A stretch of 64,000 bases of DNA from an uncultured bacterium (GTDB lineage: Bacteria > AUK180), in contig CALMGJ010000031.1 of NCBI GenBank assembly GCA_937863565.1, positions 1-64,000 of the forward strand, read 5' to 3'. Position 1 is the first letter of the stretch; every line of letters starts with the position of its first letter. This document shows positions 1 through 64,000 of the stretch, piece by piece. Made by a program: the position numbers and the translations under genes. Under the pieces are notes generated by a model, which ran no database searches, had not been told where the DNA came from, and saw only the letters and a program-made list of their open reading frames with translations.

Positions 1-41
1 CCGCATTCCTTGAGTCTTGCTATCTGTAATCCGTCGTTCAT
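1..41 (-). CDS. Possible 5' end of a further gene running off the left edge (MNDGLQIARLKEC...)
   Basis: ATG at 41, 8 bp after the stop of the upstream gene; frame open to the window edge; too short to identify. Confidence 0.35.
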   Translation of the reverse strand, partial: MNDGLQIARLKEC

Positions 42-49
42 AGCGGGTT

Positions 50-340
50 CTAACCGTCCATAGTGAAGGAAAAATATGTTATCCCGTCACTTTTATATTC
101 CTCGTACAGCGCATGAAGCGTGCTTTTGAATTTAATGAAATGGGTTTCATCCGTAGCGATGAAGACCATATCGTTCTCGCCGGGGTATACTTCGTTGTTG
201 AACCTTTTCCCTCCGGCCTTGCCCGCTCCTATCACGCCTTTTATGATAGTGAATTCTCCTATCTCGCATTTATTGAGCAATTCTTCTATCTTCCCGCCGA
301 GGGAGATATTGTAGATGATAAAAATTCCTTTTCTGACCAT
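50..340 (-). CDS. P-II-like small protein associated with the RND transporter (PG0541-like)
   Basis: 96 aa; 'FTIIKGVIGAGKAGG...VYPGENDMVF' resembles GlnB-like transporter-associated proteins; directly follows the RND permease; AGGAG RBS. Confidence 0.7.
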   Translation of the reverse strand: MVRKGIFIIYNISLGGKIEELLNKCEIGEFTIIKGVIGAGKAGGKRFNNEVYPGENDMVFIATDETHFIKFKSTLHALYEEYKSDGITYFSFTMDG

Positions 341-350
341 GGTACGCTCC

Positions 351-3300
351 TTAATAGATAGCTTTATTTTTCATTTCGGTCTTTTTCAGCAGGATATAGT
401 AAACATTCGGGACAAGTACGATTGTGACCACTGTGGCAAGAATAAGCCCCGAAATAACGGCGATGCCGAGAGATTTCCATACTTCAGCTCCCGGCCCTGA
501 TGCCAATGCAAGAGGCACCATTGCTATAATAGTTGTCATGGTAGTCATGAGTATCGGCTTCAATCTATCCGATACCGCACCCCCAATGGCTTCTTTGATC
601 TCATAACCTCTCTTCCTCAGGGTATTCGTATAGTCCACCATGACGATAGCATTGTTCACGACGATGCCGACGAGCATGATAAGTCCTATCATCGCTTGCA
701 TTGTGAGAGTGGTATTGGTTATGAAGAGCCCGAGGAAAACCCCTGTTGCGGCGAACGGTATCGAGAACATGATGATGAAAGGCCCTACGAACGATTCGAA
801 TTGGGCCGCCATGACCATAAAAACGAGCAGGATAGCCAGAGCGAGTATCTGGAACAATGAAACGAACGAGTCCTTCATGTCCTTCGATGTGCCGCCGAGT
901 TTATACATGACATCCGGATCGGCATCTTTCGCCGTTTCTTTTACGATCCAGTCGGTGATCTTCCCGAGATAACGCGAATTCGTAAGGATCGCACTGACTT
1001 TGATCACTCTTTGCCTGTTCTTCCTTTCTATATCGACAGGGCTTTCGAACTCCTTGATATCAGCTATGTTCTCGAGGCGGACTTTCCTACCCACGGGAGT
1101 TGATATCATAAGAGATCTCAGAGAATTGATATCGTCAAGACCCTCTCTTGCGTAGTTGATGTATATGTCGAAAACGTCTCCGCTCTGCCGGAATTCACCT
1201 ATTTTCGCGCCGTAAACGGCAGTGCGGACGACCATGCCAAGATATGCGGGCGTGATGCCGAATTCCGAAGCCCGTTCGATATCGGGAAGCACCCTTGCCT
1301 CCTTCTTTCCCAGTTCGAAACCGATGGATGTGTTCCTCACTTCCTTGAGTTCTCTAAACCTGGTCTGCCAGTATTCGGCTTTTTCATACATCTTGTCAAG
1401 ATCGTCGCCGTAGATCTCAAGTTCCGCTCCTCCTCCGCCTACGCCCATCATCGAATTAAAACCGGATTCGGTAGAGATCGTATAGTTCCTGAAGCCCATG
1501 ATATTCTCGTCTATCAGTTTTCTCAGGTCCTCGGCTATCGCGGTAGCACTCCTTCTTTTATTCGAAGGTCCGGAGATCTGTATCATGAACTGCAGTTTAT
1601 TCGAACTTACGGTCGACATCATGCCCCTGCCAGATTCCCCGACATTATAGAAGATTACCTTTTCGTCCTTAATATTATCTATAACGAGTTTTTCTATCTG
1701 CTGGGCGATCTTTTCCGTTTCATTGATGCTGACATAAGTGGGAAGGTCCATGTTCACCGTGACCTGGCCTATATCCATATCCGGCATGAATTCCTTCGGA
1801 ATGAAACGTGAAAGAAAAAGCGAGAATAAGAATACTGCTATGAGTATAGCTACAATGAGGCCGCCTTTATTAAGCGATCTTTTAACAAGTGCTCCGATGC
1901 TCTGGCCGGTCCGCTGCCAGAAATCCGCCACCTTCTGCTTCGCAGAATTGACTTTGAGGTCTTTTGGAAGTATCAGCGCACTCAGTGACGGGATAAGCGT
2001 AAGAGCCGTAAAGAGCGAAGCAAGAAGCACTATTGTGACCACGATGGCGAGGGGTTTGAACATCACGCCGACGAAGCCCTTGATGAAAGCGAGCGGGAAG
2101 AATATTGCAACAGTGGTAAGAACGGATGCAGCAACGGCCATGCCGACCTCTCCCGGGGCGAACATCGCGGATTCTTTAAGCGGTTCCTTCAATATATACC
2201 TGTGCCTGAAGATGTTTTCGAACATGACTATCCCCGCGTCGACCACCATACCCACTGCAATGGCCAGGGCGCCGAGCGTGATCATATTCGCCGTGAACCC
2301 GAATAGCCTCATGAAGATAAATGCGATGATGAGAGAGACCGGGATCGAAAGAGATATGATGAGAGATCCCCTGAAGTTCCACAGCATTACAAAAACAACC
2401 AATACGGTAAGCAGCATTGAGAATAAAAGCGTTTTTCCAAGGTTTTTAAGCATGTCCTCGATCATCCCCGCAAGATTTATTAAAATGGAGATATCCACCT
2501 TGTCTGCGGCTTTTTGGATCGAACTGAGCTCTTTCTGAACCCTGTGTGATACTTCAACAGTATTCTCCCCGGAGGCTTTCTGGATAATGAGAAGGCCGCC
2601 CTTGCTTCCGTTGATGCGGACTTTCGTATTGAGATCGCGGGTCTGCCCGAAATCTACATTGGCTATGTCCCTGAGTCTGATCGTTTTGCCGCCCGTTCTC
2701 TGGATCGGGATATTGGAGAGCTCCTTGATCGAGGGGAATTCCCCTTCCGTTCTCAAGGTAACAAAACGCCGGCCTATATCCAGTCCCGCAGCAGGTATCG
2801 AGGCATTGTAGCCGGACAGGATGGTCTGTACCGTTGAAAGCTGGATATTGTATTTCTCCATTTTATCGGATGATAGTTCTATGGCCACGATCTCCGTTCC
2901 GAAGCCTCTCAGATTGACCGTCCCTACGCCCTGAACCCTCATCAGTTTGTCTACAACGTTCTTCTGGATATACTTTTCCGGGAAATCCATATCCGATTTC
3001 AATGCCACGCCGCAGAAAAGGATAGGTGCCATCGAGAAATTGAATTTGAGAAGCGTCGGTTTCTCAGCTTCCGCGGGAAGGAAGAAATTGGAAAAATCGA
3101 GTTTAGCGCGCACATCGTTTGCAGAGGCTTCCAGATCCGATCCCCACCCGAATGTGAGCGTGATCATGGAAACGCCTTCCGTGGAGATGGAAGAGATCTC
3201 CTTAAGTCCGTTTATCGTGGAGAGGTTCTTCTCCAGAGGCTCGCTTACTTTCTTTTCCACGTCCTGTGGGTTCGCACCCGGATAGATCGTGATCACCGTG

Positions 3301-3434
3301 ATCATCGGCGTCTCCAGATCCGGCATGATGTCCAGCGGAATGCCGATCAGGGCGATGACCCCGAGAATGAGGAAAAGGAGGAACAGCATCAGTATAGCGA
3401 TAGGTTTCTTTACGCTGAATTCTGATAATTTCAT
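351..3434 (-). CDS. RND efflux permease, AcrB/AcrD/AcrF family
   Basis: 1027 aa, two repeats of TM blocks plus large periplasmic loops; GMVVDAGIV, GIVVNNAIV and RLKPILMT motifs. Confidence 0.95.
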   Translation of the reverse strand: MKLSEFSVKKPIAILMLFLLFLILGVIALIGIPLDIMPDLETPMITVITIYPGANPQDVEKKVSEPLEKNLSTINGLKEISSISTEGVSMITLTFGWGSDLEASANDVRAKLDFSNFFLPAEAEKPTLLKFNFSMAPILFCGVALKSDMDFPEKYIQKNVVDKLMRVQGVGTVNLRGFGTEIVAIELSSDKMEKYNIQLSTVQTILSGYNASIPAAGLDIGRRFVTLRTEGEFPSIKELSNIPIQRTGGKTIRLRDIANVDFGQTRDLNTKVRINGSKGGLLIIQKASGENTVEVSHRVQKELSSIQKAADKVDISILINLAGMIEDMLKNLGKTLLFSMLLTVLVVFVMLWNFRGSLIISLSIPVSLIIAFIFMRLFGFTANMITLGALAIAVGMVVDAGIVMFENIFRHRYILKEPLKESAMFAPGEVGMAVAASVLTTVAIFFPLAFIKGFVGVMFKPLAIVVTIVLLASLFTALTLIPSLSALILPKDLKVNSAKQKVADFWQRTGQSIGALVKRSLNKGGLIVAILIAVFLFSLFLSRFIPKEFMPDMDIGQVTVNMDLPTYVSINETEKIAQQIEKLVIDNIKDEKVIFYNVGESGRGMMSTVSSNKLQFMIQISGPSNKRRSATAIAEDLRKLIDENIMGFRNYTISTESGFNSMMGVGGGGAELEIYGDDLDKMYEKAEYWQTRFRELKEVRNTSIGFELGKKEARVLPDIERASEFGITPAYLGMVVRTAVYGAKIGEFRQSGDVFDIYINYAREGLDDINSLRSLMISTPVGRKVRLENIADIKEFESPVDIERKNRQRVIKVSAILTNSRYLGKITDWIVKETAKDADPDVMYKLGGTSKDMKDSFVSLFQILALAILLVFMVMAAQFESFVGPFIIMFSIPFAATGVFLGLFITNTTLTMQAMIGLIMLVGIVVNNAIVMVDYTNTLRKRGYEIKEAIGGAVSDRLKPILMTTMTTIIAMVPLALASGPGAEVWKSLGIAVISGLILATVVTIVLVPNVYYILLKKTEMKNKAIY

Positions 3435-3435
3435 A

Positions 3436-4263
3436 TTATTTTCCTTCCGACATGATCCTCACGGTTTCACCGTCATTAACAAGGTGAGCACCGACTCTGA
3501 TGATAGTTTCGCCTTCGTTCAGGCCTTTTTTGATCAAAGCGTAATAATCGTTCTGCAGTCCGGTCTCAACATAGGCCTTCACGGCTTTATCGTCCTTGAT
3601 CTTATAGACCACATATCTGTTCCCTTCTTTCACGAGAACATCCAGAGGAATGACAATGCCGGTTTCTTCTCTTTCCACCATCTCGATCTTGACCCTCTCA
3701 TAGGAAGCGAATCTGATGCCGGAAGCTGTGAGTTTAACTGTGAGCATCCCGCTCATCATATCCCCGATCGGGATGATCTTATCGTACTTGAGAGCATATT
3801 TATCACCATTGGCCACAGCTGTAAGCCGCGGAGCGTGTTTGAATTTTTCCTGTTCTTCAGGGAAGATATTAATCTGTATCGTCTGATTATTATCGTTAAT
3901 GACCATATAAACGGGAACACCGGGACCGATGTACTGCCCTATTGAAGCGAGTTTTTTAACGATGATACCGCTTATCGGGGACTTCTCTTCTATTAGATTG
4001 TATTCCATTCCCGTCATTTCCCTGTCCACGGTATAAAGGATATCTCCTTTCTTGACCCTTCCGCCTTCCTCAAAATTCATCGTATGGATCCTTCCGGGAT
4101 ATTTAGAGACCACATTGACGGTCTCTTCCGGCGTAACGATGCCCCAGTATGTTTTCATTAGAGTTATCTTATCCTTGGAAACGGTGTATGAACTCACCAT
4201 TTTATCAGCGGAAAGACTTCCGGCAATAAAAAGCAGAACTGCAATAACGGTTATCCTTTTCAT
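3436..4263 (-). CDS. RND periplasmic adaptor (MFP), apparently lacking the alpha-hairpin
   Basis: Signal peptide; lipoyl halves VVSKYPGRI..VKKGDIL and KSPISGII; C-terminal IP..V..GL..GE. Confidence 0.9.
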   Translation of the reverse strand: MKRITVIAVLLFIAGSLSADKMVSSYTVSKDKITLMKTYWGIVTPEETVNVVSKYPGRIHTMNFEEGGRVKKGDILYTVDREMTGMEYNLIEEKSPISGIIVKKLASIGQYIGPGVPVYMVINDNNQTIQINIFPEEQEKFKHAPRLTAVANGDKYALKYDKIIPIGDMMSGMLTVKLTASGIRFASYERVKIEMVEREETGIVIPLDVLVKEGNRYVVYKIKDDKAVKAYVETGLQNDYYALIKKGLNEGETIIRVGAHLVNDGETVRIMSEGK

Positions 4264-4271
4264 ATATCCTC

Positions 4272-5507
4272 CTAATTTGTAAGATATTCTATCGTGGCAT
4301 CGGCGATCTCTTTTTTGAGAAGCGTTCCGATGAAAGCGAGGCGCGTGTCGTTGAGGAGAAGCTGGGCTTTCTCAAGGTCGGTATACGACATCTCCCCTTT
4401 TTCGTACATCTCTTTGGTCATGCTGTAATTATCTTCGGCCATCGCGTAATTTTCCTTGAGCAGAGCGAGCGTCGCTTTGATATTATCCGCATCGAGAAGA
4501 GCGGAATTGAGCTGGGTTTTCAGCGCATCCTTCGTTTTCTCGAGATTGAGCTTTGCTTTTTTTACTTCGAGCGAGGATTTTTTGAAATCGAAAAGCGCGG
4601 AATACCCGGAGAAGACCGGAATGCTGACAATGAGGTATTGGGCATTGCTTCTCGTCCAGTCGGAGGCCTCCCAGCTGAAATCCATCGCAGTGTGCGACCA
4701 AACGGTGCTGTATGCTACAATGGGCATCATCGGTGCGAGCGAGATCCATTTCAGGTCTTTCAGAAGCTTGAGCTGTGTTTTCATCATCTGAATATTACTG
4801 CTGTCCTCCACGGCAGAAAGAAGCGCTCCCCTATCGTGATCGCGCACCGCCTCGCTGAGTTGGCCTACGGGATCGATGCTCTCTTCCATCTTAAGAAAGC
4901 TTTTAAATTTCTCCTTGGCGTCAGTATAGGAATTCTCGGATTCTCGGAGAGCGTATTTCTTGGCCTCTAAATTAACCTTCTGTGCCGTAAGTACGGGTTT
5001 GGGGATCTCGCCTTTTTTATACTGGGCTTCCATGATCCTGTGTTCATCCTCGGCAACTTTGACCGCCTGCTTCTCGATCTCGATGCGTTCCTTCAGGAAA
5101 AGAAGTGTGAAGAAAGACACCTTCGTCTGGAATTCGATATTGAGAAGGTCGGCGTTTTTCTTCTGCCTGTACAGTTTCCCCGTTTTGAGCGATGCCGTGG
5201 TCCCGAAAAACCTCGCCATACCGGTGAAAATGGGAACGCTCAGCGTGAGATCGAGGTTATTGAGCTCCGGCGGCATCGTCATCGAGGGAGGATCCGTGTT
5301 TATCTTCGTATAATCAATATCGAACGTGGGAAGGAAAGATGAAAGGCTTTTAAAGATATCATACCGTGAAATGGCGATATCGATATCGGCCATTCTGATG
5401 TCGAGATTGTTCTCGACCGCAGTTGCTATTGCCTTCTCAAGGGTCATTTCGACTGAAAAGGCCGCGGCCGTGATTAACACAAGCAGCAGCATGATCGTTC
5501 TTTTCAT
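4272..5507 (-). CDS. TolC-family outer membrane efflux protein
   Basis: Signal peptide; MTLEKAIATAVENNLDI start; two OEP repeats (SVPIFTG, SIPVFSG); operon context. Confidence 0.9.
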   Translation of the reverse strand: MKRTIMLLLVLITAAAFSVEMTLEKAIATAVENNLDIRMADIDIAISRYDIFKSLSSFLPTFDIDYTKINTDPPSMTMPPELNNLDLTLSVPIFTGMARFFGTTASLKTGKLYRQKKNADLLNIEFQTKVSFFTLLFLKERIEIEKQAVKVAEDEHRIMEAQYKKGEIPKPVLTAQKVNLEAKKYALRESENSYTDAKEKFKSFLKMEESIDPVGQLSEAVRDHDRGALLSAVEDSSNIQMMKTQLKLLKDLKWISLAPMMPIVAYSTVWSHTAMDFSWEASDWTRSNAQYLIVSIPVFSGYSALFDFKKSSLEVKKAKLNLEKTKDALKTQLNSALLDADNIKATLALLKENYAMAEDNYSMTKEMYEKGEMSYTDLEKAQLLLNDTRLAFIGTLLKKEIADATIEYLTN

Positions 5508-5510
5508 ATA

Positions 5511-6050
5511 TCAATCTCCTAATATTCTGACAAGCGTCTTCTCAACGCTGGCGAAGTAAGCCTCCAGATCGGTGATGAAGCCGGACTGGCTTGCGGGAAA
5601 GATCGTCATTACTATCGATGTGATGACGGGTGTCCTGTTGTGGGCTTCCTCCGGGGATATTCCTATTCCGAGCAACCCCTGCTCGACCGTGTCAAGCACT
5701 TTTCTGATCAGCGGATCGCCTTTTTTTCTCGAGCGTATATGACCGGTAAGGAAAATATGGATATCGTCTATCTTATTCAGAAGGTAACGCATCGAGATCA
5801 CGGTTGCCGCTATAAAACGCTTTCGCGGGTCGGGTATCGAAGCCGTGGCCGCCGTCACATCCTTCTGGAATTTCATGAAGAAGTGATCGCAGGCGTTCTC
5901 GAAGAGTTTCTTCTTGTCCTTGAAATGATAGTACAGGGTTCCTTTGGCCACACGGGCATGCCGGGCTATCTCGTCCATGGAAACATTATTATAACCGACC
6001 TTTGAAAAAAGCGTCAAAGCCGATTCAAGAACCGCATCTTTTTTATTCAT
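5511..6050 (-). CDS. TetR/AcrR-family transcriptional regulator
   Basis: N-terminal HTH: ALTLFSKVGYNNVSMDEIARHARVAKGTLYYHFKDK. Confidence 0.95.
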   Translation of the reverse strand: MNKKDAVLESALTLFSKVGYNNVSMDEIARHARVAKGTLYYHFKDKKKLFENACDHFFMKFQKDVTAATASIPDPRKRFIAATVISMRYLLNKIDDIHIFLTGHIRSRKKGDPLIRKVLDTVEQGLLGIGISPEEAHNRTPVITSIVMTIFPASQSGFITDLEAYFASVEKTLVRILGD

Positions 6051-6056
6051 ATGCTT

Positions 6057-6085
6057 ATTATACTGACTGGTCAGTCTAAAGTCAA
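6057..6085 (-). promoter_or_regulatory. Sigma70 promoter of the tetR-efflux operon (TTGACT-17 bp-TATAAT)
   Basis: -35 at 6085-6080, -10 at 6062-6057, 17-bp spacer. Confidence 0.8.
6062..6075. promoter_or_regulatory. Putative TetR operator (ACTGAC-TG-GTCAGT palindrome)
   Basis: Perfect 6-bp inverted repeat with a 2-bp spacer inside the promoter spacer of a TetR gene. Confidence 0.7.
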
Positions 6086-6185
6086 GCGATTTTTGAATAT
6101 TCTATGATTATATCGAACATACCGTTATATAAAATGATATCGCTCAATGCGGGCAGCATTACATTCGATATTCTCTTTAGGATAT

Positions 6186-6848
6186 TTATTTCAACTCTTC
6201 CTTAAGTCTCTTCGTTCCGAAGCGGAAGAGCGATCTTCCCATCACGATATAATCCGCCTTCCCAAGCGCTTCCTTCGGTGTGGCCACCCTTTTCTGGTCG
6301 CCTTTTTCCTCTTCTGCGTACTTGATGCCGGGTGTGACCTTGAGAAGACCGCCCGTATCGATCCCCTGTTCAAGATCCCGGTATGAGATGATCACGCCGT
6401 CTATCCCCGCTTCTTTTGCGACATCAACGCGTTTCTGAATGATCTCCGCTATATCGCCTTCGCCTCCGAGTTTCAGCATATCGTTCTTATCCAGACTTGT
6501 TAAAACGGTTACTCCGAGGATCTTTATCCCGCTTTCGGAAGCCGCCTTTTGCGCCGCTTTCAGGGCCGCGGAACCCCCTGAGATATGGACCGTGATATAA
6601 TCGAATTTAAATCTGCGGGAAAGCGAGGCAATGCCCTTCTCCACAGTATTGGGAATGTCATCGAGTTTGAGGTCCAGAAAAACGCTTTTGCCCTCCTCTC
6701 TGAGAAAGTCCATCACTTTCTCCCCGTCCGAATAAAAGAGCTGATACCCCACTTTACACAGAACAATGTCGTCGCTAATAAGCTTATAATGCTCCCTGAA
6801 TTCCTCGAATCCCGTAAAATCCATTGCTGCGAAAATCCGTTTTATCAT
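6186..6848 (-). CDS. pyrF: Orotidine-5'-phosphate decarboxylase
   Basis: DLKLDDIPNT, GVTVLTS, VTPGI, GDQKRV, VMGR motifs. Confidence 0.95.
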   Translation of the reverse strand: MIKRIFAAMDFTGFEEFREHYKLISDDIVLCKVGYQLFYSDGEKVMDFLREEGKSVFLDLKLDDIPNTVEKGIASLSRRFKFDYITVHISGGSAALKAAQKAASESGIKILGVTVLTSLDKNDMLKLGGEGDIAEIIQKRVDVAKEAGIDGVIISYRDLEQGIDTGGLLKVTPGIKYAEEEKGDQKRVATPKEALGKADYIVMGRSLFRFGTKRLKEELK

Positions 6849-7726
6849 TTTACGATACCTCTTATTTCCCTGAGATCACGGATCCCGTTCTCCTTCATGT
6901 ATGCCTTTATACCGTCCTCTATCTTAAAAGGCGCCCCGGGATCGCCGAAGATCCTGGACCCGATCTGGACAAGATGAGCGCCAGCCATGATGTATTTGAT
7001 CACCTCAATGTGCGAGGAAACGCCTCCGCAGGCGATAACGGGAATCCCGCTCCATCTTTTTATATCAATAACAGATTTTAATGCCATATTGAAAAGAAGG
7101 TCGCCGGAAAGTCCTGCGAATTTCTTCTCGAACACAAAAGCCTTCTTTCCGATATCAATATCGCAGGCGGGTACAGTGTTGATAACGGTCACGCCGTTAA
7201 ATCCGGTCTTCGCCAGAAGGTCGATATTGCCCTTTTTTACCTGCGCATATGAAAGTTTCGCGAAAACGGTTTCCTCTCTGAACACACTCTTTATCTCTTC
7301 AAGAAGCCCCTTTATGCCCCGCAGATCCTCGATGACATCCTTGCCTTTAATATTCGGGCATGACAGATTGAGCTCCAACGCTTTTATCCCGTATTTTTCC
7401 GCAGTTTTTCTGAAAGCGCCTATCTCCTTCTCGTCGAAGATGGCTGCGGAAAGGATGATATGCGCATTCGCTACCCTTGAGAACTTCCCAATTTTGAATT
7501 GTTTTATTCCGCAATTGGCAAGGCCTATGGAATTTAAAAGACCGCCTTTCACTTCTTTTATAAGGATGCCGTCATTTCCGTCCCTTGGGAGGAAGGTATG
7601 CGTTTTAAGGACGATACCTCCGAAAGGCATCCTGTTCCGGTAGAAATCGAGTTGTTCCTCCGAGAAGGTTCCCGACGCCGTAAGAAGCGGCGTTCTGAAA
7701 TTCAAGCCGTTGATCCTGGTTCTCAT
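6845..7726 (-). CDS. pyrD: Dihydroorotate dehydrogenase family 1B, catalytic subunit
   Basis: TASGT, NSIGLAN, LNLSCPN, GLSG, ACGGV; start moved to ATG 7726 (ATGA overlap with pyrK). Confidence 0.92.
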   Translation of the reverse strand: MRTRINGLNFRTPLLTASGTFSEEQLDFYRNRMPFGGIVLKTHTFLPRDGNDGILIKEVKGGLLNSIGLANCGIKQFKIGKFSRVANAHIILSAAIFDEKEIGAFRKTAEKYGIKALELNLSCPNIKGKDVIEDLRGIKGLLEEIKSVFREETVFAKLSYAQVKKGNIDLLAKTGFNGVTVINTVPACDIDIGKKAFVFEKKFAGLSGDLLFNMALKSVIDIKRWSGIPVIACGGVSSHIEVIKYIMAGAHLVQIGSRIFGDPGAPFKIEDGIKAYMKENGIRDLREIRGIVK

Positions 7727-8487
7727 CCGTTCACTATAAGTTCCGAAACGGGAAATACGGGACCGTCCCTGCAGACATACTTGATCCCGCTTTTCGTTTT
7801 GATCTTGCAGCCCTTGCAAGCCCCTACGCCGCATGCCATATAGTTCTCGAGACTCGCGGAACTTCTCCCCGATAGTTTCGGATATCTCTTCATGAAGGCC
7901 TCGAGCATCTTCCCCGGCCCGCACAGAAAAATGGAATCGTATTCCCTTCCGGTCTTAAAAAGATCGAGAACGCTCCCTTTGTGCCCTTCGTCTCCAAGGT
8001 CCGTGGCAATGAATGTATTGACTCCGCTCCAGCGCCAATATTCCACAAGGAACCTTCTTTCCCTCTCGCCATAGTACACGTCTATGGAGGTGGCGCGGCC
8101 TTTCAAGGACTTAAGGACATATGCAAAAGGCGCGATACCTATCCCGCCGGCAAGAATGGCGACTTTCCCTTCGATCCCTTTGAGGGGGAATCCGTTGCCG
8201 AGAGGGCCGATGAAATCGCAGGCCTCTCCATACCTGAGCGAAGTCAATTCTCTCGTCGCGTTGTCGCGGAGCCGGACAAGTATCTTGAAATATCCGGTAT
8301 CCTCATAGTAAAAGTGCACGGAGAAAGGTCTTTTAAGGAAGAATCTGCTTTCCGGGACCGAGGCCATAAGGAATTGTCCGGGAACAGGTGCGATCTCCGT
8401 ATCGGGAGCGAATTTCATTAACAATGTCTCTTCAGCTACGACCTTCTTTTCGATCAGTCTGGCCGAGAATGCTTTTTTTACCGTCAT
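7723..8487 (-). CDS. pyrK: Dihydroorotate dehydrogenase electron transfer subunit
   Basis: PGQF, RPFS, GPLGNGF, AGGIGIAP, CGP, MACGVGACKGC...CRDGPVF (2Fe-2S); start moved to ATG 8487. Confidence 0.93.
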   Translation of the reverse strand: MTVKKAFSARLIEKKVVAEETLLMKFAPDTEIAPVPGQFLMASVPESRFFLKRPFSVHFYYEDTGYFKILVRLRDNATRELTSLRYGEACDFIGPLGNGFPLKGIEGKVAILAGGIGIAPFAYVLKSLKGRATSIDVYYGERERRFLVEYWRWSGVNTFIATDLGDEGHKGSVLDLFKTGREYDSIFLCGPGKMLEAFMKRYPKLSGRSSASLENYMACGVGACKGCKIKTKSGIKYVCRDGPVFPVSELIVNG

Positions 8488-8488
8488 T

Positions 8489-9550
8489 TCAATCCCCGAA
8501 GGCCGTCTTCCAGGCGTTCTCAAGCACCCGCATCACGAACTCGGGTCCGTAGAGCATACCTGTGAAGTAAAGAGGATAGACAGGATCTCCGAATTCCCAC
8601 ATGGCCGGATCATCCGGATTGATCGTGACGAGTATCCCGTTTTTGATAAGTATGTCGAGGTGCAGGTCAGATATCTTCTCGATGAAGAAATTGTAATTGG
8701 AAACGGGATTGCTCTCAAGGCGCACATTGTTCTTCCTCATCAGTTCAAAAAGATCGTGCGTTTTGTAATATCCGCGCCAGAGCGGAATAGCGTGCCCGAT
8801 GCCGTCAGCCCTCATCAGCGTAAGGCAAGTATGGATGTTCTTGAGGTTTTCTTCCTCCGAGCACATTTCGCCGGCGTGGTACGTTCTCTTAAGCGGGCTG
8901 TCGAAAGTCTTTTTGAACGCCTCATAATGCTTCTCGGGAGGATTCCCCCTTTCCTCGCAGGCCAGATCCACGCCAACGACATCGCCCGGGAAATGCAGGG
9001 CCGCATCAATGATCTTCGAAGTGACGGAAACATCAGAGCTCCTGTCCACTGAGATGATGAGCTTCACCCCTACTCCGTTCTTTTCAAAGCCCTTTTTGAA
9101 TCCTTCGATCGCGTATCCGATGACCCTGTCCGGATCAAGCCCCTCTTCCAGATGGAATTGGGGGGCGAACCTCGTTTCGCACTTATATATGTTCCGGCTT
9201 CTAAGGTAGTCGGTTAGAAAAACCGCCATATCGATGAGATCCTCCTTCGTTTGCATGAACATGAGGGCGGGCCTGAAAACATCGAACATCCTGTATTGCC
9301 TTAAATTCTTCTGGAACCTGCTCAGGCTCTCTGCGTCCGTAATGGCCCTTTCCTCTTCAGAATCGTATTTGATAGGCCAGCCCTCGATATCCTCAAGCGG
9401 CAGGAGTATCTTCCTATCCCTCCGCCGGGAGAGTTCCATAATATAATCCGCGGGTATCGAACCGTCCCAGTGGAGATGATTCGGGTAGAGCTTTATACTT
9501 TTAAGCTGTTCAAGGTAGGAAGGGTCATCGATCTTAAGCGGTTCCTTCAT
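8489..9550 (-). CDS. Adenosine/adenine deaminase family protein
   Basis: HLHWDGS, ETRFAPQ, VGVDLA, HAGE, IGHA, PVSN, NPDDP motifs; start at ATG 9550 overlapping the pyrC stop. Confidence 0.88.
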   Translation of the reverse strand: MKEPLKIDDPSYLEQLKSIKLYPNHLHWDGSIPADYIMELSRRRDRKILLPLEDIEGWPIKYDSEEERAITDAESLSRFQKNLRQYRMFDVFRPALMFMQTKEDLIDMAVFLTDYLRSRNIYKCETRFAPQFHLEEGLDPDRVIGYAIEGFKKGFEKNGVGVKLIISVDRSSDVSVTSKIIDAALHFPGDVVGVDLACEERGNPPEKHYEAFKKTFDSPLKRTYHAGEMCSEEENLKNIHTCLTLMRADGIGHAIPLWRGYYKTHDLFELMRKNNVRLESNPVSNYNFFIEKISDLHLDILIKNGILVTINPDDPAMWEFGDPVYPLYFTGMLYGPEFVMRVLENAWKTAFGD

Positions 9551-10827
9551 TTCTCCCCGAAAGGATATACTCTGGCGCCTTCGTAAAAGGTGAATGAGAC
9601 CTTGCCCTTCAATTTCCTGCCGAGAAGAGGCGTGTTCTTCCCTTTTGAATAAAGCGTTTTTTCCGTTACCTTCCATTCCAGATTTTTATCGAATACCGCA
9701 AAATTAGCTACGGCATTCTCCTTGAGCGCTTTTTCCTGCATCTTGAGAAGTTTTCTCGGAGCATTGCCGAAAAGCCCGACCCATTTCTCGAATGGTATTT
9801 TCTCTTTTATGGTGAGCGTTTCATAAAGAAGTGAAAGCGCAGTATCAAGGTTCGATACGCCGAAAGGCGCACCGTCGAACGGATATTCTTTCTCGAACTT
9901 GGCGTGCGGGGCGTGGTCCGTGGCCAGACAGTCCACCTTGCCTTCCCTGACAAGCCCTATGAGGAATTTGCGGTCCTTCTCCGTTCTCAGGGGCGGATTG
10001 ATCTTGAAATTCGTATTGAAGCCCAGGCAGGCCTCTTCATTGAAAGAAAGGTGATGCGGTGTGATGTCGAATGTGATCTTGACCCCTTCTTTCTTGGCGT
10101 TCATGATCAGTTCCGCTCCCCTTTTTGAAGAAACATGCGTGATGTGGACAGGTATGTTCAGATATCTCGAGATCTCTATATCCCTTTTAATGATGATCGT
10201 TTCCGAAATCTCGGGAATGCCTTTCAGGCCGAGCTTGTCAGCTACAAGGCCTTCATTTAAAAACCCGCCCTTCTTCAGATAATTATCTTCCGCATGGTCC
10301 ATTATAAAAAGCCCGAAGGTATGCGCGTATTCCATCGCCTTCATCATAAGGGAGGTATCCTGGATGCACATGCCGTCATCGGTGACCCCTACAGCGCCTT
10401 TATTTTTCATAAGGCCCATTCTGGCAAGTTTTTCTCCCTGCAGGCCTACTGTGAGCGATCCGAAAGGATGTATCCGGCACCGCCCGTATCTCTCTCCCTC
10501 GAGGATTATATAATCGATAATGGCTTCATTATCCGCAACGGGTTTTGTATTAGGCATGGAGCACAATTCGGTGAATCCGCCTGCCACTGCCGCCCGCGTA
10601 ACATGCTCAAAATCTTCTTTATATTCCTGGCCCGGGCACCTGATATGAGTATGAAGGTCAAAAAGGGACGGGATCACATAAGAGCCTGAGATATCTATCT
10701 CTATCGCCCCCCTGTCCGGGATGTTCTTGAAGGTGATCTTTCCGTTATCCAGAACGGCAAAATCCTTTTTCGCAAAGCCCTTGGGGGCATCTAATACCAT
10801 TCCATTCCTGAAAATATATCTTTTCAT
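9547..10827 (-). CDS. pyrC: Dihydroorotase (type I)
   Basis: DLHTH, MPNTKP, HAED, HVSS, KINPPLR, ATDHAPH, SKGKNTP; start moved to ATG 10827. Confidence 0.95.
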   Translation of the reverse strand: MKRYIFRNGMVLDAPKGFAKKDFAVLDNGKITFKNIPDRGAIEIDISGSYVIPSLFDLHTHIRCPGQEYKEDFEHVTRAAVAGGFTELCSMPNTKPVADNEAIIDYIILEGERYGRCRIHPFGSLTVGLQGEKLARMGLMKNKGAVGVTDDGMCIQDTSLMMKAMEYAHTFGLFIMDHAEDNYLKKGGFLNEGLVADKLGLKGIPEISETIIIKRDIEISRYLNIPVHITHVSSKRGAELIMNAKKEGVKITFDITPHHLSFNEEACLGFNTNFKINPPLRTEKDRKFLIGLVREGKVDCLATDHAPHAKFEKEYPFDGAPFGVSNLDTALSLLYETLTIKEKIPFEKWVGLFGNAPRKLLKMQEKALKENAVANFAVFDKNLEWKVTEKTLYSKGKNTPLLGRKLKGKVSFTFYEGARVYPFGEK

Positions 10828-10828
10828 T

Positions 10829-11737
10829 TCAGGCCTCCACGAGATGATAGAAGATCGACATTCTTGTTGCAAGTCCGTTCGTTACCTGTTCGTTTATCAC
10901 CGAGAATTCGGAATCCGCCACTTCTCCGTCGATCTCGATGCCCCTGTTTATGGGGCCGGGATGCATCACGAGCACTTTGGGGTTCAAAGACCCGAGTATC
11001 TCTTCTTTGAGCCCGAAGAAATGATTGTATTCCACTTCGTCGGGTATGAGGCCGCTGTCCTGCCTTTCCTTCTGCATGCGAAGGCCCATGATCACGTCGG
11101 CATTCTTTATTGCCTCTTTGACACTGAAGTTCACCTTCACTCCGAGCGATGATACGGAAAAAGGCAAAAGAGTTCTCGGCGTGCATATGGTAACGTGTGC
11201 GCCGAGTTTTAAAAATGCGTCTATATCGGAGCGGACCACTCTTGAATATTTGATGTCGCCTACGATCGTGATATTGAGGCCCTTTAGAGTCCCGAATCTC
11301 TCCCAGATCGTATAAACGTCAAGGATGGCCTGAGTGGGATGGGAATGCGCGCCGTCACCGGCATTGATAACGCTTCCCCTGATATGATCGGCAACGATAT
11401 AAGGCACGCCGGGAGATGAATGCCTTACCACATAGATATCTATCTTCATCGCATCCAGCGTCATCACGGTATCCTTGATCGATTCGTCTTTCTTCAGACT
11501 GCTCGAGGACGCGGTGAAATTCACGATATCGGCGGACATTCTTTTTGCAGCAAGTTCAAACGAAAGTTTTGTTCTTGTGGACGGTTCGAAGAAAAGAAGC
11601 CCTATCGTTTTCCCTCTCAGGGTAGGAATCTTCTTGATCGGCCTGGTCAGGATCTCCTTGAAGGCCTTGCCCTGTTCAAGAATGCTCATAAACTCGCTTT
11701 TCGAGAGATCATCAACGGTGATGAGATGTTTTCTCAT
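10829..11737 (-). CDS. pyrB: Aspartate carbamoyltransferase catalytic subunit
   Basis: FFEPSTRT, INAGDG.HSHPTQ, RMQKER, MHPGP; start ATG 11737. Confidence 0.97.
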   Translation of the reverse strand: MRKHLITVDDLSKSEFMSILEQGKAFKEILTRPIKKIPTLRGKTIGLLFFEPSTRTKLSFELAAKRMSADIVNFTASSSSLKKDESIKDTVMTLDAMKIDIYVVRHSSPGVPYIVADHIRGSVINAGDGAHSHPTQAILDVYTIWERFGTLKGLNITIVGDIKYSRVVRSDIDAFLKLGAHVTICTPRTLLPFSVSSLGVKVNFSVKEAIKNADVIMGLRMQKERQDSGLIPDEVEYNHFFGLKEEILGSLNPKVLVMHPGPINRGIEIDGEVADSEFSVINEQVTNGLATRMSIFYHLVEA

Positions 11738-12279
11738 TTTTTCTCCTTCTCCACGATCAGCACTTCCCACCTGCCGTCGGTCTCTTCGGTCTTCACTTCG
11801 ATCACCTCCGTTTTCTTGGTCGGTATGACCTTGCCGGCAAAATTCGCCATGATTGGAAGTTCCCTGTGCCCGCGGTCTATGAGCACCGCCGTTTGAATCG
11901 ATCTGGGCCTTCCGTAATCCATGATCTCATCCAAAGCGGCCCTCGTTGTCCTGCCCGTATAGAGCACATCATCAACAAGGATCACGAGTTTGTTATTGAG
12001 GTCGAAATCGATCTCCGTGCTGTTCACTTTGGGTTTTGAGGAGAGCGTAGAAAGATCATCCCGGTAAAGCGTGATATCTATTATGCCGAAAGGCACATCG
12101 GAGTTCTCGGTTTTATCGATGAATTCCTTAATGACCTTTCCCAAAGGGACCCCGCGCCTTCTTATGCCGAGTATGGCAAGTCCTTCAACGCCATGGTTGA
12201 ATTCTATGATCTCGTGGGCAATGCGTTTGAGACTGCGGAAAATATCCTCCTTGCTCATTATCCGTGCTTTTTCCTTCAT
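11734..12279 (-). CDS. pyrR: Pyrimidine regulatory protein / uracil phosphoribosyltransferase
   Basis: RIAHEIIE, DITLYRDD, VDDVLYTGRT, DRGHRELPI. Confidence 0.96.
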   Translation of the reverse strand: MKEKARIMSKEDIFRSLKRIAHEIIEFNHGVEGLAILGIRRRGVPLGKVIKEFIDKTENSDVPFGIIDITLYRDDLSTLSSKPKVNSTEIDFDLNNKLVILVDDVLYTGRTTRAALDEIMDYGRPRSIQTAVLIDRGHRELPIMANFAGKVIPTKKTEVIEVKTEETDGRWEVLIVEKEKK

Positions 12280-13889
12280 ATCTTCGCCTCCAGTATTTTT
12301 TCGATGAAATTAATGAAAAGCGGATGCGGATTCAGCGGCCTGGACTGAAGTTCCGGATGGAACTGGCATCCGAGGAAGAATCCCTTTCCTTTCATTTCGC
12401 TTATCTCAACAAGTTCATTCTCGGGACAGATGCCGGAGAAGATCACGCCGGCGGATTCGAATCTCTGCTTGAACTCATTATTGAACTCAAATCTGTGCCT
12501 GTGCCTCTCAAGAATGAGCGATTCGCCGTAGGCCTCGTGGGCGCGCGTCCCTTTCGTTATCTTACAGGGATAATGGCCCAGCCTCTGCGTTCCCCCCTTG
12601 TCTTTTATCTTCTTTTGATGTTCCTGAATGTCTATGACCTTGTAAGGCGTTTTCGCGTCGAATTCCGTCGAATTGGCGCCTTTCATTTCAAGTACATGCC
12701 TTGCGATGTCGATGATCAGTATCTGCATTCCGAGGCAGATCCCGAAACACGGGATATCGTTCTCTCGGGCATATTTCGCAGCCTGTATCATGCCCTCTAT
12801 ACCCCTGTCGCCGAAACCTCCCGGAATGAGTATTCCGTTCATCCCATTGAGTTTCGATCGGTCCTTTTCCGTAATGTCCGCCGATTCGATCCATTCGATC
12901 CCGGTCCTCACTTTAAGATAACTGGAAGCGTGATTGACGGCCTCCCTGATGCTCATGTAACTGTCCGTAAGATCCACGTATTTGCCTACGATCCCGATCG
13001 TTATCTCTTTTTCGTGGGCGAAGAAATCGTTCAGGAATTTCTTCCAGGAGTTTATGTAATCCGATTTCCTTATCTGAGTGATATTGAAGAATTCGAGGAT
13101 CTTTACGGAAAAATCCTGCTCTTCGAGCTTGAGAGGGACTTCATAGATGCTTTTCTGATCGGGAACGGAAATAACGCGGTCCACCGAAACACTGCAAAAC
13201 AGCGAAACCTTGTTCTTCAGTTCTTTCGAGATCTCCCGTTCGCTTCTGCAGGCGAGGAAATCGGGCTGTATGCCTATCCTTCTGAGTTCGTTCACCGAAT
13301 GCTGGGTAGGTTTGGTCTTGAACTCCTCGGATGACCTTATGAACGGTATCAGAGTAAGATGAATGAACATCACATCGGCCGGGTATTCGAGCTTGATCTG
13401 CCTGATCGCTTCGAGGAATGGCAGTGATTCGATATCGCCTACCGTTCCGCCGATCTCGCAGATGAGAAAATCATCCTTTCTGTCAACAAGGCGGTATATC
13501 CTGCTTTTGATCTCGTCCGTGATATGTGGGACGACCTGCACGGTATTTCCAAGGTAATCTCCCCTGCGCTCCTTCTCGATTACGGCATTGTAGACCTTTC
13601 CCGTGGTGACGTTGTTAAGGCTGGTCATATCCCGCGAAATATAGCGTTCATAATGCCCGAGGTCGAGATCGGTCTCCGCGCCATCCTTAGTGATGTAGAC
13701 CTCTCCGTGCTGGAACGGGTTCATCGTGCCCGAATCTACATTGATATAAGGGTCGAATTTCATTATATTGACGGAGAAACCCTTGCCCTTGAGAATGACC
13801 CCCAGCGACGCGGCCGTAATGCCCTTCCCGAGAGAGGAGATGACGCCGCCCGTGATGAAAATCAGCCTGGTATCAAGTCTTTTTGTCAT
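12276..13889 (-). CDS. pyrG: CTP synthase
   Basis: GGVISSLGKG, KTKPTQHSV, GICLGMQ, RHRHRFE, QFHPE. Confidence 0.98.
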   Translation of the reverse strand: MTKRLDTRLIFITGGVISSLGKGITAASLGVILKGKGFSVNIMKFDPYINVDSGTMNPFQHGEVYITKDGAETDLDLGHYERYISRDMTSLNNVTTGKVYNAVIEKERRGDYLGNTVQVVPHITDEIKSRIYRLVDRKDDFLICEIGGTVGDIESLPFLEAIRQIKLEYPADVMFIHLTLIPFIRSSEEFKTKPTQHSVNELRRIGIQPDFLACRSEREISKELKNKVSLFCSVSVDRVISVPDQKSIYEVPLKLEEQDFSVKILEFFNITQIRKSDYINSWKKFLNDFFAHEKEITIGIVGKYVDLTDSYMSIREAVNHASSYLKVRTGIEWIESADITEKDRSKLNGMNGILIPGGFGDRGIEGMIQAAKYARENDIPCFGICLGMQILIIDIARHVLEMKGANSTEFDAKTPYKVIDIQEHQKKIKDKGGTQRLGHYPCKITKGTRAHEAYGESLILERHRHRFEFNNEFKQRFESAGVIFSGICPENELVEISEMKGKGFFLGCQFHPELQSRPLNPHPLFINFIEKILEAKI

Positions 13890-15162
13890 ATACGCTTCCT
13901 ATATCCTTTCTGAAGAATGTCTTTTCATTGCTTATCGTCTCAAGTATATCGTAAACCCTTTTCTTCAGTGCGGTAAGATCGGGGTCTATCGAGGTCACAC
14001 CGAGTATCCTTCCTCCCGTTGAAAGATACTTCCCGTTCTCCTTACGCAGGCCGGCCGGGAAGATCTTAACGTTCTCCGGGAACGTATCGGGCATTATTAT
14101 ATGTATGTTCCTTCCGTATTTTTCGGGATATCCGCGTGCGGCAAGAATGGCCGTGAGAGCATAATGATCTCTTTTTACGCTGTAGGAGATATTGAAATCC
14201 CCCACCGCGATCTTGTACAGGATCTCGGAAAGGTCGCCATCGATGAGCTGAAGCAGCGATTGTGTTTCCGGATCGCCGAAACGGGCATTGTATTCCAAAA
14301 CGAAATATCCGGCATCGTTCACAATGACGCCGGCATAGAGTATGCCCCTGTATATGATCCCTTCCTTCTTGAATCCCTTAAGCGCATTGCCGATTATAAC
14401 ATTGCCCCATTTTTTGTAATCGTCCTTCTCTGCTTCCGAAACATCTGGAAATCCGCCCGCATAGCAAGGAGCGATGCAGCCCATGCCGCCTGTATTCGGC
14501 CCCTCGTCATTATCGAAGGCCTTCTTGTAATCCCGTGCCGGGGGAAGCAGGAAATAGCTCTCATCCATCACAAAAGCAAGCATTGAAACCTCTGTGCCGG
14601 GAAGGTATTCCTCGATCACAGCTTTTTCCTGGTGGCCGTATTTCTTTTCGATGAAGATATCCCTGAGTATCCTCTTCCCTTCATCATAACTCTCCGCTTT
14701 AACGGCACCTTTACCGAGCGCCAGGCCCGCGGCTTTGATATATTTCGGGAAGAAAGCGTCCTCCAGGTATTTAACGCCTTCCTCATATCCGAAAACGATC
14801 TCGAAATCGGCCGTGGGTATATCGTATTTCCTCATGAAGTCCTTAGCGTATCCTTTATCCCCTTCTATTTTAGCTCCGAGGCCGCCCGGGCCGAAGACGG
14901 GGATCTCCTTGCCCCTGAGATGATCGCCCACTCCGAAAACGAGCGGCGATTCCGGACCGATTACCGCAAGATCGAAATCCCGGGGCCTTATACGCTCCAG
15001 CATAATGCTAATATCGTCGGTCTGCGGATAAAAAGGGATCGCGCCGGGAAGGCATGTATTGGACGGCCACTGATAAATCTCGACACCGAAGCGGGACGAT
15101 GTCATTATCTTGTCTATGATCGCGGATTCCCTGCCGCCGTTCCCTATTACGAGTATCTTCAT
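13873..15162 (-). CDS. purD: Phosphoribosylamine-glycine ligase
   Basis: GNGGRE, GPESPL, KAAGLALGKG, GPNTGGMG, EYNARFGDPETQ. Confidence 0.96.
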   Translation of the reverse strand: MKILVIGNGGRESAIIDKIMTSSRFGVEIYQWPSNTCLPGAIPFYPQTDDISIMLERIRPRDFDLAVIGPESPLVFGVGDHLRGKEIPVFGPGGLGAKIEGDKGYAKDFMRKYDIPTADFEIVFGYEEGVKYLEDAFFPKYIKAAGLALGKGAVKAESYDEGKRILRDIFIEKKYGHQEKAVIEEYLPGTEVSMLAFVMDESYFLLPPARDYKKAFDNDEGPNTGGMGCIAPCYAGGFPDVSEAEKDDYKKWGNVIIGNALKGFKKEGIIYRGILYAGVIVNDAGYFVLEYNARFGDPETQSLLQLIDGDLSEILYKIAVGDFNISYSVKRDHYALTAILAARGYPEKYGRNIHIIMPDTFPENVKIFPAGLRKENGKYLSTGGRILGVTSIDPDLTALKKRVYDILETISNEKTFFRKDIGSVYDKKT

Positions 15163-15392
15163 TATTCCTTCGTTACCGTATAATCCTCGATGACGGGATT
15201 GGAAAGGATGTTCTGAGCTATCTCGTTTATCTTCTCTTCCGGCATTTCTTCGGACAGTTCGAGGATGAAACTCCTCTCGATGCCGACCTTTTTCACGTTC
15301 TCATAACCGATCTTGTTCAATGTTCTCAGTATTGTATCCCCTTCCGGATTGAAAATCCCCTTTTTAAAACTAACCGTGATCTTCACTTTCAT
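15162..15392 (-). CDS. purS: FGAM synthase subunit PurS
   Basis: 76 aa; KGIFNPEG...LSNPVIEDY. Confidence 0.93.
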   Translation of the reverse strand: MKVKITVSFKKGIFNPEGDTILRTLNKIGYENVKKVGIERSFILELSEEMPEEKINEIAQNILSNPVIEDYTVTKE

Positions 15393-16684
15393 AAGCGCTC
15401 CTGAACAGTCCTTTTGAATATTCCGTCTATGTTCTTCAAGAAAACCTTCGCATCTGTGAGCCGCTCAAGTTCTTCTTCGCTCAGGTGCGCCGTGATCTCT
15501 TTTATTCCCCCCACGCACTCTGCGAAATCCGCGCCTTTTTCTACGCACTCGAAAACGGCCTTCTGTACGATCTCGTATGCTTCCTTCCTTTTCAAGCCCT
15601 TTTCGGCAAGTGCCGTGAGAAGAAGCCCTGAGAAGTATTTTCCTTTCGATGCGGCAAGATTCTCCGCGATCTTCTCCCGGTTCACAACGAGTTTATCCAT
15701 GATATCTCCGATCTCAAGGCAGAGGTATGCGGTAAGTCCGAACACATCCGGAAGCATTATTCGCTCCGCGGAAGAATGCGAGATGTCCCTCTCATGCCAG
15801 AGTACAATATTCTCAAAAGATACGCCCGCATAAGAACGGACTATGCGGGAAAGGCCGCTGATCCTTTCGCATCTTACGGGATTCTTCTTGTGAGGCATGG
15901 CCGAGGACCCTTTCTGGCCTTTGCTGAAGGGTTCTGCCATCTCTCCTATCTCATTGTGTGAAAGAAGCCTTATCTGAACGGCGATCCTCTCGAATACGGA
16001 AACAAGGATCCCTGCGGCGCAGACTATACGGGCATAAATATCCCTCTGGATAACCTGATTCGTTGCCTCAGCTCTCTTCAAAGAAAGCTCCTTTAGAACG
16101 AAATCCTCGCCCTCGGGCGGAAAACCCGAATATGTCCCTACGGCGCCCGAGAGCATTCCCGCGGAAGCTTCGTCAAGAGCGTTCAGGAAATGCGCCGAAC
16201 TCCTTTTCAGTTCAGTGAACCAGTTGAGGATCTTCAGACCCACCGTAACAGGTTCCGCAATGACATTGTGCGTACGGCCGCAAATGATGACATCCTTATA
16301 TTCAATTGCTTTCTTCCTGAAAACCCCGAGAAGCACGCCCAGCACCGTCTCAAAATACTCCTGAGTCATTTTGAACTGGAGCGCTGTGGCGGTGTCGAGT
16401 ATGTCAGAAGACGTTATTCCGTGGTGAAGACCCTTTGTTATGCCGCTTTTTTCCTCGAGGACCTCGATGAAGGCGATCACATCGTGCTTAGTAATCCTTT
16501 CATGCTCTTCAACTTCTTCAGCGGTGATCTGAGTGGAAAGGATCTTCTCGAAAGAACCTTTCTCTGCAAACCCTTTCCCTTCGTAGAATTTGATCACCGC
16601 GGCCTCTATTTCTATGAAGCGCCTGATCCGTTCGGCCTGCGACCAGATCCGGGAGATCTCTTTATTGGAATACCGTTCTATCAT
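15389..16684 (-). CDS. purB: Adenylosuccinate lyase
   Basis: MIERYS, HDVIAF, GRTH, GSSAMPHKKNP, ERDISHSS. Confidence 0.97.
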   Translation of the reverse strand: MIERYSNKEISRIWSQAERIRRFIEIEAAVIKFYEGKGFAEKGSFEKILSTQITAEEVEEHERITKHDVIAFIEVLEEKSGITKGLHHGITSSDILDTATALQFKMTQEYFETVLGVLLGVFRKKAIEYKDVIICGRTHNVIAEPVTVGLKILNWFTELKRSSAHFLNALDEASAGMLSGAVGTYSGFPPEGEDFVLKELSLKRAEATNQVIQRDIYARIVCAAGILVSVFERIAVQIRLLSHNEIGEMAEPFSKGQKGSSAMPHKKNPVRCERISGLSRIVRSYAGVSFENIVLWHERDISHSSAERIMLPDVFGLTAYLCLEIGDIMDKLVVNREKIAENLAASKGKYFSGLLLTALAEKGLKRKEAYEIVQKAVFECVEKGADFAECVGGIKEITAHLSEEELERLTDAKVFLKNIDGIFKRTVQERL

Positions 16685-17118
16685 TTGTATATATCCTTTT
16701 TCAGCGTCTCGAATTTCTCCTTCTCCCCGCAGATCTTGAGAGCCAGCAGGGAGGCGTTGATAAGCCCCGCCTTGTCGTATGAGCAGACGGCCAGAGGCAC
16801 GCCTTTAGGCATCTCGATCATCGAAAAAAGCGCATCCAATCTCACGGGAGAACTGGAGATGGGAACGCCGAGAACCGGCACTTCCGATATTGCCGCAACA
16901 AGGCCCGGAAGCGATGCCGAATATCCGGCCGACGCGATCACGGTGCCGTATTCACCGGAGTGTTTCTTCAAAAAATCCAGAAGCTCCTCAAGGTTGCGGT
17001 GCGCAGAAAGCACCTTCACTTCATAATCCACACCGGCATTCTCAAGATGCCTTTCCATTTCTTCGAGATGCTTGATATCGCTTTTGCTGCCGAAAAGAAA
17101 AAGTAACTTAGCGCTCAA
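16681..17118 (-). CDS. purE: PurE (N5-CAIR mutase / AIR carboxylase family)
   Basis: GSKSD, SAHR, LPG, PVLGVP, MPKGVP. Confidence 0.92.
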   Translation of the reverse strand: MSAKLLFLFGSKSDIKHLEEMERHLENAGVDYEVKVLSAHRNLEELLDFLKKHSGEYGTVIASAGYSASLPGLVAAISEVPVLGVPISSSPVRLDALFSMIEMPKGVPLAVCSYDKAGLINASLLALKICGEKEKFETLKKDIYK

Positions 17119-18370
17119 TCGTATTATACCTCCCGGCGCCGGATGAAATAATGTTCGCCGGCGTCCCCAGATATCGTTCTATGAATTTCACGTATTTTTT
17201 CGCATTTGAAGGAAGATCATCGAATACTTTTATTCCGGAAATATCCTCTTTCCAACCCGGAAGTTCCTCGTAAACGGGTTTGGCGAACCCGAGCATTCCG
17301 GCATCTGAAGGAAAATGCTCGAGCAATTTTCTTCCTATCTTATACGCGGTTGCAACTTTAATTGTCTTGAAACCGCTCAGAATGTCCAATTTAGTAAGAG
17401 CGATATTCGAAGCGCCGCTCAGCATCACGGAATATTTAAGAGAGAAAAGGTCGAGCCAGCCTGTTCTTCTGGGCCTGCCCGTAGTAGTTCCGTATTCGCC
17501 GCCTTTCTTTCTTAAGGCCTCCCCATCCGCATTCTTCAGTTCTGTCGGGAAAGGCCCCTCGCCGACCCTTGTGGTATATGCTTTCACTACGCCTGTCACT
17601 TTGGTAATATACTTCGGGGGAAGTCCGGACCCCGTGACAGCGCCGCCCGGATAGGTGCTTGAAGAGGTAACAAAAGGATATGTTCCGAAATCTATGTCAA
17701 GGAAAGCGCCTTGTGCGCCTTCGAAAAGAATGTTCTTGTTCTTGCGGGCATATTCATTGACAAGGTATTCCGTTCGGCAGACATACTTTTTCAAGGCATT
17801 GTACTGCTTGAATAACTTTTCCGCGGCAGCTTGCGCCCGGACCGCCTTGCCGCCGTAATATTTCACGAGTATGAAATTGACATAGTCGAGGTGTTCGGCG
17901 AGTTTTTCGGCATATGTGCCGTTCGCGATATCGCAGAACCTTATCCCGCTCCGGCCGATCTTATCCATATAAGCGGGTCCTATGCCTCTTTTAGTCGTAC
18001 CTATACGGGAATTTGTCTTCTCGCTCATCGCATCAAGGGCAAGATGGTATTCGGTAATGATATTGCATTTATCCGAGATGCAGAGATTCTCCGCCGAATA
18101 TCCCTTTTCCATTATTTTCAAGATCTCTTTGCGGAGCACATCGGGATTGACAACCACACCGTTCCCTATTACGCATTTCACATTGCGGTAAAGGATCCCT
18201 GAAGGAAGAAGATGGTTGAAGAAATATTCCCCTCCGATCTTCAGTGTATGCCCTGCATTATCGCCGCCGCCGAATCTGACGACCATATCCGAGCTCCGGG
18301 CAAGATAATCAGTTATCTTCCCTTTGCCCTCATCCCCCCATTGAAGTCCCATGAGAACAGTAGCAGGCAT
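17108..18370 (-). CDS. purA: Adenylosuccinate synthetase
   Basis: QWGDEGKGK, NAGHT, GIGPAY, EGAQG, GTTTGRPRR, TKLD. Confidence 0.98.
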   Translation of the reverse strand: MPATVLMGLQWGDEGKGKITDYLARSSDMVVRFGGGDNAGHTLKIGGEYFFNHLLPSGILYRNVKCVIGNGVVVNPDVLRKEILKIMEKGYSAENLCISDKCNIITEYHLALDAMSEKTNSRIGTTKRGIGPAYMDKIGRSGIRFCDIANGTYAEKLAEHLDYVNFILVKYYGGKAVRAQAAAEKLFKQYNALKKYVCRTEYLVNEYARKNKNILFEGAQGAFLDIDFGTYPFVTSSSTYPGGAVTGSGLPPKYITKVTGVVKAYTTRVGEGPFPTELKNADGEALRKKGGEYGTTTGRPRRTGWLDLFSLKYSVMLSGASNIALTKLDILSGFKTIKVATAYKIGRKLLEHFPSDAGMLGFAKPVYEELPGWKEDISGIKVFDDLPSNAKKYVKFIERYLGTPANIISSGAGRYNTIER

Positions 18371-18382
18371 ATCTTATCCCTC

Positions 18383-19840
18383 TCAGTGCCTGAACATTCT
18401 TTTACCGGTGAAGACAAGGCAAATACCGTGCTTCTCCGCTGCCGCCACAACATCTTTATCTTTGAGCGATCCCCCCGGTTCGACAATGCATGCGATTCCC
18501 GCGGTTGCCGCAAGATCGATCGAATCGCTGAACGGGAAGAAACCGTCCGAGACGAGCACTGCGCCGCGCGCTTTCTCTTTCGCTTTTTCAATGGCTCTTT
18601 TCAGAGCGTCTATCCGGTTCGGGAAGCCTGCTCCGGAGCCGAGCAGCGTTCTCCCTTTCACTATTATGATGCTGTTCGATGCGAAAACCGGCATGATCGC
18701 AAGCCCGAATTCAATATCGGCCGTGAATGAACTGTTCTCCCTTCCTGTTCTGAAATCCAATTCTATAGGGCTCGAACGATCCTCATTGAAAAGGGTCATG
18801 CCTCCGAAACCCCTGAAAGTATTCTGAAAATCGATGAGAGGATCACCTTCGAATATCCGTATGTTCTTTCTTTTTTCAAAGAAACCGGCAAGTTCTGCCG
18901 AAGATCCCGGAGGTACGATGACTGCTTCGAAGAAATATTCTCTGAGCTTTTCCATAAGAACCTTGTCGAGGGGGCGGTTGAATGCGGCGATGCCGCCGAA
19001 TGCCGAATCGGGCTCAGTATTATATGCAAGTTCGAAGCTCTTTGAAAGATCGGCGGTTTCGGCAACGCCGATAGGATTCCCGTGCTTGACTATACAGACT
19101 GCCGGGTTTTTCAGTTCCTTTAGCGTCCAGAGGGCATGATATGCATCCAAGAAATTATTGTAGGAAACACTTTTTTTATTCTCAAGCACCGCGATATCGG
19201 CAAGACTTTTCTCTGAAGCGGCGATCCTTGCGTATATCCCTTTTTGATGGGGATTCTCTCCGTATTTCAGATATTTCGCGCCGTCAAAAGCCAAAGTAAA
19301 CTTCGGAGGGAAATCCCCTTCAGCGGAATTTGCGATCAGGGAGTCGTAATAGGATGTGTAGTAGAAAGTCTTCTTCGAAAGGAGCATCCGTTTTTGCCGG
19401 TCCGCACCGTTTTCAAGATATTCGAAGGCGTCTTCGTATTCAAAGAACGGAAGTACCCTTTCGTGGTTCTTGGCCGCTGCTCTCAGAAGCGTAATGCCCC
19501 CGATATCGATAAGTTCGATATTATCACTGAAACGGCCTCTTGCAGGAAAGGGGTAAAGATCGACGAATACAAATTCAAGTCCTTCGAGCGGATGGCCGGG
19601 AACATCGTGCTTGGAAAGGACAGCTTCGTATATAACAGGAGATAATGTCTTTACTCTTTCATTAGCCAAGCTCTTGAAGCCCGTAATACTGCCAAGATCG
19701 GAACACGGAACCCCGTTCTTATTTAAAAATTCCGCCGTGCCCGCGGTGGAGAAGAGCTCAATTGAGTTCTTTCGGCACAAAGAAGCAAGCCCAAGCAGAT
19801 CTTCATCCTTGGAATAAGAGCTTATTATCGCTCTTCTCAT
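18383..19840 (-). CDS. purH: Bifunctional AICAR transformylase / IMP cyclohydrolase
   Basis: STAGT, RVKTL, LYPF, IDIGG, KYGENPHQ, KHGNP, SDGFFPF, RMFRH. Confidence 0.95.
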   Translation of the reverse strand: MRRAIISSYSKDEDLLGLASLCRKNSIELFSTAGTAEFLNKNGVPCSDLGSITGFKSLANERVKTLSPVIYEAVLSKHDVPGHPLEGLEFVFVDLYPFPARGRFSDNIELIDIGGITLLRAAAKNHERVLPFFEYEDAFEYLENGADRQKRMLLSKKTFYYTSYYDSLIANSAEGDFPPKFTLAFDGAKYLKYGENPHQKGIYARIAASEKSLADIAVLENKKSVSYNNFLDAYHALWTLKELKNPAVCIVKHGNPIGVAETADLSKSFELAYNTEPDSAFGGIAAFNRPLDKVLMEKLREYFFEAVIVPPGSSAELAGFFEKRKNIRIFEGDPLIDFQNTFRGFGGMTLFNEDRSSPIELDFRTGRENSSFTADIEFGLAIMPVFASNSIIIVKGRTLLGSGAGFPNRIDALKRAIEKAKEKARGAVLVSDGFFPFSDSIDLAATAGIACIVEPGGSLKDKDVVAAAEKHGICLVFTGKRMFRH

Positions 19841-20535
19841 AATCTTTTCAACCTTCTCAGGATCTCTTTATAACTTTCCATTACATTCCCCATGCCTTTC
19901 CTGAATCTTTCCTTGTCTAGCATCTCGCCTTTTTTATCCCAAAGCCTGCATGAATCCGGATCTATCTCGTCGCTTAGGACGATCCTGCCTTTTTCATTGA
20001 AACCGAATTCGATCTTAAAATCAACGAGAGTTATCCCGGCTGCCCGGAATGCGGTTTTTAATACGTCATTTATTGCAATTGCAAGCTTCTCCATTTTCTC
20101 GAAGTCTTCTCTTCTGCAGACCTTAAGAAGTTCGGCTATCCGGGGAGAGATCGGCGGATCATCCCTTGCGTCATCTTTATAAAAGAACTCGACAAGAGGT
20201 TCGGAGAACTTAAAACCTTCTTTGAAGTTATATCTTTTAAGTATACTTCCATACGCAATATTTCTAACTACTACCTCAATCGGTATCATTCTCACGTCAG
20301 AAACTTCGATCAGGTCTTTTCCTGCTCTTCTTTTGAAGGCCATGGGGATCCTTTTCTCTTTCAGTTTTCCAAAAAGGATAGTTGTTATCTCGCAATTGAC
20401 TTCCCCTTTCTCGGCCATGATCTCATGCTTCTTCATATTAAAAGCGGTGATATCGTTCTTAAATTGCAGGAAAAATTTCTTCTTTTTAGGATCGAAGAAC
20501 ACCTTCTTCGTCTTCCCCTCACGAATGAGCTTCAT
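19837..20535 (-). CDS. purC: SAICAR synthetase
   Basis: EGKTK, IPIEVVVRN.AYGS, DFKIEFG, DEIDPDSCRLWD; start moved to ATG 20535. Confidence 0.96.
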   Translation of the reverse strand: MKLIREGKTKKVFFDPKKKKFFLQFKNDITAFNMKKHEIMAEKGEVNCEITTILFGKLKEKRIPMAFKRRAGKDLIEVSDVRMIPIEVVVRNIAYGSILKRYNFKEGFKFSEPLVEFFYKDDARDDPPISPRIAELLKVCRREDFEKMEKLAIAINDVLKTAFRAAGITLVDFKIEFGFNEKGRIVLSDEIDPDSCRLWDKKGEMLDKERFRKGMGNVMESYKEILRRLKRL

Positions 20536-21437
20536 ATGATCTCCCCTATTATTTTTGTTTCCTTCGGCAGTTTTTCGGCTTCCTTTCTGGAACAGACCAC
20601 GGTGAAACCGATGCCCATATTGAATACACTGAACATCTCGTCCTTCGAGACCCCGCAAGCCTGTATACGTTTGAATATCTCGGGAACGGTCCAGTCATAG
20701 TACAGCTTAATACCGAGCCCCTTAGGAATAATTCTTTTGATATTGGAAACAAGTCCGCCGCCGGTGATATGAGCCGCACCCTTGATCGAGCATTTTTCCC
20801 TGGCCCGGGCGATCTTCTTCGCATAGATCCGCGTAGGTGTGAGCAATTCTTCGCTTAAATGGAGTTTTTTCTCCTTTATTAATTTATTTACAAGGGAGTA
20901 ACCGTTGGAATGTATCCCTGATGAAGGAAAACCGCAGATGAGATCGCCCTTTATTATCGTATTCACGGGAAAAAGGTCTTTTATTGTTCCTATCCCTACG
21001 GCAAAACCGGCAAGATCGAAACTCTTTCCGTAAAGAATGGGCATCTGAGCGGTTTCCCCGCCGGAAAGTTCGCAACCGGCCTGTCTACACCCTTCTATCA
21101 CGCCTTTTAAGATATCTTTGAAATGGTGTTCCGGCATGTTCCCGAAACCGATATAATCGAGGAAATACCTGGGAGGGATACCGGAGCAGAGCACATCGTC
21201 AACATTCATAGCCACGAGATCGATACCGACCGTGTCGAATTTCCCGAGTTTTTCGGCCAGCAGCACCTTCGTACCGACGCCGTCGCAAGAAAGAGAAATA
21301 TAGTTATTTTTCCCCATAGGATAAACGGCTGAAAAACCGCCGATCCCGCCTCCTTTTGCCTTCATTAAAGCCTTTATGATCCCCGGTATTCTCTCGGCAA
21401 AATCAAGGTCAACACCGGATTCCCTATATTGCGCCAT
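20532..21437 (-). CDS. purM: AIR synthetase
   Basis: YRESGVD, DGVGTK, GGETA, SSGIHSNGYS, HITGGG, FNMGIG; start ATG 21437. Confidence 0.96.
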   Translation of the reverse strand: MAQYRESGVDLDFAERIPGIIKALMKAKGGGIGGFSAVYPMGKNNYISLSCDGVGTKVLLAEKLGKFDTVGIDLVAMNVDDVLCSGIPPRYFLDYIGFGNMPEHHFKDILKGVIEGCRQAGCELSGGETAQMPILYGKSFDLAGFAVGIGTIKDLFPVNTIIKGDLICGFPSSGIHSNGYSLVNKLIKEKKLHLSEELLTPTRIYAKKIARAREKCSIKGAAHITGGGLVSNIKRIIPKGLGIKLYYDWTVPEIFKRIQACGVSKDEMFSVFNMGIGFTVVCSRKEAEKLPKETKIIGEII

Positions 21438-22788
21438 TTTCGTTCTCCATATGGTAATCTCCCGTGAAGCAGGCATAACAATTATCGTCAGCCTCCTCTC
21501 CGAAAACCTTTTTCAACCCTTCTAAAGACAGATAGTTCACGCTTTCAATGCCGAGGTAATTGGCAATACCCTTCGGATCGTATTTATTCGCGATAAGATG
21601 TCCCCTGTCGGGCGTATCAATACCGAAATAACAGGAGTATTTGATCGGCGGCGAAGCGAGAAAGTAGTGTATCTTCCCAACTTGTCTTTGTTTAAGTATA
21701 ATGATTATCTCTCTTGAAGTTGTCCCTCTAACCATTGAATCGTCGATAAGTGCGATATCCTTACCCTTGATAACATCAAGTACGGGCTGGAGTTTCATAC
21801 GGACAGCATTGACCCTCTCCTCCTGAGTCGGATTGATGAAAGAGCGGCCTATATAGTGATTTCTTATAAGTCCGCGGTCCAAAGGTATTTTGCTCTCATG
21901 AGAAAATCCCAAAGCCGCAGAAAGGCCGGAATCAGGAACCGCGACCACGATATCGGCTTTCAGAGACGGATATTCCAAAGCTAGTTCCTGGCCTATCCGG
22001 TATCTCATCTTATGAACATTCCGGGAAAAAATATTGCTGTCCGGACGGGCGAAATAGATATGTTCAAAAACGCAATGCCTTTTAGCCTTCGATACGGCAA
22101 AAGGAATGAACTCTATCTTACCGTCGCGGTCTATCCTTAAGATATTACCTTCAGGCACTTCTCCAAGATATTCGCCGTTCAGGATATCGATCGCGCTCGT
22201 TTCGGAAGCGATGACATACCCGTCATCGATCTTCCCGTAGACCAAAGGCCGCATCCCGTGAGGATCTCTGATGCCCCAAAGAGCGTCCTTCGTCATAAGT
22301 ACCATAGAGAAGGCACCTTTTATTTCATTCAGCGTTTCTTTCAGTGCTTCAAGAAAAGGTGATCTCTTCCGTGCAAGAAGATGTATAATGAGCTCGGTAT
22401 CGGAATTCCCCTGAAAAATGGACCCCGCTTTCCTCAATTCAGAGAAGAGCGGTTTAAAATTGACCAGATTTCCGTTATGAGCCATTGCAACGGGGCCGTA
22501 ATTCGTCTGGGCGAATATCGGCTGGGCATTCGCGATATTCGAATCCCCTGCCGTTTTATACCGCACATGGCCTATGCCGATGAAGCCTTTGTCCTTATGT
22601 TTTTCGATCTCCATAAGTTCTTTAGCATAGCCCATTTTTTTGTATATCCAGAACTCCTGACCATCGAAAAGCGAAAGCCCCGAACTCTCTTGTCCCCTGT
22701 GCTGAAGAGAGAATAGCGCAAGGTATACTTTTTTATAAAGATCGGGGAAATCACCTATCAGGCCCGCTACACCGCAGTATTCTCTCAT
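21424..22788 (-). CDS. purF: Amidophosphoribosyltransferase
   Basis: N-terminal CG, QHRGQES, GHVRY, HNGN, YFARPDS, DDSMVRGTT; Fe-S Cys residues retained. Confidence 0.97.
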   Translation of the reverse strand: MREYCGVAGLIGDFPDLYKKVYLALFSLQHRGQESSGLSLFDGQEFWIYKKMGYAKELMEIEKHKDKGFIGIGHVRYKTAGDSNIANAQPIFAQTNYGPVAMAHNGNLVNFKPLFSELRKAGSIFQGNSDTELIIHLLARKRSPFLEALKETLNEIKGAFSMVLMTKDALWGIRDPHGMRPLVYGKIDDGYVIASETSAIDILNGEYLGEVPEGNILRIDRDGKIEFIPFAVSKAKRHCVFEHIYFARPDSNIFSRNVHKMRYRIGQELALEYPSLKADIVVAVPDSGLSAALGFSHESKIPLDRGLIRNHYIGRSFINPTQEERVNAVRMKLQPVLDVIKGKDIALIDDSMVRGTTSREIIIILKQRQVGKIHYFLASPPIKYSCYFGIDTPDRGHLIANKYDPKGIANYLGIESVNYLSLEGLKKVFGEEADDNCYACFTGDYHMENENGAI

Positions 22789-24908
22789 TGGAAATGCTCC
22801 CCGAATGTATTGAAATACGCTTCGGTCAATACACGGCGGTCGAGCGTCATCCCGTTCACGCTGATCTCCTTTTCTTTAATATTGCCGATATGACATAGTG
22901 TGAATGCCGAAAAAGCGTGCAGAAAGGCCTTTTCACAGGCTTTTTCCACTTCAGCTATGACGATACCCGGACCTTCGGCAAAAAGGTCCTCTAAAGAAGC
23001 ATCCATGATCTCAAAGCCGAATTCCCTTTGAAGCGCCATCTTGAATATGCCCGTAAAGGTGCCTCCTCTCGGCTGGACCCTTACGGAATCCATAAGATGC
23101 CCGTGTTTCTTGAACGTTCTTATGAAAAGTTCGAGTTTATTTTTATCGAATTCCGGAACAAATGCATAGGGCGCCGTTTCCATTTCCTTTGAGTATACCG
23201 AAGGAGAAAGGGTTTTCGAAGATAATTCAATGGTGTAGATCAATCCGTTCAAGTTCCTGAAGGCTGCCGGTCTCTTCTTCGAGTGATTTTCGGAAAGTCC
23301 TACCATGCCGATCTCAAGAAGCGGTTTCACTGCTCCGGTCTCGTTCTCATTGTAAAAACTCACATTCCCGGAGATGACCGGCACATTCAGCGTTTTTGCA
23401 GCTTCGTTCATCCCTTCTACGGAAGCATTGAACTGGAACATGATCTTCGGATCTTCGGGATTGCCGAAATTGAGGCAATCAGTGATCCCGATGGGTTCGA
23501 ACCCGAGAAGAAGATGCTCGAGGAAAGCCCGGGCGACTGTGGCATAACCGCCTTTAAAGGGGCTTATTTCCACATATTCCTCAAGGCCGAGACAGGATAT
23601 GGAGAGCGCTTTTCTTGTTTTTTCCACCCTCAGAACGGCCGGGCCGTCCCCCGGGCATTTTAAAGTATCGCACCCCACCCGCGAATCATATTGCTCGTAT
23701 ATCCAATGTTTGGAGTTTACAAGGTCGGACGATAAGATTTTTACGAATGTATCGGGAACCGCATTCGATCTTACAGGTGCGGCCTCTCCGGATTCCTTTG
23801 AATATTCCTCCGATGCCGCATTGGCAGGCGGTATGTTCTCCAGAAGGATATAAAGGGGGATATCCGCTACGGGTTCACTGCCACTTTTAAGGACCAGTGA
23901 TCTTTCCTTGATGACCTTGCCTATCACCGCCCATTCTATCTCATTTTTCTCGAGTATCGCGGTCACCTTGCCGAGATTCTTCGGATTAACGACCGAAAGC
24001 ATCCTTTCCTGGGTTTCGGAGAGCATCATCTCGTAAAATGTCACGTCATCCTGCCTCAGAGGGACAAGAGAAAGGTCCATCTCCATACCGACCCCGCCTC
24101 TGGCGGCCATTTCCACCGAAGAGGAAGTAAGACCCGCAGCCCCCATATCCTGCATCGCAACAAGAAGCCCCTTTTCAGCCAATTCCATACAGGCCTCGAT
24201 GAGTTTTTTTTCTTCAAAGGGATTCGCGATCTGAACGCTGGGCCTTTGTTTCTTCGATTCCTCATTGAGTTCATCGGATGCGAATGTAGCTCCGTGAACG
24301 CCGTCTCTCCCTGTCCTCGAGCCGAAATAAAGCACAAGATTACCTTCGCCTCTCGCCACTCCTCTTACCAGAGAACTTTTCTTCCCGATGCCGAGGGCAA
24401 AGACATTCACAAGGCAGTTCACGCTGTAGGACCGGTCGAACTGCGTCTCACCCGATATAGTCGGCACGCCCACGGAATTACCGTAGTCGGAAATGCCTTT
24501 CACAACTTCCTCAAGAAGATGCCTTGAGCGTTGTTCGCTCATCGGGCCGAACCGGAGAGGGTCCGCGCTCGCGACAGGCCTTGCTCCCATTGTGAATATA
24601 TCTCTCAGTATCCCGCCAACGCCAGTGGCGGCCCCCTGATAAGGTTCTATGGCGGAAGGATGATTGTGAGATTCCATTTTAAAGGCAGTGAAATACCCGT
24701 TCCCGATATCGAGAATGCCGGCATTCTCACCTTCGCCGATGAGCTTCCGTTTAGACGTAGAGAACAATCTCCTTAATGTCGGTTTCGAGGTCCTGTAGCT
24801 GCAGTGTTCCGACCACATCACGGAAAAGATCCCTGCTTCGACTTCGTTGAGCGGTCTTCCCAGCCTTTCCTCAATAACCGTTCTGTCTTTCTGCTTCAGG
24901 TCTGACAT
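22785..24908 (-). CDS. purL: FGAM synthase subunit PurL (small type)
   Basis: WSEHCSY, ESHNHPS, GAATGVGG, DMGAAG, SETQERM, SGNVSFYN. Confidence 0.97.
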   Translation of the reverse strand: MSDLKQKDRTVIEERLGRPLNEVEAGIFSVMWSEHCSYRTSKPTLRRLFSTSKRKLIGEGENAGILDIGNGYFTAFKMESHNHPSAIEPYQGAATGVGGILRDIFTMGARPVASADPLRFGPMSEQRSRHLLEEVVKGISDYGNSVGVPTISGETQFDRSYSVNCLVNVFALGIGKKSSLVRGVARGEGNLVLYFGSRTGRDGVHGATFASDELNEESKKQRPSVQIANPFEEKKLIEACMELAEKGLLVAMQDMGAAGLTSSSVEMAARGGVGMEMDLSLVPLRQDDVTFYEMMLSETQERMLSVVNPKNLGKVTAILEKNEIEWAVIGKVIKERSLVLKSGSEPVADIPLYILLENIPPANAASEEYSKESGEAAPVRSNAVPDTFVKILSSDLVNSKHWIYEQYDSRVGCDTLKCPGDGPAVLRVEKTRKALSISCLGLEEYVEISPFKGGYATVARAFLEHLLLGFEPIGITDCLNFGNPEDPKIMFQFNASVEGMNEAAKTLNVPVISGNVSFYNENETGAVKPLLEIGMVGLSENHSKKRPAAFRNLNGLIYTIELSSKTLSPSVYSKEMETAPYAFVPEFDKNKLELFIRTFKKHGHLMDSVRVQPRGGTFTGIFKMALQREFGFEIMDASLEDLFAEGPGIVIAEVEKACEKAFLHAFSAFTLCHIGNIKEKEISVNGMTLDRRVLTEAYFNTFGEHFQ

Positions 24909-24909
24909 A

Positions 24910-25584
24910 TCACTTCAGGATGTTCTTTATTATCGATCTTATCACCTTTATCCCTCCGGTTCCGAGAAATTCATCGGATACCCTTTCGAAATGCGGCATC
25001 AGCCCCATTATATGCCCCGTATCGTCAATGATGCCCGCAATGTTCTGAAAACTCCCGTTGGGATTGCTTTTTACCGTGACCTCGCCATTTTTATCGCAGT
25101 ATCTGAAAACTACATTATTGCCGACAGTTTCACCGAGCGGAGTATAATTACCCGTGGTATGGGCGATCGGCATCTCAACGAGATCGCCTTTCCTGAAACA
25201 GGACGTGAAGGGCGTTTCATTGTTCTCTACTCGAAGCGTGACCATGCGTGAGATGAATTTCTTGGAAGTGTTCTTGAGAAGGAAACCGGGCAGCAATTTA
25301 GCCTCGGTGAGCATCTGGAAACCGTTGCAAATACCTACGACATAGCCCCCGTTCCTGATGAAAGCCGGAATAGCGCGGAATAGTTCGGAATGTATGGCAA
25401 TTGCCCCTGTTCTAAGGTAATCTCCGAATGAAAAGCCGCCGGGGAGTATGAGAAGGCGGACACCGGTGAGATCGCTCTTCCGATACCAGATATAATCGGT
25501 ATTTTTAATACCGTTGTGTTTCAGGGCGTAAAGCGCGTCCCTGTCGCAATTCGTACCCGGAAAAACCGCGATCCTTACTTTCAT
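24910..25584 (-). CDS. purQ: FGAM synthase glutaminase subunit
   Basis: FPGTNCD, PGGFSFGDYLR, GICNGFQ, NPNGS, MPHFER; start ATG 25584 behind a GGAG RBS. Confidence 0.96.
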   Translation of the reverse strand: MKVRIAVFPGTNCDRDALYALKHNGIKNTDYIWYRKSDLTGVRLLILPGGFSFGDYLRTGAIAIHSELFRAIPAFIRNGGYVVGICNGFQMLTEAKLLPGFLLKNTSKKFISRMVTLRVENNETPFTSCFRKGDLVEMPIAHTTGNYTPLGETVGNNVVFRYCDKNGEVTVKSNPNGSFQNIAGIIDDTGHIMGLMPHFERVSDEFLGTGGIKVIRSIIKNILK

Positions 25585-25642
25585 ATCTCCTTCCTTGGGA
25601 TACTGCAAAAAGTGAAACAAAGCTTAGTTTATTCCGAAATGA

Positions 25643-25671
25643 ATTATAGCATGTTACGGATTTTTAATCAA
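25643..25671 (-). promoter_or_regulatory. Sigma70 promoter of the pur-pyr cluster (TTGATT-17 bp-TATAAT, extended -10)
   Basis: -35 at 25671-25666; -10 at 25648-25643 preceded by TGC. Confidence 0.72.
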
Positions 25672-25718
25672 GGGGATTTTTCGGGGTTTTTTGTGTATTT
25701 TATAGCTTTTTCCCGTTT

Positions 25719-25767
25719 TTCACCTTTCATTCTTCATTATTCACTGTTCACTATTCGTTATTCACTG
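25719..25767. repeat. Seven degenerate tandem heptamers (consensus TTCAYTN)
   Basis: ttcacct ttcattc ttcatta ttcactg ttcacta ttcgtta ttcactg. Confidence 0.8.
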
Positions 25768-26896
25768 TGTCCCGCCTCGCCGTTCCCGCTATAAAAGCCG
25801 TCAACATCGCTATTTCCGTGTCGAAAATATTATATTCGAAAAATCCTGTCACAGCGCAGGCAATAAACGCCGCAAGGATGCCGGCGGCAGCGATATCGGG
25901 ACCCTTCTTTAAAAGATCGATCGGCAAAGATATAAAAACAAAAATGTAAAAAAGATATCCGATTGCTCCCGGAATACCGAGCGCGACAAGAAGATGAACG
26001 GGGACATTGTGAAGATGCCTGAGCTTTTGCGAATAAGTGAATTCGGAGAGCTCTCCCCTGTCCTTTTCCATGGTGAGCCTGATATTGTTGGGGCCGATCC
26101 CTGTCAGGGGCTTTTTAGAGAAATGATCCAATCCCCATCTCCAGAGTTCGAGCCTGAGGGAATTCGTCTTGACGGCAGTCGAAAATGACGAGAAGAACGT
26201 TTTACTGAAGCGTGAAGGGACTATGACAAAGGCAAGCATGATGACAACGGCCATGATGCCGATGAATTTCAGATTCCTGTATAGAATGGAAAAACATAAA
26301 AAACCTGCGAGGAATCCGAACCAGGAAGCCCTGGACCGTGAAAGAAGAAGGCCGGCAAAGATGATCGCGGCGGTTATGTATAGCGGGATACTGCGGGGTT
26401 TTCTCGCTATCAGTGCGGCATTGAGAAAGAACACCATCGCCATCATGCATCCGTAGGAAATAGAATGTCCTGTCGTCGATTTCAATTTGAAAGCGTTGAA
26501 AGGCTGCTCATAGATCACAAGATCGCGAAATAACGAAAAAAGCGTGATCGCAGCAGCCGAATAAACGAGCAGTTCCCTCAGCTCTTCCTTCTCATCGTTC
26601 CCGGTAAGAGCATAAACGGGAACGAAGATCAGAAACCAGAGAGGGTCCCTGAATTTTCTGAGGGAGTTCAACGGATACTCGGAAAAAGCCGCCGAAAGAG
26701 CGTACGCGGCATAGAAAAAAAGCATTAAGGCGCAGAAGTATTTCACATATCGGTCAGCGGCTATTTCCTGTCTGAAAAAGTACGCAGCGGCAAGAAGAAG
26801 AAATACGGAAAACTGCGTTACCGAGATGGAAACGACAGCGAACAGCGCAAAAAGGGCGGCGGAAAAAAATATGAAGCGCCGCCGCTCAACCTTCAT
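25751..26896 (-). CDS. O-antigen ligase (Wzy_C) family membrane protein
   Basis: Multi-TM protein; LLLSRSRASW, RLELW, PLTGIGPNN, HLHNV...LGIPG. Confidence 0.88.
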   Translation of the reverse strand: MKVERRRFIFFSAALFALFAVVSISVTQFSVFLLLAAAYFFRQEIAADRYVKYFCALMLFFYAAYALSAAFSEYPLNSLRKFRDPLWFLIFVPVYALTGNDEKEELRELLVYSAAAITLFSLFRDLVIYEQPFNAFKLKSTTGHSISYGCMMAMVFFLNAALIARKPRSIPLYITAAIIFAGLLLSRSRASWFGFLAGFLCFSILYRNLKFIGIMAVVIMLAFVIVPSRFSKTFFSSFSTAVKTNSLRLELWRWGLDHFSKKPLTGIGPNNIRLTMEKDRGELSEFTYSQKLRHLHNVPVHLLVALGIPGAIGYLFYIFVFISLPIDLLKKGPDIAAAGILAAFIACAVTGFFEYNIFDTEIAMLTAFIAGTARRDTVNNE

Positions 26897-27809
26897 TCTT
26901 CATCGTCTTTCTGAAAAATTCCAGATCGGGGTCCTGCTCCATGGCTTTTATATATTTTTCCGAAAGGTACGGTTTAGCCTGACGGTACCAAAGCGAGACA
27001 TTGACCTCATCCTTCGTTACCGAGAATATGCAGATGATATTGTAATAGGCGGAAGGATCGTCGCTCTTTATGAAAAGCACATTCTTGTAAAACTGCATGG
27101 CTTTTTTATAATCCTTTTTCTGATGGTAGAATACGCCAAGATTATTAAGAAAACTCGTTTCCTTGGGAGAATCCTTTACTGCATTCTCAAGATATGCTAT
27201 CGCATCGTCAAGCTTCCCGTTCTTGTACATGCTGAGGGCTTTTTTATTGATAAGGTTCTTCGCCGCTTTATTGAGTTTATCCGGAAGCTCCTCTTTTACG
27301 ATCTCGGGAGGTATCGTCATTTCCGCCATCACCTCTTCAGTGATCTCGGTCCTCTTCTCTAAATTATTAAGATCAATGCTCAAGCCCTTTTCATATGTAT
27401 TCCCGTCATACGAGACCTTGCCGTCGACGATATCGATCTTTCCGCTCTCATAGAACGCCCTTCCCTCGGCGAATGAGCAATCCTTCTCGTTAACGCGGAC
27501 CGGGATTTTAATGGAATCTATGAAGAAGCGGCCCTTTTTAATGATCATATAATTCTCATCATAGAAGAACTCGGAACCGGCATAGATCTCCATAAGCGAG
27601 ATGTCATCTCCGATAACGGATTTGGAGGCGGTGTTCACCTCAAGTATATCGCCGGGGAGAAGCATGAGCCCTGTTGAATCCTTATTGAGTTCTATCATTC
27701 CCTCGGAACCCTGCTGCTTGAGCAGAATGGAACCTTCTATTTCAAGGATGTTCACAGCGAATGACGCCGCCGAAATAATCACCGCAAGCAGGATCATGAA
27801 CTTTTTCAT
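26886..27809 (-). CDS. Exported protein with a FecR-like N-terminus and C-terminal TPR repeats
   Basis: Signal peptide; 'IEGSILLK...LLPGDILEV' FecR-like beta region; TPRs (LNNLGVFYHQ, YYNIICIFS...DPDLEFFR). Confidence 0.7.
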   Translation of the reverse strand: MKKFMILLAVIISAASFAVNILEIEGSILLKQQGSEGMIELNKDSTGLMLLPGDILEVNTASKSVIGDDISLMEIYAGSEFFYDENYMIIKKGRFFIDSIKIPVRVNEKDCSFAEGRAFYESGKIDIVDGKVSYDGNTYEKGLSIDLNNLEKRTEITEEVMAEMTIPPEIVKEELPDKLNKAAKNLINKKALSMYKNGKLDDAIAYLENAVKDSPKETSFLNNLGVFYHQKKDYKKAMQFYKNVLFIKSDDPSAYYNIICIFSVTKDEVNVSLWYRQAKPYLSEKYIKAMEQDPDLEFFRKTMKNEG

Positions 27810-27827
27810 AGTCCTCTCCGGGTTATT

Positions 27828-28472
27828 CTACCGGGAAGCTCCGGCTTCTTCGTGCCCTTCGCAGCATTTTCCTTCCTTCCCATGTTCGGCGCATCCGCAT
27901 TCGCACTCTGATATTTTAATGAACTTCCCTATGCCTGAAGCTGAAATGTGAAGAAGCACCATCATTACGGTGCCGAAAGCCACCATCGAAAGAAGGAAGA
28001 CGAGACCGCCGAGGAAACCCTGATCGAACCTTCTTATGAACATGAACGGCATATTGAGAAGGACCCTTCCGGCCTGTTCGCCGGCGAACCAGATGAAAAT
28101 AGCCCCGGCAATGCCGAGAACGACATTGATGCAGGCATAGATATCGCCGGTAAGCTTAGCGAGGATCTTTAAAATCCGGAGTTTATCCCATCTGCATTTT
28201 CCCGTATCCTTTATCTGTCCCGTTCTGATCACAACGATATGGGCCAGCATATACAAGCCTACCAGGAATATCAGCTGGAATAGAATGCCTCCGATAACAG
28301 CATCCGCCTTGGCAAAATCGAAAATGGTCTTCCAGGACTGTATCCACATGATCACGCCCATGAGAACGGCCAGGACTGTAAGGCAGAACAGAAGCCCTCT
28401 TACCACTTTCTTGAAATTCTCCTTATCCGAGATCCATTCCATGAAACCTTTCATGAAGAAAAGTTTTTCCAT
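27828..28472 (-). CDS. Hypothetical membrane protein (about 4 TM) with a Cys/His-rich tail
   Basis: Hydrophobic segments; C-terminus ECECGCAEHGKEGKCCEGHEE; GGAGG RBS. Confidence 0.7.
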   Translation of the reverse strand: MEKLFFMKGFMEWISDKENFKKVVRGLLFCLTVLAVLMGVIMWIQSWKTIFDFAKADAVIGGILFQLIFLVGLYMLAHIVVIRTGQIKDTGKCRWDKLRILKILAKLTGDIYACINVVLGIAGAIFIWFAGEQAGRVLLNMPFMFIRRFDQGFLGGLVFLLSMVAFGTVMMVLLHISASGIGKFIKISECECGCAEHGKEGKCCEGHEEAGASR

Positions 28473-28482
28473 ATATCCTCCT

Positions 28483-28908
28483 TTACGATCTTATTTTGAA
28501 CCAAACAGCGAGCCCGAGGCCTCCGTACCATTCGAAGCCGGGATTATCGATCAGATTGTATGCCGGAGATAGTTCTCCGAAAAGAATAAGATTCCTTCCA
28601 AGCCAGAATTTTATGCCGAGCGGGAATTTAATGCCCATCTGGAAATTTTCTTCGTAATGCGAGAATATGCCTATCCCGAAATACATCGGAAGTATGTTCT
28701 TGTTGCCGAAATCGATCTTGAAAGGGATCTCATAAGCGAGATGCAGCGAATAGGCGCCTTCGAAAGGCCTCTGATAACCTGCTTCGAGGTGGATCCTGTT
28801 GATCTTCAGGGAAAGCCCGCTGGGGCGGCCAATGATCACTCCGAGCTCGACAGAGGATGCAGATGAGAGTAAAAGCAGTAAGACCGTTAAGCAGAATATC
28901 CTCTTCAT
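28483..28908 (-). CDS. Small exported protein, probable outer-membrane beta-barrel (DUF3996-like)
   Basis: Signal peptide; LGVIIGRPSGLSLK start; alternating amphipathic strands; ends GLGLAVWF. Confidence 0.6.
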   Translation of the reverse strand: MKRIFCLTVLLLLLSSASSVELGVIIGRPSGLSLKINRIHLEAGYQRPFEGAYSLHLAYEIPFKIDFGNKNILPMYFGIGIFSHYEENFQMGIKFPLGIKFWLGRNLILFGELSPAYNLIDNPGFEWYGGLGLAVWFKIRS

Positions 28909-28913
28909 GCAGA

Positions 28914-28941
28914 ATTATACCTCTTTTCCCGTTAAAATCAA
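28914..28941 (-). promoter_or_regulatory. Sigma70 promoter (TTGATT-16 bp-TATAAT), probably giving a leaderless mRNA
   Basis: -35 at 28941-28936, -10 at 28919-28914, ATG at 28908. Confidence 0.55.
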
Positions 28942-28942
28942 T

Positions 28943-29668
28943 TCATTTCACCTTGAAATAGAATATGATCTTGGCAGATATCGTTTTATCCCCTTCTATC
29001 TTTTCCCATCTGAACTGGTTGAGTATGGATATCGCAGTAGCAAGATTCTCTCCGGAGGTGATCGTTTCAGGTTCGATATCCCCGACAATACCTTCGGGGT
29101 TCACGGTAAAGTTCAATGTGATCCTCTCATTTTTCGAGAAAACAAGGTTCTTGGGGATCTCTCCGGTAGTAAGAAGTTTTCTTCCCGCCAGGTCGGGCGA
29201 AATGATCTCATAATCCTTGTCTGAAGACGATTCCGCTGCTTTTTTGAGTTCTTTCTCCATCTCGGTCATATCATCTGTAAGAGAAGGCAGCCGCATATCA
29301 TCAAAAACCGGCCGGAATTCACTCGTGTTCTTTTCATAGATCTCTTTTACAGATGGGTTCACTTTCGGGTCCCTGTAGACAGGGATGAGCGTATCATCTG
29401 TGGATGGAATCAGGTCCTCCCCTATCAGATCCCGATCGAGGAAGGGCTCCTTTATATCCTTCACGGCTTCATTGGTGAAGGCGGAGTCTTCGGGCGCGCC
29501 TTCCATGTTCTTTACTGGGAATGCGATATCCGAGATCTCGAGAAGTTCTATCTCGGGATTCTTAAGAAGCCTGACAAGACCCTTGTTCAGCATCCTTCCG
29601 AAGATCAGAAGGAGCAGGATATGGATAAAAAGCGAGATGAGCAGATAGCGGTTCAGTTTGTCTTCCAT
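28943..29668 (-). CDS. TonB-like energy transducer
   Basis: N-terminal TM with SLFIH (SxxxH) motif; C-terminal TonB_C-like LNFTVNPEGIV...FRWE; follows exbD. Confidence 0.75.
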   Translation of the reverse strand: MEDKLNRYLLISLFIHILLLLIFGRMLNKGLVRLLKNPEIELLEISDIAFPVKNMEGAPEDSAFTNEAVKDIKEPFLDRDLIGEDLIPSTDDTLIPVYRDPKVNPSVKEIYEKNTSEFRPVFDDMRLPSLTDDMTEMEKELKKAAESSSDKDYEIISPDLAGRKLLTTGEIPKNLVFSKNERITLNFTVNPEGIVGDIEPETITSGENLATAISILNQFRWEKIEGDKTISAKIIFYFKVK

Positions 29669-30072
29669 GCTTCCGATTTTGTGGCTATTAATATCCTCTT
29701 GAGGCCCGCTTTCTTTACTATATCTATTACATTCACGATATTCTCGTAACGGGAATCCCTGTCCCCTTTTATAAGAACCACTCTTTCCGGATCGTTCTCG
29801 AATTCCCTGCGCAGGATCTCGAGAAGTTCATTGTTGTTCTCGAGTTTTTTATCGAAAAGGAACACTCTCCCGTTCTTCTCGATCGTGATATTGATATAGT
29901 TCCTGTTCACCGTCACCGGTTGCGTGCTTGAAGGAAGATTGATCTTGATCGTCGGCTGATAGACGAATGTTGTAGAGACCATGAAGAAGATAATGAGAAG
30001 AAAGACCACATCGACCAGCGGTGTAAGATCGAGGCGGACATTCTCGTCAAGCCCTTCCTTTGAGAATCTCAT
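29653..30072 (-). CDS. exbD: Biopolymer transport protein ExbD/TolR
   Basis: LTPLVDVVFLLIIFFMV; IKGDRDSRY. Confidence 0.92.
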   Translation of the reverse strand: MRFSKEGLDENVRLDLTPLVDVVFLLIIFFMVSTTFVYQPTIKINLPSSTQPVTVNRNYINITIEKNGRVFLFDKKLENNNELLEILRREFENDPERVVLIKGDRDSRYENIVNVIDIVKKAGLKRILIATKSEAWKTN

Positions 30073-30707
30073 ATGTTCTCCTTTCCGCTTCCTTTAATGA
30101 ATTTGAACAGGTGCGACATCTTCTCCTCCATATCGATGGAGAGAAGCCTGTTCTTCGTCTGGAGGATGTTATGGAAAATCACAACGGGGATAGCGACGAT
30201 AAGACCCGCCGCTGTTGTGATCAGCGCTTCGGCAATACCCGAGGCAAGCTGTTCAGGGTTTCCTCCGGCATTAGCTATTACGAGGAACGACTTGATCATG
30301 CCTGTTACCGTGCCCAGAAGGCCGAGAAGCGGGGAAACGGTACCGATCGTGGCAAGCGTTTGAAGACGGCCGGCAAGGTGGTATGATTGTCTGTATCCCT
30401 CATCCTCGACGATCTCTTTTAATTCCTGCGAGTCGACTCTCGAGGCATTGTCGAGGGCTGTCTGGAACACTTTTACGAAAGGCAGTTTCCTGTTCTGCTC
30501 TACAAGCGGTTTGAGATTGTTGTATTCCTTGGCGGCAATGATATTGCGTATCGTGTCGAACACTTCGCCCGTCTTCTTCCTCAATTTTCCGTAATAGAAG
30601 AATCTCTCGATTATCACTGCGAGCGCGATAACTGAAAGGATGAAGATCACCAGCACGATTATTCCTCCTGCCGAGAGGAATTTTATGGATTGGATAAAGC
30701 CGCTCAT
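30069..30707 (-). CDS. exbB: MotA/TolQ/ExbB proton channel protein
   Basis: SPLLGLLGTVTGMI, GIAEALITTAAGL. Confidence 0.92.
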   Translation of the reverse strand: MSGFIQSIKFLSAGGIIVLVIFILSVIALAVIIERFFYYGKLRKKTGEVFDTIRNIIAAKEYNNLKPLVEQNRKLPFVKVFQTALDNASRVDSQELKEIVEDEGYRQSYHLAGRLQTLATIGTVSPLLGLLGTVTGMIKSFLVIANAGGNPEQLASGIAEALITTAAGLIVAIPVVIFHNILQTKNRLLSIDMEEKMSHLFKFIKGSGKENI

Positions 30708-32578
30708 TTTATGGCCTCCTTAATTTTATTCAGGATATTTTCGTTTGTTATGCCGAATTTTCCGCAAAGTTCTTCAAAAGTGCCGTGAGGGATGAATTCG
30801 TCAGGCCAGCCGATCTTTATCAATGGCACAGGTATGCTTGCAAGAACGCAGGCAACACCGTCGCCGAAGCCGCCTATTATGGAATTGTCCTCTACGGTAA
30901 CGACGCATTTGGCTTTTTCCGCCATGAACCTGATCGTTGCGGCGTCGACAGGTTTCACCCATACCGCATCTATCAAAGCCGTCTTCAGGCCTTCGCTTTC
31001 AAGATGAGCTGCAAGACCGCCGGAGAAAGAGGTCATTTTCCCCGCCGCGATGATCAGGACATCATACCCGGGATCGCCTCTTAGCACCTCGCATTTCCCG
31101 AAGGGAAGTACTTCAAGCTCCCGCCCGTCTTCCAGGATCTCCCCGGGCAGCGGGCCGCGCGGGTATCTGACCGCGATCGGTCCCTTGTCGTATTTGTATG
31201 CGGTATAAACCGCACGCTGCAGCATTAATGAATTAGAAGGGGCGATAATGGAAACATTGGGGATCATCCGGAGATATGAAAGATCGAAAACACCGTGATG
31301 TGTTTCACCGTCATCGCCGACTATCCCGCCCCTGTCCAGAAAAAACCTTACGGGAAGGTTCTGTATGGCTATGTCGTGAATTATCATATCGAAGGAGCGC
31401 TGAAGAAAGGTTGAGTAAATGGCTATGAACGGGACCATCCCCTTCACTGCCATGCCGCCGGCGAAGGTCACGGCATGCTCCTCTTCGATCCCAACATCAT
31501 AATAGCTTTTCGGGAATCTCGCACCGAATTCGGTCAATCCCGTGCCGTAGCCCATTGCGGCTGTGATCGCAACGATCCGTTCATCCTTCATCCTGAGTGC
31601 TACGGCAGTTTCTCCGAAGATCTCGGAGCAGCTCTTTACGCCGGTTCCTTTGGTCTTCCCTGTCTCTATATCGAAAGAGCCTATTCCGTGGAATTTTATG
31701 GGGTTTTCGAATGAAGGCCGGTAACCGAGGCCCTTTTTCGTAACGACATTGAGTATCTTCGGACCGGGAAGGCCGATTATCCTTTTAACCGTATTTTCAA
31801 CAAGTTTGACATCATGACCGTCTATCGGGCCGAAATATCTGATATTAAAACTTTCGAAAATTTTGCCCGGAACAAGGAGTATCTTGACAGTCTCCAGGAA
31901 TCTGAAGAAAGCGTTTACGAAAATATTCCCCTTCTTCTTGTATGGCCTTAGGGCTTCGAGGATCTTGAAGAGGATCTTATTGTAAATAGGGTCCGAGATC
32001 AGTTTCGAAAGATGGTGGGCGATCGCTCCGGTATTCTTGGAAATGGACATCTCATTGGTGTTCAGTATGATGAGAATATCGTTTTTCGAAGAGCCCGCAT
32101 TGTTCAGGGCTTCATAGGCGATCCCCGAGGTGAGCGCACCGTCCCCGATAACTGCCGTAACATTCCCCGTTTCTCCGCGCATCCTCTTCGCTTCGAGTAT
32201 GCCCAGAGCCGCAGAGATCGAAGTAGAAGAATGCCCTGCGCCGAAAACATCGTACGGGGATTCGTTCCTTTTAAGGTAACCGCTGAGGCCGTTGAAAGTT
32301 CTTAGTGTCGGGAACCTTCCGTAACGCCCTGTAAGAAGTTTATAGGCATATGTCTGATGACCTACATCCCAGATGATCTCATCTCCTTTCTTTTCAAGAT
32401 CGAGGGCTCTTAAGAGTGCTACGGTAAGCTCCACGCTCCCGAGATTCGAAGCGAGATGGCCGCCGTTCCCGGAGACCGTTTTGATGATCGCCCATCTTAT
32501 CTCCGCACACAATCTTCCGATATCGTTGAGGGACAGCTTCTTAACGTCGTTAGGGCCTATTATCTTTTCAAGGAACAT
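30704..32578 (-). CDS. dxs: 1-deoxy-D-xylulose-5-phosphate synthase
   Basis: GGHLASNLG, WDVGHQ, GHSSTSIS, GDGALT, YSTFLQR, DGETHHG. Confidence 0.97.
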   Translation of the reverse strand: MFLEKIIGPNDVKKLSLNDIGRLCAEIRWAIIKTVSGNGGHLASNLGSVELTVALLRALDLEKKGDEIIWDVGHQTYAYKLLTGRYGRFPTLRTFNGLSGYLKRNESPYDVFGAGHSSTSISAALGILEAKRMRGETGNVTAVIGDGALTSGIAYEALNNAGSSKNDILIILNTNEMSISKNTGAIAHHLSKLISDPIYNKILFKILEALRPYKKKGNIFVNAFFRFLETVKILLVPGKIFESFNIRYFGPIDGHDVKLVENTVKRIIGLPGPKILNVVTKKGLGYRPSFENPIKFHGIGSFDIETGKTKGTGVKSCSEIFGETAVALRMKDERIVAITAAMGYGTGLTEFGARFPKSYYDVGIEEEHAVTFAGGMAVKGMVPFIAIYSTFLQRSFDMIIHDIAIQNLPVRFFLDRGGIVGDDGETHHGVFDLSYLRMIPNVSIIAPSNSLMLQRAVYTAYKYDKGPIAVRYPRGPLPGEILEDGRELEVLPFGKCEVLRGDPGYDVLIIAAGKMTSFSGGLAAHLESEGLKTALIDAVWVKPVDAATIRFMAEKAKCVVTVEDNSIIGGFGDGVACVLASIPVPLIKIGWPDEFIPHGTFEELCGKFGITNENILNKIKEAIK

Positions 32579-32579
32579 A

Positions 32580-33380
32580 TCAGATCTTCATCAGCTCGTA
32601 GATCTCGTCGAAGAACCGCTTCGTCGCCTCCTTACGGAGGATGCTCATGATGCCCTTGGATGATTCAAGTATCTCTCTGAAGAGTTTCACAGCGTCATCC
32701 CTGCTCATTATGCGCAGTATGCCCTTATTTTCTTTCTTCTCGCTTTTCAGATCATTGTGTATCTGAAAAGCATTACCGAAATAGTATGCGCTTTTGAAAA
32801 TGCGGTCGTACTCCGACATATCTCCTTTCACCTTGAAAGGAAGAAGATATGCGATCTCAAAGAGCTTCCCCGTTTTAAGATAGAACACTTCAAGAAGGCG
32901 GTCAAGGTCTTTCTGATCTTCAGACATATCGTAATATTGACCCAGCAGAAGGCCGGCAGGTCCGGCGCCGTCCTTCACCCAGGCCATGAAATGCTCATGG
33001 TTCTTGAGTGTCGAGAACAGGTATATGGCGTCATTGAGCATGATATCGCTCGCAAGAAGGGCTTTGCACTCGGTATACTTCTTATGTAGAGAAGGCCTTC
33101 CCCTTCTCATATCATCATTGTCGAAAGAGGGAAGATCGTCCTGGATGAGCGAATAATTATGGATGAATTCGAGGCCGATCATTCCATTTTTAATATCATC
33201 TGCACTGAGACCGATATCTTCGGCAAGGGCGAGCATGATCGCAGGTCTTAACCGTTTTCCTCCTCCTGACAGTGCATATTCGAGCATCTCCCTGAATTCA
33301 CCCTTATAATTATCCTTGAGGAATTCCGCGAGGATGTTCTCGAACCTTTCCTTGTATGAAGACAGTATATCAATTCTCAT
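32580..33380 (-). CDS. ispA: Polyprenyl (geranyl/farnesyl) diphosphate synthase, with degenerate second Asp-rich motif
   Basis: GGKRLRP, SLIQDDLPSFDNDDMRRG, GQYYD, KTG; xseB-ispA-dxs synteny; start ATG 33380. Confidence 0.88.
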   Translation of the reverse strand: MRIDILSSYKERFENILAEFLKDNYKGEFREMLEYALSGGGKRLRPAIMLALAEDIGLSADDIKNGMIGLEFIHNYSLIQDDLPSFDNDDMRRGRPSLHKKYTECKALLASDIMLNDAIYLFSTLKNHEHFMAWVKDGAGPAGLLLGQYYDMSEDQKDLDRLLEVFYLKTGKLFEIAYLLPFKVKGDMSEYDRIFKSAYYFGNAFQIHNDLKSEKKENKGILRIMSRDDAVKLFREILESSKGIMSILRKEATKRFFDEIYELMKI

Positions 33381-33621
33381 CTTTTGCTTCGAACTCCTCT
33401 TCGGTGTATTTCCCGTCAAAGGTCTCTTTAATGATCCTCACCCTGTTTTGGAGCTCCGCGATCTTCTTCTGGGCAGCTTTATTGATCTCATTGCCCTCCG
33501 TGAAAAGTTCCACGGCGCGCTCGAGAGGAAGATTTTCATCCTCAAGCTGCTTTAGGATCGCGTTCAGTTTTTCGAGCATCTTCTCCAGGCTCACATTGGC
33601 ATATTCATTGTTTTTCGGCAT
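33370..33621 (-). CDS. xseB: Exodeoxyribonuclease VII small subunit
   Basis: SLEKMLEKLNAILKQLE...LPLERAVELFTEG. Confidence 0.92.
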   Translation of the reverse strand: MPKNNEYANVSLEKMLEKLNAILKQLEDENLPLERAVELFTEGNEINKAAQKKIAELQNRVRIIKETFDGKYTEEEFEAKDEN

Positions 33622-35008
33622 TTTTCACCTCCAAGTCAAGCTTGCCTTTAAAAAGCAACGCTTCTATGATCTCACCCTTCGCAACTTCCGATGCATCTTT
33701 TATCATCTTTCCTTCCTTCCTCAGGATGGAATAACCTCTTTTCAGTATCGAGAATGGAGAAAGTCCTTCAAGCCTTCCTCTTTTTTCCTCGAAAGAGCGC
33801 CAGGCGGCGGCGAGCCTGCCGCCGATGAGATAGGCGCATCCCGTGAAGGCCTCTGAAAAAGCGGCCGCAGGCAGCCGAAGTTTCATTAATATCCTCTGAT
33901 CGGCCAGGTCCATAGCATTCCCGAACCTTCTTCCGAGATCGGCCGCCTTTTCGGAAGTGAGAAGACCGGCGAGGCGTCCTTTTACTTCATTGAGCCGGCC
34001 GCCGGCGCGCGCCAGATCACGCTGTATGATCCCGGAGCATTCGGACCTTAAACCGGCCATTTCAGATCTCAGAAGATCGAGTTCCTGGAGGATCCGGTCG
34101 GCAGCGTCCTCAATCTTTTCCATGTTCATCCTGAACATTTCGATCCTTTTTGTTATTAAAATCAGCACGGCTGCTATCCTGTTCCTTACGACGGAAAGGG
34201 CCTCGCCGGAATCCCGGGCGATCATTTCCATACCCGCGGTCGGAGTGGCAGCTCTGATATCCGCTACGAGGTCGGATATCGTCCAATCCCTTTCATGTCC
34301 CACAGCGGACATCACAGGAATCTCCGATGAAAAAATAGAGCGCGCTAATTCCTCGTTATTGAAGCACCACAGGTCCTCTATGCTCCCTCCTCCTCTGGTG
34401 ATGACGATAAGGTCGACCCGCCGGGCGTAAGTTACATTGAAGAATTCGATCCCGCGGATCAGTTCCTCATGCGCCTTTATGCCTTGAACGGCGGAAGGAT
34501 AAACGATGATATCGATGGCCGATACCCTTCTTTTCAGGACCGACATCATATCCTTCACTGCGGCACCGTCCGGGGAAGTGATGACCCCGGCAGTCCTTAC
34601 TGTAGAAGGCATGGGCCTTTTCCTTACCGGATCGAAAAGCCCTTCTTTCTCCAGACGTTTCTTGAGCTCTTCGAACTCCCTCTGTTTCTTCCCTTTCTCG
34701 TTCTGGGAAAAGACCTTCTTCACAATGATCTGAAAACTGCTATTGGCCTGATAGATATTCAGCGAACCGTACAAAGTGACCTTATCGCCCTGTTTCAGTT
34801 CGGGAACTCCCCCGTACATATACCATTTAAAGAAAGCCGCTTTGAGCACGGCATTGTCCTCGTCCTTGATGGAGATGTATATATGTTCTTTTCCTCTGGA
34901 TATCTGCGAGATCTCGCCTTCGACGTACACGTATGAATAATTATCCTTTAGAAAATCGTTAATATGGGAGATCAATTCTCCTACGGAATATATCTTCTCT
35001 TCTGACAT
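33605..35008 (-). CDS. xseA: Exodeoxyribonuclease VII large subunit
   Basis: VEGEIS, EGLFD, RGGGSIEDLWCFN, VGHERD, ATPTA, LKRGYS. Confidence 0.96.
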   Translation of the reverse strand: MSEEKIYSVGELISHINDFLKDNYSYVYVEGEISQISRGKEHIYISIKDEDNAVLKAAFFKWYMYGGVPELKQGDKVTLYGSLNIYQANSSFQIIVKKVFSQNEKGKKQREFEELKKRLEKEGLFDPVRKRPMPSTVRTAGVITSPDGAAVKDMMSVLKRRVSAIDIIVYPSAVQGIKAHEELIRGIEFFNVTYARRVDLIVITRGGGSIEDLWCFNNEELARSIFSSEIPVMSAVGHERDWTISDLVADIRAATPTAGMEMIARDSGEALSVVRNRIAAVLILITKRIEMFRMNMEKIEDAADRILQELDLLRSEMAGLRSECSGIIQRDLARAGGRLNEVKGRLAGLLTSEKAADLGRRFGNAMDLADQRILMKLRLPAAAFSEAFTGCAYLIGGRLAAAWRSFEEKRGRLEGLSPFSILKRGYSILRKEGKMIKDASEVAKGEIIEALLFKGKLDLEVKNAEKQ

Positions 35009-35009
35009 A

Positions 35010-36389
35010 TCAGACCAGATCGAGCTCCACGGTAAAATGCCTTAACACGGGCGCTTCCCTCTTTATCTTCACGCCCTTGTACTCTTTCTTCGTGCTGTTG
35101 AGCCCTTTAAAGGCGGATATAACATAATCCATATGTTCCTTCGTGTATACTCTTCTCGGTACCGCAAGACGCAGGTTGTCCATTGCAGGATATACGTTCT
35201 CGCCCGTATCCGGGTCCCTGCCGGCAAGAAGGCTTCCCACTTCAACTCCTCTGATGCCGCCTTCGATGAAAAGTGCTATGCCTAGCGTCTGGGCAGGGAA
35301 AAACTCCTTTCCGATATGGTCCATATACTTCAACCCGTCCACAAACACGGCATGTCCCCCGATCGGCATAACTACCGGCACGCCCAGCGCATTAAGTCCT
35401 TCTCCGAGATGCCTGACCACTGAAGTGCGGTAAGCCAGATGTTCGAATTCTATGCTTTCATAAAGTCCCTGAGAGAGAGCTCCAAGGTCTCTTCCCGAAA
35501 GACCGCCGTATGTCAGGTATCCTTCATGGAGTATGCAGAATACGGAGAACATCTCGTAATAATCCTTGTTATCCGTAGCTATAAAACCTCCCATATTCCC
35601 GAGAGGGTCCTTTTTTGCCGAGCAGATGACGGCATCGGCATAGGACATCATCTTCCTGACTATCTCCCCTACCGTCATGTCCGCATAACCTTCTTCGCGG
35701 ATCTTGATGAAAAAGGCATTCTCGGCGAAACGGGCGATATCCATGAAAAGAGGTATCCTGTATCCTTTCAAAAGGGTGCTCAATGCTTCGATATTCGCCA
35801 TGGAAACGGGCTGGCCGCCTGTAGAATTGCAGGTGACCGTTAGTATGAAAAAAGGGACCTTCTCGAGGTTCTTCTTATCCGAAAGGAAGGAGTCGAGCCG
35901 GGAAATGTCCACATTCCCTTTGAAAGGATGCAGTTTTTCGGGACTAAGACCCTCTTCGATGACGAAGAACTGTCCCCTGCCGCCCTTATCCTCTATATGT
36001 GCCATCGTCGTATCAAAATGATAATTTCCCGGAACTATCATGCCCGGTTTGAGAAGGGCTCTGCTCACGATATTTTCAGCCGCACGTCCCTGATGAGAAG
36101 GGATCACATATTCAAAACCGAGCACATCGGAAACGGCTTTTTTAAACTTGCGGAATGATTCGGCTCCGGCATACGCTTCATCTCCCAGCATTATCTCCGC
36201 CCACTGGGCGGAACTCATTGCACCGGTGCCCGAATCCGTTAAAAGATCTATCATCACATCCCCCGATGCGATATTGAAAAGATTATACCTGGCATTTTTT
36301 ATTATCTCAGCGCGCTCCTTTCTGTCTGTTTTCCTGATCGGTTCCACTGTTTTGATCCTGAAAGGTATGAATCCGTTCTCGTCCATCAT
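35010..36389 (-). CDS. tnaA: Tryptophanase (PLP-dependent beta-eliminating lyase)
   Basis: IDLLTDSGT, GDEAYAG, HQGRAAE, PLP motif SAKKD and C-terminal LRHFT (tyrosine phenol-lyase typically has SGKKD and LRFFT). Confidence 0.88.
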   Translation of the reverse strand: MMDENGFIPFRIKTVEPIRKTDRKERAEIIKNARYNLFNIASGDVMIDLLTDSGTGAMSSAQWAEIMLGDEAYAGAESFRKFKKAVSDVLGFEYVIPSHQGRAAENIVSRALLKPGMIVPGNYHFDTTMAHIEDKGGRGQFFVIEEGLSPEKLHPFKGNVDISRLDSFLSDKKNLEKVPFFILTVTCNSTGGQPVSMANIEALSTLLKGYRIPLFMDIARFAENAFFIKIREEGYADMTVGEIVRKMMSYADAVICSAKKDPLGNMGGFIATDNKDYYEMFSVFCILHEGYLTYGGLSGRDLGALSQGLYESIEFEHLAYRTSVVRHLGEGLNALGVPVVMPIGGHAVFVDGLKYMDHIGKEFFPAQTLGIALFIEGGIRGVEVGSLLAGRDPDTGENVYPAMDNLRLAVPRRVYTKEHMDYVISAFKGLNSTKKEYKGVKIKREAPVLRHFTVELDLV

Positions 36390-36399
36390 TCGCTCCTTC

Positions 36400-37881
36400 T
36401 TATAATTCCACTTCGACCGGCTTCTTGCGGCTGTCCTTGTAAATGAACTTGAAACCGCATTTTACTTCGGAACCTATGCCGTAAATGTAGAAGAAATCGT
36501 CCGCGAATTCCATGTAGAGCGGAAGCGCGGGATCAAGCTGCAGCTCGCTGATGGCCGCGAACCCCTTGTTCTTTTTATCTATCCCGATCACACCCGCATC
36601 CGGAATGTTTATCTCAATGCTTTCGAATACTCCCTGTTGAAGCAGGTATTTCACTTCTACAGGCTCCGAAGAGATGCCTGAAGCACTAACGCTTATGCGG
36701 CAAAGTCTGAGGGGCAAACCGGACCGCAGGTAGAAGACATAGTATGATCCGGGTTCCAGTCCGATGATATATTTACCGCCGTCGGGGTTCCCGTAGATAA
36801 AGAATTCCTCCGAATCCCCAGAAGGATCGCTGTACTGCACCGTTTCTCCGGCATGTTCGTACTGGAAAGGAAAAAGCGAAGCCGTTGAGGTCTCAGAAAG
36901 AACAAAATCGTTGAATTCCCCTGAATCCGGGATCGCAGCCATCGGGAGCAGCGTTTCCGAGAAGAGGTCATTTGGCGGGCTGATGAATTTATAGGAGGCC
37001 TTATTCACGATCCCTTTAAGGTTCAATCCGTCCTTCAAAACGGTCTTTTCGGCGGTACGGGCATCTGAAAGGAATCTGTCCAAAAAGGCGTTTTTAAGAT
37101 AACTCTCCTCGTCCTCTTTCGAAGTGAATTCCATCGTTCCGTCCTTATCGTAATATTTTATCTTCGTTTTCGGTTCCTCACCCTCTTCTATAAGTGCGAT
37201 ATGATCGTATGTCGCGGCAAGGTACATCTTTTGCGGTTCAGTGAGGATCCACCCGTGTTTTTCATGATACAGGGCGAGCATCGAATGGAAATAATCTCCT
37301 CTTGCAGCACTTTTTTCATACAAGTAGGCGAATACCTTCTTGGCCGGGATCCCGCTCAAACGAAGAAGATAACGGGTCAGCTCCGTATATCCGTCACAGT
37401 TACCTTTTCTTTCGGCAAATACTTTCCCCGGGTCCTGCGGTGAATCGCCGCTTGACAACTCATACTTGATGTTCGTATTGACCCATTCGAATATCTTGTA
37501 AACGCGTGAAAGGAAAGTATCGTTTTTAGAAAAGACCGTCCTTTCGAACAGGGTGTCGATCTCGGGAAAATTCTTCCCGTTCTTCGCGAATTTAAGAAGT
37601 TCAGAAGAAGAATATTTACGAAGCGGCTGATCGGAGATCTCCTTCATATCCGTTTCGACTTCAAAAGCAAATCTTTCAATATCCGTTCTAACGAACGTGA
37701 CGCGGTAATTGTAGTATGAAAGACTCCTTGGAATGAATTCGAAAGCATCCCCTATAACATAGGATTTAATGGCTTTGCCCGACCTTATTTCACCGTATGC
37801 GGAGATCTCATTTACCGAATAGACGATTATAAAGGTCAAAAATGACAGAATAATTAAGGTTCTCGATCCTCTGCTTTTCAT
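36400..37881 (-). CDS. Exported transglutaminase-like domain protein
   Basis: N-terminal hydrophobic leader; IFEWVNTNIKY, KGNCDGY (Cys), FHS (His), GWILTEP; start could be ATG 37881 or GTG 37896. Confidence 0.8.
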   Translation of the reverse strand: MKSRGSRTLIILSFLTFIIVYSVNEISAYGEIRSGKAIKSYVIGDAFEFIPRSLSYYNYRVTFVRTDIERFAFEVETDMKEISDQPLRKYSSSELLKFAKNGKNFPEIDTLFERTVFSKNDTFLSRVYKIFEWVNTNIKYELSSGDSPQDPGKVFAERKGNCDGYTELTRYLLRLSGIPAKKVFAYLYEKSAARGDYFHSMLALYHEKHGWILTEPQKMYLAATYDHIALIEEGEEPKTKIKYYDKDGTMEFTSKEDEESYLKNAFLDRFLSDARTAEKTVLKDGLNLKGIVNKASYKFISPPNDLFSETLLPMAAIPDSGEFNDFVLSETSTASLFPFQYEHAGETVQYSDPSGDSEEFFIYGNPDGGKYIIGLEPGSYYVFYLRSGLPLRLCRISVSASGISSEPVEVKYLLQQGVFESIEINIPDAGVIGIDKKNKGFAAISELQLDPALPLYMEFADDFFYIYGIGSEVKCGFKFIYKDSRKKPVEVEL

Positions 37882-38578
37882 TGATGCCTGATTCACGCAA
37901 TATGCTGATTATATCATTTTTACCGTAATTATCACAATTTTTCAAGAGATTATTGAGCATATTCTTTCTCCTCTGCGAGAATAGCGAACGGACAAAAGTA
38001 AAAAAACGGTCATCGACACCGGCTTTGATATCATTTTTAAAGCAGATAAACGCAGAATCGACTTTCGGTCTGGGTACGAAAACCGAAGCTGGCACTTTCT
38101 TTAGGATGCGGCCGCTGAAATGCATCTGGAAAAAAATGCTTAAAGAGCCGTAGTCCTTGCCTCCGGGAGCAGCGAAAAGCCTTTTTGCGAATTCATACTG
38201 AACGGTCATATAGTATTCATCGAAATGTTCCATAAGAAGTATCAGCCTCTCAATGACGTGAGTTGATATGTGATACGGAATATTGCTGAAAAAGGTCCAC
38301 CGTTTCCCTTTAAGGAATCCCGTATCCATCTTGAGAAAATCGCCGTTGAATAATATCACATTGCCTCTTTTCTTAAATTTCTCTTCAAGAGCGGGAAAGA
38401 TATCCTTGTCTATCTCTACGGATACTACGCCGGCCGCTCTATCCGCAAGAACGGATGTGAGCGTCCCCTGCCCGGAACCGGCTTCGAGGATATTCCTGCC
38501 CTGCAGGTCCGCGAGATCGGCCAGGCCGGAAAGAAAATTCAGATCGAAGATAAAATTCTGGCTGAGGGAGCGCTTCAT
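37808..38578 (-). CDS. rsmA: 16S rRNA m6,2A dimethyltransferase
   Basis: SQNF, LEAGSGQG, VEID, SNIPYHIS, F.PRPKVDS, QRRK. Confidence 0.95.
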   Translation of the reverse strand: MKRSLSQNFIFDLNFLSGLADLADLQGRNILEAGSGQGTLTSVLADRAAGVVSVEIDKDIFPALEEKFKKRGNVILFNGDFLKMDTGFLKGKRWTFFSNIPYHISTHVIERLILLMEHFDEYYMTVQYEFAKRLFAAPGGKDYGSLSIFFQMHFSGRILKKVPASVFVPRPKVDSAFICFKNDIKAGVDDRFFTFVRSLFSQRRKNMLNNLLKNCDNYGKNDIISILRESGINEKQRIENLNYSVIFDLYNRLFGK

Positions 38579-38621
38579 TTCGAGTATTGCAGATGCGATG
38601 CGACGGTCGGGAACGGTGTTC

Positions 38622-40034
38622 TTACCATCTGATCTTCTTAAGGCCCTTCTCCAGGATGAATTTCAGCGAGGATGTTTCAGCAGAATAGTCCGCCACCCTG
38701 TCCCATGCCGTGCCGTGGGAGACGGACACCCTCCGGACCGGAATGCCCAGTGTCGCCTGGCAGGAACGGTCCAGATAAAGATATTTGAAAAGAGGCAGCG
38801 CTTGATCGTGGTACATGGACAGGTACACATCGCACGGCGTTTTGAAAAAAGCATCGGGAATTAAAGGTCCTCTGACATTAATGCCTCTCGATCGGGCTTC
38901 GGCAAGCGCGGGTTCTATGATCTTCGCCTCTTCATCTCCCAGCAGGCCCGATTCGGAAGCATGAGGATTAAGGCCGAGAACGCCTATCGTTCCGTACGGT
39001 TTCAGGACTTCAAGGGTTCGCAGGATAAGTTCTCCTTTCACGGCGGATGGAACGCCTGAGACCGGAAGATGCCTTGTAAGAAGCGCAAGCACCATGTCTT
39101 CGGAGAAAAAAGTCATTACGGGATCGCCCCCGGCTTTCGAATAGAATTCTGTAGCGCCGCTCAGATCGTGCCCGGCCATATTGAGCGACTCTTTTGAATT
39201 GGGAAGATTTATTATGATATCGATCTCCCTGGAATAGAATCTGCTCACGGATTGCTCAAGAATGCGCATCGTATGGCTTCCTGCCGATGCTGAGGGGGAG
39301 CCGGGAGAGAATTTCTCGCTTTTCCGGAGTTTGACATCGATAACATTTATAACAGAAGGATCATATGCGGCCGTGTCCTTGACCGCCTTGAAAACGCATT
39401 TTTCCAGTTTACGGGAATGTTTCGCATAGAGGCGTTTATAGTATTCAAGCACCTCGATGCTGCCGATGATAAAGATCCTCTTCTCCCTGAAGATATCCTT
39501 CCTTTCGGTATAGAGTTTGAGCAGGATCTGCGGGCCGCAGCCGTTCATATCGCCCGCCGTTACTCCGAGATTGGAAAGAGGCCTGTCCTTGAAATAACGC
39601 CCGATCTTCTCTCTCATCGCTGCGGTATGTGTGGCATTCCAATATACCCTTCCGCATCCGTTGCAGATCCTGAACTCCGTATTGTTCTTATATACAAAAG
39701 GAGCCACTTTATCCTTGATGGTCCCCTTCTCTACCGGTTCGGTCATTTTATTGCATACCGGACAACGCTGCAATTCGGTCTGTGTCCTTTCAATGATCCC
39801 TTCGGAAACGAGATACATGATCTGGGTCTCTATGCTGTCAAAAGGAATGAACACGGAATTACGGCCCTTTTCAATGAGCGCATCGCGGCTCTTCCGGCAC
39901 TTAACGATATACAGGTCTCCCTCTTCGGGATCCCGGTTGAGCAGGAGGATGTTTTCCGCAATTTCCGCGTCGTAACCGAGTATCCTGAGCCACTTGGCGA
40001 GTTTCCCGAGATTTATGTCCAGTATTATCCTCAT
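38622..40034 (-). CDS. pdxA: Fusion of a Mut7-C RNase/Zn-ribbon domain (aa ~1-150) and a PdxA-family dehydrogenase
   Basis: LDINLGKLAKWLRILGYD, RCPVCN, CNGCGRVYW; then GVTAGD..G.GPQI, TRHLP, LNPHA, MYHDQ, SVSHGTA; pdxA-rsmA synteny. Confidence 0.85.
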   Translation of the reverse strand: MRIILDINLGKLAKWLRILGYDAEIAENILLLNRDPEEGDLYIVKCRKSRDALIEKGRNSVFIPFDSIETQIMYLVSEGIIERTQTELQRCPVCNKMTEPVEKGTIKDKVAPFVYKNNTEFRICNGCGRVYWNATHTAAMREKIGRYFKDRPLSNLGVTAGDMNGCGPQILLKLYTERKDIFREKRIFIIGSIEVLEYYKRLYAKHSRKLEKCVFKAVKDTAAYDPSVINVIDVKLRKSEKFSPGSPSASAGSHTMRILEQSVSRFYSREIDIIINLPNSKESLNMAGHDLSGATEFYSKAGGDPVMTFFSEDMVLALLTRHLPVSGVPSAVKGELILRTLEVLKPYGTIGVLGLNPHASESGLLGDEEAKIIEPALAEARSRGINVRGPLIPDAFFKTPCDVYLSMYHDQALPLFKYLYLDRSCQATLGIPVRRVSVSHGTAWDRVADYSAETSSLKFILEKGLKKIRW

Positions 40035-41656
40035 TTGAGCCCCAGCATGTCCTTTGCGATCTGGACCGTTCTTTCGGATATGCTCTTGCCGCCCAGCATC
40101 CTTGAGATCTCGATGATCCTTTCATCATCGGAAAGAAGTTTTATGTCCGTGATAGTGTCCTTGCTTTTCTCTGTTCTCTCAACTCTGAAATGTCTATCGG
40201 CGAACTTTGCGATCTGATGCAGATGCGTTATCACGATAGTCTGTTTCTTCTCCGAGATCTTCTTGAGCTTTTCGCCGACATATAAGGCCGTTTCTCCTCC
40301 CACCCCCGCATCTATTTCGTCGAAGATCAGAGTGTTCACCGAATCGTCGGAAGCGAGTATCTCTTTAAGGACAAGCATGATCCTTGATATCTCGCCGCCC
40401 GATGCTATCATATTGAGCGGGAAGAACCCTTTTTTCGTGGTGTCTATATAGAACGATACGCTGTCGAAGCCCCTTTCATTGAATTCCGCTTTGTCCGCAG
40501 AAGGGATCTCTTCCGGAAGGAGTACCACTTTAAAACGCGATGGCATGGAAAGCTTCTTGAGCTCTTTTTCAATCATCGCCGCGAACCCTTTAGCTCCATC
40601 AGCCCTGGCTTTTCTTATTTTTAGAGCGGTGCCGTAAAGCTCCTCCCGGGCCCGGTTTAATTCCTTTTTCTTCTCTTTCAGCTCATCATCGGAGATCTCG
40701 AAGGAAGCAAGTTTTCTGCCCAGCGTCTCTTTGAATGCGAGGATGTCGTCAAGCGTGGCCCCGTATTTATTGAGTTTTTCGATCGCATAGAGCCTGGCAT
40801 TGAGGTCATCGAGAGACTCGGCCTCGGAGATCTCGGAATCGCGTTTCTCAAGTTCTCTGTAATAATCGAGAAGTTCCTCCTTGAATTCAGTGATCTTGTT
40901 CTCGAAACCGGAGAGTTCCTTCACCGCAGTCGAGAGCGCTCTATTATTCTTTGTAAGTTCTTCCAAAGCTGCAAGAAGCGAATTGTCGGATTCGGTTATC
41001 AGCTCTTTCAGTGAGAATATGATCTGTTTGAATTCCTGAGCCCGGCTGAGCATTCCGATCTTCTCTTTAAGCCTTTCATCTTCCCCTGGAGCGGGGTCTA
41101 TCTTCTTTATCTCGTCATACTGGAATTTTAAAAGGTCGTATTCCTTTGAAATAAGCTCCTTGGCGGCGCTGATCGCGGCAAGGTCCTCCTCAAGCTCTCT
41201 GTAGCATGAGAGCGCGGCGGCATATTCCGCGGTTATCCCCGGCTTGACACAGTATTTATCGTAAAGCGCAGCCTGATGCTTCTCCTCAAGCAGGCTCTGG
41301 TTCTCGCTCTGGCTGTGGATATCGATGAGCTCCCCCGTCATTTCCCTGAATCTTTTCTGCGTGAGGAGGACATCGTCATAGTAATACCGCTCCTTCCCGC
41401 CGGAAACGCTTACCCTTAGGACGGCTTCTTTTTCGCTGTTCCCTGAAGGGAGCGTGAAGATCCCCTCTATTTCCGCCGCCTCGTTCCGGAGGAGTTTTTT
41501 AATATCCCTGGTATCTCCCATAAGAGTCTTCACGGCATTGATGAGAACCGTTTTCCCCACGCCGGTCTCACCAGTGAATACGTTCAATCCGGAACAGAAC
41601 TCAATATCGGTATTTTTTATAAGAATGAAGTTCTTGATCCTTAGAAATGACAGCAT
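40031..41656 (-). CDS. recN: DNA repair protein RecN
   Basis: TGETGVGKT Walker A, DIHSQ, ASGGEISR, FDEIDAGVGG, ITHLHQIA. Confidence 0.95.
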   Translation of the reverse strand: MLSFLRIKNFILIKNTDIEFCSGLNVFTGETGVGKTVLINAVKTLMGDTRDIKKLLRNEAAEIEGIFTLPSGNSEKEAVLRVSVSGGKERYYYDDVLLTQKRFREMTGELIDIHSQSENQSLLEEKHQAALYDKYCVKPGITAEYAAALSCYRELEEDLAAISAAKELISKEYDLLKFQYDEIKKIDPAPGEDERLKEKIGMLSRAQEFKQIIFSLKELITESDNSLLAALEELTKNNRALSTAVKELSGFENKITEFKEELLDYYRELEKRDSEISEAESLDDLNARLYAIEKLNKYGATLDDILAFKETLGRKLASFEISDDELKEKKKELNRAREELYGTALKIRKARADGAKGFAAMIEKELKKLSMPSRFKVVLLPEEIPSADKAEFNERGFDSVSFYIDTTKKGFFPLNMIASGGEISRIMLVLKEILASDDSVNTLIFDEIDAGVGGETALYVGEKLKKISEKKQTIVITHLHQIAKFADRHFRVERTEKSKDTITDIKLLSDDERIIEISRMLGGKSISERTVQIAKDMLGLK

Positions 41657-41657
41657 A

Positions 41658-42491
41658 TCAGTCCCTGTTGAAGATCTTCTCCTTCAGGATAGTGCTGATG
41701 TTCTTGCTCTTGAAAAGGATGAGATTGCATTTTTTATGTTTCATCGTCGTGACAGTCACCTTTTCTCCGGGACCCATCTTCTTCGTAATAAGCCCGTCCA
41801 CAGTGTAAATTATTGGAAAATCATTGCCGTTGACCACTGTCAGTTTCCTGTATCCGTTGAAAACGAGAGAGGGTTCACTGTTGAATTGCGGACTGATCGC
41901 TTTGTAGATCATAAGATCCAGCCCGGCTTCAACGATCGGCCCGCCGGAGGAGTAGCAGATGGCGGAAGAACCTGCCGGTGTGCTCACGATAAGGCCGCTG
42001 GCACGGAGAAGATGATAGAACTCATTGTCCAGATATACTTTAAAATCGAGAAGCCTTGTTCTGCCTTCATTCTCGAATACGATGTCGTTCAAGGCAAAAT
42101 CCTTAACGGGACCGTGCCCCGTCTCGAGAAGGCTCAGAGGAATGTATTTATCATGATCAGACAGTATCTGCTTGAAACCGGCGATAAGCTCTTCCAGCGT
42201 GAAGGATGCGAGAAAACCGATCCTTCCGATGTTTGCAAGAACATATTTATTGTCTATCGAACCGGAATCGTGCAGCATTTTAAGGAAAGTCCCGTCACCT
42301 CCTATGGCTATAACGAATTTCTTTCCGTTCACGAGATCCCTGACGCTCTCGTACTTGTAACCTTCACCGAATATCTTCTTTACTTCCGTGTTAACTGAAA
42401 ATTCGAGACCGCTCCTTTTTACGGTCCTGAACAATTCCAAAAACCTTGTTTTAGCGGCAACCTTGCCCGGATTGATGAATATGCCTATCAT
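41658..42491 (-). CDS. nadK: NAD(+) kinase
   Basis: GGDGTFL, GRIGFL, ALND, STPAGSSA...SGGP. Confidence 0.9.
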   Translation of the reverse strand: MIGIFINPGKVAAKTRFLELFRTVKRSGLEFSVNTEVKKIFGEGYKYESVRDLVNGKKFVIAIGGDGTFLKMLHDSGSIDNKYVLANIGRIGFLASFTLEELIAGFKQILSDHDKYIPLSLLETGHGPVKDFALNDIVFENEGRTRLLDFKVYLDNEFYHLLRASGLIVSTPAGSSAICYSSGGPIVEAGLDLMIYKAISPQFNSEPSLVFNGYRKLTVVNGNDFPIIYTVDGLITKKMGPGEKVTVTTMKHKKCNLILFKSKNISTILKEKIFNRD

Positions 42492-45400
42492 TTGAACACC
42501 ATCTTTATCTCATACTCGAAGAAATTGCGCATCTTCACTATATCCCTTTTAAAATCAGCGTATTCCTGCACTTCGATCTCCTGCTTTTTCACATGGAAGG
42601 AATAGACCAGTATCGCGTCCCTCCCTGATTTCTTCAGATCTATTTTAGCAGAAAATATTTTATTTTCAACAGAAAGTGCTGATTCATCGAACTCGAACGA
42701 AGCATTTTCGGGACAGACGATCATATTCCTGATATCCCTGTTGTCCTTAACGGGAAGAAGCATCCGCGAAGATATCTTATCCAGCGATGCATAATCGTTA
42801 TACATCGAAAAATCCTCCAGAAGCGGTTTGAACATCAAATGCTTCGGATTCAGAAAATCGAATATCCTCACGGAGTAACTGAAGTTGATCTCATCATCCT
42901 CAGAGGTCCCCTGCTGATAAAGGTCCTTCACTTCCGTTTTCTGGTGTACCGCGTTCCATCTTGCGTTGAGCTGTTCGACGGCGGTCTCCCTGTTCGAGAG
43001 AAGAGCTCTTGCCTCTGCAGCGAACATTCCGCTTGATCTCATCTTCCTTTTCAGGATGAGATCGAACCCTTCGAATTCCGCGGTCGTGTCAACCGTTACT
43101 TTATCGTTCTGCCCCATGTTCTTATTGAGTGTTTTCAGCCTGGGGCCGGAAGAGGTCATCTCAAAAGCCGCTGCTCCATAAAGGCTTTCAGGGACTTCCA
43201 GGGCTTTGTTCCAGTTCGCCGTAGGGTCGACTATGTATTCATTGCCTTTCTGGTCATATACCGTCAGGATCGCATGATTGAACGCAGTCAGGATGGGAAG
43301 CGTCTCGAGAATGCCAATATCCCTTGTCCGGACGAGCGTGATATTGGATTTGATGCCCGCGAGTTCAAGGAGAACCTTCATAAGCGTAGATTTATCCTTG
43401 CAGTCGCCGTACTTCTCGGCGATGACCTTCGCAGGGAATCTGGGCTGATAGCCGTTCAGGCCGTATTCGATCCCCAGGTAATGAATGTCTTTCGCAACGA
43501 ACGAGAATATCTTTTCCAGCTTCGAATTGAAATCTTCGTTTGCTTTTATGCCCAATCCGGCATATGTATCCTTCAATTTGGCGTTGATCCTCAACCTCTC
43601 TTCGAAAAGGCCTTTGGCCCATGAATACACTTCACCCCAATCGGAGAACGTCGTGATGACGAGATACGGGAAGACTTCAGGATAAGGCGCCATAAGAGGG
43701 ATGCTCTTTATTCCGGGAACATTCTTGAAATTCCATGCTGCGATCTCGTATCCTTTATCCGCGTATTCTAAAGGTTTTTCCGAAGCAAGGTAGACCTTGA
43801 AACGCACTTTTTTATCTTTCGGTCGGATAATGAGGAAATCCTTTTTAATGACAGGATGGGTCTCCTTCAGGTATTCGATAAGACCGGGGAATTTATCCTT
43901 GAACGATTTTTTGGAGAACTGCATGATCCTGTAACGGAGATATATCTTAGAACCGGGCTGCAGATTATCGAAATAGAGCACATAGGCCTTCCAATCGGAT
44001 AGGATCTTATCATGACCTCCGGTGGAACTTATCTGGAATTTCTTGTTCGAGAACATAGTACCGTCCGGACTCGTCACGAGTATCTCGTCGATCTTCACGT
44101 ATTCGCTCGCAGAATTGTAATAAACGGGGAAAGCGTTCATTTTCTCTATAGCGGAAGGCGCGTTGATGAAGAAAAGGTTCTCGAAGTGCCTCGTAGCCGA
44201 GTTGTTGCTCTTGATCTCCACGATGGTCCTCTGGTACAGTTCGATGAGATCATGATCCTTGAACTCCTCGGGTATGACAGGTGCGGCCTTTACATCGGGC
44301 CGGTCTTTATCCATAAGAGATTGAGCGTAGTCTTTTTCCTCGGTTATCTCGGATAGAAGTTCGATGGCGGCAAGGTCCTGCGGATCGAGCCTGACGATCT
44401 CTCTCAGATATTCTTCAGACTTATTCTTCCCGGAGATCATTGAAATATCGACTAAAAGCTTCAAAAAGGAAGTGTCGTACAGGAACCGTTCCCTGAATTC
44501 CTCAAAACAGAGTTTGAGCGATTCTTCTTTTCCCGTCCGGATAAGCGCTCTCAGCTGTGCCATCCTTATATGCTTCATTCCCGGAAAGACCCCGACGCGT
44601 CTGGAAAGCATCTCTGCGGCGCCCGCGGGATCGTTCCACGTGTTGTAAAGGTTCAGTTGCGCCATCATTATATCGTACCGGGAATAAGGATGTTCCTCGT
44701 ACAGGGACGAGAGCTTTGACATGATCTCTTCCGGAATATTTCTTTCTATCCCTTCGAAGATGACATCGTCAAGCGTATCGTAGTAATCGCGGTCTTTTAT
44801 CTTATCGAGAAATATTTTCTGCTCTCCGTAGTATTTCAGATTCGAGAGGATATCAAGCATCAGTATCGAAGAGAGCTTGTTGAAGGTTCCTGTCTTCTTG
44901 AGCTCTTCGAGCGCCAGAATATAATATGAACCCTTCGCCAGCGCTTTAGCTGTAAGATAATGATACAGGTCGGGCGATGCGCGTTCCAGTCTCTTCAGGG
45001 TTTGAAATTCTTCATTGGGATCCTCACACAACAGTGCAAGGAAATAATTCACCCAGGGATGGCACTCCGGCTCTTCGGACAGTCCTTTGAAGATCTTGTA
45101 ATCGAGGCGTTCAGAAGCATTGAAGCATTTTGCATACCTCAAAGCGAGGCCTTTGATGATAGGATCGGGTTCTTCCTCAAGTCCGAGCCATTCGGAGGGA
45201 TCCTCGACCCGGAAATTGTTCAATTTCCCTGAAGGAAGCCTTCGCGCCTGCTCGTCCTTGTGGAAGGTAAGGCGACGGTCGAAAAAGAAACTGACCTCCC
45301 ATTCGTCCTGTTCCACTCCCGTGAAGATCTCCATTGAATGCACGCCTTTGCCGAGGCCGAGATGCATCTTATATGCGCAAAGACCCTGCTCGTTCAAAAT

Positions 45401-46024
45401 ATTGTTCATGTACACTACGGAGCCGTCCACTTTTATCAGGATGCCGCCGTTAAAGGAGAATTCGATCTCATAATCACCGGAAGAAGGTGCGTAGATATTC
45501 TGCCGGATCCTGGCTTTGGCGAACGAATCCTCATTCAGGATCTCGGAGAGCCTGATAACGGGCGATCCGTTACGAATGAATTCCTCCTTGATATCAAAAT
45601 CCTTGCCGATGATGCTCTCCCCGTTCAGGATCATCTCTCCGATCAAAGCATAATCGTCAAAAGGCATAGGACCGGTGATGTAAAAGAAACCGGGGACATT
45701 CAGGGTTTCGAGGATCTTTTTATCGTTCTCTGCCTTTAGAAGCTTCAGATGAAAAAGAAAGATCTTTGAAAGTCTGTCATTACGCTCCGAAAAGAACTGC
45801 TCGGCTTGCTCATAACCTTCCTGACCGTAAGCGCATATGGAGTATATCGAATTCAAGGCGACATATTTCTGTGCCGGAGAGGAGTCCTCATCATAATGAG
45901 ATATCCAATCATCCACGCTTTCGGATATGTTGAAGCGCAGTTCATTGGTAAGTATATCATCGAGGATCGAGGAGGACGCGACTACAATTACTGACAGGAT
46001 CAGAAAAAGAAAAACTCTTTTCAT
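42488..46024 (-). CDS. Large exported TPR + DUF3857-like + transglutaminase-like protein with an intact triad
   Basis: 1178 aa; signal peptide; helical repeats; FDNLQPGSKI (DUF3857-like); YGDCKDK, FNHAI, VDPT. Confidence 0.85.
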   Translation of the reverse strand: MKRVFLFLILSVIVVASSSILDDILTNELRFNISESVDDWISHYDEDSSPAQKYVALNSIYSICAYGQEGYEQAEQFFSERNDRLSKIFLFHLKLLKAENDKKILETLNVPGFFYITGPMPFDDYALIGEMILNGESIIGKDFDIKEEFIRNGSPVIRLSEILNEDSFAKARIRQNIYAPSSGDYEIEFSFNGGILIKVDGSVVYMNNILNEQGLCAYKMHLGLGKGVHSMEIFTGVEQDEWEVSFFFDRRLTFHKDEQARRLPSGKLNNFRVEDPSEWLGLEEEPDPIIKGLALRYAKCFNASERLDYKIFKGLSEEPECHPWVNYFLALLCEDPNEEFQTLKRLERASPDLYHYLTAKALAKGSYYILALEELKKTGTFNKLSSILMLDILSNLKYYGEQKIFLDKIKDRDYYDTLDDVIFEGIERNIPEEIMSKLSSLYEEHPYSRYDIMMAQLNLYNTWNDPAGAAEMLSRRVGVFPGMKHIRMAQLRALIRTGKEESLKLCFEEFRERFLYDTSFLKLLVDISMISGKNKSEEYLREIVRLDPQDLAAIELLSEITEEKDYAQSLMDKDRPDVKAAPVIPEEFKDHDLIELYQRTIVEIKSNNSATRHFENLFFINAPSAIEKMNAFPVYYNSASEYVKIDEILVTSPDGTMFSNKKFQISSTGGHDKILSDWKAYVLYFDNLQPGSKIYLRYRIMQFSKKSFKDKFPGLIEYLKETHPVIKKDFLIIRPKDKKVRFKVYLASEKPLEYADKGYEIAAWNFKNVPGIKSIPLMAPYPEVFPYLVITTFSDWGEVYSWAKGLFEERLRINAKLKDTYAGLGIKANEDFNSKLEKIFSFVAKDIHYLGIEYGLNGYQPRFPAKVIAEKYGDCKDKSTLMKVLLELAGIKSNITLVRTRDIGILETLPILTAFNHAILTVYDQKGNEYIVDPTANWNKALEVPESLYGAAAFEMTSSGPRLKTLNKNMGQNDKVTVDTTAEFEGFDLILKRKMRSSGMFAAEARALLSNRETAVEQLNARWNAVHQKTEVKDLYQQGTSEDDEINFSYSVRIFDFLNPKHLMFKPLLEDFSMYNDYASLDKISSRMLLPVKDNRDIRNMIVCPENASFEFDESALSVENKIFSAKIDLKKSGRDAILVYSFHVKKQEIEVQEYADFKRDIVKMRNFFEYEIKMVFK

Positions 46025-49000
46025 AAATCCCTCCCGAGGAGGAAATACAGTTCCTCCGATTTATCCACCTCATATGCGACCGGCAGGATCCTTTCGAGAT
46101 CATCCGGATAGTAAAGAGCGGGATATATCTGAAGAGTTCTTACGATCTTATATGCCCCGTCATCCGTTCTGGTCATTCTGATGTCGTAATCAAAAACCCC
46201 CTTCACCGATCTGCTGTACTTGAATGCAGGTTCCTCCAGTTCCTTATCCGTTCTGATGATGCACTCGTCCTTGTTCACGATAAGCTGCGTGATGACCAGC
46301 GGGAGGCTTCTCGGATAATCCGCGCTGAAGTAATTCGTTAACCCCGCAGGCTTCATCGGAAGAAGAAAAATACCTTGGGAATTCTTCTTCTCGTATATTC
46401 CCGAGACCCCTACTTCGAATGGCGAAGTGTCCCTTGAGCAGTTTAGCTTGTAATCGGTCAGTTCAAGAAAAGGCAGATACGAGGAGATGAACTGCCTTAC
46501 AATTGAATCCTTGGTGTTCTCGTCGAAAAAATACTGTTTAGCGGAGGCATAAAGGCCTTTAAAGGAGATCAGGGCCGTAAGTCGGAAATTTTCGGACGGG
46601 CGCCATTCATATCTCACGTCTACCTCGTTCTCGATGCCTGTTTCAAGCGCTTCGGCAACCCTTACTTTTAGGCCGTCCGCAGTGAGGTATGCTTTACGCA
46701 GAATGCCCGCTTCACCGCCGAAGGGAACGAACGATTCGCTGAAGGTGACAAGAATGTTCTTGCCGCTGCAGGGAACGATAATGCCGTGTCCTGTGAAGAT
46801 CTCATGATTGAATATAGCCGTATCCACAGTAGTGTAATCAGTGTAAACGACGAACTCGTGAGGGATATTCCAGATCTCCAGGCCGGCTTTAAATACCCTT
46901 AATTTATCTATGTATTCCGCTTTCCTGGATTTAATGATCTCCGGCAGGGTCCTGTTCTTATATGGATCGTCATCGCCTGTGAATTTCGTTTGAAGTTCTT
47001 CGTAAAGGACCTTCATTTTTTCCTCAGGATCGCCCTTGAAACTTTCAAAATACTCTTCAACAGTATGTGAAAGCTCGCCTCCCGGGAAAAGTTCGAAATA
47101 GAAATTACTGACGAAGAGCGCCGGATCGAGCTTGGTGCCTACGAGAAGAGAAGCCAGGAAAACATAGGGTTGAGGTATCATGTTCTCGGAACGTACGCGA
47201 TTCAGACCCGTAGCTTCGTATTTATATGTGAAATAACCCTGCAGATCGGACGTTTTCGAGTATTTGAGCGTGGACAGGTTCTTCTGGTTCAAAAGACTGG
47301 AGCTTATCTTGAGCTCCTTGGGAATATTCAGCGATACGCGATAACGCTCAATGGGGATGGTCACCTGGAAAGTGATCGGGGGCAGGGCATTATAGAACAA
47401 ATGAAGATACGGTCTTGAATGGTATGAAAAGGACGCATATTCTATCAAAGCCCCTTCCTCGAGTCCCTTGAGGGAAGCCGCATTGCCCGAAGATGAATGG
47501 AACAGGTATTCCTTGCCGTCCTTGCCGATGACCTTGAGAAATACAAGGTCTCCCTGAACCCGGAAATTCGTGAAATAGGATACGCCCTTCTGATCATTTA
47601 TTCTGATAAGACCGTAATCCGCCCTTCTGCAGCTCAGGTCCTTGAAGAAAGTATATTCGGTCCGTTCGTCGATGATCTCGATGGGGAAATCCTTCTTGGG
47701 AGGAAGCCCGTCATAATTCCCACGCTCTTTCCCGGATCCGAAAAGTTCCGCATCCAGTTCGGGATCCGCTTCAAAGAATTTATCCATGATCTTCCTTTTC
47801 AACGAAATGTATTCCTCCGTCTTCCCCCGGTTCAGTACATGGTCCGCCAACATAAGATAATATTCCAGATTCTGCGGATAAGTTTCGATGAGTTTACCGT
47901 ATGTTTTTCCCGGTTCAAAACCTTCCACGGCAAGCCGCGAGAAGATGCCTGCCGTTTGAAGATCGTTCTCAACGAAGCCCTTCGGCAGTTTACTGAGGTA
48001 TTCCGCGGCACCGGAATGGTCTTTTGTCTCAAGAAAACAGGTCAGCGCGGAGATGATGCACTGTATCGTAACTACTCCTCTAGCCTCCAATGAGCGCAGT
48101 ATCTCAAGGGCACGAGCGTGGTCGTTCGACGATATCAGGTAATCTACCGCGGCAAGATCGATCATGTTCGGCGAAACAGGATCGCTCACGCCGGACATCA
48201 ATTCCGAAGCGTACAGCTTCATCCCCTCCCTGCTTTTAACAAGAGCTTTGAAATAGCGGGTCCAGCGGAAGTCCGGCCTGGTTTCTTCGATCTTCCTCAG
48301 ATAGACCTTCGCTTCTTCGAGATTATTGTCGTTCAGATAGTATTTGGCCAGAAAAAGCATTGCTATCGTATTGTCGGCCGCTTCGAGATAGGAATTCATC
48401 AGGTAATCAAAGGAATAATCCTTGAATCCCGCGGCAGGATATTTATCGCAGATGATCCCGGCGAACAGTCCGTAGACCGGAGAATCCGAATCACGCGCCA
48501 GAAGAGAGGCCAATTCATGGCTCTTCACTCCGTTTCCGTATGAATTGTACATGGCGGCGAGTTTGAAATTATAGCGTTCGATTGAGGAGTAATCACCGAA
48601 ATGCTCTGCCGGATCGAATATTTTATGGCCGTTCATAGAACCTTTTTTCATTTGGCCGTAACGGATCTTAAGAGGTTTGAGATCGCCGCTCAAAAGCTGG
48701 ACTGAGAAACCGGATTCGATATCCTCCTTCTCATAACCTCCAAAAGAATATCCCGCATCCGTTTTCATGAGAACGGTGTGCCCTCCTTTGCTCAGATCCA
48801 GACGGATGATCTCTTTTACTCCTTTATCGTGGTCCTTCTTTCTTCTTTGATGGACCAGAACACCGTCGATGAAGAGCTTGTACGGAACCGTAGAGAGCAG
48901 ATTGACATAATAATTTCCCGCGGCAGGGACTTCGAAGGACGATGCGAAATACACTATCCCGAAAGGATCGGAATAGATGGTCCTCAAATCGACCCACCCC

Positions 49001-49563
49001 GCATAATTCGATCTGGCCGCGTAGGGTCTGATCTTGCCGAAATATGTGGAGTATTCCTTTTTAACGTTAGGAGTGCGTTCAAAAGGGAAAACATTCTCAA
49101 AATCAAGAATGCCCTTTTCAATGAAGGGCCCGCAGACGAAATAATCGTCCAGATATCCCCATTCTTCCTTCGAAAACGTCCTTAGGTCGTATTTTTTAAG
49201 GATAGACATTATATAAGCGGCATCGCAGAGGAATACGGGATCATCGCACTTTTTCTTCTTCAATGCATCGAAGAACCTTTCTTTATATGAAAAGACCTCT
49301 TCGTTCTCAAGGAGATAATAAGCATAGAAATCAAGGTTCAGCGGATTGGTCTCCTCTTCGAACAGGGTGAACAGGTCCTCGGTAATGCTCTCTCCCCTGA
49401 GTTCTTTAAGAAGAGCGGCCTCGAACAGGCCGTCGCTCCCCGAAATCCCTTTTTGTCTGAGCGTTTCCAGGCGTTCGGTGATATTGTATGCCTGAGGCCG
49501 TATCGCCGTAAGAATAAAACTAATCAGAAATATTGATATCTTTGCCGATAATGATCTGGACAT
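46021..49563 (-). CDS. Large exported TPR + DUF3857-like protein with a degenerate transglutaminase-like domain
   Basis: 1180 aa; signal peptide; N-terminal beta domain (CGPF...LSKGGHTVLMK); TPRs; GLEEGALIEY; no GDC motif. Confidence 0.75.
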   Translation of the reverse strand: MSRSLSAKISIFLISFILTAIRPQAYNITERLETLRQKGISGSDGLFEAALLKELRGESITEDLFTLFEEETNPLNLDFYAYYLLENEEVFSYKERFFDALKKKKCDDPVFLCDAAYIMSILKKYDLRTFSKEEWGYLDDYFVCGPFIEKGILDFENVFPFERTPNVKKEYSTYFGKIRPYAARSNYAGWVDLRTIYSDPFGIVYFASSFEVPAAGNYYVNLLSTVPYKLFIDGVLVHQRRKKDHDKGVKEIIRLDLSKGGHTVLMKTDAGYSFGGYEKEDIESGFSVQLLSGDLKPLKIRYGQMKKGSMNGHKIFDPAEHFGDYSSIERYNFKLAAMYNSYGNGVKSHELASLLARDSDSPVYGLFAGIICDKYPAAGFKDYSFDYLMNSYLEAADNTIAMLFLAKYYLNDNNLEEAKVYLRKIEETRPDFRWTRYFKALVKSREGMKLYASELMSGVSDPVSPNMIDLAAVDYLISSNDHARALEILRSLEARGVVTIQCIISALTCFLETKDHSGAAEYLSKLPKGFVENDLQTAGIFSRLAVEGFEPGKTYGKLIETYPQNLEYYLMLADHVLNRGKTEEYISLKRKIMDKFFEADPELDAELFGSGKERGNYDGLPPKKDFPIEIIDERTEYTFFKDLSCRRADYGLIRINDQKGVSYFTNFRVQGDLVFLKVIGKDGKEYLFHSSSGNAASLKGLEEGALIEYASFSYHSRPYLHLFYNALPPITFQVTIPIERYRVSLNIPKELKISSSLLNQKNLSTLKYSKTSDLQGYFTYKYEATGLNRVRSENMIPQPYVFLASLLVGTKLDPALFVSNFYFELFPGGELSHTVEEYFESFKGDPEEKMKVLYEELQTKFTGDDDPYKNRTLPEIIKSRKAEYIDKLRVFKAGLEIWNIPHEFVVYTDYTTVDTAIFNHEIFTGHGIIVPCSGKNILVTFSESFVPFGGEAGILRKAYLTADGLKVRVAEALETGIENEVDVRYEWRPSENFRLTALISFKGLYASAKQYFFDENTKDSIVRQFISSYLPFLELTDYKLNCSRDTSPFEVGVSGIYEKKNSQGIFLLPMKPAGLTNYFSADYPRSLPLVITQLIVNKDECIIRTDKELEEPAFKYSRSVKGVFDYDIRMTRTDDGAYKIVRTLQIYPALYYPDDLERILPVAYEVDKSEELYFLLGRDL

Positions 49564-50638
49564 CGTACACTCCTTCGTTCTCCTTCATATAAACATGTTT
49601 GATATTAAATTGTTCAACTACCTTCTCTATATCGGAATATTCGTCCGTGAATGAGATGAGCACGCTCTCAGCATAATCGCTTCTGTCAGCGTTGCCTATC
49701 GATATCACATCATATCCGAGCTCTCTTATCCGGGATGCGGCCTTCTCTCCCATGCCTGTTACGCCTGTTCCATTCAGTACCTGAACGAGGACTTCCGTTT
49801 TTTCTTCCCTTTTGCCGAATATCTTATCGAACGGACCGCCGGAATATAGCCAATAGCTCCCGTCCGCCTTGCCGGGGAGCGTTTTAAGTTTTATTCTCTT
49901 GAGGTCCGCTTCACCGTAATATTCTCTTAAAAAAAGCATCTCCTTCAATGAGAAATTCGTCGAGGTCCTTTTAAAGATCAGCGAGAGGAGCTTCGGATTT
50001 CCAAGCATCCGGGCCAGGGATTCCTTTTTCAGAACGGACATCATGAAATCCCTTTGCCTTTCTATTCTTCCTATGTCGCCTCTGCCGTCAGCTCTGAAAC
50101 GGATGTATTCGAGTGCGCGACGGCCGTCAAAATGGTTAAGCCCCTTTTTGATATCGATGTAAAGAGAACCTCCTTTATCGATATAGTACATGTCGGAAGG
50201 AACAAAGACATCCACACCGCCGATCATATCCACGACTGTGCTGAAGGCATCGTATGTTAACACCACATATCTGCTGATGTCGACGGAGAGCATCTTTCCG
50301 AGAGTTTCCTTTACTCTTTTGAATCCTTCGCTGATATCCTTTCGCACGGTCCCTCTCGCAAAGATCGTATTCAGTTTTTGGCGGCTGCCAAGATAATTAA
50401 CGGCCGTATCCCTCGGAACGGACAGAAGCTTAACGCTCTTTGCGTTGTCGATCTCGCACAGGATCACGGTATCCGCGCGCGAAATATTGTCAACATTGTC
50501 TATGCCTATCAAAAGAAAATAGGCTCGGCCATTCTTCATGAGCGTTCTTTCTATTTCCGACCTGGAAAGAAGTTTGATGACAGAGACAATTATGAAAACG
50601 GCAAGTAAAATGATCAGGATCTTAATGAGGTTCTTCAT
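49520..50638 (-). CDS. LCP (LytR-CpsA-Psr) family protein with a LytR_C domain
   Basis: SRADT, SVPRD, KLN, YIRFR..GRGDIGRIERQ; C-terminal VLNGTGVTG...GNAD...IIIGKD; start ATG 50638. Confidence 0.92.
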   Translation of the reverse strand: MKNLIKILIILLAVFIIVSVIKLLSRSEIERTLMKNGRAYFLLIGIDNVDNISRADTVILCEIDNAKSVKLLSVPRDTAVNYLGSRQKLNTIFARGTVRKDISEGFKRVKETLGKMLSVDISRYVVLTYDAFSTVVDMIGGVDVFVPSDMYYIDKGGSLYIDIKKGLNHFDGRRALEYIRFRADGRGDIGRIERQRDFMMSVLKKESLARMLGNPKLLSLIFKRTSTNFSLKEMLFLREYYGEADLKRIKLKTLPGKADGSYWLYSGGPFDKIFGKREEKTEVLVQVLNGTGVTGMGEKAASRIRELGYDVISIGNADRSDYAESVLISFTDEYSDIEKVVEQFNIKHVYMKENEGVYDVQIIIGKDINISD

Positions 50639-51140
50639 AGAATTCCTGCATCTGAAGAGTATCCGGATGCACATGTTCCTTTTTCTGTATCACATAATGG
50701 AGTTTCACGGACGCGGCAAAGAGAAGGGCCGTGATCAGGTGTTTCCCGAGGAAGAGCTCTCTGCAACGCGATGCTTCCGGAAAATCCCTCGAATACTCTG
50801 CGAAATCGATTATATAGAGGAAGATCTCGGGAAGCGTCATTTTTCTGCGCCCGGTCGGGTGGAACCTGATGGCGTCGATGATCCCCCTGTCGCAGATATT
50901 GAATCGCTTCTCGGCTATTTCGGCCGATCTTTTTGCGTGCATGATGGGAGCAAAAGGAGCATCATCCTTTTGCAGAAGGCTTTCTTTTGCTATATCGTGC
51001 AGGATCACGGCCGTTCTAAGCCTCCCTTTGAAATGCGGAGTCAGCGAATAGGCTGCAGCCGCCTCATCTAAAAGTTTCAGCATGCCTTCGACATGCTTTC
51101 TGAGGCCGGGTGACATCGACACGATAATTCCGTCAAACAT
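50622..51140 (-). CDS. yqeK: HD-domain hydrolase, YqeK-like (Ap4A hydrolase)
   Basis: ILHDIAK, MHA, AIRFHPTG, IIDFAE; follows nadD; start ATG 51140. Confidence 0.82.
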   Translation of the reverse strand: MFDGIIVSMSPGLRKHVEGMLKLLDEAAAAYSLTPHFKGRLRTAVILHDIAKESLLQKDDAPFAPIMHAKRSAEIAEKRFNICDRGIIDAIRFHPTGRRKMTLPEIFLYIIDFAEYSRDFPEASRCRELFLGKHLITALLFAASVKLHYVIQKKEHVHPDTLQMQEFYEEPH

Positions 51141-51690
51141 AGAACCCTCTTTTTCTGATATAAGCCGCCACTGCTTCCCTTGTATAGCAGGAGATATCCC
51201 CGCCTTGGGCAAGTCTGGTGCGGATAAACGAGGAGGAAATATCAAGCGGCCGTATATCGACTTGAATGAAAGGGAGCGTTTCATGAAGAGTCTCGTTCTT
51301 TTTTACTGCGATGATCTTGACGAGGCCGAAGTAATCCTTCCATCTGTCCCAAGTCCTGAAACGGTTTGCCTGATCAGTGCCGATAGCCATATAGAGCTCC
51401 TCGCTCCTCGTCTTTTTAAAATGGAGCACTGTATCCATGAAAAAAGATATATGCCTGCTGCCTTCGATCCCGCTCACCTTGATCCCTTGAATGCCTGAAA
51501 CGGCAAGGCGAGCCATCTTAAGTCTTTCCTCGAAAGGCACTTTACAGTCATTCCTGTGAGGGGGATGAAAGCTTGGAACGAGTATGATGCTTTTGAAGCA
51601 CATCATTTCCTTTAGGGCAAGAGCGCAGTGAAGATGCCCGTTATGAAAAGGATTGAAGCTACCCCCGAAAAGGCAGATCTTTCCGGCCAC
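51133..51690 (-). CDS. nadD: Nicotinate-nucleotide adenylyltransferase
   Basis: FGGSFNPFHNGH, PPHR, IGTDQ, ISSSFIR. Confidence 0.93.
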   Translation of the reverse strand: MAGKICLFGGSFNPFHNGHLHCALALKEMMCFKSIILVPSFHPPHRNDCKVPFEERLKMARLAVSGIQGIKVSGIEGSRHISFFMDTVLHFKKTRSEELYMAIGTDQANRFRTWDRWKDYFGLVKIIAVKKNETLHETLPFIQVDIRPLDISSSFIRTRLAQGGDISCYTREAVAAYIRKRGFYV

Positions 51691-51695
51691 TTTAT

Positions 51696-52247
51696 CTATT
51701 GCCCTTCGGTCTCTTCCGCACGCGGCGTATTGAGATAATCGCTGTTGAGCTTCTCTATGATAAGGTCGGAAAGGTCCACTTCCGGCGCGGCGAAGAAGAC
51801 CTGCTTCTTCTCGAGTATCAGATTGAATCCCTTCTTTAAGGAGATCTCATTGATGGCATTGTGAATGTTCTTCAGTATCTCCTCGTTCAACTTGTTCTCT
51901 TTTCTTTTCAGTACGATCTCGATCTCCCTTTTCTTGATATCGATATTCCTTCTGATCTTCACTACCTTCGCCCAGTAACCTTTCATTTCATCAGTGTCCA
52001 GTGAGGGCTCCTTCAGCTTCAGTTCGTATAATGCGTTCTCAAGGCTTTCTTCAAGCGGGGCCAAGGCCTGCATTTCTTCGTCTTTCAACTTCTCGTAAAG
52101 TTCATGGTATCGCTGGGCAAGAATATATTTTGAAAGTATCTTGGAAATATCGATATAACCTACTCTGACCAGCACCTGCTGTTTTATCTCCGTCTGTCCG
52201 AACGCCGCGGCGGCAACGAAAAGAAGCGCAAGTATGATCCTTTTCAT
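51696..52247 (-). CDS. OmpH/Skp-family periplasmic chaperone
   Basis: Signal peptide; RVGYIDISKI; coiled coil; KKGFNLILEK...DLSDLII. Confidence 0.85.
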   Translation of the reverse strand: MKRIILALLFVAAAAFGQTEIKQQVLVRVGYIDISKILSKYILAQRYHELYEKLKDEEMQALAPLEESLENALYELKLKEPSLDTDEMKGYWAKVVKIRRNIDIKKREIEIVLKRKENKLNEEILKNIHNAINEISLKKGFNLILEKKQVFFAAPEVDLSDLIIEKLNSDYLNTPRAEETEGQ

Positions 52248-53473
52248 TTCAGCTCCTCCCGAAATACTTTTAATGTCTTCACTTTCTGTTCTTTTTTCTT
52301 CAGGTCCTTTACGGCAACCGAATCCGACGAAGCTTCCTCATCTCCCACGAGGAGAGCGTAAACGGTTTTCATTTCCGAGGCATATCTCAATTGAGCGCCG
52401 AGTTTCACCGAACGGTCGGGGTAATAGAACACCCTGCGCTTTTTCTCCGTCAGCATTCTCAGAAGTTCCAGTTCGATAGCCCGGTTGCCGAGGTTCGCTA
52501 TGAAATACTCGATATTATCGCTCGTGCCTCCGACGGTTTTCAGTATCTCGAAAAGCCTTTCGAAACCCAGAGCGATCCCGCAGGCAGGCACTTTCTTATC
52601 GATAAGAGCCTCTACAAGGCCGTCATAACGTCCCCCTCCGGCTACCGTTCCCATATCTGCGCCTTTCAGTTTAAATTCGAAGACGGGGCCCGTATAGTAT
52701 GAAAGGCCTCTTGCAAGAAGCGGATTGAACTTGAGCTCCTCCGACGAACCGCCTAAAGCCTTATAGTAATTTCTGATCTCGCTGAAAACTGCGGGAGGTT
52801 CATACTCCTCCTTCAATGCCCGTATGAGCTTGCCGGCATCGCTCTGAAAACCGTTCTCCTTAAGATATCTGCAGACATCTTCTTCCGAAGTTTTATCCAG
52901 TTTATCTATCGCCCTTAAGAATAATGCGCTCTGCCCGTCCGGGATGCCCTTTTCCGAAAGAAAAGCGTTCAAGCGGTCCCTGAAATTGATCTCCGCCTCG
53001 AACTCCCCCAAACCCAATTCCCTGAGTATCTTGGCCGTTGCGGAAAGTATCTCTCCTTCTATGTCCGCAGAATCGCTGCCGAGGTAATCTATATCGCACT
53101 GGTAGAATTCCCTGAACCTTCCTCTCTGAGTATTCTCGCAGCGGTATACTCTTTGTATCTGGTATCTTTTGAAAGGGAATTTTATCGAATTATAGTTCTG
53201 AGCCACATAGCGCGAAAGCGGAACGGTCAAATCGTATATCATCCCCAAACGTCTTCCGCCCCTGTCGGTGAAATTGTAGATGAGTTTATCGGCCTCCTCG
53301 CCGTATTTATCCATAAGAAGGTCGTATTTCTCCAATGTCGGCGTTTCTATAGGAAGATAGCCGAATGAGCGGAAATTCGCCGTTATCACGGATATCATCC
53401 TCTCGCGCAGGACCATATCGTCGAAATTGAAATCCCGCATTCCTTTCACTGTTTGAAGAAGTTCTTTTTTCAT
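52244..53473 (-). CDS. hisS: Histidine--tRNA ligase
   Basis: KGMRDF, YDLTVP, GRFREFYQCD, RGLSYYTG, GGGRYD, GFER. Confidence 0.97.
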   Translation of the reverse strand: MKKELLQTVKGMRDFNFDDMVLRERMISVITANFRSFGYLPIETPTLEKYDLLMDKYGEEADKLIYNFTDRGGRRLGMIYDLTVPLSRYVAQNYNSIKFPFKRYQIQRVYRCENTQRGRFREFYQCDIDYLGSDSADIEGEILSATAKILRELGLGEFEAEINFRDRLNAFLSEKGIPDGQSALFLRAIDKLDKTSEEDVCRYLKENGFQSDAGKLIRALKEEYEPPAVFSEIRNYYKALGGSSEELKFNPLLARGLSYYTGPVFEFKLKGADMGTVAGGGRYDGLVEALIDKKVPACGIALGFERLFEILKTVGGTSDNIEYFIANLGNRAIELELLRMLTEKKRRVFYYPDRSVKLGAQLRYASEMKTVYALLVGDEEASSDSVAVKDLKKKEQKVKTLKVFREELK

Positions 53474-53491
53474 ATTTTCACGCTATTTGAA

Positions 53492-53520
53492 ATTATATGA
53501 TAAAAATGCTTTTTTTTCAA
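53492..53520 (-). promoter_or_regulatory. Sigma70 promoter of the hisS-led gene run (TTGAAA-17 bp-TATAAT)
   Basis: -35 at 53520-53515, -10 at 53497-53492. Confidence 0.68.
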
Positions 53521-53663
53521 ATACCGGCGGTTTTCCCCGATCACATCTTCTAAGCAGCGGGGAATCCGTGAAATCCTTTTTGAAAGGGTGTTAATGGATC
53601 GGATATTATCGGGTGTAAGCGGGGAGCGGCAGCGGAGAACTCCGCGGTTCAACCCGGAGTATT

Positions 53664-53891
53664 TCAGGGTTTAGTGTTTCCCTTTATGATGTCCTTTGCC
53701 CTATCTTTCTGATGAGGAAAAAGGTCCGCGGGAACAGCCAGTTTCCCAAGCGTCTTCGCGATCGTGAACCTTGCGCATTGCTCCAAACCTTTCTCGCAGT
53801 ATTTTTCCTTCATCATCATGGCCGATGTAGGCATATTGGCCATCACGTCGTTGAAAAAGGGGCAGGTCTGTAAAAATTCACACTTTGCCAT
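53664..53891 (-). CDS. Small Cys-rich hypothetical protein (four Cys)
   Basis: 75 aa CEFLQTCPFF...KYC...CARF...VPADLFP; AAGGAG RBS; candidate upstream promoter. Confidence 0.75.
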   Translation of the reverse strand: MAKCEFLQTCPFFNDVMANMPTSAMMMKEKYCEKGLEQCARFTIAKTLGKLAVPADLFPHQKDRAKDIIKGNTKP

Positions 53892-53940
53892 AGCGGTCTC
53901 CTTGAATTCTTTTATCAGTCAACCTCAAAGAATTTCAACG

Positions 53941-53969
53941 GTTATACTACTTTTCCCATCGAAATTCAA
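53941..53969 (-). promoter_or_regulatory. Possible sigma70 promoter for the small Cys-rich gene (TTGAAT-17 bp-TATAAC)
   Basis: -35 at 53969-53964, -10 at 53946-53941. Confidence 0.45.
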
Positions 53970-53970
53970 G

Positions 53971-55269
53971 TTATTTATGGAGATCTTCGATCATCGGATC
54001 AAGAAAGAAGCTCAAAGAAAGGAGATCGGCCGTTCCTCCCGCCGAGAAAGAATGAGCGGACGCATATTTTCCGAATTTGTCCATTTCGCGGGCGATATTC
54101 CCGGCGGACGGGTCCAAGGCCTCCTGGATCCTGCGGTATTCCTCAAGTCCTGTTCTCTTTATCACTTGCGTATCGTCCGTATTTTTAAAAAGTGTCAGGA
54201 ATCTTCTTAGGGCGATCTCATTGATGGAAGCGGCCCCAGGATACTTCTTCCTCAAGGCAGTGATAACTGAAGGCAGGCCTTTTTTTAATTCACTCCTTAT
54301 CCCTCCTATTCCGTATTTCCTGAACACTTCACCCGAAGCGGTATTCAGTCCGGGGTCCCTCAGCTCTTTTTCAAGGCCTCGGCAGATATTTTTCACGGCG
54401 CCAATGAGCGCTTTCAAAGAAGGTTTTTCTTTCCAAGCGATAATATACCCGAGGGAGAAACAGATCACGGAGTAAAGAAAGACCGCACCTTTCAGCGTAT
54501 TGACGCCGCCCGTTCTTTTGAACATCTCTCTTTCAATGCCTCTGCCTTTCAGTCTTATATCCGCAATAGTTGACGTGTTCGGAGGTTTATCATACGTGAA
54601 ACCGAGATCATACAGACTCCCGAAGCGTCCAGATATCGTTTCTATCGAATCCAGGAACATCCTGAAGTTCATATCGCTATGACGGCTGCTGTCCAGCATA
54701 TCGATCATGCCGTATTTCGGCGTTGTGCAAAGTTCCGAAAGAAGGGCCCGGCGTATGCGTTCTTTCAGCGTCCTCCTTATCTTATTATGCAGGAACGCCC
54801 TCTCTATGACCCGATCGTATCCCGACAGCACTTCGACGGCCGTATGCTTTCCGGAAAGAAAACATCCGCGCATCTCCCTGCTGCCGCAAATAACGCAGCG
54901 ACGGGGTTCGGAGATCCTTTTCACGGGCCCCTGACGGGAAATGACATCGATATCGGAGAGCTTGAAGATGCCTATTCTCTCGAAGCGGATAAGGTCCTCC
55001 TTCAGCGCTTCAGGCCCTTCAACATTTCTTGGAGCGAAGATGCCCTGATAACCCGCATCGTCATGAAGCGTTTGAAGATGTGCCAGCCTTTTGCCGAAAT
55101 TCTTTTTAAAATAGGAAAGACACAAAGAGAAATATGCCTGAAAACGGCGTGAGCGCTTTTCCGTGCCGGGCGCCGTGAAAGAAAAGGTCACGATCGCCGA
55201 GTGGGACTTTAAATATTTCCCGTGAACGGATGTCCTTCTTTCGCGGGCGTCGAGAATCCTATTTTTCAA
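53971..55269 (-). CDS. citXG: CitX-CitG fusion (holo-ACP synthase + triphosphoribosyl-dephospho-CoA synthase)
   Basis: CitX: ILDARERR, DIDV, RRCVICG; CitG: ELCTTPKYGMID, HSDM, TGGVNTLKGAVF, SAGGTADL. Confidence 0.88.
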   Translation of the reverse strand: MKNRILDARERRTSVHGKYLKSHSAIVTFSFTAPGTEKRSRRFQAYFSLCLSYFKKNFGKRLAHLQTLHDDAGYQGIFAPRNVEGPEALKEDLIRFERIGIFKLSDIDVISRQGPVKRISEPRRCVICGSREMRGCFLSGKHTAVEVLSGYDRVIERAFLHNKIRRTLKERIRRALLSELCTTPKYGMIDMLDSSRHSDMNFRMFLDSIETISGRFGSLYDLGFTYDKPPNTSTIADIRLKGRGIEREMFKRTGGVNTLKGAVFLYSVICFSLGYIIAWKEKPSLKALIGAVKNICRGLEKELRDPGLNTASGEVFRKYGIGGIRSELKKGLPSVITALRKKYPGAASINEIALRRFLTLFKNTDDTQVIKRTGLEEYRRIQEALDPSAGNIAREMDKFGKYASAHSFSAGGTADLLSLSFFLDPMIEDLHK

Positions 55270-56818
55270 CGATCTGCTTTATCGTATCTATTATCGTTCC
55301 GTCCCTGTATTCGATAAGGCCGCATATTTTATCCGTGAACTCCAGCGGATCGGGTTTGCCCGTTATTTTCTCCGTTTCCTTTTTCATATCGCGGATATCG
55401 ATTAGCGGGAGTTTCGAATTCTTCAGAGAATCGGCAAGAACCTTATTGGCGGGATTTATCGCGATGCCCCGTTCCGATACGAAAGCGTCCACCGTCTCTC
55501 CCGGAGTTATCACCGTGCTCACCCTTTCTACGATCATTGGAAGGCGTGCCCTGTATGTCGGAGCCACCACGATCGTGAGTTTCGCGCAGGCGGCCGTATC
55601 CGAATGGCCTCCCGACGCGCCCTGAGCATAACCGTGGGAATCGACGAGAACGTTCACATTGAAATCTGTATCGATCTCATAAGCGGCAAGAACGACAACA
55701 TCGAGATTATTTATAACGGCGCCGGAATTGAAAGGATTGGCATAGAAATCGGCATTGATCTCCACATGCTCACTGTTCTCATGGAATGAGTTCACTACGC
55801 CTTTATCGAAACTCTGGACATCGTACATCCTTTTGAATATGCCCCTTTTCAGAAGTTCCACCATATAGCTTGATATGCCACCGATAGTGAACCCGCCGGT
55901 GATCTTCTTCTCTGTCATATGATCTGACAGATACTTGGCCACGGCAAGAGAGGCTCCGCCAGCGCCGGCCTGGAATGACATCCCCTCCTTGAAATATTCG
56001 GAGTTGAGAATAAGCCGGGCTGCATTCTCTGCAATAAGATGGTCGATAGGATTCGTGGAAAGCCTTGTGGAACCGCTTCCGATCTTGTCGGGATTGCCGA
56101 GTTTGTCTATTAAAGTCACTGTATCAACCTGATATTGCGGTATCGAGACCGGGCTTAAGGGAAAATCAACGAGATTATCCGTTACGGCTATCACGAAATC
56201 GGCGTACATCGCATCTACCATAGCATAGCCGAGTGATCCGCAGGCAGAGGGTCCTGTTATGCCGTTGATATTTCCCTCCCTGTCGCATGCAGGAGCGCCG
56301 ATGAAGGCTACATCTATCCTGTTCTGCCCCGTTTTTATGGCCCTAGCCCGTCCTCCGTGAGAACGTACGACAACAGGGATCTCCATTCCGCCGCGTGAGA
56401 CGAATTTTCCGAGATCCCCTCTCAGCCCCGAAGTGTGGATCTGTTTGACCACTCCCTTTTTCACATACTCCCACACACCTTGGTGCGGATTCGCAAGAGA
56501 ACTCGGGAAAAGCACAAGATCCCTGAAGCCCATCTTTTCCAGAATAGGCATGACTTTCATAAGAAGGAAATCCCCGTTCCTGATATGGTGATGAAAAGAG
56601 ATGGTCCCTCCGTTCTTCAATCCCGATCTCTCGACAGCCTTCTCGATTGAATCGGTCAGTTTCGAGGTTCCCGGCATGACGGCCCTTACTTTCACAGGCA
56701 CGGTCCGCAGATCCTCGGCGCTCAGGTTCCTGATCCTCTCGAAAGCCCCTTTATAGGGAAGAAGCTTCCCGAGGCCTTCTAAGTTACCGGGTATTTCCAC
56801 GTTAAGTTTATTCTTCAT
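55259..56818 (-). CDS. citF: Citrate lyase alpha subunit (citrate:acetyl-ACP transferase)
   Basis: ISFHHHIRNGD, SHGGRARA, CGSLGYA, GASGGHSDTA, EYRDGT; start ATG 56818 or 56830. Confidence 0.96.
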   Translation of the reverse strand: MKNKLNVEIPGNLEGLGKLLPYKGAFERIRNLSAEDLRTVPVKVRAVMPGTSKLTDSIEKAVERSGLKNGGTISFHHHIRNGDFLLMKVMPILEKMGFRDLVLFPSSLANPHQGVWEYVKKGVVKQIHTSGLRGDLGKFVSRGGMEIPVVVRSHGGRARAIKTGQNRIDVAFIGAPACDREGNINGITGPSACGSLGYAMVDAMYADFVIAVTDNLVDFPLSPVSIPQYQVDTVTLIDKLGNPDKIGSGSTRLSTNPIDHLIAENAARLILNSEYFKEGMSFQAGAGGASLAVAKYLSDHMTEKKITGGFTIGGISSYMVELLKRGIFKRMYDVQSFDKGVVNSFHENSEHVEINADFYANPFNSGAVINNLDVVVLAAYEIDTDFNVNVLVDSHGYAQGASGGHSDTAACAKLTIVVAPTYRARLPMIVERVSTVITPGETVDAFVSERGIAINPANKVLADSLKNSKLPLIDIRDMKKETEKITGKPDPLEFTDKICGLIEYRDGTIIDTIKQIVEK

Positions 56819-57698
56819 CTTCGGCTCCATTCTCGAGGGCAGCTATCGCGATGATCTTCTGCGCTCTTTTCACTACGGGAGGATCTATCATTTTTCCGCG
56901 TATCGCGATCACTCCTTTCCCTTCCTTGAGCGCCGCCTCATAAGCATTAATAACTTCCCTTGCCCACTCGATCTCTTCGGATGCGGGGCGGAAGACATTG
57001 TGAACGGGTTTTATCTGGCGCGGATTTATCACAGCTTTCCCGGTGAACCCGAGTTTCTTCACCATCTGTGTTTCTTCTATAAGTCCCTGTTCATTGTTCA
57101 CATCGGCGTAAACAGTATCCATCGCGTCTATACCTGCGGCCTTTGCCGCCATCACGATCCTGGTTCTCGCATAGAAGAGCTCGTCACCCTTTTCTGTTTT
57201 CACGATCTCCATATCAGCAGTAAGGTCCTGACCACCTATTGTAATGGCGTCGATCCTTTTGGACGAGAGCGCGATATCGAAGGTGTTCTCGACGCCGAGG
57301 GCGGTCTCGATCATCGGGTGTATCCTGATCTTCCTTCCGATCCCCTTTTCCTTTTCTACCTCTTCGAGCATTTTCTCGAGTTCCCTTACATCGTTCTTAC
57401 TATTGGTTTTAGGAAGCCTCACAGCATCAAGATTGCCGTCCACTACGGCAATAAGATCATCGCGGATGTATTCTGAGCCCATCGGGTTCACTCTCACCGT
57501 TATCTCAATATTTGAAAATCCCCTGTTCTTTATGAAACTTCCAACAAGCTCTCTTGCGGCATCCTTCTCAGATGCGGCTACACTGTCCTCAAGATCGAAA
57601 AGAACGCTGTCCGCTCCGAAAATATCCGCGTTCCCTATCATTCCGGGATTATTGCCGGGAATATAGAGCATGGTCCTTCTCAGTTTGAACTCCTTCAT
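56808..57698 (-). CDS. citE: Citrate lyase beta subunit (citryl-ACP lyase)
   Basis: RRTMLYIPG, FDLEDSV, IETALG, GFTGK..INPRQI, GKMID.P. Confidence 0.95.
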   Translation of the reverse strand: MKEFKLRRTMLYIPGNNPGMIGNADIFGADSVLFDLEDSVAASEKDAARELVGSFIKNRGFSNIEITVRVNPMGSEYIRDDLIAVVDGNLDAVRLPKTNSKNDVRELEKMLEEVEKEKGIGRKIRIHPMIETALGVENTFDIALSSKRIDAITIGGQDLTADMEIVKTEKGDELFYARTRIVMAAKAAGIDAMDTVYADVNNEQGLIEETQMVKKLGFTGKAVINPRQIKPVHNVFRPASEEIEWAREVINAYEAALKEGKGVIAIRGKMIDPPVVKRAQKIIAIAALENGAEDEE

Positions 57699-57955
57699 TT
57701 GCTCCCCCTCTTCAGAGCCGTGGAAACCCGGGCCCTTATCGTAGGGTCTAGCGCTCCGGCGTCCTGGATCTTGATATAGACCGATTTAACGCCGGCTCTT
57801 TCGAGCTCTTCCTTCACTGTTCTCTCAATGCTCTTTCCGTACTGCTTTTTCACGGACGATTCGATCTCGATCTTCAGGGAATCGGCCGGTTCCACGAAAA
57901 CCATCAGATCGCTTGATTCGAGACTTCCGCACTGAGCTTTATTTTTTATCTTCAT
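57695..57955 (-). CDS. citD: Citrate lyase acyl carrier protein
   Basis: GSLESSD (prosthetic-group Ser), SSVKKQYG, DAGALD..IRAR. Confidence 0.95.
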   Translation of the reverse strand: MKIKNKAQCGSLESSDLMVFVEPADSLKIEIESSVKKQYGKSIERTVKEELERAGVKSVYIKIQDAGALDPTIRARVSTALKRGSK

Positions 57956-57971
57956 CAGATACCCCGCTTTG

Positions 57972-58004
57972 AAAATGAAAGGGAGAAGGCTGAAGCCCTC
58001 TCCC
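57972..58004 (-). terminator. Intrinsic terminator-like hairpin between icd and citD
   Basis: Minus strand GGGAGAGGGC-TTCA-GCCTTCTCCC (10-bp stem, one G-U pair) followed by TTTCATTTT. Confidence 0.65.
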
Positions 58005-58019
58005 CGTTTGATGCATTAA

Positions 58020-59288
58020 TTACATGTTCCCTATTATCGCGTTCCCGAATTCGGAGCACTTGATCTCTTTCGCGTTCTTCATCAACCTTGCGAAATCGTA
58101 TGTGACCGTTTTCTGTTTTATCGTTTTGGCAAAAGCCTTCATGATGAGCTTGGCCGGTTTGGTCCATCCCAGATGCTCGAGCATCATAACGGAAGAAAGA
58201 AGAACGGAGCCCGGATTCACTTTGTCCATGCCCGAATACTTGGGGGCCGTACCGTGAGTGGCTTCGAAAATGGCATGTCCGGTCATATAGTTGATATTGC
58301 CTCCGGGAGCAATGCCTATGCCGCCTACTTCCGCCGCGAGGGCGTCGGAGATATAATCCCCGTTCAGGTTCAAGGTGGCTATCACTTCGAATTCATTGGG
58401 CCTCGTGAGTATCTGCTGAAGGAAATTGTCCGCGATCGCGTCCTTGATAACGATCTCCTTGCCGTTTTTCGGGTTTTTGATCTTCATCCAGGGGCCTTTG
58501 TCTATGAGTTCTCCGCCGTATTCTTCCTTGGCCAACTCATATCCCCAGTTGCGGAACGATCCTTCGGTGAATTTCTGGATATTCCCCTTGTGAACGAGGG
58601 TCACCGATGATCTGTCGTGGGAGATCGCATACTCGATAGCGGCTCTTACGAGCCTTTTGGTGCCTTCCTCGGAGACCGGTTTGATGCCTATGCCCGATGT
58701 TTCGGGAAATCTTATTTTAGCGAAGGCTTTTGGGAAATGTTCTTTGAACAGTTCCCTGAATTTTTTATTATCTTCCGTTCCGTTCTCGAATTCAATGCCT
58801 GCATATATGTCCTCGGTATTCTCCCTGAAAATGACCATATCTACCAGTTCAGGTTGTTTCACAGGTGACGGTACGCCCTTGAAGTATTTCACGGGCCGGA
58901 GGCAGACATAGAGATCCAGCACCTGTCTCAGTGTCACGTTCAGGCTTCTGATACCGCCGCCGACGGGCGTAGTAAGGGGGCCTTTGATCCCGATAAGGTA
59001 TTTCCTGAATGCAGTGATAGTATCGTCCGGAAGCCAGTTCTGGAACATATTGTACGCTTTTTCCCCGCCGTAGACTTCATACCACACTATCTTCTTCTTT
59101 CCGCCGAAGGCCTTCTCAACAGCCGCGTCAACGACCTTCTGGACAGTTCTCCAGATATCCGGTCCCGTCCCGTCACCTTCAATGAAGGGAATGATCGGGT
59201 CGGCAGGGACTTTCATTTTGCCCTTTTTCATGACGATCGGCGTACCTTGCGCCGGTTCCTTGTACTGCGTAAATTTAAGCTCTCCCAT
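58020..59288 (-). CDS. icd: Isocitrate dehydrogenase, NADP-dependent, E. coli-type
   Basis: [42 protein letters not shown]. Confidence 0.97.
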
Positions 59289-61237
59289 TATTTACCTCCG
59301 TTTTTATGTTTGTTCCTGATGAAGTTCATCTTGCCGCCCGCCTTTATCCAAAGTATCTCTTCGCTTGTCAGCGGGTGGACCAGTTCATAGATTTTGTTCT
59401 TCGTTATATTTTTCATCGATACGGGCTGTTTGGAAAGATCGGATGTATCGATCTCTATCTTATCGCCGAGGAAGATATCATCGTAATCAGCCTTATTCTT
59501 GAATTCAAACGGGATGATACCGAAATTGACGAGGTTCGCAAGATGTATCCTGGCAAATGATTTCACTATAACAGCGTTCACTCCGAGATACATGGGAGCG
59601 ATCGCTGCATGTTCCCTTGAGGAACCCTGGCCGTAATTCTCTCCGCCGACGATGATACCGCCGCCTTTTTCCTTCTTATCAAGAGCTCTCTGGTAGAAAT
59701 CCTTATCCACAGAGGAAAAGACGAATTTGGATATCTCGGGAATATTCGAACGGAGCGGAAGTACCTTTGCTCCGGCCGGCATGATATGATCGGTGGTTAT
59801 ATCCTCACCGACCTTTATCAGCACTTCTCCCTCAAGTTTGCTTTTTAAGGGTTCCTTGATCGGAAGAGGTTTGATATTGGGGCCGCGCTTCACTTCTATT
59901 TTCATCGACAGGTCCGCGGGAAGCGGGAAGATGATCCTTTTATCATCTACGCTGTATTTTGAGGGCAGCTTAACCTTGAAAGGCTTGATATTGAGCGTTC
60001 TCGGATCGGTCATTTTGCCCGTTATAATGCAGGCGGCGGCCGTTTCAGGAGATGCGAGGTAGACCTTGGCGGTCTTTGTTCCCGATCTTCCTTCGAAATT
60101 GCGGTTGAAGGTCCTCACGGATACGGCATTGTCCCCAGGCGCGAAACCCATCCCTATACAGGCGCCGCAGGAGGATTCTAGAAGCCGTACGCCGCTGTCT
60201 ATGAATATCTTCAGATAACCTTCGGCGGCAAGATGCTGCATGATCTGCCTGGAACCGGGCAGAAGGCCTGCGCTCACTCCGATGGGAACTTGACGCCCTT
60301 CGATCATTTTTGCAACAGTCACGATATCCGCATAAGAGGAGTTCGTGCATGAACCTACTACGATTTGATTGACTTCGAGATCGGCAAGTTCGCTTACGGC
60401 AACGACATTCCCGGGTGAATGGGGCTGTGCCACCATTGGGACGATTTTGGAAAGATCAATATCGACTATCTCATCATATTCGGCATCGCGGTCCGCCTCG
60501 AACTTCACCCACTGCTCTTCCCTGTTCTGTCTTTTCATGTAATTCTTCGTTATTTCATCCGAAGGGAAGATCGATGTGGTGAGGCCCATTTCGGCGCCCA
60601 TATTAGTGATCGTCGCTCTTTCAGGGACTTCAAGCGTTTTCACGCCCGGACCGGCGTACTCGAATATCTTGTTCACGCCGCCCTTCACATTGAATCTCTT
60701 GAGAAGCTCGAGAACAACATCCTTTGCCGACACGAAGGGTTGGAGTTTGCCCGTGAGATTGATCTTGACCACTTTGGGCATTTTAAGAAAATAGGGCTCG
60801 CCTGCCATGGCGAAAGCCACATCAAGGCCGCCGGCGCCGATGGCGAGCATGCCAATGCCGCCACCCGTTGGAGTGTGGGAATCGGAACCGAGCAGGGTCT
60901 TTCCCGGAGCGCCGAAGCGTTCGAGATGGACCTGATGGCATATCCCGTTACCCGGCCTCGAGTAATAGAGACCGTATCTCTGGGCAATAGTTCTCAGGAA
61001 AGTATGATCATCATCATTTTTAAAATCTTCCTGGAGCGTATTGTGATCGACATAGCTTACGGACTTTTCCGTTTGAACGCGGTCGACACCGAGACTCTCG
61101 AATTCGAGATAGGCCATCGTGCCTGTCGCATCTTGTGTCAGCGTATGATCGATCTTTATCAAGATCGGTTTCCCGACGGTCAGATCGCCTTCAACAAGAT
61201 GGGCTTTTAAAATCTTTCTTGTAAGATTCAAACCCAT
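59288..61237 (-). CDS. acn: Aconitate hydratase (short ~650-aa type)
   Basis: TQDATG, GICHQVH, DSHT, GSCTNS and CGACIG (Fe-S Cys), [14 protein letters not shown]; upstream of icd. Confidence 0.92.
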
Positions 61238-61317
61238 ATGAACCTCCTATGGTTGAACACAGAACATTTATTTTTCAAAAAAAAATGAACGTTCCGCATA
61301 TACCGCGGATTTTCGAG

Positions 61318-61346
61318 ATTATAGCATTGAAAAACCTTTTTTTCAA
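61318..61346 (-). promoter_or_regulatory. Sigma70 promoter of acn-icd-cit (TTGAAA-17 bp-TATAAT, extended -10)
   Basis: -35 at 61346-61341; -10 at 61323-61318 preceded by TGC; AGGAGG RBS before acn. Confidence 0.72.
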
Positions 61347-61684
61347 GAGGAATGAAAAAAGTGCCGAACCTGTTCACCCTGCAACCGGATCTTTCTTCAT
61401 CCCCGTAAACGAATAGATCCCCAATCTGCATTCCTTGACGGATGATCTGCGTATATATCGCGAATTAATACGATTCACCCCTATTCCATTATTCTTATGG
61501 CTAACAACTTGTCAAGGCGCTATACTTAACATTCCCTGTTTAATTATACTGTTTAGATGTCCTGGAGATTGGCCTAGCGGATTTCATCATTATAAACACA
61601 TTAAAAACAAGATTTAACTTAAGACATCTAACTTATTTTTTATACGTTATTAATACGAAATATTCTTAGTATAATTATTCTAAA

Positions 61685-63109
61685 CTATTTCAGCCTGTAC
61701 ACCATCTCCTCAACAAGCCTTACAACATGTTTCGGAAGGTCTTCTATCGGAACTCCGGCCTCGATAGAAACGGAAGCCTCGATCTCGGAGGTCTCAACGT
61801 CAACGAGGCGCGAGGTGACAAAATACTTCTTTCCGAGTTTTGAAACGCTCCCTACGACCATCTTGTGGACAGAAAGGATCTTCCCTATACTGACAGCACA
61901 TTCGGCGTCCGTGCAGCCCCCCTGTTGGAAATTGACCTCTTTGAGGATATTGTTGATAGCGCCCCTTTCAAGGACCTTGAAATAATCGGTATTTATCATC
62001 TCATGCCTTACAAAATCCGTGATGATGACCGCTTCCTCGGCCGGCATGTTCTGGGCCGTGAAATCGAGAACTGCGACAAGTATCTTTTCGATAGGTTTTT
62101 CTTTCTTGACAGGCTCCTTCTTTACCGTTACTTCCTTTTTCGGTTTGGGTTTCTTTATTCTCGGGGGTTTCGGCACTTTCGGACCTTTCTCTTTTTTAAC
62201 GATAACGTCGGGAGTTAAGTTCGGCAATGAATATCCGTATCCGAGGCTTATGTAATGCTGGCCGCCCGTCTCGCCGGGATCGAAGGCGTAATCAATATCA
62301 ACACCTTTATATTTGATCCCGATTCCGGCCATAACAGGCATGCTGAGGTGGTTCTGAATATAGAGATATCCGGCACGGATATACGCAAATTTTACCTGGT
62401 ATTCTACGGTCAGGCCTAATGTCAGGCCGTCTCCTGCTCTCTGATTGATCTGCGAGATAAAAAGGCCCGCGCAAAGTGCGTCGTTCAGGAATTTTTTAGA
62501 GGCGGAAAAATTGATGCTGTCGAATTCGGAGTAGGCATTCTCTGTTTCGGAACTTACCCCGAGCTTAATATTTTTCATGGAAAGGCCTAAGAGGAAGCCC
62601 GATATCCCGTAATTGAGACCGGCGGTTAAAAAGCTCAGTGAATCCTCTGTGGCAGCAACCTCAGTTCCGTTCATATATACGACATTGTTCGCGTAGTTCG
62701 TGTACTGAACGCCTAAGAACAATTTTTCCATCGCTTGATATGTAAAACCCAATCCGAATTTCGTGTTCCCGGGGACTTCAAACTCATAATCGAACTCGCC
62801 GAGATCATTGTAAATATCGAAAGCGGGATTACTGAAACTCGCAAAATCTAAAAAGAACGACATTCTCCCGTATTTCCCGGACAGTATTCCGGAAAAGACC
62901 CCGGCACCGGGGAAAATGCCCGTAAATTGCGTTACCCTGGCATTAAGTGTATTCATGGCCAATCCGGAAAACGAAGGGTTCGTCAGAATGCCTGGAACAG
63001 GATTGGATGCCGAAGCCCAAATATGTGCAGCATCGTAAATGATGAACATATCGGAAGCGCTCAACAGCACGGATGCGGACAAACAAACTAAAAGGATCAA
63101 TTTTTTCAT
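61685..63109 (-). CDS. PorV/PorQ-like outer-membrane barrel fused via a Pro/Lys linker to a CsgG/HfaB-like domain
   Basis: Signal peptide; aromatic amphipathic strands ending DYAFDP...HYISLGY; linker KGPKVPKPPRIKKPKPKK; AVLDF...KVLER...CTDAECAVSIGKIL...RLVDVET. Confidence 0.65.
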   Translation of the reverse strand: MKKLILLVCLSASVLLSASDMFIIYDAAHIWASASNPVPGILTNPSFSGLAMNTLNARVTQFTGIFPGAGVFSGILSGKYGRMSFFLDFASFSNPAFDIYNDLGEFDYEFEVPGNTKFGLGFTYQAMEKLFLGVQYTNYANNVVYMNGTEVAATEDSLSFLTAGLNYGISGFLLGLSMKNIKLGVSSETENAYSEFDSINFSASKKFLNDALCAGLFISQINQRAGDGLTLGLTVEYQVKFAYIRAGYLYIQNHLSMPVMAGIGIKYKGVDIDYAFDPGETGGQHYISLGYGYSLPNLTPDVIVKKEKGPKVPKPPRIKKPKPKKEVTVKKEPVKKEKPIEKILVAVLDFTAQNMPAEEAVIITDFVRHEMINTDYFKVLERGAINNILKEVNFQQGGCTDAECAVSIGKILSVHKMVVGSVSKLGKKYFVTSRLVDVETSEIEASVSIEAGVPIEDLPKHVVRLVEEMVYRLK

Positions 63110-64000
63110 TTCGAACCCCCGTAATAGTACAAGGGTTTCACAGCCGTGCTTCCGTCCGGGAATTTGATATAGATCATGTATCTTCCGTTATAGAACTTGA
63201 ATTGAGTGAGATCGGAGAATCTCTGGACGAGGTCGAAGTCACCTGTCACATCCCACTCGGCTATTTTAAAGCCGTCCGACGTGAACAACTTTACCTTGCA
63301 GCCCGCCGAAAGTCCGTCGATCTTGAATTCATCCGATACCGGGTTCGGATAAATGAAAACGGAATCGGCATCGGCGATAAATACGTTCAGCGCGCTGAAA
63401 TTCTGCCCGACATCGCTTCCCAGGTTGTTCACTGAAGCCGAGGTAGGCGTGAAGGTCCAGTTCGATTTTGCCGGCGTTATCGTATAGTCCCCTGCCGCCT
63501 GAAGATTACTGAATGTGTATTCACCATTGGCATCGGTATATACCGTTGCTGAAGCATCCCCGCTCAAGGTGACCTTCACGCTCTCCAGAGGCAGCAGTGT
63601 CTCGCTGTCCGTGATCGTGCCGTAGATCGAGTATTCGCCCAGGGCTCCTTCGAAATCCGTGCCGGGGGCATCGGCGGTCAGGGTTAAATCGCTGTATGAC
63701 GGCGTGAAATTATAGTAAACGCTCGAAGGCGTGACGGTATAGGATTGTCCTGCGGGGAGATCGCTGAAAATATAGAAACCGGTATCGCTCGTTGTCGTGC
63801 TGTCCGTAGAGGCCCCCGAGAGAGAGACCGTTATCCCCTGAAGCGGGTTCACTCCGTCCGTGACGATGCCGCTTATATCCCAAACATCAAGGGTACCCGT
63901 GAAATCGGCCCATGGTTTATTCGCTTCCAGATCGGCATATGTTCTGCTTATAGGTGTGAAAGCATAGTTCGCCAAAGAAGGCGAGACCGTATAGGTGGCT
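63106..64000 (-). CDS. 3' part of a large surface protein: ~80-aa CarboxypepD_reg/SdrD-B-like repeats plus a T9SS-CTD-like C-terminus
   Basis: Frame open to the window edge; repeats ISG.VTD...V.LSG...T.T...G.Y.FS.L..G.YT.TP....FTP; final domain IYPNPVSD...GRYMIYI. Confidence 0.75.
   Translation of the reverse strand, partial: ATYTVSPSLANYAFTPISRTYADLEANKPWADFTGTLDVWDISGIVTDGVNPLQGITVSLSGASTDSTTTSDTGFYIFSDLPAGQSYTVTPSSVYYNFTPSYSDLTLTADAPGTDFEGALGEYSIYGTITDSETLLPLESVKVTLSGDASATVYTDANGEYTFSNLQAAGDYTITPAKSNWTFTPTSASVNNLGSDVGQNFSALNVFIADADSVFIYPNPVSDEFKIDGLSAGCKVKLFTSDGFKIAEWDVTGDFDLVQRFSDLTQFKFYNGRYMIYIKFPDGSTAVKPLYYYGGSK

Follow-up and report, generated by a model that had tools for sequence, protein, structure and literature searches.

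Gene content and layout of the locus

The window analyzed here, a 64,000-nucleotide stretch, belongs to the genome (MAG, 95.5% complete) of an uncultured sediment bacterium. It carries six ORFs, all on the minus strand, whose positions and order, acn-icd-citD-citE-citF-citXG, were borne out as originally predicted by the reading frames and by family profile matches. The first gene, acn (59288-61237, minus strand), encodes a 649-aa monomeric aconitate hydratase of the PRK07229 type (NF005558, 953 bits; cut-off 612) and is the sole aconitase-family gene detected in the genome by tblastn; icd (58020-59288, minus strand) encodes a 422-aa NADP-ICD (NF005425, 714 bits; cut-off 490) and is the sole Iso_dh-family gene detected. 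Three lyase genes follow on the same strand: citD (57695-57955; 86 aa; TIGR01608, 92.8 bits; cut-off 63.5) for the citrate lyase acyl carrier protein (gamma subunit), citE (56808-57698; 296 aa) for citryl-ACP oxaloacetate-lyase (beta subunit), and citF (55259-56830; 523 aa; TIGR01584, 664 bits; cut-off 501) for citrate:acetyl-ACP transferase (alpha subunit). CitE scored 334 bits against its best family, TIGR01588, below the cut-off of 443, and also matched Pfam HpcH_HpaI (223 bits), while CitF matched PDB entries 1xr4 and 2hj0 with E values of about 1e-155. The last gene, citXG (53971-55269, minus strand; 432 aa), is a citX-citG fusion for holo-ACP synthase (CitX) and triphosphoribosyl-dephospho-CoA synthase (CitG), which passed Pfam CitX (68 bits) and CitG (139 bits) and missed both NCBIfam cut-offs. 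Neighboring genes overlap by 1–23 nt, except for a 64-nt gap between icd and citD.

Upstream of acn lies a sigma-70-like promoter match (61318..61346, minus strand; TTGAAA-17 nt-TATAAT with a TG extension) that agrees with the consensus at 11 of 12 positions. The original prediction had placed acn behind one strong promoter; a near-consensus site is indeed there, but it is a consensus match only, and such sites are frequent in the region (17, versus 9.5 ± 3.2 in shuffles). The acn 5' leader contains, on sequence inspection, a short hairpin followed by a nine-T run (61293..61309, minus strand), a possible attenuator that matched no family in an Rfam search. A second hairpin, in the icd-citD gap (57980..58005, minus strand; 11-bp stem with seven G-C pairs, tail TTCATTTTCA), could act as a partial terminator or stabilize the mRNA. 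The cit genes had been described as following acn-icd directly, which is correct as to adjacency but overlooked this hairpin and the gap that holds it. Expression of acn-icd and of the cit genes might be uncoupled by it, which counts against reading the cluster as a single reductive module.

Taken further, the acn-icd transcript would stop at the hairpin, and citDEFXG would be an independent unit, expressed and used separately. The stem with its partial T tract favors this arrangement, as does a structured insert of roughly 450 nt at the icd-citD position in another genome of the phylum (G004). However, the citD start lies just 25 nt beyond the hairpin, leaving no room for a promoter. Among four compact (40–66 nt) icd-citD gaps, a hairpin occurs in three (the window, G003, and G001), and that of G003 is neither conserved nor terminator-like; the fourth, in G006, has none. 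With the conservation described below, two unrelated units seem very improbable.

Conservation across the phylum

We compared nine genomes of this small phylum, all MAGs with completeness of 69–96%. A synteny survey, proposed with the original prediction, recovered the order acn-icd-citD-citE-citF-citXG in five of the six citF-bearing genomes, spanning four genera; in the sixth, the contig ends inside citE. Gene order and adjacency were therefore kept in all five informative genomes while the surroundings changed: identity between genomes is 63–71% within the cluster, and the flanks are unrelated between genera. The NADP-ICD equivalog was restricted to citF genomes. Both patterns argue against independent units.

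CitDEF and CCS/CCL-like genes have a complementary distribution in the phylum. Four genomes carry CitDEF alone (G000, G003, G004, and G005), two carry both (G001 and G006), and two carry CCS/CCL-like genes alone (G002 and G007), so that at least one of the two is present in each of the seven genomes with completeness of 80% or more; neither was found in G008 (72% complete). A full-length citrate synthase lies divergently adjacent to acn in G001, which is consistent with acn-icd working oxidatively, at least in that genome.

Enzymes and carriers of citrate in the host genome

The cluster had been described as lacking citC, which is true of the window; a whole-genome search found an intact citC on another contig (C13; 344 aa; TIGR00124, 329 bits; cut-off 262). 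Homologues of citXG occur in exactly the six citF genomes and in no others of the phylum set, and CitD retains the cofactor residue Ser14, a serine shared by 72 of 73 aligned CitD sequences. With citC, citXG, and the CitD serine in place, CitDEF is predicted to be an ordinary ACP-dependent citrate lyase, and any suggestion that it operates on CoA esters owing to a missing CitC is not supported.

Profile searches of the 95.5%-complete genome found no PF00285 gene (citrate synthase or CCL) and no HMGL-like gene for a Re-citrate synthase. PF00549 matched only SucCD and FdrA, which leaves no ACL or CCS. Judged from gene content, CitDEF appears to be the only encoded enzyme able to make or break citrate. 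Neither malate dehydrogenase family (PF00056, PF02615) was found in the genome, and CdhC was found in none of the nine genomes, indicating that a Wood-Ljungdahl acetyl-CoA synthase is lacking. Whole-genome searches placed no citC, citrate synthase, HMGL-like, 2HCT, DASS, CitMHS, or OAD-beta gene on the window's contig, in agreement with the original prediction that the window holds no citrate permease, oad genes, or citrate synthase. Among the genes whose presence elsewhere in the genome would have spoken for a different role (citC, a citrate synthase, and a citrate transporter), citC was found, Si- and Re-citrate synthase and also ACL were absent, and the one carrier recovered, a PF03600 permease, is not convincing.

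That permease raises the question of whether imported citrate or another tricarboxylate is catabolized. Entering through it or an unrecognised carrier, the substrate would be cleaved by the lyase, and oxaloacetate could be decarboxylated by the malic-enzyme-family protein encoded in the genome, as by CitM, a member of that family, in lactic acid bacteria; Acn and ICD would channel some of it toward 2-oxoglutarate for glutamate, or funnel isocitrate and aconitate into citrate. The complete set of citC, citDEF, and citXG, as in citrate fermenters, is consistent with such a role. Outside the phylum, a close aconitase lies within 10 kb at 6 of 79 citF loci, and two of the three aconitase-citF loci whose neighbors were scanned are carrier-linked and catabolic (L110 with 2HCT; L052 with MFS, LysR, and PrpF). 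However, the sole PF03600 (CitMHS superfamily) permease, on contig C7, is unlinked to the lyase cluster and matched no NCBIfam citrate-carrier model. Used as a query, it was found in G000, matched G001 weakly and only in part, and had no match in G003, G004, G005, or G006, all of which bear the cluster; candidate carrier and lyase do not co-occur across genomes. The genome yielded no 2HCT, DASS, or OAD-beta gene, no Tct (TctABC) or 2HCT homologue by tblastn, and, with one Pelosinus CitA-like kinase as tblastn query for a CitA-type sensor, generic ATPase domains only. The cluster flanks in three genera contain no carrier, OAD, or regulator, whereas the nearest outside homologues do have such neighbors (TctCBA at L033; a CitA-like kinase and response regulator at L036). 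We consider catabolism of imported citrate distinctly unlikely.

A predicted reductive route ending in citrate cleavage

Because the genome has no citrate synthase and the lyase is clustered with acn and icd, we propose that the lyase probably serves the Krebs cycle, likely run backwards, rather than citrate fermentation. This accords with the original view that it is connected with the C6 branch of the TCA cycle and is not a classical fermentation locus, a view supported by the conserved acn-icd linkage, flanks free of carrier, OAD, and regulator genes, the lack of citrate synthase, and a carrier that does not co-occur. The prediction had allowed two directions; the context favors the one in which a reductive route ends with citrate being cleaved, and we give about even odds (probability roughly 0.5) that CitDEF performs this cleavage, without ATP, in a reductive TCA route.

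In the proposed route, malic enzyme would carboxylate pyruvate to malate, fumarase would convert malate to fumarate, and a soluble Hdr/hydrogenase-linked fumarate reductase would yield succinate, from which SucCD and a KOR-type oxidoreductase would form succinyl-CoA and then 2-oxoglutarate. Glutamate, via three GDH-family enzymes, could be an alternative source of 2-oxoglutarate. The acn-icd-citDEF-citXG module would then link 2-oxoglutarate, CO2, and NADPH reversibly to isocitrate, citrate, and finally oxaloacetate and acetate, in three steps that use no ATP and probably lie close to equilibrium; CitXG would make the lyase holo, and the unlinked CitC would keep it acetylated. The citrate lyase equilibrium (K roughly 0.3–1 M) favors cleavage at physiological concentrations.

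The genome encodes SucCD, two PorA-type oxidoreductases (the PorA-like proteins scoring below equivalog cut-offs), and a pair of KorA-type oxidoreductases that exceed the NF006412 cut-off, one of them carrying a fused OorD-like ferredoxin domain; we infer that the KorA-type enzymes act on 2-oxoglutarate. A supercluster on contig C28 comprises fumarase, HdrA2-like, VhuG/VhuA-like hydrogenase, HdrB/SdhE-like CCG protein, TfrA-like flavoprotein (below its equivalog cut-off), and malic enzyme genes, from which a soluble fumarate reductase linked to Hdr and hydrogenase is predicted. With no malate dehydrogenase, closure from oxaloacetate to malate would need malic enzyme or an aspartate bypass, and the route might close into a CO2-fixing cycle or be a mere branch. 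What the genomes show directly is which genes are there or missing, what they encode, their conserved linkage, and the complementarity with CCS/CCL-like genes; substrate specificities, co-transcription, and flux direction are those that we infer for this scheme. With three GDH-family genes and five 2-oxoacid oxidoreductases, the genome looks more like that of a peptide fermenter than that of an autotroph, which counts against the reductive reading.

A further argument against cleavage comes from Bacteroides and Clostridium, whose operons join acn and icd with citrate synthase; by analogy, an enzyme in that position may be a citrate supplier. Standing in for the missing citrate synthase, CitE would condense acetyl-S-ACP with oxaloacetate, CitF would free citrate by acetate exchange, and CitC would replace acetyl-ACP lost through hydrolysis, while Acn, ICD, and glutamate dehydrogenase would pull a small citrate pool toward 2-oxoglutarate and glutamate. 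Retention of acn and icd despite the lack of a Si- or Re-type citrate synthase, the lyase's place in the operon slot of that enzyme, the citrate synthase beside the same acn in G001, and the GDH-family genes all fit citrate formation. There is also a precedent in Desulfobacter postgatei, whose ATP-citrate lyase reportedly works in the synthetic direction (so Moller et al. 1987 are said to have found), and high acetate with very slow growth could tolerate a tiny citrate pool. However, the net reaction would have no driving force: with K about 0.3–1 M toward cleavage, citrate would be ~1–3% of oxaloacetate at 10 mM acetate. KOR and SucCD, moreover, already give 2-oxoglutarate, so glutamate synthesis needs no citrate, and the CCS/CCL-like genes of sister genera are of a kind typically associated with citrate cleavage. 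We therefore regard citrate formation as unlikely.

Comparison with known systems

The citCDEFXG citrate fermentation system of Klebsiella pneumoniae, E. coli, and lactic acid bacteria (EC 4.1.3.6) has the same CitD with Ser14, CitE, CitF, CitX, CitG, and CitC as the host. CitF is 47–54% identical to CitF of 79 citDEF loci in Bacillota, Bacteroidota, Synergistota, and other phyla, and CitE 39–53% identical to CitE of 77 such loci. The arrangement here departs from that of fermentation loci: citC is unlinked, whereas 54 of the 79 outside loci include it; carrier, OAD complex, and sensor genes are missing from the locus, with no convincing candidates elsewhere in the genome; acn and icd precede the lyase genes in apparently one transcription unit; and the host lacks citrate synthase.

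The acn-icd-citrate synthase operon of Bacteroides fragilis and the Re-citrate synthase-acn-icd operon of Clostridium acetobutylicum likewise combine a PRK07229 aconitase (about 650 aa) and NADP-ICD with an enzyme acting between citrate and oxaloacetate plus a C2 unit; in the window, this C2 step falls to a lyase that is reversible and lacks any thermodynamic pull toward citrate. G001 holds both solutions, lyase and citrate synthase, side by side.

A matching architecture is that of Ace Lake Cloacimonadota, which, in the available text, are reported to lack citrate synthase, to have TFR, OGOR, fumarase, SCS, Mvh, and Hdr in one cluster and ACL clustered with aconitase and ICD, and are read as running an H2-driven rTCA cycle (PMC8542988); an ACL-aconitase-ICD cluster is reported for Ca. 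Celaenobacter, Cloacimonadota (PMC8542988; PMC13147460). On those descriptions, CitDEF occupies the position of ACL, with the same place in the network, the same operon partners, and the same background: citrate synthase is missing, and OGOR, soluble fumarate reductase, fumarase, Mvh hydrogenase, and Hdr are clustered. CitDEF differs from ACL in belonging to an unrelated family, binding its thioester to ACP instead of CoA, using no ATP, and releasing free acetate rather than acetyl-CoA.

For the citrate step, the only enzymes mentioned in the accessible portion of a 2026 survey of rTCA/roTCA autotrophs are ACL, CCS/CCL, and reversed citrate synthase. The idea of the lyase as an rTCA step is nevertheless not new: it was floated in 2012 for Ignavibacterium album, in which CitF and a CitE-CitD fusion were proposed as a possible rTCA enzyme (PMC3362086), and a Rhodospirillum rubrum model pairs citrate lyase with acetate-CoA ligase (PMC12151479). 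Both share with our reading an ATP-independent citrate lyase that completes the reverse TCA cycle without ACL or CCS/CCL, and both are, as far as reported in the text available, proposals or models. I. album has a putative citrate transporter, its authors also consider fermentation, and the accessible part of their paper makes no mention of linkage between the lyase and acn-icd (PMC3362086). Compared with that description, the lyase here appears operon-linked to acn and icd in a genome without citrate synthase, and this linkage is conserved across the lineage.

Organization of the acn-icd-cit cluster

Six tightly packed ORFs, all on the minus strand, lie between positions 53971 and 61237 of the window in the order acn-icd-citD-citE-citF-citXG. 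The aconitase gene (acn, 59288–61237, minus strand; 649 aa) scored 953 bits against NF005558 (cut-off 612), and the adjoining isocitrate dehydrogenase (ICD) gene (icd, 58020–59288, minus strand; 422 aa) scored 714 bits against the NADP-dependent ICD model NF005425 (cut-off 490). CitD (57695–57955, minus strand; 86 aa) and CitF (55259–56830, minus strand; 523 aa) exceeded the cut-offs of TIGR01608 (92.8 bits versus 63.5) and TIGR01584 (664 bits versus 501), respectively. The best family for CitE (56808–57698, minus strand; 296 aa) was TIGR01588 at 334 bits, below the cut-off of 443, and the protein passed the Pfam threshold for HpcH_HpaI. A fused citX-citG gene (53971–55269, minus strand; 432 aa) passed the Pfam thresholds for both CitX and CitG and fell short of both NCBIfam cut-offs. 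Adjacent genes overlap by 1–23 nt, except for a gap of 64 nt between icd and citD.

Upstream of acn is a promoter-like match, TTGAAA-17 nt-TATAAT with TG, at 61346–61318, which is a match to consensus only. Between this site and the ribosome-binding site the acn leader holds a 6-bp hairpin followed by nine T (61293–61309, minus strand) that may act as an attenuator, and the icd-citD gap holds a hairpin with an 11-bp stem (58005–57980) that ends 25 nt before the citD start. Promoter-like sites in the region numbered 17, versus 9.5 ± 3.2 in shuffled sequences, whereas terminator-like sites showed no excess (9 versus 10.2 ± 3.6). No Rfam family was detected in 53400–61800 at E values up to 1.

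The cluster is preceded by a gene for a CsgG-like lipoprotein and followed by a 75-codon ORF and hisS. The short ORF (53664–53891) had neither a family match nor a homologue in related loci and was rejected as a member of the system. The CsgG-domain lipoprotein gene (61685–63109) has at least seven further paralogue matches by tblastn in the genome of the window (hereafter G000), on contigs C30, C21, C10, C11 and C12. A pair of overlapping ORFs, of 1178 and 1180 aa, occupies 42488–49563 on the minus strand, farther downstream of the cluster.

Completeness and probable substrate of the citrate lyase

The G000 assembly (2.27 Mb in 38 contigs, 95.5% complete) carries an intact citC on contig C13, where its neighbours encode a radical-SAM protein and a SpoIID/LytB-domain protein; its 344-aa product scored 329 bits against TIGR00124 (cut-off 262). 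The original prediction, which had described the cluster as lacking citC, was thus overstated on this point, being correct for the window alone; the cluster itself is real. CitD has an E13-S14 pair, and an alignment of 73 CitD sequences shows Ser14 in 72 of them; in the Klebsiella enzyme this residue carries the 2'-(5''-phosphoribosyl)-3'-dephospho-CoA group. CitF has solved relatives (PDB 1xr4 and 2hj0, E about 1e-155), and searches for solved structures of CitD, or of CitE from a true CitDEF complex, found none. The window CitE is 39–53% identical to the CitE of 77 of 79 citDEF loci from outside the phylum. As judged from sequence, the citrate lyase set appears complete, comprising CitDEF, the fused CitX-CitG and CitC. 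A CoA-dependent lyase working without the carrier protein was considered and rejected because CitD Ser14, CitXG and CitC all occur in the genome.

The nearest CitF homologues outside the phylum are 47–54% identical to the window protein. The best of these matches (locus L033) has tctCBA beside citDEF and no citC, an absence for which we considered citramalate as the substrate. Citramalate lyase was rejected on the grounds of the L033 transporter, a CitA-like kinase and response regulator found beside citDEF at a second locus (L036), and the linkage to acn and icd in the window. Because L033 is accompanied by a tricarboxylate transporter and L036 by a citrate-type sensor kinase and regulator, the substrate of the lyase is most likely citrate.

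Citrate enzymes, carriers and regulators in the genome

We searched G000 for other enzymes that make or cleave citrate. PF00285, the family of citrate synthase and citryl-CoA lyase, had no match in G000, and the HMGL-like family, which covers Re-citrate synthase, isopropylmalate synthase, OadA and pyruvate carboxylase, had none in any of nine genomes of the phylum. The PF00549 matches in G000 were SucCD and FdrA only, with neither ATP-citrate lyase (ACL) nor citryl-CoA synthetase/lyase (CCS/CCL) among them. By gene content, CitDEF is the sole citrate enzyme of this genome, and searches of it for the aconitase and Iso_dh families turned up no genes besides the acn and icd of the window. G000 has no LeuCD/LeuB-type genes other than acn and icd, and the lineage is probably unable to make leucine and without pyruvate carboxylase.

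Classical partners of citrate fermentation were likewise missing from the searches of G000. The 2HCT (PF03390) and DASS (PF00939) carrier families had no matches, and TctABC, 2HCT and the CitA-type sensor domain were not found by tblastn, in which a CitA-like kinase query retrieved generic ATPase domains only. No citrate-responsive regulator (CitAB, CitI or CitO) adjoins the cluster. The oxaloacetate decarboxylase beta subunit had no match in G000, and a candidate for oxaloacetate decarboxylation, of the CitM type, is one malic-enzyme-family protein encoded in a supercluster on contig C28, not near the cit genes. One PF03600 permease, without an NCBIfam match, is encoded in G000 and is unlinked to the cluster; used as a query, it matched G000 itself and, weakly and partially, G001, another genome of the phylum. 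A role as a conserved citrate carrier is not supported, since the permease has no match in four other genomes (G003–G006). Of the genes that the original prediction had named for a genome-wide search, citC was found elsewhere in the genome, no citrate synthase or ACL was found, and the only potential carrier was this unlinked permease.

Conservation and apparent interchange within the phylum

We compared nine species-level genomes of the phylum, G000 and G001–G008, which are all those in the collection searched; loci that appeared to lie on the same contigs as these genomes were counted once. citF is present in six of the nine (G000, G001, G003, G004, G005 and G006), and a CitXG homologue occurs in exactly the same six. 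citC is full-length in G000, G003, G004 and G006, partial in G005, and in G001 truncated where the contig of the cluster stops. A survey of synteny bore out the linkage noted in the window: the order acn-icd-citD-citE-citF is kept in all five genomes with long enough contigs, at 63–71% protein identity, and the contig of G005 stops inside citE. citXG follows citF in G000, G003, G004 and G005 and is unlinked in G001 and G006. The flanks of the cluster vary among genera and include no carrier, decarboxylase or regulator, and the NADP-dependent ICD equivalog is restricted to the citF-bearing genomes.

The icd-citD hairpin is not conserved, being strong and without a T tract in G003, weak in G001 and absent from G006. 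The gap is 40–66 nt long in the other genomes and in G004 is taken up by a structured insert of ~450 nt (L011, 6406–6855; predicted folding energy −152 kcal/mol for 467 nt), perhaps a repeat or a mobile element.

Several of these genomes, from sister genera, have a further C6 module. G001, G002 and G006 encode a 258–261-aa protein whose similarity to citrate synthase is confined to the C-terminal part of the latter and which looks like a citryl-CoA lyase. Its gene is followed by one for an HD protein and then by one for a 420-aa large subunit of the aconitase family (L029, G001:C77; L026, G002:C13:1-7000; L024, G006:C43), and beyond these the G002 contig encodes a probable small subunit, an Iso_dh-family protein and another aconitase-like ORF, of 418 aa. 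In addition, G001, G002, G006 and G007 encode a ~520-aa ATP-grasp protein paired with a 301-aa CoA-binding/ligase protein, a pair that resembles either citryl-CoA synthetase or an ACL in two parts and that in G007 directly adjoins a citrate-synthase-like fragment. Full-length citrate synthase was found only in G001, where its gene adjoins acn in divergent orientation, and in G007.

CitDEF alone is thus found in G000, G003, G004 and G005, both CitDEF and the CCS/CCL-like system in G001 and G006, the CCS/CCL-like system alone in G002 and G007, and neither in G008, which is 72% complete. Both systems sit with aconitase and an isocitrate-type dehydrogenase, and they look interchangeable across these nine related metagenome-assembled genomes, a number too small for statistics.

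Linkage outside the phylum

Outside the phylum, we examined the best 79 of at least 592 citF matches, with flanks of up to 10 kb. Among these 79 loci, citC lies within the locus in 54, a close aconitase (at least 48% identity and at least 98% coverage) in six, and a close ICD (at least 56% identity) in two. Contiguous citDEF-acn-icd was found at only one of them, L059 from a Thermoanaerobacterium sp., where citD-citE-citF-acn-icd spans 326–6659 and the acn and icd products are 60% and 58% identical to those of the window. This block is followed by a gene for an AbrB-family (PF05145) membrane protein, and no classical carrier was seen among its neighbours; L059 may represent a separate instance of this wiring or else the place it came from. 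Neighbours were scanned for three of the six aconitase-linked loci, and two of the three are carrier-linked catabolic clusters, L110 with a 2HCT carrier and L052 with an MFS transporter, a LysR regulator, an EIIC-GAT-like permease and PrpF. Given these locus counts and neighbour scans among the best 79 outside loci, the carrier-free acn-icd-citDEF layout is rare outside the lineage, yet not unique to it. The central inference of the original prediction, which assigned the lyase to the C6 branch of the TCA cycle instead of a citrate-fermentation locus, holds.

Reductive enzymes and likely direction of flux

The G000 genome encodes two KorA-type subunits of 2-oxoglutarate:ferredoxin oxidoreductase (OGOR/KOR), which scored above the NF006412 cut-off (557 and 501 bits versus 411) and whose substrate specificity is predicted; one has an OorD-like domain and is adjoined by KorB and KorG. 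It also encodes two PorA-like subunits (496 and 502 bits, below the cut-off of 550) and IorA. Fumarase and SucC score above their own cut-offs, and a TfrA-like flavoprotein reached 283 bits, below its cut-off of 718. Three genes of the glutamate dehydrogenase family and a divergent ATP-PEPCK-like ORF are present, and GTP-PEPCK had no match in G000. Many of these genes lie in a co-directional supercluster on contig C28 at about 86–104 kb (L015, L021), which holds fumarase, the KorA fused to the OorD-like domain, KorB, KorG, an HdrA2-like protein, VhuG-like and VhuA-like [NiFe] hydrogenase subunits, an HdrB/SdhE-like CCG protein, the TfrA-like fumarate reductase flavoprotein, malic enzyme and hyp (hydrogenase maturation) genes. 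We take the C28 supercluster as the probable partner of the cit cluster in a reductive metabolism.

With such enzymes the left and lower parts of the TCA cycle would be reversible, in a genome without citrate synthase. The three-step module of aconitase, ICD and CitDEF is probably near equilibrium overall and may therefore run either way, in a direction that would be set by whether glutamate and 2-oxoglutarate, or aspartate, oxaloacetate and acetate, are in excess. The equilibrium of citrate lyase favours cleavage at cellular concentrations. Between the two directions initially proposed, citrate formation and citrate cleavage, we prefer cleavage, as the last step of a reductive route, and assign it a probability of about 0.5; the earlier interpretation thus finds partial support. 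Several points weaken this reading. Malate dehydrogenase was not found in G000, where the LDH/MDH family PF00056 and Ldh_2 (PF02615) had no matches and malic enzyme alone was present; several assignments score under their equivalog cut-offs; the gene complement resembles that of a peptide fermenter; and the citrate synthase of G001 adjoins acn. If the cleavage reading holds, that step would carry no ATP cost, yet the acetate would need re-activation or be excreted, and carbon-fixation screens that use ACL or CCS/CCL as markers would miss such organisms. For specialists, the surprise would come only with a demonstration that the lyase carries cycle flux, and the six cluster genes plus citC form a compact, directly testable set.

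We regard as improbable the more far-reaching reading that this lineage runs a complete H2-driven rTCA cycle, with ATP-free, ACP-dependent cleavage of citrate, free acetate as the product and malic enzyme closing the cycle. In such a cycle malic enzyme would replace malate dehydrogenase, and reductant would come from an Mvh/Hdr complex with fumarate as the bifurcation acceptor. If true, this would add a fourth mode of citrate cleavage to those serving CO2 fixation in autotrophs or mixotrophs and would be, in effect, a route to acetate from CO2 without the Wood-Ljungdahl pathway; CdhC had no match in any of the nine genomes. On this reading the module, lying close to equilibrium, might also serve to produce citrate under an ample supply of acetate and aspartate.

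Comparison with known citrate-cleaving systems

For citrate cleavage in the reverse TCA cycle, textbook accounts recognize three systems: ACL, CCS/CCL and a citrate synthase working in reverse. No others are named for this step in a 2026 survey of autotrophs that use the rTCA or roTCA cycle, in passages covering 12 of the 13 places where it uses "citrate lyase", and the terms "acyl carrier" and "CitE" do not occur in it (PMC13147460). In passages of earlier work, an ATP-independent lyase was raised in 2012 as completing the reverse cycle of Ignavibacterium album, together with a fermentative alternative and a putative transporter (PMC3362086); a model of Rhodospirillum rubrum incorporates the same idea (PMC12151479), and for Mycobacterium tuberculosis the discussion concerns CitE by itself (PMC7164622). 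As far as these passages go, the ATP-free lyase has been suggested for the reverse cycle only in passing, for these three organisms, and neither they nor the one abstract among them contain a test of CitDEF in a complete cycle. A wider literature search, made up mainly of titles and abstracts and including few subscription journals, found neither an acn-icd-citDEF operon nor an experimental CitDEF-based reverse cycle. The lineage described here offers the cleanest genomic case that we could assemble, with CitDEF as the sole citrate enzyme of G000, clustered with aconitase and ICD in four genera and alternating with CCS/CCL-like genes.

A known counterpart is found in the Cloacimonadota genomes from Ace Lake, which, according to passages of the study describing them, lack citrate synthase, as G000 does (PMC8542988). 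In these genomes TFR, OGOR, fumarase, SCS, Mvh and Hdr are encoded in one cluster and ACL with aconitase and ICD in a second, a set that the authors read as an H2-driven rTCA cycle (PMC8542988). To the extent that those passages describe it, the architecture of G000 matches that of the Ace Lake Cloacimonadota, with CitDEF in the position of ACL.
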